Assembly (NCBI RefSeq): GCF_000143415.4
Contig: NW_003314420.1
Location: forward strand, 214,560 to 250,944
Length of the DNA stretch: 36,385 nucleotides
Direction: 5' to 3'
DNA from: Selaginella moellendorffii
Lineage: Eukaryota > Plantae > Lycopodiophyta
In this document: positions 1-36,385 of the stretch, piece after piece
How positions within the stretch are numbered: the first letter of the stretch is position 1
Layout: each line of letters opens with the position of its first letter
Position numbers and translations under genes: made by a program
The notes under the pieces: generated by a model
What the model was told of the DNA's origin: nothing
The model's input: the letters and a program-made list of their open reading frames with translations, nothing else
Database searches by the model: none

Positions 1-2880
1 AGTCAGGCGCCTATTATAAGCATGCTGCAAAGATTATGAACAGATATTTGCATTAAAAAAGCATTGAAAGAAAAGAGGTACAAATAGAGAGGTATCAAAG
101 ATGGCATTGTATCATCTGCTTCAAGGTGACACTAAATTGCGCTAAATTTATGGAAAAGAGCCACAACTATGTCTTCTCAGTCATTCACTCTTTATTCGCT
201 CTTCAGCAAGAATGCAGACCATGGTCTAGCCTTGTATCTTTCATAAGCCGTTTCTTTCTTATTTTTAAAACTAATCTTACAGCAATTCTGATGGATTTTC
301 TAGCAGAACATCTTGGTCATATAGAGTTCCAGACAAGATCCTTCCTCTGAAGTGTCTCTTAGCCGCTGAAAGTTAAAATTCTAGGCTAACAGTCTACGTT
401 AAGGTTGGCAAGTAAAAGAGCATAAAAAAAATTCCAGGGAATGAGAGTCAGCTCCACCAAGGTAACACCTATAGGTCATTGGGAATTTTCCTTCCATGTT
501 TTTCTTCAAGGTATTCCAGTGGTGCTTTCTGTTATGTGTTCTCTATTCTCGACTGGTGGTCACAATGACAAACCGGCCACTGTAAACCCAGAATCTTCTG
601 CAAGGAAGGATGCCTGCAGCTCAAGAAGGTGCATTCTGTGTTGCAAAACTTGCCGAGTGTATTATTGCCACAAGACCTATAGAAACTGTTGGACCAATAA
701 CACTGCATTGCCATACTCAAAATTTAATTTAATTTTGAAATTTACACTCATCCAACTTAACATCTTTGTGAAGTGTGTGTTTGTCATTTTCTTCTTTAAT
801 CTCTCTTTTATAGATGGCCTTCATTGTCTTCAGTCTTTATTAGTTTATTTCCTTGTCATATTTGGTTATGCTAGATAATCAAATTTTTTCCAAATTCTGA
901 AGATGTAACAATAATAAGTATAAATAAGATAAGAAAGAGATGAATAGAGTAAAAAATTACTATTTCTTCAAGCTCTTAAGCTTGAAAAACCCCTCTACAG
1001 ATGCTTGTTCAAGTTCCTGGCAAGCAAAAGAAATGGTTATTTCAGCTCTGGACATAATAAAAAAGCCTTGTATCGTTTGTGGCTTTCAGTACAGAATCAG
1101 GAACTGAAAATAAAAAGTGCAAGGCATGAAACTGTTTTTTGTCAAGAGTATCAGGGACATTGAGCTTCTTAATATAAGAAAAATCCAGATGGCTCTGAGT
1201 GAATACACTGTCAAAAATGGATTTCTTTTTCAAATCAAAGATCTGTATGGCAGAAAGATGAATCAGCAGATATTGTTAATGTAAAAATAAAAAAAAGCAA
1301 TTGAGGATAAAAGGATCTAGATTTTACAATCGAAACTGGAACTCAGGTAGGACTATAAGAGCCTGATGAGTTTTCTATCACTATATGGAAAATTTCCAAG
1401 TACATTTCTTTCAAAGAGTTATAGAGGGTCCTGTGAAACAGGTGTCTTTTAGTTCATGTATTTAAATTAACTGCTTGATAGAGTACTCATGTATTCATGT
1501 GTGCAAATGAAGATCAAAAGCTTGAAAATGAACGTTGTCTATATAGAGTACACTATATATCTAAAACTTATCTCATACCAGATTATGTCTACTACAAAAC
1601 ACTGGTTTAGTTTGTCATCTTAACCTGTGCTAAGCATCACATTCTATAAGATTTTTTATTGCATTGAAAACTGTTTGCTAACCATTCAATTAAGTTTACT
1701 GGAACACTGCTTGATTCTTATTATAATGAGGCTTATAACATTAACTTTGGCCAATCTTGCTAAACAATAGAGTATGGCCGGTTTAGTAAAGGGTGATAAA
1801 ACGTGTGTGGTTGTAAAACTCAGTTCTCATGAGATTCTTACAACTTCTGATTTTCCACGATGGTATCATGTGGAGCATGGTCACAAGTTTGAGTTTCTTT
1901 GTATTGTTTTGCCAAGATGAAACTTAACCTTTGTTTCTTCAATTTCTTCAATTGTCGCTGCTGAGTAAGAGCTCACAATGAGCTTACTTTCTTACTAATC
2001 CTCTTTATTGATTCTTCAACTTTTCTCTTTCAGCTTGAGCTTCCAAACACATTCACTCTACCTAAAGTTCATTTTAAGAAGATGTAACATAAGGAACAGT
2101 TCTACCTCCTCCTTATTCTTCATGAGGGACAAGGTCATTACTCATTGAGTTTCAAGCTGATCAGTAAATCTTGGAACAACTCATTTTTCTTGTTTTTTCT
2201 TCCCTCAACAAGTCTGCTGTAGCCACCTGTTGATTTGATGAAATTAATATATGAGGAGACTAAAACCAACCTTTAGTTCTTCCAAAAGATTTTGATGTTT
2301 TTCTGTCATTACCATGAGCTGAGAAAATTCAGATGACTTTTGAACTGTTTAAAGCCTGCAATTTACTCTCTCAATGGTGCTCGTAAGACTTTGATTTTGG
2401 ATTCAAATATGGTGTTTCTTAGATGATTCTTGTTCTAATGTCTTAGAAAAGATTCTTTTCTCCTCTTCAAAACATTTGCAGACATCCAATTTAACAGCTA
2501 AACCTATTCTCAAGGTGTTGTTTCGCAGCACTGGTAGTGCTCGCAGCGTTTGTCAACCCTGTTGTTTGTTCACACATTCTTGCATTCAAATCCCTTGCTG
2601 GCTGTGCAATTTCTGAAGCTCAATTTCACAAGCCTGTGCCTACACTTCCACATTGGAGCCACTTAGCATGCATGAAAATAAGTTGAGTTAAACCTTGTCC
2701 AAACTATTCCTAACAGCAGCTTCAATCTCAGCAGAAGCTTCCTCTAACCATGTGTTCCTGTAGAAATCAACGAGTGGAATGATAAACAAAAGCAACAAAG
2801 AGAATACACCTGCTTCTAAAAGTCTTCATGTTTTGCCTTTGTGCGTCACAAATCTCCCACAGCTTGCTTGAGCTGTATAA
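1..2880 (-). pseudogene. Chain of unidentified, degraded exon/short-intron fragments (part coiled-coil-like), probably captured cargo
   Basis: The minus strand shows short GT..AG introns (e.g. 52 bp at 2809-2758). They separate exon-like pieces such as NTWLEEASAEIEAAVRNSLDK and VCKCFEEEKRIFSKTLEQESSKKH, which carry frequent stops. No family recognised. Confidence 0.4.
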
Positions 2881-2924
2881 ATAGGAACGACATCTGTCAT
2901 ATGTAATGTTAAAAACAACAACCT

Positions 2925-3111
2925 TCAAGTGATGTTCTTGTCAGGAATTGAAGGAGCAAAATCCTTGAGGATCAATGCATTAGTTTTGGCAGGGTTGGCA
3001 ACCACCAATTCTAAATTCCAAATGCTGATATGTTTTCTATTTATATGTTACCTTCATGTCCTTGGCAGCACACTTTTCAAGAGCAGAAGCTTGAGACTTA
3101 TAGATGGAGAT
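2925..3111 (-). pseudogene. MDH: Cytosolic NAD-malate dehydrogenase gene fragment (two partial exons plus intron)
   Basis: Translates ISIYKSQASALEKCAAKDMK | 41-bp GT-AG intron (3051-3011) | [27 protein letters not shown]. Plant cytosolic MDH reads [47 protein letters not shown](S/T)C. There is a frameshift at the acceptor, a stop in place of Cys, and no other MDH exons are visible. Confidence 0.9.
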
Positions 3112-3289
3112 AGGCTGATGAGAGCAGCGAACCTCATGGCAATGGTGAAATGCTGAACTACATAGGCGCTTCTAGAAAAATGCTTCAAAAAAACTAGTTT
3201 ACCCTAAAAAATAAAAACGTTCCACTCTCAACTGTTTTTTTCCCACATGTCTTCATCTCCACCATTAAGCTCAAAAAGAATCTCAATTG

Positions 3290-6200
3290 AATATGTCACC
3301 CTTACTCTTTTAAATATAGAAGGATGATATAAAAACTGATCAAACAACTGATCCAAGACAATATAATGCACCATGTTCAAATGAAGTTGCAGCTGTATTT
3401 ACAAATCCGTCTGGAGAACCTACTTTCAAAAGAAGTATTGCTATATATCCTAAAAATGATATTATACAAGAAATTTCTATAATTTTGTCATCTTGTGATC
3501 CAATGTTATATCCAATTATTTTTCCATATTATGAGGATGGATGGTCTTCTGATATTACATATGTTAACAAAGGACAAAGTATAAAACATAAAAAAAGTAA
3601 CAATGACAGAATTTTATAAATATAAATTTTTTATTCGAGGAATTCAAAGTAATGGATTGTGGGAAATTATATTTAATCCTGTACTTATGGCAGGAAAACT
3701 TACCCATCAATACATGGTTGACACTTATGTTAAATAGAAGGCACACGATTGAATTGGATAAGAAACCATCATAGAGAATTACGTGCCAAAGCGTATGGTG
3801 GTTTAGCAGATTATGTTACAAATCGAGCTGCAAATGCGCGCTGGAAAATTAATAATCTTACCTTCAACTTTTATTGGTAGTCCACGACAAATGAACCAAA
3901 ATTACCAAGATGCAATGAGTTTAGTGAGAAAGTATGGAAAAACCAAATTTATTTATTACACTTACATGTAATCCAAAATAGAAAGAAATAACTGACAAAT
4001 TATTGCCTGGACAACATACTTCTGATAGACCTGATTTACTTTCAAGAGTCTTCCAAGAAAAGAAAAAGGAATTTATGAATGATATATATGAGAAAGAAAT
4101 TTTTGGTAAAGTAAGTACATTTGTTTATGTAATTGAATTTCAAAAAAGAGGATTACCATATTGTCATATTTTAATAATACTTAACAAAGAAAACAAAATA
4201 AAAACTATGAATTATATAGACAATATTGTATGTGCAGAAATTCTTAATCTCAAGGATGATTCTGAATTGTATGAGTTGATGAAAAAACATATGATACATA
4301 GATCTTGTGGACCAGGATTTTCAAATAGCCCATGCTATAAGAATGGTATATGCAAGTCTAATTATCCAAAAGAATTTTCAGAAGAAACTAAAAGTATTGG
4401 TGGCTAATTTCCACAATATAGATGACTAAAGAATGGAAATTTTGTATATATTGGAGCAAAAAAGACTAAAAACCAATTTGTTGTACCATATAACAAATAT
4501 CTTCTTCACAAATATGCCACACATGTAAATGTTGAAATTTGTTCAACAGTAAAGAGTGTTAAATATATATTTAAGTATATCTATAAAGAACATGATTGTG
4601 CACTAATAAATCTTTATAGAAACAATGTTTCAAATAGTGAACGAATGCTTGATTGGGATGAAATCGCTGCATTCTGAAATTGTCATTATGTATCGGCATT
4701 AGAATCTTTGTAGAGAATTTTTGGTTATAATTTACATGGAAAGTCACATAGAATTAAAAGATTAGATGTACATCTTCCAAATTTACAAAATGTTTATTTT
4801 AATGAAGGTGAAGAAGAAATAGCCCTAGAGAAATGAAAACAGACCAAACTAACTGAATGATTTGAGTTAAAAACAACGAGATAAAGATGCTAGAAAATAT
4901 AATTACATAGAAATTCCAGAGAACTATGTTTAGAATATTTCCATAAAGAAGTGGATGAAAAGACAATTATTTACAAAAATCATTGGTAAAATGTATATAG
5001 TAACCCCTACAAAATAGTGAACGGTTTTACTTACATGTCTCATTACTATATAATAGAGGTGCACAGAGTTTTAATGAGCTAAAATACTTTAATGGAAATG
5101 TATATGATACATATAAATCTATTGTATGTGAAATGGGATTAGTACAAGATGATATAAAATGGGATAGATGTCTTGAAGAAGCTATAACATTTCAAATGCC
5201 ATTAAAAATCTATTACTTATGTGGTATAATGTGTTTGTTTTGTGAGCTTATAGAACCCAAAAAATTATGGAAAAAATATAAAAATACATAATCATGTATT
5301 AATGAAGTTTTCTGATATGTTCATAGAACATAATAAAAATTTAAAAGACTTTGAATTACCTATGCCAACATTAACTACACCAAATATAAATCAAAGTGAT
5401 TTTGATAGAATACCTGAACAAAAAATTATTAATAAACATATAAGCTTACTCAACAAAGAACAATATGAAATTTTTATAAGAATAAAAGAATCTCTAAATA
5501 ATGGTTCAGAATAAAAATTATTTTATATTGATGGAGTTGGTGGCATAGGAAAATAATTTTTATTTAATACAATTATAATGTATATGAAAAGCATTGGAGG
5601 CAATGATATGGACAGGAATAGCAAGTACACTTTTAACTGAAACAAGCACATCTGACTTACAAGGAAACTTCAAAGGAGCAGACCATATAAGAAAAGTATA
5701 CATAATCATATGGGATGAAATAAGTATGGTACCAATATATGCATTTGATGCAGTCAAAAAAGTTATACGTGATATAAGAAATTCAACAGAAAAATTTGGA
5801 GGAATTATAGTCGTTGTTGGTGGTGATTTTTGACAAACTCTTTCTATTATCAAAAGAGGAAGTAGAGATCATATTATTCAAAATTATGTAAAAATAAGCC
5901 AACTGTGGAGTCATTTTCATAAATATTCTCTAAATATAAACATGTGTGTAAATGAAGATGAGCAAGAATGGAGTAAATTTTGCACCATTACATAATCCTT
6001 TACATAATCCTTAAGTTGGTAATGGTGAAATTCCAAGAGTAAGCTGCAAAGTAAATGAAAATACAATTGAACTACCTTTAAGATGTACATCTAAGAAGAA
6101 TATGATTGAAATTGTGTTTGGAACAAACATATCAGCAAAATCTAATTTTTCACAAAGTGCAATACTTACATCACTTAATGAAGAATCTTTGCAAATAAAT

Positions 6201-6430
6201 GAACAAATTTTATCCCGAATGAGTGGTAAATTAGTAAGTTATAAAAGTATTGATACTGTTGAAAGTGAAAATGAGGATGATATCATAGATTTTCCTATTG
6301 AATATTTAAACTAAGTAACACCATCAGAAATGGCCCCTCATAATTTAAACGTTAAAATTGGATGTGTTGTTATGCTAATGCATAACATTGATATTAAAAA
6401 AGGATTATGTAATGGTGCAAAATTAATTAC
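3290..6430 (+). pseudogene. Helitron Rep (HUH/Y2 endonuclease) - PIF1-like SF1 helicase, many stops and frameshifts, truncated at both ends
   Basis: Rep motifs: DPRQYNAPCSNEVAAVF, CDPMLYPIIFP, LPSTFIGSPRQMNQNYQDAM, LFITLTCNPK*, DRPDLLSRVF, YVIEFQKRGLPYCHILI (HUH region, first His lost), VPYN..HVNVEIC..KYIFKYIYK. Helicase motifs: DGVGGIGK (Walker A), IIWDEISM (Walker B), FGGIIVVVGGDF*Q, and PHNLNVKIGCVVMLMHNIDIKKGLCNGAKL. The C-terminal helicase motifs were not found. Confidence 0.95.
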
Positions 6431-6805
6431 ACTGGTGGTATGAGAGAGAACACGGATGAGGACCCAAGCATTGGATCTTCCCTACCTCTACCTCCACCGA
6501 CATATGGGTCGGAAGCATGGCCTTCACTTTCATAGATCCATCAGACAGCAAGCAACTGCACAAAAGTAACAATGCACCACTCTGGCTACAGATTGGATTG
6601 TGTGAGTAGGGTTTATGTAACTGAAAGAAGAAAGTCAGTGTCAAGGAAAAGAGGGCATCCACCAGGTAGGCGGTATTTCTTGGTGTTGGGGCACAAGAGG
6701 TAGGCGGTGCTAGGAATTGCAAGAGCAAGAGGAGGGTTGTCATGGTCAGGAGCAAAGCAACACCAAGAAAGCTAGGGCAAAGATCAGGTGCAGCTTTCCT
6801 TTGAG
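6431..6805 (-). pseudogene. Unidentified GC-richer gene fragment inserted where the helicase breaks off
   Basis: Composition shifts abruptly at ~6430. There is a hydrophobic stretch (LLLTMTTLLLLLQFL) and intron-like GT..TTTCAG / TTTTGTGCAG segments on the minus strand. Family not recognised. Confidence 0.35.
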
Positions 6806-6900
6806 GTTAATAGGGTACGAATTGATCCATGAAATGTGCAGTGGGCAGCAATGGTGATGGGACGAACAGGGACTGCCTCAGACAAATAGATCCCTCAACC

Positions 6901-7877
6901 ATGGCAACGAGAGCACTGATTTCCGGATTAGATGATGATATTGTGTACCAGTGCCTTTTGCGAATGCCACTATCAGCCCACGGGCAGATGCATAAAGTGA
7001 GCAAAGCATGGAGGAATGTCATCTCTAGTGCCAAGTTCTACAACAATTGTTCTATACAAGGGTTGAATGAAGACATACTCGTGGTAATGGTGTATCTCAA
7101 TGATGGGAAAGAGGTCTTGATCATGGCATTCAATCCCAATAGTACCAAGAAAGAATGGATGATTATTCCACATTAGAACACGGGAGGATTTATGTGTCAA
7201 GCTCTCGGCAGCAAGCTCTATCTTATTGGTGGATAGGACTATATGACAACATTGAGCATCTTTGAACTACACATGAATCGATGGAGCTCCTTAGCATCAA
7301 TGCTATGTCCTCGAAAGTTGTGTGCATCTGCGATTATGGATGGCCAACTCTACGTAGTGGGTGGCATTTATGTGGGGATGCATCCGATAGCCGAGGTGTC
7401 CACTCCAGTGGATGATCGAAGGGATCCACTACCACCACCGATATTACCAGTGAGTCCTCACCTTGCGCTTGTCATCGATGACAACATGGTGATTATGAGA
7501 GCTGCTGGCAAATCATCACTTGTTTTATCGGCACAAGATCTTACCTGGAAAGAGATGTATATAATTGCATTGCGTGGGCCACACTGCTTCATACACTCCA
7601 ATCAAATCTACAGGCCCACTGTGTGTGGATTGTTGAGGCATGTTCCTGACAAAAACTCATGGATTATGACGTACTCTACTCATGGTCAAGCAGATAACTA
7701 CAACTTAATGTTCTGCTCAGCAAGCAGCCAGAAGAATATCTGGACTGTCTCTAGAGATTGCAAAGTTGTGTCAATGGTCCAAGACGATGGAACTGAAGCC
7801 AAAGTTATAGATGTTTACAATCTTGACGTGCCTTTTATTGGCAATCCAATGAACACCATAGTGCATATCTTCGAGGT
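6901..7877 (+). pseudogene. F-box/kelch-repeat protein pseudogene inside the Helitron
   Basis: F-box LISGLDDDIVYQCLLRMPLSAHGQMHKVSKAWRNVISSAKFY. Kelch blades SKLYLIGG..NRWSSLASMLCPR..SAIMDGQLYVVGG. ORFs 6829-7176 and 7243-7980 are the same frame, broken only by TAG at 7174-7176 and 7234-7236. No introns are visible. Confidence 0.9.
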
Positions 7878-9657
7878 TAATGAAATTACAGAATATGTAT
7901 TTAAAAATCATAATATAGAAAAGGCTCAACTTCTTATAATTAAGTATGTTTTGCCATACCTTCACATTCAAAACTTTTAACATAACCACCTATGAATATA
8001 ATATAAAGAAACAATATAAATGAAAAGCTGACAACTGAAATATACATGACACTTATATTTACCTTAAATTTTATAACTTCTTCTCCTTTTTATAGAGAAT
8101 ACACAAGTACTTTTATGGCAACCAAGAGCGAAGAGAAGCAGGCAAATGAATGGTAAGGTTTTACTCAATACTGGGGTAGAGCAGAAGCTCACCATTGATC
8201 CAAAATGATTATGTCATATGATTCATGCTGGTAAATTACATAAATCCATTATCTTAATATTAAAATTCTAATGGGGAGTTCAAGGGGCTCGGGGAGTATA
8301 AATCTCATGTTGGTAATCAAGCTCAGTGAAAATCCAGAAACCTAATATTCTGTGAAAGGAAGAAACTAAGGCTTTAGAAGGTCATATTTTTATATACACG
8401 CCCATGGTGGCAATGGTAGTGTTAATTATTTTGTATTCTGCTCTATATAACCTACTATATCTGGTATTATCTATATCATAGACTCATAGTTTTAGAAAAA
8501 AAATTTAGTTTATGTACTAAAATTCAAATTATATTATTAAGCTATATGTTTATTATAATAATTATATTACAGTATTGATAATTTTAGTGATAATATTATA
8601 ATATAATACTAAAATTGAACATTAGTGATATTATTATAATTTTAATATTTAAATTATTTATTAATTCATATATTTATATATAACAAAAATTATATTTATT
8701 AAATCTATTCTGTACATTAAATCTCTCACACTTGCTATTACATTCAGTTCCAATCTACAGTTATTCCTGATTAATAATCGCTTCCACCCTCTATTCCATG
8801 CCGCCATAATAATTCTATCGCAGAGGACCTGCGTGATCACACAATATTTTGTTAATGTCAAACAAAAAGTAATTACCTCTGACTGTCTTATCTGGCTCAC
8901 TTTGCGTCCTTGTATTCTACATGTCAAAAGAAAGATAGTAAGAAAATAGTGGCTCAAATCTTAAAAATCTCACTTTGATTGTAAATTTTAGGGTGTTCTT
9001 TTATGATGTGTACATGATGAGGTACACGATGCTCCCAGCATAAAATAAAATATAATTTTTATAACAAAATAATTATAAAATATTAAAATTTATTAAAATA
9101 AAATATAACACATAAAGGTAACATATTTCACTTAATATCATACAATTCCAAAACTTTCAGTCTAAAATCTAAACTCTATAACAATGTTTATATTTTTAAA
9201 ATTTATAAGATGTATATAGTTTAAGTGAGTTTTAAATAATTATTTTTAACATCATTATATTTTAGTGTACTTAAGTAACACTTATTTTATTAAGAGGAAA
9301 AATTGTAGAGCTGAATGAAACGTTTTTTTATCAAATATATAGATTTTAAATAAAAGAAAAAATTATTTACCAAACCTGAATCTCTAAATGACTCATCTGG
9401 CCATAAAATCCCATATTGAACAATTCCATTTATAGAAGATCCAAAACTTCACTCAACAAACAGAGTTTTAAATGTGATATAATGTTATTTATTATGTTAG
9501 GATGTGTATTGATGATAGAGACAATTGTAGAAGGGATTTTTAATATAAATATTATATTATATTTAACTATGTATGTTATCAATATGATTATGTTAAAAAT
9601 TACAATTACGATTACAACTCTTTGAAATTATTAAAACATCAGAAATAAATACGATCC

Positions 9658-9684
9658 TCCCAGCGTAGCTGGGACTTTTTCTAG
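9658..9684 (+). other. Helitron 3' terminus (subterminal hairpin + CTAG)
   Basis: TCCCAGC-GTA-GCTGGGA is a perfect 7-bp stem, followed by a 6-nt spacer, CTAG and then T. Confidence 0.88.
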
Positions 9685-9752
9685 TCAATCAATACTCTTT
9701 ATTTAAAGTTGCTATTTTGGCATCGGTGTCACATACTCCATTTTTAGAATAT
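9685..9752 (+). repeat. 'Head' repeat copy 1 (candidate Helitron 5' end); related copies at 18151-18203 and 19750-19815
   Basis: TCAATCAATACTCTTTTATTTAAAGTTGCTATT..GGCATCGGTGTC aligns with TACTCCTTTATTTAAAAGTGTTATTGGCATATGGCATCTGGTGTC (18151) and TACTCCTTTATTAAAAGTGCTATTGGCATATGGCATCTGG (19750). Each copy follows a CTAG. Confidence 0.6.
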
Positions 9753-10269
9753 CCATTTTTACTTATGGTGGATGCTCCCAATCGGACAGACTTAATCTGT
9801 GACGCTCCAAAAGAACAGTGAAGATCGTTACATGGTGGCAAAAACAGTGGCACCTCTTGAATTCTAGATTCATAGCTTTGGAAATTTTAGGTTTAAGGAG
9901 ACCAAATTTATCGAGCAAGATCATACAGTTCTTTACTACAGACCTTGGATATTGAAATATGAAGCCAGGTATGATGAATTTGTAACCACTTTTCTTCTTC
10001 TTTTGTACACTAATTCCATGTTGTTTGTTGTAGATTTTTTATCGTTATAGAATTGAAAGGCAGAGAGTTTATGGTTGCGGTATTCTTGCAGTGGTCTGGG
10101 TAGGATAAAATCCTAAAATTTTGTGTTGTATAGCTGTTTTACAGTTTTGGAGCCGAAGTGTTTGCTCGAAATTTTCCAGCGAGGAGCGCCCAATGCCATA
10201 CCATTTTGGGGGTTCTTCCTCCTCCAAGTTGTCCAGATAACCGGCTGAGTAAATCCCAGGCTGTTGACT

Positions 10270-11897
10270 GGGAATCCACAGCAGCGTGGCAGTCACTGCC
10301 TTCCTGACATTCTCGAGTTTTCTCAACAAGTGGTACCATGAGACGGTGCTCAAGCCGGGACAGCCTCCACTTCCACCGAGATCTTTGGCAACGTGGCTGC
10401 TTTTCTCAGAGGCTTCAAGTCTGGAAGACCGACTACATTGCAAAGTTGAGTGATCTTGTACTTTTTTTCGCTTGTTTAACTTGCGCTTTTTCTTGGTTTC
10501 AGGTGCAATCGAGTGGGTTTTACAAGGCGCGCGTTTCTGTTCTGGCAGCATGCAAATTTGTAAAGACAGCTTTGAGACAGGATGGGAGAGCACTGTTACG
10601 CTCATGGGACGAAATTTGTTTGCGGGGTTAACTGGAAAGAGCCACTTGAAGCTCCAAGCCCACTGTGAACAATCCCAAAGCTCTCAAGCAGTATGTGCCC
10701 CCTCATCGTCAACAACATAAAAGCGTGCCTTGCAAGGTGGTCTATGCAGGATAAGATCGTTCTTCTTACCGAGATGAGAAGGGTAAGCAGTCGTCTTAGT
10801 TTTCTTGTTGACACTGGTTTTTTCTGATATGACAGTTCGCGTTTCTAACTGTCCTCTACATTTTATATGGGAAAGACTCCAGTCTCGACATGGAAGAGAC
10901 TCTCCTTGTACTACATTGTCAACCAAGGCATTCAGGCTCTCCCCATCAACTTCCTCGGCACTGCGTACAACAAACCCATATGCGTTGTACATCATAGCTT
11001 TGTGACGTTTTCCCATTTTTCAGGCCGAGGCAAAAGCTCATCAAGCTTATCCAGGACGTGATCAACCAGCGCTTCTGGAAAGCCACAGAAACAAGCATTC
11101 TTTCGTTGCTCATGGATCAGCTGGATGACAAGAAAGAGGCGCTGGAAGACGCTCATATCATAGACATGCTCAACATCTACATGAACGCTGGTCACGACTC
11201 AACGGCTCATGTCATCATGTGGCTGGTGATTTCCTAAGGCAAAATCCTGATGTGTTTGAGAAAGTGAAGGTAAACCTTTGCAGTTTCATACAAACTTTCC
11301 TTCATACAATCTTTCTTCTTTAGGCCGAGCAAGACAACATTGCTAAAGTCATTTCAGAAGGGGAAATGCTCAACCTTTTATACATCAGAAGGGTGCCCTA
11401 CCTATCTAGTGTCAGTCCATTTTCCCCTGTTTTTATTCCTGAATTTATTTTTTATTTTTGCAGGTTGTCAATGAAACACTGCGACTTGCAAAAATGTCTC
11501 CAATGGTCTTTAGAAGAGCCTTGTTAGACCTCGAGTTCAATCGTGAGTCTGTTTCTTCTCTCAAGTGATTTTCAAGTGATGTTCAAGTGATTTGGAAGCG
11601 TGGCTAAGACAAGTACATGTGGATCCACCCTGACCCGGAAAAGTTCAATCCAGCTGGGCGGTACGAGATTCTCACCCATGCTCTGTAACTCTGGCTGGGG
11701 TTTTTCACTAGAAATATGGAGCATCTCCATTCACGTTCATACCCTTTGGGATGGGAAATCAAACTTACGAACTTGCCATCTTCATTGTCGTCCATTACTT
11801 CGTTATTACAGATGAAGATCTATTATTTGTGCCATTATTCCGTTATCTGGGGTTTGTAGGTGGACTGCCTTGGATCCAACAGCAAAGTTTCTTACTC
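10270..11897 (+). pseudogene. CYP88: Cytochrome P450, CYP88 (ent-kaurenoic acid oxidase-like, CYP85 clan) pseudogene, near full length
   Basis: Exons read FLNKWYHETVLKPGQPPLPP, IFGNVAAFLRGFKSG, FETGW.STVTLMGRNLFAGL, VNQGIQALPINFLGTAY, I-helix MLNIYMNAGHDSTAHVIMW, K-helix VVNETLR, PDPEKFNP, FIPFGMGNQTY and WTALDPTAK. The heme-ligand CPG segment is deleted and there are multiple frameshifts and stops. Confidence 0.88.
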
Positions 11898-11899
11898 AA

Positions 11900-13950
11900 C
11901 AGGATGAAACTCAAAGACGAGAAGATACTCAAAGGCAGGCTTGCCAAGTACATTATAGAGGTTGTTTGTAAGTCCCAAATGTTTCTCATCACAGGTCTTT
12001 GGAGGACATGCATAGCTTTTATGACCATGGACCAAATGTTGAGAACAGCAGCATCATCAAGAAGAGTTGCAGTCTAGCATTTAATTTGTCTCACTTCTGG
12101 CACAAGACAATAAGGTTGTTAACAATAAGGTCTTCATTTATTTTTTAACTAAGTCCTGTTTGCATAGCAATGCAATGCATCAGGAGCTTGCTGGAAACTA
12201 TGATTTACAGAATTTCCAAGAAGGTATGAGATTCACGGTGATTACAGCAAGTAACTATCAGGTACACTTTTAGTGTTTTCGCTCATGGGTTGTGATCTCC
12301 CTTATCTTGAGTTTAGAGAAGCCTGCAAGCATCACCAGATTGTAAGAACTCAGCCAGCTATGTGTGTCTTTGGAGACTGCCATTATAAGTACTTTTTCTT
12401 TAAATTTTATATAACCTTCACTGCTATGGATTCTGTGAATGGCATTTTCAGGACTCCTCTTCCTCCATCTTTCTAAAATTAATGCAGACAATTTCAAGAT
12501 TGGGAATGTGCTGGATTCATAAGTCAAGCTTGCCATTGTGTATGTTCTTCAACAGGAAGTTGTCCAGGCCCAGTGTTCTTCTCTAGAAGGTTTTCCAGGC
12601 CTAAAGGGCAATGCAATGCTTTTGGTGGTAGGGATTCGTGTGTGAAACCAGACAACGTACTCCATGTTTGCCAAAAGCATTATAACCAATTGTGCTTTAG
12701 ATTGAAGGCTGCAAAATAAACTGGTCTTACTAATATGACTGCTTGGCCACTTCTCATTGAAAATACATGTTTATGAAAAGTTTGCTTCCCTATGTTTGTT
12801 AGCTAATGGTATTGGGCAAAGAAACTTTTAATCCGGATAATACTCTAAAGCTCTACTTACAGGTGGTGGAGTTATTGAAATCTGCTAACAACACTTGAGG
12901 TTATTGTTTGTCTTTTAAAAGTAATAATTGCTGCTGTGTAAGTCTATAAGGTATTTATAATGGGACTCATTGATATCTGGAAAGATCATACTTAAAGCTT
13001 AACTTTGTCCTTGCAATTTACATTTAAGGAAGATTGAGTAATTAAAAACTATTCACTCCATAAAGAGGGAAATTGATTATAGATTAAAATTTAAAAAGAG
13101 TTATATTTTTTCAAAAGAAGATACACATTATCATGGATTATGATGTTGTATTGATGAACTTGGTCTTTTGTGGAATATCCTCCACCATACAAAATATTTA
13201 TTATATCCACATTACCTTCAATCTACCAATTGTCTAAAAATTATGAGAATACAAGGATATAAGCTTGAAAATTGATATATTCAGATAATTATTATATTTA
13301 TATATAAGGTATAAATAATTTAAAATATCAGGTGACAGAGAATTTAAGCTTGATGTAAAATTACAAAACACTATCTACATGAAAAAACATTTAATTATGT
13401 ACTTGAATTTATATGACAATAACTCTTGAAAGAAACTCCATGTATTTTCATATTACATTCAAATTCTAGAATTTACATTAGTGTTTTGAAGTTAGAAATT
13501 GGAAGGGAATGTTTCTGGTAGTGGTAGTAAGCTGTAAGTCTCTCTCATGAGTGATCTCTTCACATGAACACTGTATATGTGTTATTTTAACAGTTATAAT
13601 GTTATGCAAGATCTACATGAAAAAGGTAAAGTTGTAATCTATGCTTTTTTTCACTAGACTTAAGTGGTTTTTAGATCAAAGCATGCGATACCAAGCTGTG
13701 CTAAGATGAAAGCAAAGTAAACCCAGGCTTTTGTGCAAACAAATCAAAGAAGAATAAACATTTAACATGCAAGCACAGGTGAAGGATACAGAGATAGCAA
13801 ACATGTGATGGTAAACGTCTAGGAATTTGAACTCAAACATTCACTAATGGAGAGTAGATCCTGTTTCCAGTCCCTTTTTTTTAAATTATCAATATTTCAA
13901 GGATATGACTACTAAGTAGTTGAAGAGGGACCTTGGTTTTTATCTATTTT
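11900..13950 (+). pseudogene. Unidentified degraded exon/intron fragments fused downstream of the P450
   Basis: Short GT..AG-flanked exon-like pieces (MKLKDEKILKGRLAKYIIE, NAMHQELAGNYDLQNFQE, LMVLGKETFNPDNTLKLYLQVVELLKS). Most are also present in the duplicate. No family recognised. Confidence 0.35.
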
Positions 13951-14762
13951 GAAGTGCTTTGAAATAGATTAAAATCTTGTTTGCAATATTTCATATGAAG
14001 TGAAAATTTGTTTTTCTATATTGGGTGAGGATTTGGATGATAGATATGGTTTGTATTTGCTTTTTCATTCCTTCCTGATATACTAAATGGATATCATTGC
14101 AACACTGACTATTAGTGCCACTTATTCCTTTAATCTAAGGGCTCTATTCTATTTCTATGAGTAATCCATATAATTGTAAAAATTTGTCTTTATTTTTGAA
14201 ACTAATTTTTAAATTTTGTTATAGTTAAATTTGCAAGATTTATAGTACTTGAGGCAATGAGAATCTTGGCCAATGGATTGATTATGCCATCACTAGATGC
14301 AGAAGGAAAATTCTTGCTTGAGCCATGTGGATAGTGGTGATGGCCAACAAGGAAGATAACATGATTTATTAATATTATTTTATGAATATAATGCAGCAGC
14401 CTAGAGAGTTCAATTTCTGAGCACCGTGACTTATCCTATGATGGGAAATACAGCAAAATAACAAAATGGTATGCATCCATCCCTCTATCAGTTCAAGTTC
14501 ATTGATTTTCACATGCCAACACTAGGTGAAGATTGTGTGAGGATATGATTGTTGAGACATGTTAATTGCCATAACAACAATCTTGAATTGAAACAAGAGA
14601 AGGCTTCTAACTCCTAAGCTACTATTGTCCATTGCCTTACAGTTAGTATGTAGAGTGATGTAATAGAAGCCATTGGAGACTTTGCATGCTTACTTTGAAC
14701 CTGTACTTTATTTATCAAGTTCTTGTGTGCTTAGTAGTTTTTATCTCTTTTTTTCAATTTCT

Positions 14763-15208
14763 NNNNNNNNNNNNNNNNNNNNNNNNNNNNNNNNNNNNNN
14801 NNNNNNNNNNNNNNNNNNNNNNNNNNNNNNNNNNNNNNNNNNNNNNNNNNNNNNNNNNNNNNNNNNNNNNNNNNNNNNNNNNNNNNNNNNNNNNNNNNNN
14901 NNNNNNNNNNNNNNNNNNNNNNNNNNNNNNNNNNNNNNNNNNNNNNNNNNNNNNNNNNNNNNNNNNNNNNNNNNNNNNNNNNNNNNNNNNNNNNNNNNNN
15001 NNNNNNNNNNNNNNNNNNNNNNNNNNNNNNNNNNNNNNNNNNNNNNNNNNNNNNNNNNNNNNNNNNNNNNNNNNNNNNNNNNNNNNNNNNNNNNNNNNNN
15101 NNNNNNNNNNNNNNNNNNNNNNNNNNNNNNNNNNNNNNNNNNNNNNNNNNNNNNNNNNNNNNNNNNNNNNNNNNNNNNNNNNNNNNNNNNNNNNNNNNNN
15201 NNNNNNNN
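14763..15208. other. Assembly gap (446 N)
   Basis: Run of n. Confidence 1.
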
Positions 15209-16746
15209 TTTTCCTTCAATAGTTTCACGTGTTAAAAAGGTCTAAAACCCAGGAAGGTGTTGCTGGTTTACCTAGCAGTAGGATGATCGACTTGTATTCT
15301 ACTGCAGCAAGCCCATCCATCTACTGCAGCAAGAGCTCTCAGTGTTGAAAAAATAAACTAAGTTTTGCATAGGTATAGACTGCCATACCAAAGGCTCCCA
15401 AACTCCATTCAAGTATGCATCACAAATCTATGATCACAATGGTAATATTTCATCATGCAACAGTTGAAGTTTGAGACCTAGAGGATGAGAATGTGTATTA
15501 GACCGAGCCTCCACCAGTAAAAGGTGGCACATTGTGAAATAGATGAGGAAAATATTTTTTCTGTTAAATACTAATTTAGTAATAACAGTTTAGTTTTAGC
15601 TAGAAACATACATTATTTGAGAAGAAACATTTCTTGATTAATTACTGTTCTAAAATTCATATTAAAAAAATATAATATAAAATATAAAAATTTAATATTT
15701 ATATTTTATGATAATTCATGTTTGTATTTATACTTTTAATTGTGTTCACATTCAATTCTTATTACATTTTTAATACAGGCAATTTATGTAATTTCAAATA
15801 TATCCTCTATTTATTTCCTTATGTATTATATCTATTTTTTGGGATTCATGTAATGTTTCTCAACATAAATCTGCATTTAGATAATCTCAAACTAATTCAT
15901 AATCATGGTAAAAACAATATAGCAGTTGTATTTTAATTATTAGAGGTGGGAGAACTATGAGAAAACAACACATTCCTGATCCTTTTTATGCTACCCTAGA
16001 ATTACCTAGGATAGTTTTTAAATTATAAATAAGATATTAATCTAAATAAATAAAAAGATAACAAAAAAGCAGCAATATATATTAAAAAGAATTATAAATA
16101 TCAAGCTATATGTTTTGGTATAAACATACTTTTACAAATTAATGTAATGACAAGATATGTAATATTTAAATATGGTTATTATTAATATTGTGCACTTGTC
16201 ATTAGATATTTGTCAAATATATTATTTTTATTTGGAATATGAAAAAGAAATAGCAAAAGAACCTTCTTATAATGTCAAATCTAATATTAAATCCTATATA
16301 ATCCTAACTCTTTTCTTAATAACTGTTGGAGGAGGAGCTGCTTGGACACCACTGCCAATTTCTTAGAGAATTTCATCTCACTCTTATGTCACTACTACTG
16401 TTGGAATTGGTGATTTCTTGAATGATTTGTGAAGCAAATTTTAGTTCTATTAAGATAGAGTTATAACACTATCAAGATGGATATTGAAATATATTAGAAC
16501 AAACTTATTATTTTTAGCTAAATTGTTTTGATATGAAATAGTTCTTAACAATTATTGTTTTCTGTATTGTCCAGCGGAGATGGATTCCCTTAACTTTGAA
16601 TTTTCAATAGTGATTTATTAATCAGTGAGGACACAAATATGTATAAAGTTCATGTATCTCACATGCAGCACAGAATAAATCTCCCTTTCATATGGGGACC
16701 AAACCCTCAATATTTCCATGTAATTTATTTTCTTCTGTAACACTTA

Positions 16747-16854
16747 TGTAATTAGCAGTTTGGTGCCATTACATAAAGCATTTCTTACATCAAGATTATG
16801 TAATAGCATTGCAATGCTTCTTTTTTAAATATTTAATTTATGTGGAGGCAAGTT
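16747..16854 (-). mobile_element. Second Helitron/PIF1 helicase remnant, antisense, not in ORF track
   Basis: The minus strand translates NLPPHKLNI*KRSIAMLLHNLDVRNALCNGTKLLIT, matching the Helitron/PIF1 motif LPPHxLxLKxGxxVMLLRNLDxxxGLCNGTRL. Confidence 0.85.
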
Positions 16855-18204
16855 CGTGCAAATAATGGTATCCTATGATCACAATCTCCTATTTCAATAG
16901 TCCAAGCTAACACATTATTGCAAATGAGAGAAGATGAGACTTTGTAGTAAGCCATTACAGAATAGTGAATTTTGAATATTGAAAAATTAGAAGTTGATAG
17001 TTAAAGATGGATTTTAGAAAAAAAAATGGATTTGGTATTTGAAGCAGGAAAGAATAAGGAAGGTTTCTAATCTATGAAAAACATATTAGTATTTATATCA
17101 GAAAGTAATTTGTTTATTGCTATTTAGAGAAATATTTGGTGATGTAAATATTCCAAACATGCAATTTTTAAGGATATCTCAAAAATGTCATTATTTTTGT
17201 AGAAAACTCTACTCTTGAAGACTTAAGAAAATTATTCTCATTTATAAATATCCTCAAAAAATATCAAGCTTAAAATGAATATAAATCCCAGCTGTATATA
17301 TGTTAATTTTAACTTCTTTAATAATTCCTTTTAGGAAATATTTTTATTTTTTATTATATGTTGATTATTATTTTACATTATAATTTAAAAACAAATATAT
17401 AAAATATCATTATATTATTGGTGTATATTATAATATATTAGATCTAAGTTTATTTTTTAATTTTTATGTTCTTTATAATCAAAGTATCCACAATCTAATT
17501 TAGAGAATGAAGAATTAGAGAGGTAAAAATCAATATTAACACTTTATTTATAAATGATAATCTTGATACAACAATGTATATTATTTTTAAAAAAACTTAA
17601 GAACAACCTCTTTTTTTTTCAAAACCTAAAGCTCGGGCTGTGTAGCTTGAAGGCAAGCTCTCTGGCTGCTGCCACCACATCAGCATGGCCATAGTGAGGA
17701 GTTAACGATGAGATTTCATGCCTTACTGTGTCAGACAAATGATCCAACCCTGTGTAGAGTATCAAACTTGTAGGAAATGAGTACTACTTATATGAACAAC
17801 CCTGAAAATCAGTGTTGGCAAGGATGCATCCATGTCCCAGGCCATTGATAAGAAGATCCTTTGGTGTTTCAATCCCACAAACAGCAACAACAACCAAACA
17901 ACCAACTTGAGTTCCTTCAACTCAATCAGAAAGTAGACTATCTCTCAGTTTCTCTGAGTGACCAAGTCAACTTGCAGGGAGACTTGTGATGCTACAAATA
18001 TTAAACCTGGTGAATCAATCCTTTTAAGAGTGCCTTGGCTGGGAATTGAGTAGCATGTGCATGCATGGCCTTGCCACCAGTTTTCACCATCTATGCTCGG
18101 GTTATGTAAGCTCCTGAATTTAGACTTCCCAGAGAGGTCACCCAACCTAGTACTCCTTTATTTAAAAGTGTTATTGGCATATGGCATCTGGTGTCTTTTA
18201 TTCG

Positions 18205-18373
18205 ATTGCAGCTCACAATCTGCCTGGACGCCCTAAAAGATTCACTTGATTTGGAGGGTCATTCAATTCAAAATTGAAGCATTGCCACCCCTTTGGCACT
18301 CAATCTATTTGAAGTTTTTGAATTTGAACCGTTAGATTATAAGCATATTCACAAATAATATTCTAAAAATGGA
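18205..18373 (-). repeat. ~170-bp inverted repeat, left arm (partner 19800-19976)
   Basis: TTGAATTTGAACCGTTAGATTATAAGCATATTCACAAATAATATTCTAAAAATGGA is the near-exact reverse complement of TCCATTTTTAAAATATTATTTGTGAATATGCTTATAATCTAACGGTTCAAATTCGA. Similarity extends to ATTGCAGCTC / GAGCTACAAT. Confidence 0.9.
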
Positions 18374-18435
18374 TCTCTCTTTCTCTCTCTGTCTCTATCT
18401 CTGTGTCTGTGGTGGTGAACGCAGCAGTGGGAGTG

Positions 18436-18540
18436 GAGGTACCCTTTTCGGAAGGCTGGATCGTTGATTGCTCGTCGCCATTCGTGACACACGCACAGGT
18501 CAATGGTGGACAGTCTGAAGAACATGATCTCCAGCTTCGT
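18436..18540 (-). pseudogene. Isolated F-box domain fragment
   Basis: LEIMFFRLSTIDLCVCHEWRRAINDPAFRKGYL fits the F-box pattern EILxRL..L..CVCKxWxxxIxDPxF, with a small internal deletion. It is followed by CT-rich simple sequence. Confidence 0.7.
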
Positions 18541-18560
18541 GACAACTTCCCCACTGGCTG

Positions 18561-18888
18561 ATGCTCCTGGATTTCTCATCCTGTCACGCCAAGGGCTTGC
18601 AACAAGATTCCCATCGTGTGTATGGACCTAGGTTTCAATCTGATCTCTCATTTCTCTTGATCTCTGAGGGTAACTTGGTTCTTGTTGCGCATGAGCGAGT
18701 AGTATGTTTGGGAGTTGAAGATTTTTTTTCTTTTATTCGTGTCCAGAAAACCAACGACCTTTGGGCTAAACACTCTAAAGTCGTTTATCTAAACTCTTGG
18801 GATGCTATTAGAAAGGTTCATAAGCCTATGTTTAATCTGATGACTTCTCCAGTTTTGTTGTTTGTTTTAAATGCAGACTCAAACTAGT
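18561..18888 (+). repeat. ~330-bp direct repeat copy 1 (partner 19417-19750)
   Basis: TGCTCC(T/C)GGATTTCTCATCC ... TCAAACTAGT is colinear in both copies. Confidence 0.92.
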
Positions 18889-19037
18889 GGCGAGAAACTG
18901 ACTCCACCATTTTCGGCCTGTCAAGTCTCTTGGTTTTGGTGACACAGGAAGGTGAGTTTTTTCAGAGTTGTTTCTTATATATGGGATTAAAAAGCCGTTT
19001 TTGTGATGCAAGTGTACAATCCCTCCTGTTCGCCATG
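18747..19037 (+). pseudogene. PHOT: Phototropin gene fragment (post-LOV2 linker and start of the AGC kinase domain), introns retained
   Basis: Exon 18747-18815 KTNDLWAKHSKVVY..NSWDAIRK, a 61-bp GT-AG intron, exon 18877-18951 TQTSGEKLT(fs)HHFRPVKSLGFGDTG(S), an intron, then SV...LLFAM. Phototropin reads PEDLWANHSKVVHPKPH..WIAIQKVLESGEPIGLKHFKPVKPLGSGDTGSVHLVEL..QLFAMK. Confidence 0.88.
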
Positions 19038-19416
19038 TTGTGTGTGCCAGTCTTGTCAAAGTAAAAAAAAATTATACTCACTCAGTGGTCATGTCATTGT
19101 TTCACATGAATTTGGAAGATCAAGAAACTGCGACTTTTATGGTATGTTTTCTCTTTCTTGTGTTGTTCTTGTTGACGATTTCTATAGGCCAGAGATATGC
19201 TCTGAGGTTTGGAGGTGACAGTGTTGTCAAGACATGATGCAACTGCAGACCTGGTTCAGATGTACGCATATACTCAGTGCTTCTTTACATGTGAGGTGTG
19301 AGGTATGGTTTGTGTTCATCGTTCCATTGCACATATTTTACTGCCTCTTATTATGTACAATAAAGAGTACGTGCTTGGGCAGCTCATATACGTTCAAGCA
19401 ATGAAGAGACTGCCTA

Positions 19417-19750
19417 GTGCTCCCGGATTTCTCATCCTATCACGCCAAGGGCTTCCACCAAGATTCCTAGCGAGCATATGGATCTACGTTTTATGATGAT
19501 CTCTCATTTCTCTTGATCTCTGTGGCTAACTTGGTTCTTGTTGTGCAGGAGCGAGTAACAGAGGGCTGTTTGGGAGTTCAAGATTTTTTTTCTTTTGCTC
19601 GTGTCTAGACAACCAACAACCTTTGGGCTAAACACTCTAAAGTCGTTTATCTAAACTCTTGGGATGCTATTAGAAAGATTCATAAGCTTATGTTTAGTCT
19701 GATGACTTCTCCAGTTTTCTTGCTTGTTTCAAATGCAGATTCAAACTAGT
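19417..19750 (+). repeat. ~330-bp direct repeat copy 2, containing a second, shorter phototropin fragment (19609-19750)
   Basis: TTNNLWAKHSKVVYLNSWDAIRK, with the donor mutated GT>AT at 19678. The next exon, IQTS, is truncated at CTAGT. Confidence 0.9.
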
Positions 19751-19799
19751 ACTCCTTTATTAAAAGTGCTATTGGCATATGGCATCTGGCATCTTTTAT

Positions 19800-19976
19800 T
19801 CCATTTTTAAAATATTATTTGTGAATATGCTTATAATCTAACGGTTCAAATTCGAAAACTTCAAATAGATGGCATAGATCAAGTGCCAAAAGGGTGGCAA
19901 CGCTTCAATGTGATTTTAGTGACGCTCCAAATCAAGTGAATTTTTTTAGGGCGATCGGGCAGATTTGAGCTACAAT
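19800..19976 (+). repeat. ~170-bp inverted repeat, right arm (partner 18205-18373)
   Basis: Reverse-complement similarity to 18205-18373. Confidence 0.9.
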
Positions 19977-20314
19977 GTGTGTGTGTGGATATCACCATTC
20001 TTCTTGTTCTCTCACAGAAGTGCACACCCTGAATGCCATCACCAGCAAGAGATACTCTTAACATGGTGGGATAAAATCCTAAAATTTTGTGTTGTATAGC
20101 TTTTTTACAGTTTTGGAGCTGATTGATATATCCAGTGTTTGCTCAAAATTTCCCAGCGAGGAGCACACTGGCAATGCAGCAGCTTACACTGGCACTCTCA
20201 AGTTATCGTGACTATCAATCAGATGCCATAGCTGAGCACCAACGCCATACCATTTTAGAGGTTCTTCCTCCTCGAAGTTGTCCAGATAGCCAGCTGAGTA
20301 AATCCCATGCTGTT

Positions 20315-21075
20315 GACTGGGAATCCACAGCAGCGTGGCAGTCACTACCTTCCTGACATTCTCGAGTTTACTCAACAAGTGGTACCATGAGCCGGTGCTC
20401 AAGCTGGGACAGCCTCCACTTCCAGAGGCTTCAACTCTGGAAGACCGACTACATTATAAAGTTGAGTGATCGCTTTTTCTTGGTTTCAGGTACAATCGAG
20501 TGGGTTTTTACAAGGCGTTTCTGTTCTAGCAGCCTACCGTCCTGATGCCACACTAGAGGCATGCAAATTTGTAAAGACAGATTTGAGACAGGATGGCCGG
20601 ACAGCACTGTTGCGCTCATGGGACGAAATTTGTTTGCGGGGTTAACTGGAAAGAGCCACTTGAAGCTCCAAGACCGCTGTGAATAATCCCAAAGCTCTCA
20701 AACAGTATGTGCCCCTAATCATCAACAATATAAAAGCATGCCTTGTGAGGTGGTTTATGCAGGATAAGGTCGTTCTTCTTACTGAGATGAGAAGGGTAAG
20801 CAGTCGTCTTAGTTTTCTTGTTGACACTGGTTTTTCTGATATGAAAGTTCACGTTTCTAACTGACATCAAAAGGATGCACTACCTATCTAGTGTCAGTGC
20901 TGGCCATTTTCCCCTGTTTGTTGTTCCAAAATTTCCTTGAAAAGTGTGTGCGTGCGTGTTTTGGTTTATTTCCTTGGCCAAGGGGCTTTTGTTCAAAATG
21001 AAAACCAGCTGCAACTTGCAAATATTTCTCCAATGGTTCTTTAGAAGAGCCTTGTTGGACGTCGAGTTTAATGGT
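20315..21075 (+). pseudogene. CYP88: Second, more deleted CYP88/KAO-like P450 pseudogene
   Basis: LLNKWYHEPVLKLGQPPLP, FETGWPDSTVALMGRNLFAGL, VNNPKALKQYVPLIINNIKACLVRW, then jumps to YLSS and RRALLDVEFNG. The I-helix and heme exons are absent. Confidence 0.85.
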
Positions 21076-21638
21076 GAGTCTGCATCTTCTCTCAAGTGAC
21101 CAAATGATGAAAACAGCAGCATCATCAAGAAGAGTTGCAGTCTAGCATTTAATTTTTCTCATTTCTGGCACAAGACAATAAGGTTGTTAAGGTTGTTAAC
21201 AATAAGGTCTCCATTTAATTTTTAACTAAGTCCTGTTTGCGCAGCAATGCAATGCATCAGGAGCTTGCTGGAAACTATGATTTACTGAATTTCCAGGAAG
21301 GTATGAGATTCATGCTGATTACAGCAAGTAACTATCAGGTACACCTTTAGTGTTCTCGCTCATGGGTCGTGATCTCCCTTATCTTGAGTTTAGAGAAGCC
21401 TGCAAGCATCACCAGATTGTAAGAACTCAGCCAACTATGTGTGTCTTTGGAGACTGCCATTATAAGTACTTTTTCTTTAAATTTTATATAACCTTCACTG
21501 CTATGGATTCTGTGAATGGCATTTTTAGGACCCCATGTTCCTCCTCTTCCTCCATCTTTCTAAAATTAATGCAGACAATTTCAAGATTGGCAATGTGCTG
21601 AAATCATAAGTCAAGCTTGCCATTGTGTATGTTCTTCA

Positions 21639-21749
21639 NNNNNNNNNNNNNNNNNNNNNNNNNNNNNNNNNNNNNNNNNNNNNNNNNNNNNNNNNNNNNN
21701 NNNNNNNNNNNNNNNNNNNNNNNNNNNNNNNNNNNNNNNNNNNNNNNNN
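21639..21749. other. Assembly gap (111 N)
   Basis: Run of n. Confidence 1.
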
Positions 21750-23539
21750 ACAACGTACTCCATGTTTGCCAAAAGCATTATAGCTTTAGATTGAAGGCTG
21801 CAAAATAAACTGGTCTTACTAATATGACTGCTTGGCCACTTCTCATGGAAAATACATGTTTATGAAAAGTTTCTTCCCTTATATGTAGTAAGGAAAAACA
21901 TTTTGGTACTATTGGTGTTTGGGAGCTAAAGGTATTGAGCAAAGAAACTTTTTATGGATAATAATCTAAAGCTCTACTTACAGGTGGTGGAGTTATGGAA
22001 ATCTGGTAACAACACTTGAGGTTATTGTTTGTATTTTAAAAGTAATAGTTGTTACTATGTAAGTCTATAAGGTATTCATAATGGGACTCATTGATATCTG
22101 GAAAGATCATACTTAAAGCTTTGTAGAAAAATTTTTCCTTACAATTTACATTTTAGGAAGATTGAGTAATTAAAAACTATTCACTCCAGAAAGAGGGAAA
22201 TTAATTATAGATTAAAATTTAAAAAGAGTTATTTTTTCAAAAGAAGATACAGATTACCATGGATTACGATGTTGCATTAATGAACTTGGTCTTGTGTGGC
22301 ACATCCTCCACTATACAAAATATCTATTATATCCACATTACCTCCAATCTACCAATTGTCTAAAAATTATGAGAATACAATGATATAAGCATGAAATTGA
22401 TATATTCATATATTAACTATATTTAAATATTAGGTACAAATAATTTAAAAAAATAGGATGACAGAAATTTTAAGCTTGATGTAAAATTACAAAAACACTA
22501 TCTACATGTAAAAAAATTAATTATGTACTTCTTGAATTTATATATGAATAACTCTTGAAAGAAACTCCATATTTTATTTTTATATTACATTCAAATTCTA
22601 GAATCTAGATTAGTGTTTCAAAGTTAAAAATTGGAAGGGAATGTTTTTGGCAGTGGTAGTAGGCTGTAAGTTTCTCTCACGAGTGATCTCTTCTCTATAT
22701 GAACACTGGGTGGGGTGTGGTTTTAACGGATAATAATATTATGCAAGAACTACAAGGAAAAAGGAAAAATGCTTTTTTCACTAGATTCTAAGTGGTTTTT
22801 AGATCAAAGCATGCAATACCAAGCTGTGCTAAGATGAGAGTAAAGTAAACCCAGGATTTTGCACAAACAAATTAAAGAAGAATGAACATTTAACATGCAA
22901 GTACAAGGTGAAGGATACAAAGATAGCAAACACGTACTTCTGGGAATTTTATCTCAAACATTCATTAATGGAGAATAGATCCTGTTTCCAATCCCATGTA
23001 GCAACTATTTTTTAAAATTATCAATATTTCAAGGATATAACACTACTAAGGTAGTTGAAGAGGGAACTTGGTTTTTATCTATTTCGAAGTGCTCTAAAAT
23101 AGATAAAAATCTTGGTTGCAACATTGTGCAAAAAAAATTTTTCTATATTGTGTGAGGATTTGGATGCTAGATATGAGTTTGATTTGCTTTTTCATTTCTT
23201 CCTGATATACCACAATGCATATATGCATAAAGTATCTGGGTTTTCATATAGTAATAGAAAGGATTAGACATGTTTGATACATGTTTTTCAAGATTTCTAA
23301 GTAGTTTCTTTATATACAAACATAAAATAATATAATTTTTCTTTTAAAAAATGGCTATTTTAAAAATAATGAAAAGGGAATGACTTTAAGGTCAATATAA
23401 ATAGTCAATGAATGAAACTTCAAAACAGTCTGATTTTGAATCACTTATTTCCAAACAAAGAAAACAAGTATGCACCTCTAGACTGAATTTTTTTTTGTCA
23501 TTACAACATATGTCTTATTGTCCCATATGTATTGTTGTA

Positions 23540-24400
23540 CAAAACAAAAGGATGTCAATACACCATCTTAAGCACTAACACACATTGTGGAACCTCTTGT
23601 AAACCATGCTACATGTTGTACTCATATACCAAATTATCTTCATTATTATTCTTGGAAGTAGAAACAAGTAGTTTTACACCATTAAACGCTCCCATGAATT
23701 CAATATCCAAGCAGACAAATGCTAAATATGTAAAATCTTCAGCGATATTGAAAGACGATAGACATTCATACTATAAAAAAAAGTAAGTTTTAAAAATTGT
23801 TTGAATTAAAAAAATCACTTACATAATATTTTTCATATCATCTTAGATAACCCTGGAAAATTGCTTTTATGGGGTCCTTGATAAAACAAAATGCTATTCC
23901 ACGTAAATATTTTAGCAAATTTCTTAGCCATGATATCAAAGATGAAAATCCTCTAATTCCTAGTGGTGTTCAAGGGATTGTTTCACTATTACTCCAAAAA
24001 TTTTTTGCACTAATAAAAATATCTCCTGTCTATATATTCATAATATAGAGTTTTGAATTATTGAGTGAACTGCCAAATGGGATCATATGTCTTCCTAAGC
24101 CAATAGGCATTTTACGTAACTTTAATGTTAATGAACAAATTTCTCCAATATGCAAAAACTTTGAGCAGATAAATGTATTATTCATCCAATAACATCCAAT
24201 CAGTCCTCTATACTCCTGTATTTCAAGACCCTCAGTCATATCATGGCTTCCTTGTCCATTCATTGACAATAGAAGACACCTTAGTAAAGGCACTCCCAAT
24301 ACCAATTTGACATCATCTAACACATGATTTGGCGTCCTCCCTAATATTGATGAGAAAAACTCAAGTACTTTCAGATGTATAAATGATTTAAATTGAATGA
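23540..24400 (-). mobile_element. Possible highly degraded non-LTR retrotransposon 3' remnant
   Basis: Weak only: minus-strand LPRIIMKIIWY resembles the LINE ORF2 C-terminal LPxxIxWxIW motif. No RT motifs were seen. Confidence 0.2.
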
Positions 24401-24524
24401 CAATATTTCTTTTCTACTTTACAATGTTAAAGTTTTATCTTTTAAATACCATATACCAGCTTTTATAAGTTTCCTATAGATAAGAAAATAAGGAAATACA
24501 ATTAGAATTGAGAAAATAAGAGGA

Positions 24525-24724
<200 letters not shown>

Positions 24725-25067
24725 TTTGTATGTTTGACATATTGCACTTTCAAGGGCTTGTTAGTTCTCTTTTGCTTTGTCTTGCACTAGCTTGATAAGA
24801 ACCCTCGTGTATTGAGACTAGTCCCTCAATATTGCTGGATGATAGCTTACCGTGTCTGCCAAACACCCTTGCTATCATGCCCTTTATGTTAGTCTCATTT
24901 CGGTCCCAAATGCTATTTATGGAAAGTGTTTAGGTTTGCTTATTTGGCATATCTACGGAATGTAGAAATTGGCCTGAACACAATGGTGTTTGTCCCGTGT
25001 CGAAATTCACATTCTAGCACTATTCTATATTTAGTAAGTTTCAAGGTTGTCCCAGAGACTAACTCCT

Positions 25068-25190
25068 AATACTAATGGAGGCTTGGGGTGAAAGCCCAAA
25101 GCGTGTGTTCCTCAAAAAGGGGGTGGGGGGGGGGGGGGGAAGGGGCTTTGGGGGGTTCTAATGTATAGTAGGGATAGTGGATAGGTCGGG
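25068..25190 (+). repeat. Diverged copy of a segment internal to the adjacent solo LTR (25921-26030)
   Basis: ATACTAAT..GGTGAAAGCCCAAAGC(G/A)TGTGT..poly-G..GGGGGTTC..GTATA(G/A)TA(G/A)GGATAG is present in both. Confidence 0.75.
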
Positions 25191-25568
25191 CATGGCTGAC
25201 TAATCTGAGGCATAGTTTAGCTCCCACGGGCCTGTCCTTGTTCTGCATTTGACTTGGGTCTAAGCTCACGTTCTATTCCATGCTAGCTGGGGGAGTATCT
25301 ATTTCCTCACGTTAGGCCATCAGTATGCCGAAATAGCATCAAACTCGTTTGGCTCCGTTTTGCATGCTAGTCCTGGCATTGGGATGCTGGTTGCTCTAGG
25401 ATTGTTCCAAGTTGCTCCGGGCTCCTATCCCTTTGCTCCTTGGGCTGTATGCTTGGGAATTGCTTTGTGGTCTAGTTCCATCACTCCTTGGCTCCATGCT
25501 TGGGGGTTTGGCACTGTTCCTTCGTTCAGTGGCCCAAGGCCCTGAACCTCAAGTTCCACACCACTATT

Positions 25569-26711
25569 TGTAAGGAACCGACTCCCCGAGATGTCGTAGG
25601 CTAAAGGATCCCCGAAGGCTTGACCGAAATGACAAAGAGTTCATCGGATGGGACCGAGTCGAAGATCAAGTCCAAGACCGACTCTGAGACCGAGTTTGAG
25701 ATAGAGTCCGGGATCGAGCCGAGGCCGAATCGGAGACCGAGATCGAGACCGAGTTCGAGACCGAGTCCGAGATCCAAATCGGGTCCGAGACCGAGTCCGA
25801 GGTCGAGTCCGAAGTCGGGTCCGAGATCGGGTCCGAGATTGAGTCCGAGATCGAGTCCGAGACCGAATCCGAAGTCGGGTCCAAGATCGAGTCCGAGATC
25901 AATTCTGAGACTAAGTCCACATACTAATACAGCTCAAGAGGTGAAAGCCCAAAGCATGTGTCTCCTAGGGGGGGGGGGGGGGGGGGGAACTTCAGGGGGT
26001 TCCAAAAGTATAATAAGGATAGGGAGGTCCCGGAACCAGTCTTGAAAGAACTCTCTAGGGGGGCTTCCAAACTGACTTGAGGTTGAAAACTGGGGCCCAA
26101 GGGCCTTTGGGTGGGAATGAACATGGGCCCTTAAAAAAGGCTGGAGGGGGCCCCAAAGGGAAAAGGCTCCAAAAATAACTCCCCCCTCCCGAAAGTGAAA
26201 CCAACTGCGGTGCTCCCGGCTCATGTGGAGTGGTGCCCCACTTGAGTACCTTGTGGCTTATTGGTCCTCGCCCTTCCTAGGGGCTTGGGCCTTCCCTTCG
26301 GGAAGGAAGTGGGGGGGTAGAGGTACCCATACCGGGCCCCGACATCCCGAAGCAAGTGCTGCACCCAAGGCTTGGGATTTAGAGGGTCCTATGATCAAGT
26401 CTTGTGGTACCAAGGGGTGTTAGGAATCTGGAGGCTTGGTGTGCTTGGCTGCTTGTGCTTGCGGGGAGTGTAGCCGAACCTTAAGTCCAATCTAACCCGG
26501 GGAGGGGGATTGGGAGAGATTTGGGAATCCGTAGATGGGTGGCTAACACTCCGTTGCTCGTGCAGTGAGTAGCTAAAACCAAGTAGGACCAAGTAGTTGC
26601 TGATACCATAGGCGAGAACCTTGGCGAGGGAACTTAGCACAAGCCAAGGCAAAGTTGGTCGGATAGACGAGGTAAGCTGGCAAATTGGAAAGGAAAAATT
26701 TGTGGCTTACA
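25569..26711. mobile_element. Solo LTR (1143 bp) of an LTR retrotransposon
   Basis: Starts TGTAAG (25569) and ends CTTACA (26711), a 6-bp terminal inverted repeat with TG..CA. It is flanked by CTATT (25564-25568) and CTGTT (26712-26716), a 5-bp TSD with one transition. GC-rich, with no gag/pol. Confidence 0.8.
25653..25918 (+). repeat. 12-bp (2x6-bp) tandem array within the LTR, consensus ~CCGAGATCGAGT, ~22 units
   Basis: e.g. TCCGAGATCGGGTCCGAGATTGAGTCCGAGATCGAGTCCGAGACCGAAT. Confidence 0.9.
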
Positions 26712-26755
26712 CTGTTCTATAGACACATGGCATGTGACATATGGCATATGACTCG

Positions 26756-26940
26756 TGGCACATGGAGGGTTTAGGTACTGCTTCGTGGTGTTATCCTATG
26801 GTAAATCACCATAGGATAAAGAATAAAAACCATGTGCACTACAATGTGGCACTTGGCATATGAAAGATTTAAGTTCTACTTCATGGTTATCCTATGATAA
26901 ATCACTATTACATGTATGGTGAAAACCATGTACACTAGAA
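26756..26940 (+). repeat. Two diverged ~95-100-bp tandem units; the first contains a perfect 12-bp hairpin
   Basis: GGCA(C/T)ATG..TTATCCTATG(G/A)TAAATCAC..AAAACCATGT(G/A)CACTA occurs twice. The hairpin TTATCCTATGGT-AAATC-ACCATAGGATAA lies at 26791-26819. Confidence 0.75.
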
Positions 26941-27399
26941 ACCCTTGAGAGGTTGTTCGTCATTTCTGGCTTGAAGATTGAAACACATACCTATGTTTGT
27001 CCCAAAGCTGTTTTATTTGTAGATGTCCATGTTGACAAAGTGAGGTGAAGTAGTCTGAATGATGCTTATTTAAGTGAATTGACATAGTGGAGTCTCTTAA
27101 ATCACATCTTCTAGGCCTTCCCACTTGATTGATTTTAGAATTGTGTGAATAACGTTCTCTATAGTTCTCAAAACTATCTCCTAAAAGTGTTTATCCACCA
27201 TATGTTCAGGCAACTCCACTTCTCTTTTAGCTTCAGGTACACCTCCAATAGCATCAGTGTCAGACCTAGCCCCCCCATTAGGCATCTAAGGGCCAACACC
27301 CCCCATTAGGCACTACTTATAAGGTAGCAAGTTTATGCCATATCTTATGAATATATGAGGAGTAGCTATGGTGTTGGATTGGAGTCTTCTTGTAGCATT

Positions 27400-27545
27400 G
27401 TGGGTGGTGGTGGCAGTACTAGTGTCAGCAATGGTGGTGATGACAATGGTGATGATGGCACTAGTGGCAATGATGACAGTGGTGGTAATGGTGGCAATGG
27501 CAGTGATGGTGGTGGTGGTGGTGATGGTGGTGATGACGGTAATGT
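27400..27545. repeat. Degenerate GGT/GAT/AAT trinucleotide low-complexity tract
   Basis: GGTGGTAATGGTGGCAATGGCAGTGATGGTGGTGGTGGTGGTGAT... Confidence 0.8.
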
Positions 27546-28075
27546 GGGCTGTGTTTGTCTCAACTCTACCATTAACCAACTTGATAGTAAGACTATTGTA
27601 CAGTTAAATTGGACTTATCAAATACAACAGTAGTTGCATTATTGATGTTATTGGGCTTGGTTAAAAAAAAGAACTTCCACAATACACTTAAGAACAAGAG
27701 GCACCAATGCACATCAGGTAAATTCTTTATTTTTGAAATGATTATATTCGCAAATGTTTATCCCCAGGCCACAGCTGGGGCACACTATGTTTTAAGCCAG
27801 CTGGATCAGCTGGATCAGGAAATTCTTTGATTTACAGTTTCTGTTGCAAGAGGTGCTGGATGCTCAGATTCCTTGCAAATCAGTGGCACCTGCAAGGTGG
27901 GAGTGAGATTGTGGGGAGTGGAAGAGAAGATGAGCAGAGTGGGGCATGCAGGTGGGCTTCTTTAGTAAGAGGGTGATGTGAAGTTTAGCACGTTACTGGG
28001 TGGTACGGGGCACAAAGCCAATGCGTGAATGTCATGCATTCAATGTTTGATAGGGACAGTTTGACTAGCTATGAT

Positions 28076-31000
28076 TTATGAAGTTTCACTTACTGATCTT
28101 GGAAAGCAGATTGATGGCCCATCTGGTGCGTACCTTGGATCATAGGTTCCAGGACCAGGTGTGGGACTGCTGGCCTTATAAGGCCGCTTTGGGTACATGC
28201 TGCAAGATGGAGTGCTTTGCCTACTATTTACAACGTACGCTCCTGGCCCTGGTATTTCATCCACTTGCCTATCTGTGAGCCTCTCTCTTATAGTGAAGCT
28301 TGAAGATCGAGTTTCTCCCTTGGGCGAATATGCACCAGGGCCTGGGAGCAGATCTGGAGCTTTGTTCTTGAGCTGTCCATACATAGTAAAGGACGGCGTT
28401 GATGGTTTTTGTTCAGTCATATATGCTCCGGGTCCGGGTGAGTCACTGTCTGGCGGTGGACTGAACCGAAAGGGCATGGTCAACGCCGGTCCGTCGAGGC
28501 TGGATGGTGAAGAATATGTTCCAGGGCCCGGTGTCTTCTCCACAAGAGTTTCACGGAACTTTTCTCCTAGAGTGAAAGCTGGCGGTGATGGGCTACGAAG
28601 CTCTTCTTTGGGGTGGTACGCTCCCGGCCCAGGAACATCGCCATCAAAATTTGCTGTCTCACGAGGCTTGCGCCTGATGGTGAAGGAGATTCCTCGTTCG
28701 GAAGTGATCGGGTACGTGCCAGGTCCAGGATTGGCCGTTAGTGCAGGTGCCCTGCTTCCCAGCTTACCAGCGAGTGAGAACGCTGACAAGCCCTTCCTTT
28801 CAGCCGGCGAGTAGGCTCCAGGGCCAGGAGTGTCGCTAACTTTGTAATCCTGCACTCTGGTGCCAAATTTATAAGCTGGAGCTTCTGACCAGGGGGTAGC
28901 GATCGCATCCATGTAGTCACCTGGTCCAGGTGTTTCCTGCGCAAACTGGTTATCCCCAGTACGGATGCCAAATGTGATCATGGGCTCCAGTGCTGCCGGA
29001 GCGCCGTAGTGTGCGCCAGGACCAGGTGTGTCGAGCGCGTTTGGTCTCTCTATACGGACTGCCATGCTGTACTTTGGACCGTCGTCATCTTGCTTTGGGC
29101 TGTAGGCTGCAGGGCCTGGCGATCGGTTTGCCTCCTTGCTGGTAAACTTGTTAGCCATAGTGAATCCTGGTGCATCATGGAGCGGCTCAGGGCTGTAATG
29201 TCCTGGCCCTGGACCATCGCTACCCTTTTGTGGACCAGACCACGCTGTCTCAGTTATCAGCACATTCTTGCAAGTCTCATATACAGGGTTGGGATTGTAC
29301 GCCGCAGGACCGGGGCTCTCTTCCATCTTGCATGATGGCAAGCTTCCACCCAATGAGTAGGCTGGCGCCGCTGGCGAGCAGAGACGTGTACCAGAACCAA
29401 TAATGTAGGAACCTGGGCCGGGAGTTGGATCTAAGGGCCGTGGCTCCACTCGTGAAGCCATGGTGTAGTGAGGACCATCTGTGGTGGTTGTTTCCAGATA
29501 AGCACCAGGCCCTGGCGTTTCTTCAGGCTTTGGATCCAGTATTTTCTTTCCAATGGCATATGAAGGACTGTTGCTCCTCCTGTTTGCTTCATAGGCTCCA
29601 GGACCAGGCGACTTGTCAGGTTCCGGGTGCTGTAACTTTGCGCCCAGTGAAAAGGCGACCCCCGTGTGCTCGGGTAGTGGATATGAGCCAGGCCCGGGAG
29701 TCTTATCCAAGAGTGGTGTCCTGGGACGAGCTTGCATGCTGAAGCTTTGAAGGTCCTTGCCGACGTTCCCTTTGTTCACCGTGTATGATCCTGGCCCTGG
29801 GTTATTAACACCCCCAAGGTGGGTGGCAGCTTGCCTCGACGGCATTGTGTAAGCCGGTCCTTCCCGCTTGTGCTCAATGCGGTAAGCTCCGGGCCCCGGG
29901 GTCACAAACAGTTCTGGAGCAGGAACAGCTCGACCACTCAACGAAAAAGCTGGCGCATTCGATTGCAAAATGAGTGCATAGGCTCCGGGTCCGGGTATTG
30001 ATGCGTTATCTGAGTCAGGCAAGTCATATCTGCCCCGGATGCTCGCGGTGGGCCCCTGCCTTGGTCCGGTTGTCTCGTAATCACCAGGACCGGGAGTTTC
30101 CTGGTCATGCGGCGGGCTGAGTTTGTTGCCAATAGTGACACCAGGTTGCTGTCCGATTGCTTGATAGGCAGCCGGATAGGAACCAGGGCCTGGGGTTGGG
30201 TCTGCCGCAACGTAGGTTCCTTTGTTGCTGATGGAGTAGTGAGGTCCAGACGGGGTACATTTGATGTTGTAATGGCCGGGACCAGGTTGTACTGGTATAT
30301 TTGTCTCTTCAACTTTTGCTCCCATCGTAAATGATGGTGACGAAGCCTTTGGCCAAACTGAGTAGGCACCAGGGCCTGGTGTTGAGCCAGTGAGCTTAGG
30401 CTCCTGGCGCTTAGAGCCAATGATAATGCTACATGGTGGTGATGAGAGCCTGGAGTCGGACGTCTGATAGTGACCTGGGCCAGGCATGTTCTCTGGCTTG
30501 AGAGGTGCCTGAATTTTCTTGCCAAAGGAGAACACTGGCGACATGGGCTTGTTGGTCGTAACTGTGTAGCTTCCGGGCCCTGGGTTGCCTTGAGTGGGAT
30601 CTGGAATGCACGACAACTTGCCAAAAATTGTGTAGGCTGGTCCATTGGTGACACTGTCATGGTGATAAGCTCCAGGTCCTGGCAAGCTCTTGCTGTCCAA
30701 CCTGTTGACAATTGATGACCTGTCTCCCATTGTGTAGGATGCAGAGGAGGAAAATGACTTCACTTCATATGCACCGGGTCCAGGGAACTGGTTTCCCCCT
30801 GGCCTGTTGGTGAGGCCACCCAGGGTGTAGGATGGGCCAGTTGGTGTATAATTTGATGACCTTGCAGATGGAGTTGCAGAATGATATGATACGCCCAGTA
30901 ACTTCGTGGACCTCTGTTTGGTGATTATTTTGAAAGCAGGGCCTGTGGCGTCGACTTTATAGTACCCTGGTCCAGGAGTCATTAAAGTGTTTTTCACTGG

Positions 31001-32038
31001 TTGCAGCTTCGGTCCAATGGAACAGGAGAGCTGTGAAGCAGCTGCGGCTTTAGTGCTGGGGTTATAATGTCCGGGGCCGGAGGCCAAAGGAGCGGGGTCC
31101 CTGCGTGCTGACAATCTCAAGTCAGGAGCCCTTCCTTTCTCTGAGGAAGGACACTGGTCTTGTGAAGGGATTGAGCGTGCAGTGCTGGCTCTAGATACTG
31201 GTGCAGACGCAACTGATGCACCACCCCGAAGTTGTGATGGCTTTTGCCCCAGCTCTACTGTGTAACTGGCGGCTTCCAGGTTATTGTCAAGGTGCCAAAC
31301 TACGGGGAGTTCAAGGGAGCTGTTCTTGCCAGAGTTGTGAGACCAGCCAGCAAATTGAGATTCAGGGCTGGAAGAACTTCTGCTAATGTTGCCATCGTTG
31401 CCGTTCTTTAACTTGTGGCCATGCTTTTGTGGATCCAGCTTTATTGTTGCAACTTGAATATCTCTCTGGGAATGGTGACGAGAACCTGGGTTTTTCGATG
31501 ATCGGTTGGTGCTGCAAGTGCATGAATAGTCCAGTGTTTCTGGATTGGGACTGCTGCTCTTTGTCTGTTTGCTGCTAAAGACGGTCCCTCTTGTGGAAGT
31601 AGTGTCGAGAGGAACACGGTAGGTTCCTGGCCCGGGAGTGATAGACGTCTTTTTATACACCTTCTTCCCCATTGTGAAGGCCATGCTCGTCGATTGTGAC
31701 CTTGGAGAGTATTCTGCTGGACCAGGGGTGGGTTTTGTCGTTGGCTCGAATCTTGATCCAAAAGAGAAGCATGGCGATGCGACCCGTCCGACAACGCCGA
31801 ATGGGGAGAGATCGTAAGAGCCAGGCCCGGGTGTTTGGCTGGGTTTGGCGGGAATCCGTGCATGGATTCTGAATGCCGGTCCGTCCTGGCGCTTGTGGAC
31901 GTGATAGGATCCTGGGCCTGGCGATTTCTCGCTGGACTCCTTAATCTGTAACTTGCTGCCGAATGTGTAGCCCGGCTCAATCTTTCGCCTTGGAGAAACG
32001 CGTGGACTGGAACATGATTGGCCATCGGGCTTCTTCAT
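28076..32038 (-). CDS. Giant SHIPPO/STPG (PGP-repeat, ODF3-like) axonemal protein, 1320 aa
   Basis: Uninterrupted 3963-bp ORF with 33 PGP motifs (mostly PGP(G/A)xY) plus one SGPGHY. Most are followed ~8-12 aa later by a P-x-(F/Y)-(S/T)-(M/L/I/F)-G-like motif. Period is ~28-33 aa. This is the sperm-tail PG-rich (SHIPPO) repeat signature. A probable short upstream intron lies at ~32062-32116. Confidence 0.92.
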   Translation of the reverse strand: MKKPDGQSCSSPRVSPRRKIEPGYTFGSKLQIKESSEKSPGPGSYHVHKRQDGPAFRIHARIPAKPSQTPGPGSYDLSPFGVVGRVASPCFSFGSRFEPTTKPTPGPAEYSPRSQSTSMAFTMGKKVYKKTSITPGPGTYRVPLDTTSTRGTVFSSKQTKSSSPNPETLDYSCTCSTNRSSKNPGSRHHSQRDIQVATIKLDPQKHGHKLKNGNDGNISRSSSSPESQFAGWSHNSGKNSSLELPVVWHLDNNLEAASYTVELGQKPSQLRGGASVASAPVSRASTARSIPSQDQCPSSEKGRAPDLRLSARRDPAPLASGPGHYNPSTKAAAASQLSCSIGPKLQPVKNTLMTPGPGYYKVDATGPAFKIITKQRSTKLLGVSYHSATPSARSSNYTPTGPSYTLGGLTNRPGGNQFPGPGAYEVKSFSSSASYTMGDRSSIVNRLDSKSLPGPGAYHHDSVTNGPAYTIFGKLSCIPDPTQGNPGPGSYTVTTNKPMSPVFSFGKKIQAPLKPENMPGPGHYQTSDSRLSSPPCSIIIGSKRQEPKLTGSTPGPGAYSVWPKASSPSFTMGAKVEETNIPVQPGPGHYNIKCTPSGPHYSISNKGTYVAADPTPGPGSYPAAYQAIGQQPGVTIGNKLSPPHDQETPGPGDYETTGPRQGPTASIRGRYDLPDSDNASIPGPGAYALILQSNAPAFSLSGRAVPAPELFVTPGPGAYRIEHKREGPAYTMPSRQAATHLGGVNNPGPGSYTVNKGNVGKDLQSFSMQARPRTPLLDKTPGPGSYPLPEHTGVAFSLGAKLQHPEPDKSPGPGAYEANRRSNSPSYAIGKKILDPKPEETPGPGAYLETTTTDGPHYTMASRVEPRPLDPTPGPGSYIIGSGTRLCSPAAPAYSLGGSLPSCKMEESPGPAAYNPNPVYETCKNVLITETAWSGPQKGSDGPGPGHYSPEPLHDAPGFTMANKFTSKEANRSPGPAAYSPKQDDDGPKYSMAVRIERPNALDTPGPGAHYGAPAALEPMITFGIRTGDNQFAQETPGPGDYMDAIATPWSEAPAYKFGTRVQDYKVSDTPGPGAYSPAERKGLSAFSLAGKLGSRAPALTANPGPGTYPITSERGISFTIRRKPRETANFDGDVPGPGAYHPKEELRSPSPPAFTLGEKFRETLVEKTPGPGTYSSPSSLDGPALTMPFRFSPPPDSDSPGPGAYMTEQKPSTPSFTMYGQLKNKAPDLLPGPGAYSPKGETRSSSFTIRERLTDRQVDEIPGPGAYVVNSRQSTPSCSMYPKRPYKASSPTPGPGTYDPRYAPDGPSICFPRSVSETS

Positions 32039-32784
32039 TCTAGTATGCTCCTTCTGAAGACCTGCACACCATGTGATGGATTAGAATGTCAGTGCGGTGC
32101 AACGGTCATACACACCGTTTTGAGGATTGCAAGTGCGATGAGGAGTGCTTACTAAATTCCTGGGTTTTGAGAGTGCAAGAGATGCTAGTGATTCCACGTG
32201 GGACGAGGAGTTTAATTAGATTCTATTTTTGTATCTTTCACAAATTTCAGATCAATATTTTCTAGTTTCCGTGTTATCTTCTAAATTCCTTTCATAGATC
32301 TGTGATCATGCAGAGGCAGCTTTCCGGACAAAGGGAATTAGATTCTCGTTCACCATACCTGTTCAATTTTAAGCACAAACAACCACTATAATCTATAGAC
32401 AACACAAAAAAGATCACATTAATCTTAAGACTGGAGATTACCTTCTTACATTAACCAAGAATCTGAGAGAACTATTTAAATTTTAGTCCTTTAATGCATA
32501 TCTTTATTTATCAGCCAAGCGCATATACTGTTATCAGACTTTTGGATATGGCAGTTGCCACGCCGCCAGGGTTCTACGGATCTCAACGTGAGGGTAAGGT
32601 GCGTACCTCCATTGCTCGACTAGCTCACTCTTCAACAACTTACTCCGAGTCATGCAACAACTGATGGGACTAATCACCTCGTGGAGATTTGCAACATTGG
32701 TTTGTTTCTTGTTCTTATTTCTTCCCTTGGCATTGAATTTAGTTAGAAGACCAGAGATAACCAGTTCTCTTCTATCGATAGCTG

Positions 32785-33625
32785 ATGGGGGACCCATCCG
32801 GCCATCAAAGCAGCTACATCTATTTCGATTCGGATAGCTCCACACTGCGAGCAGATTCATTCTCAGATGGAATTCTTAGGTGCAAGGGATGTAACTATAT
32901 TCTCAGCGCAGAGCACGTCACGGCATGCAGGTACTGCATGGGTGACTTGAACACCAAAAACAAGAAGCTCAGGAGTACACTTCATGAATTGGAGGAAGAA
33001 CTGCTAAGGCTGCAGCGAGATCTCAGTTTTCTCAGAACATGGGATGAGGAGCTCACCAATAGCACATCAGGAACTGGTGACATAACTCTGAAGACTAGAG
33101 ATGGCAACTTTTTTAAGGCACATCAGCTTATTTTGGTATATCTTCCCATTTCAGTGGCAGACATCTAAATGATTACCTTGTCAACAGGCAAGCCGGTCTC
33201 CAGTCTTCAAGAGGCTCTTAGACGAAAGGCGTGAGGTAGACAAAGGGGTGCTCACAGTCCACGACATGAATCCAGACATATTTGCTCCGTTTTTGGACTT
33301 CCTCTATACGGCTCAGGTTAGCAACAAAGTGCTGGAAAAGAATGCGTCAGACTTGCTAGCTGCAGCTCATATGTACAGCATTCCCTCGCTGAAGTCCATA
33401 TGCGAAGGCTTCATATGCCAGCAGATGAGTCGAGATAACGCTGTCGCAATGGTAGAGTTGGCCTGCAAGTATGACGCGGTAAGCATTCGAGAGGCAGCCT
33501 ATGATGCGGTGACTATGACTTACAGAGACATTCTTGCCTGTCCAAATTTCAAGAAACTTTTGGAAAGAGAACCCCGAATTGCGGCCGATATGCTTAAGGA
33601 AATACTTCTCCGGACAACAGCTTAA
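32785..33625 (+). CDS. BTB/POZ domain protein, At4g08455-like (N-terminal CxxC..CxxC, coiled coil, BTB); join(32785..33135,33188..33625), 262 aa
   Basis: RCKGC..CRYC, coiled coil ELEEELLRLQRDLSFLR, DITL..FKAHQLIL | 52-bp GT-AG intron | ASRSPVFK..FLDFLYT..LLAAAHMYSIPSLKSICE. The exons splice in frame to TAA at 33625. Confidence 0.92.
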
Positions 33626-33790
33626 AACAGACAGTAGAGCATATTAATGTATATATGTGAATCAAGTAAATACAGAAGCAAACATTATGCGACGTGCATT
33701 TTTCTTTGCATTGAGGTGGTAGTTATATGATGTCTTTTGGCGCCAAAGTTAAAACCCAAACTCTAGGTTGGCACGACGTAGCTGCTAAAG

Positions 33791-36385
33791 ATGAGCAAGG
33801 GAGCATCCCCGGCTGGAAAAGGACCTATAATATCCAAAGGAACTCCTGCGCCACCTCGTTCAAAGGATGGCAAGGTGAAGACGCCAATGAATTTTGTCAA
33901 CATGCTCATTCCCTCGTACAGGACCCTCCATTGCCTTCGTTTCCTATCACCTGGACTTCAATGGGGATGTGTGTTGAATGTGTGGAGCCCTATCTCAACG
34001 TCACTAAACTGATAGAGTTAGTAAACGCTGCAACACTTCCAGATTTGAGTGTCACACTCGTTGACGCTCAGGAAATGGCTGAAGAGGTAATTCTATATGT
34101 ATCAGCCCTAGACCCAAACATAAGTGCAGGAAATGTATGTCGAAGATTCTCAACTTGGAGCAGCTTTAAAGGAAGCCAAAAAGGTGGGATTTATTGCACC
34201 GCAGCGTTCAATAAAGGTCGCTTTGCAGGATTTTACTGATAAAAAGAAAGAACCTTTGAAGGAGAACTGGGTCCCTCCAGAATCACTCTCACAACTTCTA
34301 GCTGGTAGCTCTACATAATACAGTGATTTGAAAATTTTCAAGTTTTTCTGTTCAGTAAGGTCAAAATTGGACAATGACTATGAGCACAGACAAGAAGAAA
34401 TCAGAAGAGACATTGCATTGTCAAAAGCAAAGAAGGCTTTTGAAGTACTCTTTCTTGCCAACATTTAGTTCATTGTTTATTTTTCTTTCAGGACGCCAAA
34501 TTAGCTGTAGAAGATGCCGAAACTCATTTAGCAGCCTCAAAAATTGCAGTCAAAGACTATATAGAGCAAGAAAGGTTGCGAATTAAAGCTGAAAAAGAAA
34601 TGAAAGATGCGGGGAAAGAAGCATCACCTGAACCAAAAACCAAAGCGCCTCTCACCAAAGGTAGGTTTTCATAGTTATACAAAGCCATAACATTCTATGT
34701 AGGCAAGGACGCTAAAAACAAAGAATCGGTGGCTCCTATCCTGGACTTCAAAACCGAGCTTCTGAGATTAAGACAAGTGGTTGCTGACGCAGAGAAAAAT
34801 CTTCAGGAATTACAACAAAAAGTGAGCTATTAAAAAAGTCACTACTTCCAAAAACATGCTTATTTCTCAGGTAATAGAATGTCAATCAACGGAGGCTACA
34901 ACAGAGTCATCTTTACTGTCTCCATACGTCACAGGACGATTATATTGGTGCCTTATTAACGCAGCAAGCTCGGAATATCTTGCCAGCGTGGCTGCAGCGG
35001 AAAAGCCCATGTTTGGTGCTCTTTTCTATATTGCTCCAAGATATATATTGCCACCTCAAGAAGAGCTGTCTATCCCACCATTGCTGGATACTACACCTGT
35101 GCTAGTTTCCGATCTTAGGAAGCTCAGAGAAATATCTCAGCTATTCGAACCAGCGAGAAAGGTTGCCATTGTCGACGTACGCTATGATAAAGTGTCTGCT
35201 GCTCCAGTGGAGTCCTCTTCGGATCAGAAGAAGGTCAAGGACAAAAAGACCGATAAAAGAGGATTAGTTGATGATACCTCTGTTCCGTACGACACTATTG
35301 CAACAACTTTATCCGCAGCATTTAAAAGTTTTCTTATTCAAGTCCAAGACTTTCAAGAAATTCGGAAGCATGCTGTCGATGTTAGCGTTCCAGATGCGGT
35401 GTCAACCAAGGTTGAGAAACTGATCGTCTTAATACTTCTAATCCTACAAGTAAATGCAGGAATTGGACATGTCACATTATAAAAAGCTTATATCATTCGT
35501 TCCAGAAGCCATGGTTAGCGTTTCTATAATCTTACACTGCATGCTCGAGCAAATCAGTGAAATGCTACTAGCCAAATTGGAAATTAAAAGCACATTTTGC
35601 AGAAGCACAGGGGAGGTGATTAGAGAAAGCTTTAATAGGACGGGTCATTCTGGCAAAGAGGATTGTCCAGTCACGTGTTCGAGTTGTTGTCAGTGTTATA
35701 GATGCCTAATAACAAAAGAAGGTCCGGATCCGCTTATAGTAGTGAATGAGGGCGACAAAGTGGGCCTTCTTACTGCCACAATGCTTAAAAGCAAGCTTGA
35801 ATCAACGACAAAATGGTCTGCCGCCGCTGCACTTGATATTGTAGAAATCGAAAACCAGATGATACGTCTCCTTCCAACTCCAGGTTTGTTTGTTCTTTTT
35901 GCGCACCCCTATAATAATGTCAAATTCTGATTATAGGACTTAACAGAAGGGGAATGCCTACTAAGGCAGGGCTAGGGAAGGAAAGGAAAGGAGCGTTTGC
36001 AACTGCTCTTAATTCATCAAGCCATGGATTCTTTTCAAAAACTGAACGTTTCAGAAAATTGGTAGCTTTATTCAAATAACTTTTCAAAAATTAAGAATTT
36101 ATGTTTTTTTAGAACTTGTTTTCATCGATGTTTCCTGCGGAGGATATTGATGCAAATAGTATTATTAACCGTTATCAGATAGAGAGATTGCCTGACACGG
36201 TACTTGGTCAAGTTTTCTCAAACGCGAGACTATCTTTACCGTTTCAAGTGATGCGGTACGACCAAGATGATGATTGTGTCCTGTCAGCTTTATATGTCAA
36301 AGAAGGAAAGCACTTGTGGAAGCACCAAATTAATTGCCAGGCATGTTCATCCTCAAAGCTTATCCTTGTTGCTTCTATTAATTGC
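33791..36385 (+). CDS. SPAG17: SPAG17/PF6-like central-pair (C1a projection) protein, 5' portion; continues beyond the window
   Basis: In-frame spliced exons 33791-33874, 33922-34086, 34130-34304, 34356-... are separated by 43-51-bp GT-AG introns. ELDMSHYKKLISFVPEAMVSVSIILHCMLEQI matches the conserved SPAG17/PF6 motif DxxxYxxLLxxIxExxxSVPLILHCMLEQV. K/E-rich segments are present. The assignment rests mainly on this one motif. Confidence 0.8.

What the first reader, a model, noticed from the sequence alone, without database searches (positions are those of the whole stretch)
28076..32038. Giant single-ORF plant protein with 33 SHIPPO/PGP repeats: candidate long microtubule-binding 'ruler' in plant sperm
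Seen: 4 PGP repeats, then a ~180-aa Ser-rich spacer, then ~30 near-contiguous units of ~30 aa. They sit in one 4-kb intron-free ORF, although the neighbouring genes have tiny introns. The units are strongly diverged outside the motif, so this is an old, maintained array rather than a recent expansion. Established: ODF3/SHIPPO-1/STPG proteins are typically a few hundred residues with far fewer repeats, and they bind along axonemal microtubules. Inference: if each unit spans one 8-nm tubulin dimer, the C-terminal block could cover ~240 nm, more than one 96-nm axonemal repeat. It might instead bind a plant-sperm-specific array such as the spline/multilayered structure.
Basis: partly seen in the sequence, partly recalled or inferred. 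Interest (0 to 1): 0.72.

Follow-up and report, generated by a model that had tools for sequence, protein, structure and literature searches.

The report
Spikemoss 33-repeat sperm-tail PG protein
This is a real, intact 1,320-residue gene of the spikemoss Selaginella moellendorffii built almost entirely of 33-36 'PGPGxY' microtubule-binding repeats; it belongs to the known sperm-tail PG-rich (SHIPPO/STPG/CIMAP1) family, whose very long forms prove common in flagellated eukaryotes, so it is an uncharacterised but fairly ordinary new member and not a demonstrated 'ruler'.

Summary
Window 28076-32038 (minus strand) is one uninterrupted 1320-codon ORF with exactly 33 PGP motifs. An HMM built from other organisms' units finds 36 units: about 5 at the N-terminus, a ~153-aa Ser-rich disordered linker, then 31. 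Pfam SHIPPO-rpt matches at E=5e-81.

I verified the organism as Selaginella moellendorffii (scaffold GL377724.1, 100% identical DNA).

- Published cryo-EM already shows that PGPGxY is a microtubule-binding motif placed once per 8-nm tubulin dimer.
- The protein is not exceptional in size. Relatives with 30-90 units occur in ciliates, metamonads, euglenozoans, green algae, a malawimonad and Ginkgo.
- Unit length is tightly held (32.4 +/- 1.5 aa) while copy number ranges from 12 to 90. That fits lattice matching, not a fixed-length ruler.

No relative exceeds 42% identity, and no 1:1 ortholog could be shown.

The likeliest role is an extended 'staple' along protofilament grooves of the sperm's stable microtubules, either axoneme or spline.

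Verdict: a new member of a known kind, of modest interest. The scan also noted another SHIPPO gene elsewhere in this genome.

The parts
28076..32038 (-). Complete ORF/CDS of the PG-repeat (SHIPPO/STPG-family) protein: 1320 codons plus the stop at 28076-28078. This equals about GL377724.1:242635-246597.
31559..31993 (-). N-terminal block (aa 16-160): a leading half-unit plus 4 canonical PGP units
31088..31546 (-). Ser-rich linker (aa 165-317) with no family match, predicted disordered
28079..31087 (-). C-terminal array (aa 318-1320): 29 canonical plus 2 degenerate units of 30-36 aa. Consensus (T/S)PGPG(A/S/T)Y ... GP(S/A)(F/Y)(T/S)(M/I)xx(R/K).
27815..28093 (-). Candidate, untested 3' terminal intron. 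The GTAAGT donor starts at 28093 in phase 0 and the acceptor AG ends at 27890. The alternative last exon would encode 24 aa in place of the final 5.
   Evidence: sequence only; no RNA data
32039..32784 (.). Intergenic/promoter region shared head-to-head with the BTB/POZ gene. It holds one DUO1-site-like GACCGTT at 32101-32107, which is not significant.

Best explanation
The ORF encodes an intrinsically disordered, filament-like microtubule-associated protein of the sperm-tail PG-rich repeat family (SHIPPO/ODF3/STPG/CIMAP1).

Proposed mechanism:
- Each ~32-aa unit carries one P-G-P-G-x-Y motif, which docks into the wedge between two protofilaments.
- The rest of the unit, including a second conserved half-motif GP(S/A)(F/Y)(T/S)(M/I), acts as a spacer of about 8 nm.
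- Successive units therefore bind successive tubulin dimers along one protofilament groove.
- With about 31 units after the linker and about 5 before it, one molecule could lie along roughly 250 nm plus 40 nm of microtubule. It would act as a longitudinal staple that stabilises very stable microtubules.

Selaginella has cilia only on its biflagellate sperm. The protein is therefore most likely made during spermatogenesis and sits on the axonemal doublets, possibly also on the spline.

Shown here: the ORF, the repeats, family membership, the constrained unit length, predicted disorder and the organism.
Taken from the literature: the motif-to-lattice binding mode.
Inferred: location, sperm expression and the stabilising role.
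For: Family and motif:
- PF07004, E=4.7e-81.
- PGP invariant in 33/33 units, G at position 4 in 30/33, Y in 32/33. That is PGPGxY in 29 units and PGPAxY in 3.
- unit spacing 32.4 +/- 1.5 aa despite about 25% identity outside the motif. The same 32-35 aa period is seen in relatives from malawimonads, ciliates, metamonads and Ginkgo. This points to selection on length, i.e. lattice matching.

Structural and localisation precedents:
- (PMC10105768): cryo-EM of Tetrahymena STPG1A shows PGPGxY is the microtubule-binding motif in the outer wedge, with linkers acting as 8-nm spacers.
- the only PDB relatives are doublet-microtubule proteins (CIMAP1A/B/C, sea-urchin ODF3, entries 9e5c/9y6s 'Sperm-tail PG-rich repeat', DMAP7, STPG1A/STPG2).
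- (PMC11779644): CIMAPs bind close to the external DMT surface in all mammalian motile cilia examined.
- (PMC11151096): Chlamydomonas PG-repeat proteins of 959 and 384 aa are in the axoneme proteome.

Disorder: one search gives pLDDT 38 with no secondary structure. Composition is P 14%, S 12%, G 11%.

Distribution: the named hits are overwhelmingly from organisms with cilia or flagella. The land-plant hits are only Ginkgo, Selaginella and Diphasiastrum, and no angiosperm or conifer appears.

Organism.
Against:
- The units are shorter (about 32 aa) than the ~40-aa spacers measured in Tetrahymena STPG1A. The chain would have to be about 70% extended to step 8.2 nm, and a 4-nm step cannot be excluded from sequence.
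- No PG-repeat protein longer than 590 aa has been resolved on a microtubule.
- Only about a quarter of database hits carry organism names, so absence from non-flagellate plants is suggestive rather than proven.
- No close ortholog exists (maximum 42% identity), so purifying selection could not be measured.
Confidence: 0.7

Rival explanations
1. Molecular ruler. The fixed number of units would measure out a defined length of about 240 nm or more, beyond one 96-nm axonemal repeat, and so position other structures.
For:: Kubo et al. proposed that 12-motif ODF3L proteins span 96 nm; a clubmoss homolog (Diphasiastrum P0175) also has exactly 12 PGP motifs; counting degenerate units gives 36 in total, which would equal 288 nm or 3 x 96 nm, and Stentor P0004 also has 36 PGP.
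Against: - The 36 units are split 5 + 31 by a ~153-aa linker.
- 29-31 units give 232-254 nm, which is 2.4-2.65 x 96 nm.
- Copy number across the family is 12 to 90 with no preferred multiple.
- The Ginkgo protein with the same layout has about 17-19 array units.
- No unit-by-unit register is conserved with any homolog.
- Kubo et al. themselves state that the role of ODF3L in 96-nm periodicity is unknown.
Confidence: 0.08
2. A binder of the spline/multilayered structure. The protein would decorate the sperm-specific ribbon of stable singlet microtubules instead of, or in addition to, the axoneme.
For: (bioRxiv 10.1101/361105): two Giardia SHIPPO-repeat proteins localise to the hyperstable ventral disc and median body as well as to axonemes, so the motif is not restricted to doublets. 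A very long array does not fit the 48/96-nm averaging in which all solved PG proteins (<=590 aa) were found.
Against: There are no data on plant sperm. Equally long arrays occur in organisms without a spline or MLS, such as ciliates, trypanosomes and Trichomonas. Every structurally resolved member is on doublet microtubules.
Confidence: 0.2
3. An unexpressed or decaying gene relic, or a mis-called ORF with no present function.
For: The exact product is absent from the 15-billion-protein collection and from its gene calls. No transcript-derived protein matches it. It lies near a scaffold end in transposon-rich DNA.
Against: A 3963-nt open frame in 38%-GC DNA cannot arise or persist by chance. 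PGP is invariant in 33/33 units and Y in 32/33, and unit length is conserved while the other positions have diverged. The ESM Atlas holds the sequence letter for letter, so the ORF has been called before.
Confidence: 0.05

Closest known systems
Tetrahymena STPG1A / STPG2 / ODF3L (Kubo et al. 2023, PMC10105768; PDB 8g2z)
   Same: Same P-G-P-G-x-Y (or P-G-P-x-Y) motif repeated at regular intervals. It was shown by cryo-EM to bind the outer inter-protofilament wedge once per 8-nm tubulin dimer. The unit profile detects them only weakly.
   Different: They have 5 or 12 motifs, ~40-aa spacers and 293-364 aa, and STPG1A/2 weave into the lumen. Here there are 33-36 motifs, ~32-aa units and a two-block layout with a Ser-rich linker. 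PDB E-values to STPG1A/2 are only 0.018-0.036.
Mammalian and sea-urchin ODF3/SHIPPO1 = CIMAP1A/B/C (PDB 8iyj, 8otz, 8snb)
   Same: These are the best solved-structure matches (E=1e-8 for the whole protein, 8e-17 for the unit profile). They share Pfam family PF07004 and are microtubule-associated proteins of motile cilia and sperm.
   Different: They are about 250-300 aa with roughly 6-8 motifs, a fifth of this protein's size, and have no internal linker.
Long uncharacterised PG-repeat proteins of protists and green algae (Stentor SteCoe_33427; Hexamita SHIPPO 1-like; Trypanosoma ~2000 aa; Trichomonas XP_001581839.2; Gefionella 3374 aa; Chlamydomonas Cre12.g555378 and XP_001699390)
   Same: Same class: 1000-3400 aa made almost entirely of 30-90 units of 32-38 aa. 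The Chlamydomonas 959-aa member is in the axoneme proteome.
   Different: Only 25-42% identical, with no positional register. Most lack the layout of a four-unit N-terminal block followed by a linker. None has a described function.
Ginkgo biloba Gb_20696 (P0009)
   Same: The closest match in layout: 4 N-terminal units, a long Ser/Pro-rich linker, then a contiguous C-terminal array running to the end. It is 32% identical over 658 aa, and Ginkgo also has swimming sperm.
   Different: The array has only about 17-19 units and the linker is much longer. The alignment register is ambiguous, since shifted alignments score nearly as well. It is an automatic gene model that may be incomplete.
Giardia SHIPPO-repeat disc-associated proteins DAP9148 / DAP103164
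   Same: SHIPPO-repeat proteins on hyperstable microtubule arrays. They are a precedent for binding outside the axoneme.
   Different: Different organism and organelle. I made no sequence comparison here.

Membership tests
Sperm-tail PG-rich repeat family (Pfam PF07004 SHIPPO-rpt; ODF3/STPG/CIMAP1) | Score above the Pfam gathering threshold for SHIPPO-rpt | tested here: met
   262.4 bits against a cut-off of 20, E=4.7e-81
Sperm-tail PG-rich repeat family (Pfam PF07004 SHIPPO-rpt; ODF3/STPG/CIMAP1) | Repeated P-G-P-G-x-Y (or P-G-P-x-Y) core motif | tested here: met
   PGPGxY in 29 units, PGPAxY in 3 and PGPGAHY in 1. PGP is invariant in 33/33.
Sperm-tail PG-rich repeat family (Pfam PF07004 SHIPPO-rpt; ODF3/STPG/CIMAP1) | Regular spacing of motifs of about 30-40 aa | tested here: met
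   32.4 +/- 1.5 aa (n=27). Relatives average 32-38 aa.
Sperm-tail PG-rich repeat family (Pfam PF07004 SHIPPO-rpt; ODF3/STPG/CIMAP1) | Motif binds the inter-protofilament wedge of microtubules at 8-nm intervals | not testable with these tools
   Known for Tetrahymena STPG1A. AF2 of aa 1-420 alone is disordered.
Sperm-tail PG-rich repeat family (Pfam PF07004 SHIPPO-rpt; ODF3/STPG/CIMAP1) | Occurs in organisms that build cilia or flagella; expressed in ciliated or sperm cells | tested here: inconclusive
   The host makes flagellate sperm (organism verified). Named hits are overwhelmingly from organisms with cilia or flagella, with no angiosperm or conifer, but most hits are unnamed.
96-nm-type ODF3L (12-motif) subclass | 12 PGPGxY motifs in about 400 aa | tested here: not met
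   This protein has 33-36 motifs. The 12-motif type exists separately in a lycophyte (Diphasiastrum P0175).
Axonemal molecular rulers (CCDC39/CCDC40-like function) | Length corresponds to a whole multiple of the structural period and is conserved among orthologs | tested here: not met
   232-254 nm for the array is 2.4-2.65 x 96 nm. Copy number varies from 12 to 90 in the family. The Ginkgo layout-homolog has about 17-19 array units. No true ortholog was available, so this is not a strict test.

The most novel reading that the evidence does not exclude
Very long PG-repeat arrays (30-90 units) may form a distinct, unstudied class of 'lattice tapes'. Their unit length would be locked to the 8-nm tubulin dimer. 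One molecule would bridge several 96-nm axonemal repeats, or run along non-axonemal ribbons such as the plant sperm spline, giving long-range longitudinal reinforcement or registration that the short, structurally solved members cannot. The Selaginella and Ginkgo '4 units + linker + long array' layout would then be a vascular-plant sperm version that tethers two microtubule segments or two neighbouring microtubules.
Probability: 0.12. Interest if true: 0.6.

Novelty: new member of a known kind. Interest (0 to 1): 0.3.

Why it matters
Plant spermatozoids build axonemes and a unique spline/multilayered structure, yet very few of their structural microtubule proteins are known. This gene is a concrete candidate with a testable mechanism.

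More generally, the survey shows two things about PG-repeat proteins. They keep a 32-35-aa unit across eukaryotes while copy number ranges from 12 to 90. And no member longer than 590 aa has been placed on a microtubule. The long forms are therefore a small open question in cilium structural biology.

The gene also appears to be missing from the main public protein sets for S. moellendorffii, so it is a minor annotation gain. It does not overturn anything known.

Tried and rejected
2. Exact look-ups of the product and of ten neighbouring ORFs found nothing.
3. Looking for a shorter fragment model of the gene with the N-terminal 420 aa gave no identical hit.
Resent as aa 1-1199, it found no relative above 42% identity.
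5. Unit-by-unit register test against 17 homologs gave no convincing diagonal (z<=3), so orthology and conserved copy number could not be shown.
6. S. moellendorffii scaffold GL377833.1, which holds three SHIPPO models including P0043, was tested as a possible allele. This was rejected: there is no DNA similarity, so it is a separate paralog cluster.
7. Diphasiastrum P0175 was tested as an ortholog and rejected. It is a 12-unit single-exon gene.
8. The DUO1 (male-germline MYB) site in the promoter occurs once, P about 0.2-0.3, so it is not evidence.
9. AF2 of aa 1-420 to look for a hidden domain in the linker gave a disordered model with pLDDT 38. A single-sequence model is weak evidence, and no fold search was worthwhile.
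10. Plant literature on this family: nothing in main texts or in the Marchantia DUO1 supplements.
11. A secreted proline-rich wall-protein reading was rejected. The N-terminus is polar and basic with no hydrophobic signal peptide by eye, and the Pfam match is decisive.
12. A flagellar gene cluster around the ORF was rejected. The neighbours are F-box/Kelch, a Helitron fragment and BTB/POZ.
It was repeated without that reference.

Full report
OBSERVATION. The window holds one uninterrupted ORF at 28076..32038 on the minus strand, 1320 aa, starting at an ATG. An in-frame stop lies 15 codons upstream. The translation contains exactly 33 PGP motifs. Four are at aa 40-135 and 29 lie between aa 355 and 1294. 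Pfam SHIPPO-rpt (PF07004) matches at E=4.7e-81, 262 bits against a cut-off of 20.

To count repeats without circularity, I built an HMM from 197 units taken only from five other organisms' proteins. It finds 36 units in this protein. Of these, 34 have i-Evalue <=0.01, against 0 such hits in 50 shuffled copies. They are the 33 canonical units plus degenerate ones at aa 16-29, 321-330 and 397-407. The layout is therefore about 5 units, a ~153-aa Ser-rich linker (aa 165-317), then about 31 units.

AGE OF THE ARRAY. Tandem Repeats Finder detects no DNA-level repeat inside the ORF. Outside the six-residue core, units average 25% identity, and adjacent units are no more alike than distant ones. The unit consensus is (T/S)-P-G-P-G-(A/S/T)-Y, followed about 13 residues later by G-P-(S/A)-(F/Y)-(T/S)-(M/I)-x-x-(R/K). 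PGP is invariant in 33/33 units and Y is present in 32/33. Unit length is tightly held at 32.4 +/- 1.5 aa over 27 consecutive spacings. Old, diverged units that keep their motif and their length are a signature of selection on spacing.

GENE MODEL. The ORF has no 60-nt window below 40% GC and no plausible in-frame intron, so sequence supports a single coding exon for the whole array. One caveat applies. A canonical GTAAGT donor lies five codons before the stop (window 28093, phase 0). A pyrimidine-rich acceptor lies 204 nt downstream (27890). If used, it would replace the last 5 residues with 24 others. This would not touch the repeats. Other lycophyte SHIPPO genes are also single ORFs: S. moellendorffii P0043 at 768 aa and Diphasiastrum P0175 at 410 aa. 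Lack of introns is therefore a trait of the family here and not peculiar to this locus.

ORGANISM AND ANNOTATION STATUS. Earlier scan notes called this genome Selaginella moellendorffii. I verified it. A neighbouring F-box/Kelch exon is 99% identical to SELMODRAFT_431561. Window 1-18156 is 100% identical to scaffold GL377724.1 apart from a gap. By that offset, the ORF lies at about GL377724.1:242,635-246,597, and the window ends at the scaffold end.

The exact product is not on record in the gene-position collection. Neither the full-length nor the N-terminal word search found an identical or near-identical protein. An exhaustive HMMER search of 1.84 billion cluster representatives found 1567 relatives, none above 42% identity. 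The ESM Atlas, however, holds the sequence letter for letter. Some pipeline has therefore called this ORF before. It is best described as unnamed and uncharacterised, not as undiscovered.

WHAT THE FAMILY DOES.
- Kubo et al. 2023 (PMC10105768) showed by cryo-EM of Tetrahymena doublets that P-G-P-G-x-Y is a microtubule-binding motif sitting in the outer wedge between protofilaments.
- They also showed that the ~40-aa stretches between motifs act as 8-nm spacers, so consecutive motifs bind consecutive tubulin dimers. They proposed that 12-motif ODF3L proteins span 96 nm.
- All solved-structure relatives of the present protein or its unit profile are doublet-microtubule proteins. These are CIMAP1A/B/C of mammalian sperm and cilia, sea-urchin ODF3, entries 9e5c/9y6s named 'Sperm-tail PG-rich repeat', DMAP7, and Tetrahymena STPG1A/STPG2. 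The one spurious hit is nucleoporin NSP1, a low-complexity match.
- In Chlamydomonas, PG-repeat proteins of 959 aa (Cre12.g555378) and 384 aa (FAP271) are in the axoneme proteome and are reduced in mbo2 mutants. The same table names a Physcomitrella STPG2-like protein (PMC11151096).
- In Giardia, two SHIPPO-repeat proteins sit on the hyperstable ventral disc and median body as well as on axonemes (bioRxiv 10.1101/361105).

AlphaFold2 on residues 1-420 gives pLDDT 38 and no secondary structure. With the composition of P 14%, S 12% and G 11%, this fits a protein that is extended and ordered only on its lattice.

MOST LIKELY MECHANISM. The protein probably lies along a protofilament groove. Each PGPGxY would dock once per tubulin dimer, making the molecule a longitudinal staple of about 250 nm (C-terminal array) plus about 40 nm (N-terminal block), joined by a flexible linker. 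A 32-aa unit has a contour length of about 11 nm, so it can step 8.2 nm if roughly 70% extended. It cannot step 16 nm, and a 4-nm step is not excluded by sequence alone.

Land plants have cilia only on sperm. Among named database hits, the land plants are only Ginkgo, Selaginella and Diphasiastrum, all with swimming sperm. Expression in spermatogenesis is therefore the natural inference, but it remains an inference.

WHY THE 'GIANT' AND 'RULER' CLAIMS FAIL.
- Long arrays are common. Counts of PGP units are Stentor 36, Hexamita 32, trypanosomes 34-42, Diplonema 43, Trichomonas 39 (1576 aa), two transcriptome proteins 48 and 49, and Gefionella 90 in 3374 aa.
- Unit length stays at 32-38 aa while copy number ranges from 12 to 90.
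- The Ginkgo protein Gb_20696 shares the layout of four N-terminal units, an S/P-rich linker and a C-terminal array, but its array has about 17-19 units.
- No homolog shows unit-to-unit register with the Selaginella protein (best diagonal z<=3).
- 29-31 units correspond to 232-254 nm, or 2.4-2.65 axonemal repeats.
- Counting all 36 units gives 288 nm, which is 3 x 96 nm. The linker splits them 5 + 31, though, so I treat this as numerology.

The pattern fits lattice matching of the unit, not measurement by the whole molecule.

SURROUNDINGS. The neighbours are a Helitron fragment, an F-box/Kelch gene, a duplicated segment and a head-to-head BTB/POZ gene. None is flagellar, unlike the sperm-gene clusters noted elsewhere in this genome. 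A single DUO1-type site (GACCGTT, 32101-32107) lies about 65 nt upstream of the ATG but is not significant (P about 0.2-0.3). Another scaffold (GL377833.1) carries three SHIPPO gene models with no DNA similarity to this locus, and the scan noted a SHIPPO gene on another piece. Selaginella therefore has a small family of these genes.

VERDICT. This is a new, uncharacterised member of a known family, with a plausible mechanism backed by the literature. The size is not exceptional, the ruler idea is unsupported, and sperm specificity is untested. Interest is modest (0.3). The residual novelty is that no PG-repeat protein with more than about 15 units has ever been localised or resolved.

Noticed in passing
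window 28088-28093 (donor) and 27890 (acceptor): A canonical GTAAGT donor lies in phase 0 five codons before the stop of the SHIPPO ORF, and a pyrimidine-rich ...TTGCAG acceptor lies 204 nt downstream. Together they could give an alternative 24-aa C-terminus.
   Followed up: partly
window 32101-32107: A single DUO1-binding-site-like motif (RRCSGTT; GACCGTT on the gene's strand) lies about 65 nt upstream of the ATG. One occurrence is expected by chance about 20-30% of the time.
   Followed up: yes
window 20239-23222 versus about 10190-14094: Segments of the window at 20.2-23.2 kb match the part of the same scaffold corresponding to window about 10.2-14.1 kb at 86-94% identity. This is an intra-window duplication or dispersed repeat covering a small annotated gene (171-aa model).
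   Followed up: no
window 4003-4407: An ORF matches the Helitron helicase-like N-terminal domain (PF14214, E=1e-17), so this is a Helitron transposon fragment.
   Followed up: no
window 24527-24723 and 25655-25918: A perfect (AT)98 microsatellite, and a 12-bp tandem array (about 20 copies, 73-77% matches) inside a GC-rich (0.5) ORF-poor block at 25-27 kb. Also (GTG)n-type repeats at 27473-27540.
   Followed up: no
window 32785 to about 35930 (+): A multi-exon BTB/POZ (+BACK-like) gene lies head-to-head with the SHIPPO gene, sharing a ~750-bp intergenic region. Gaps between its exon ORFs are about 80-100 nt.
   Followed up: partly
L001 (S. moellendorffii GL377833.1) 4568-14301: Three SHIPPO-repeat gene models (768, 387 and 311 aa) lie on one strand within 10 kb. 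This is a paralogous cluster unrelated at DNA level to this locus. The 768-aa one carries the misleading public name 'DNA-directed RNA polymerase II subunit RPB1'.
   Followed up: partly
L004/L005 (Diphasiastrum complanatum CM055103.1): Two identical copies, about 105 kb apart, of a single-exon 410-aa gene with exactly 12 PGP motifs. This is the same count as the Tetrahymena ODF3L proteins proposed to span 96 nm.
   Followed up: partly
L002 (Logan SRR31724248 contig): The SHIPPO-repeat hit P0086 sits in a gene-dense, apparently intron-poor contig next to a CPAP/Tcp10_C centriole protein gene and a second SHIPPO gene. The organism is unknown.
   Followed up: no
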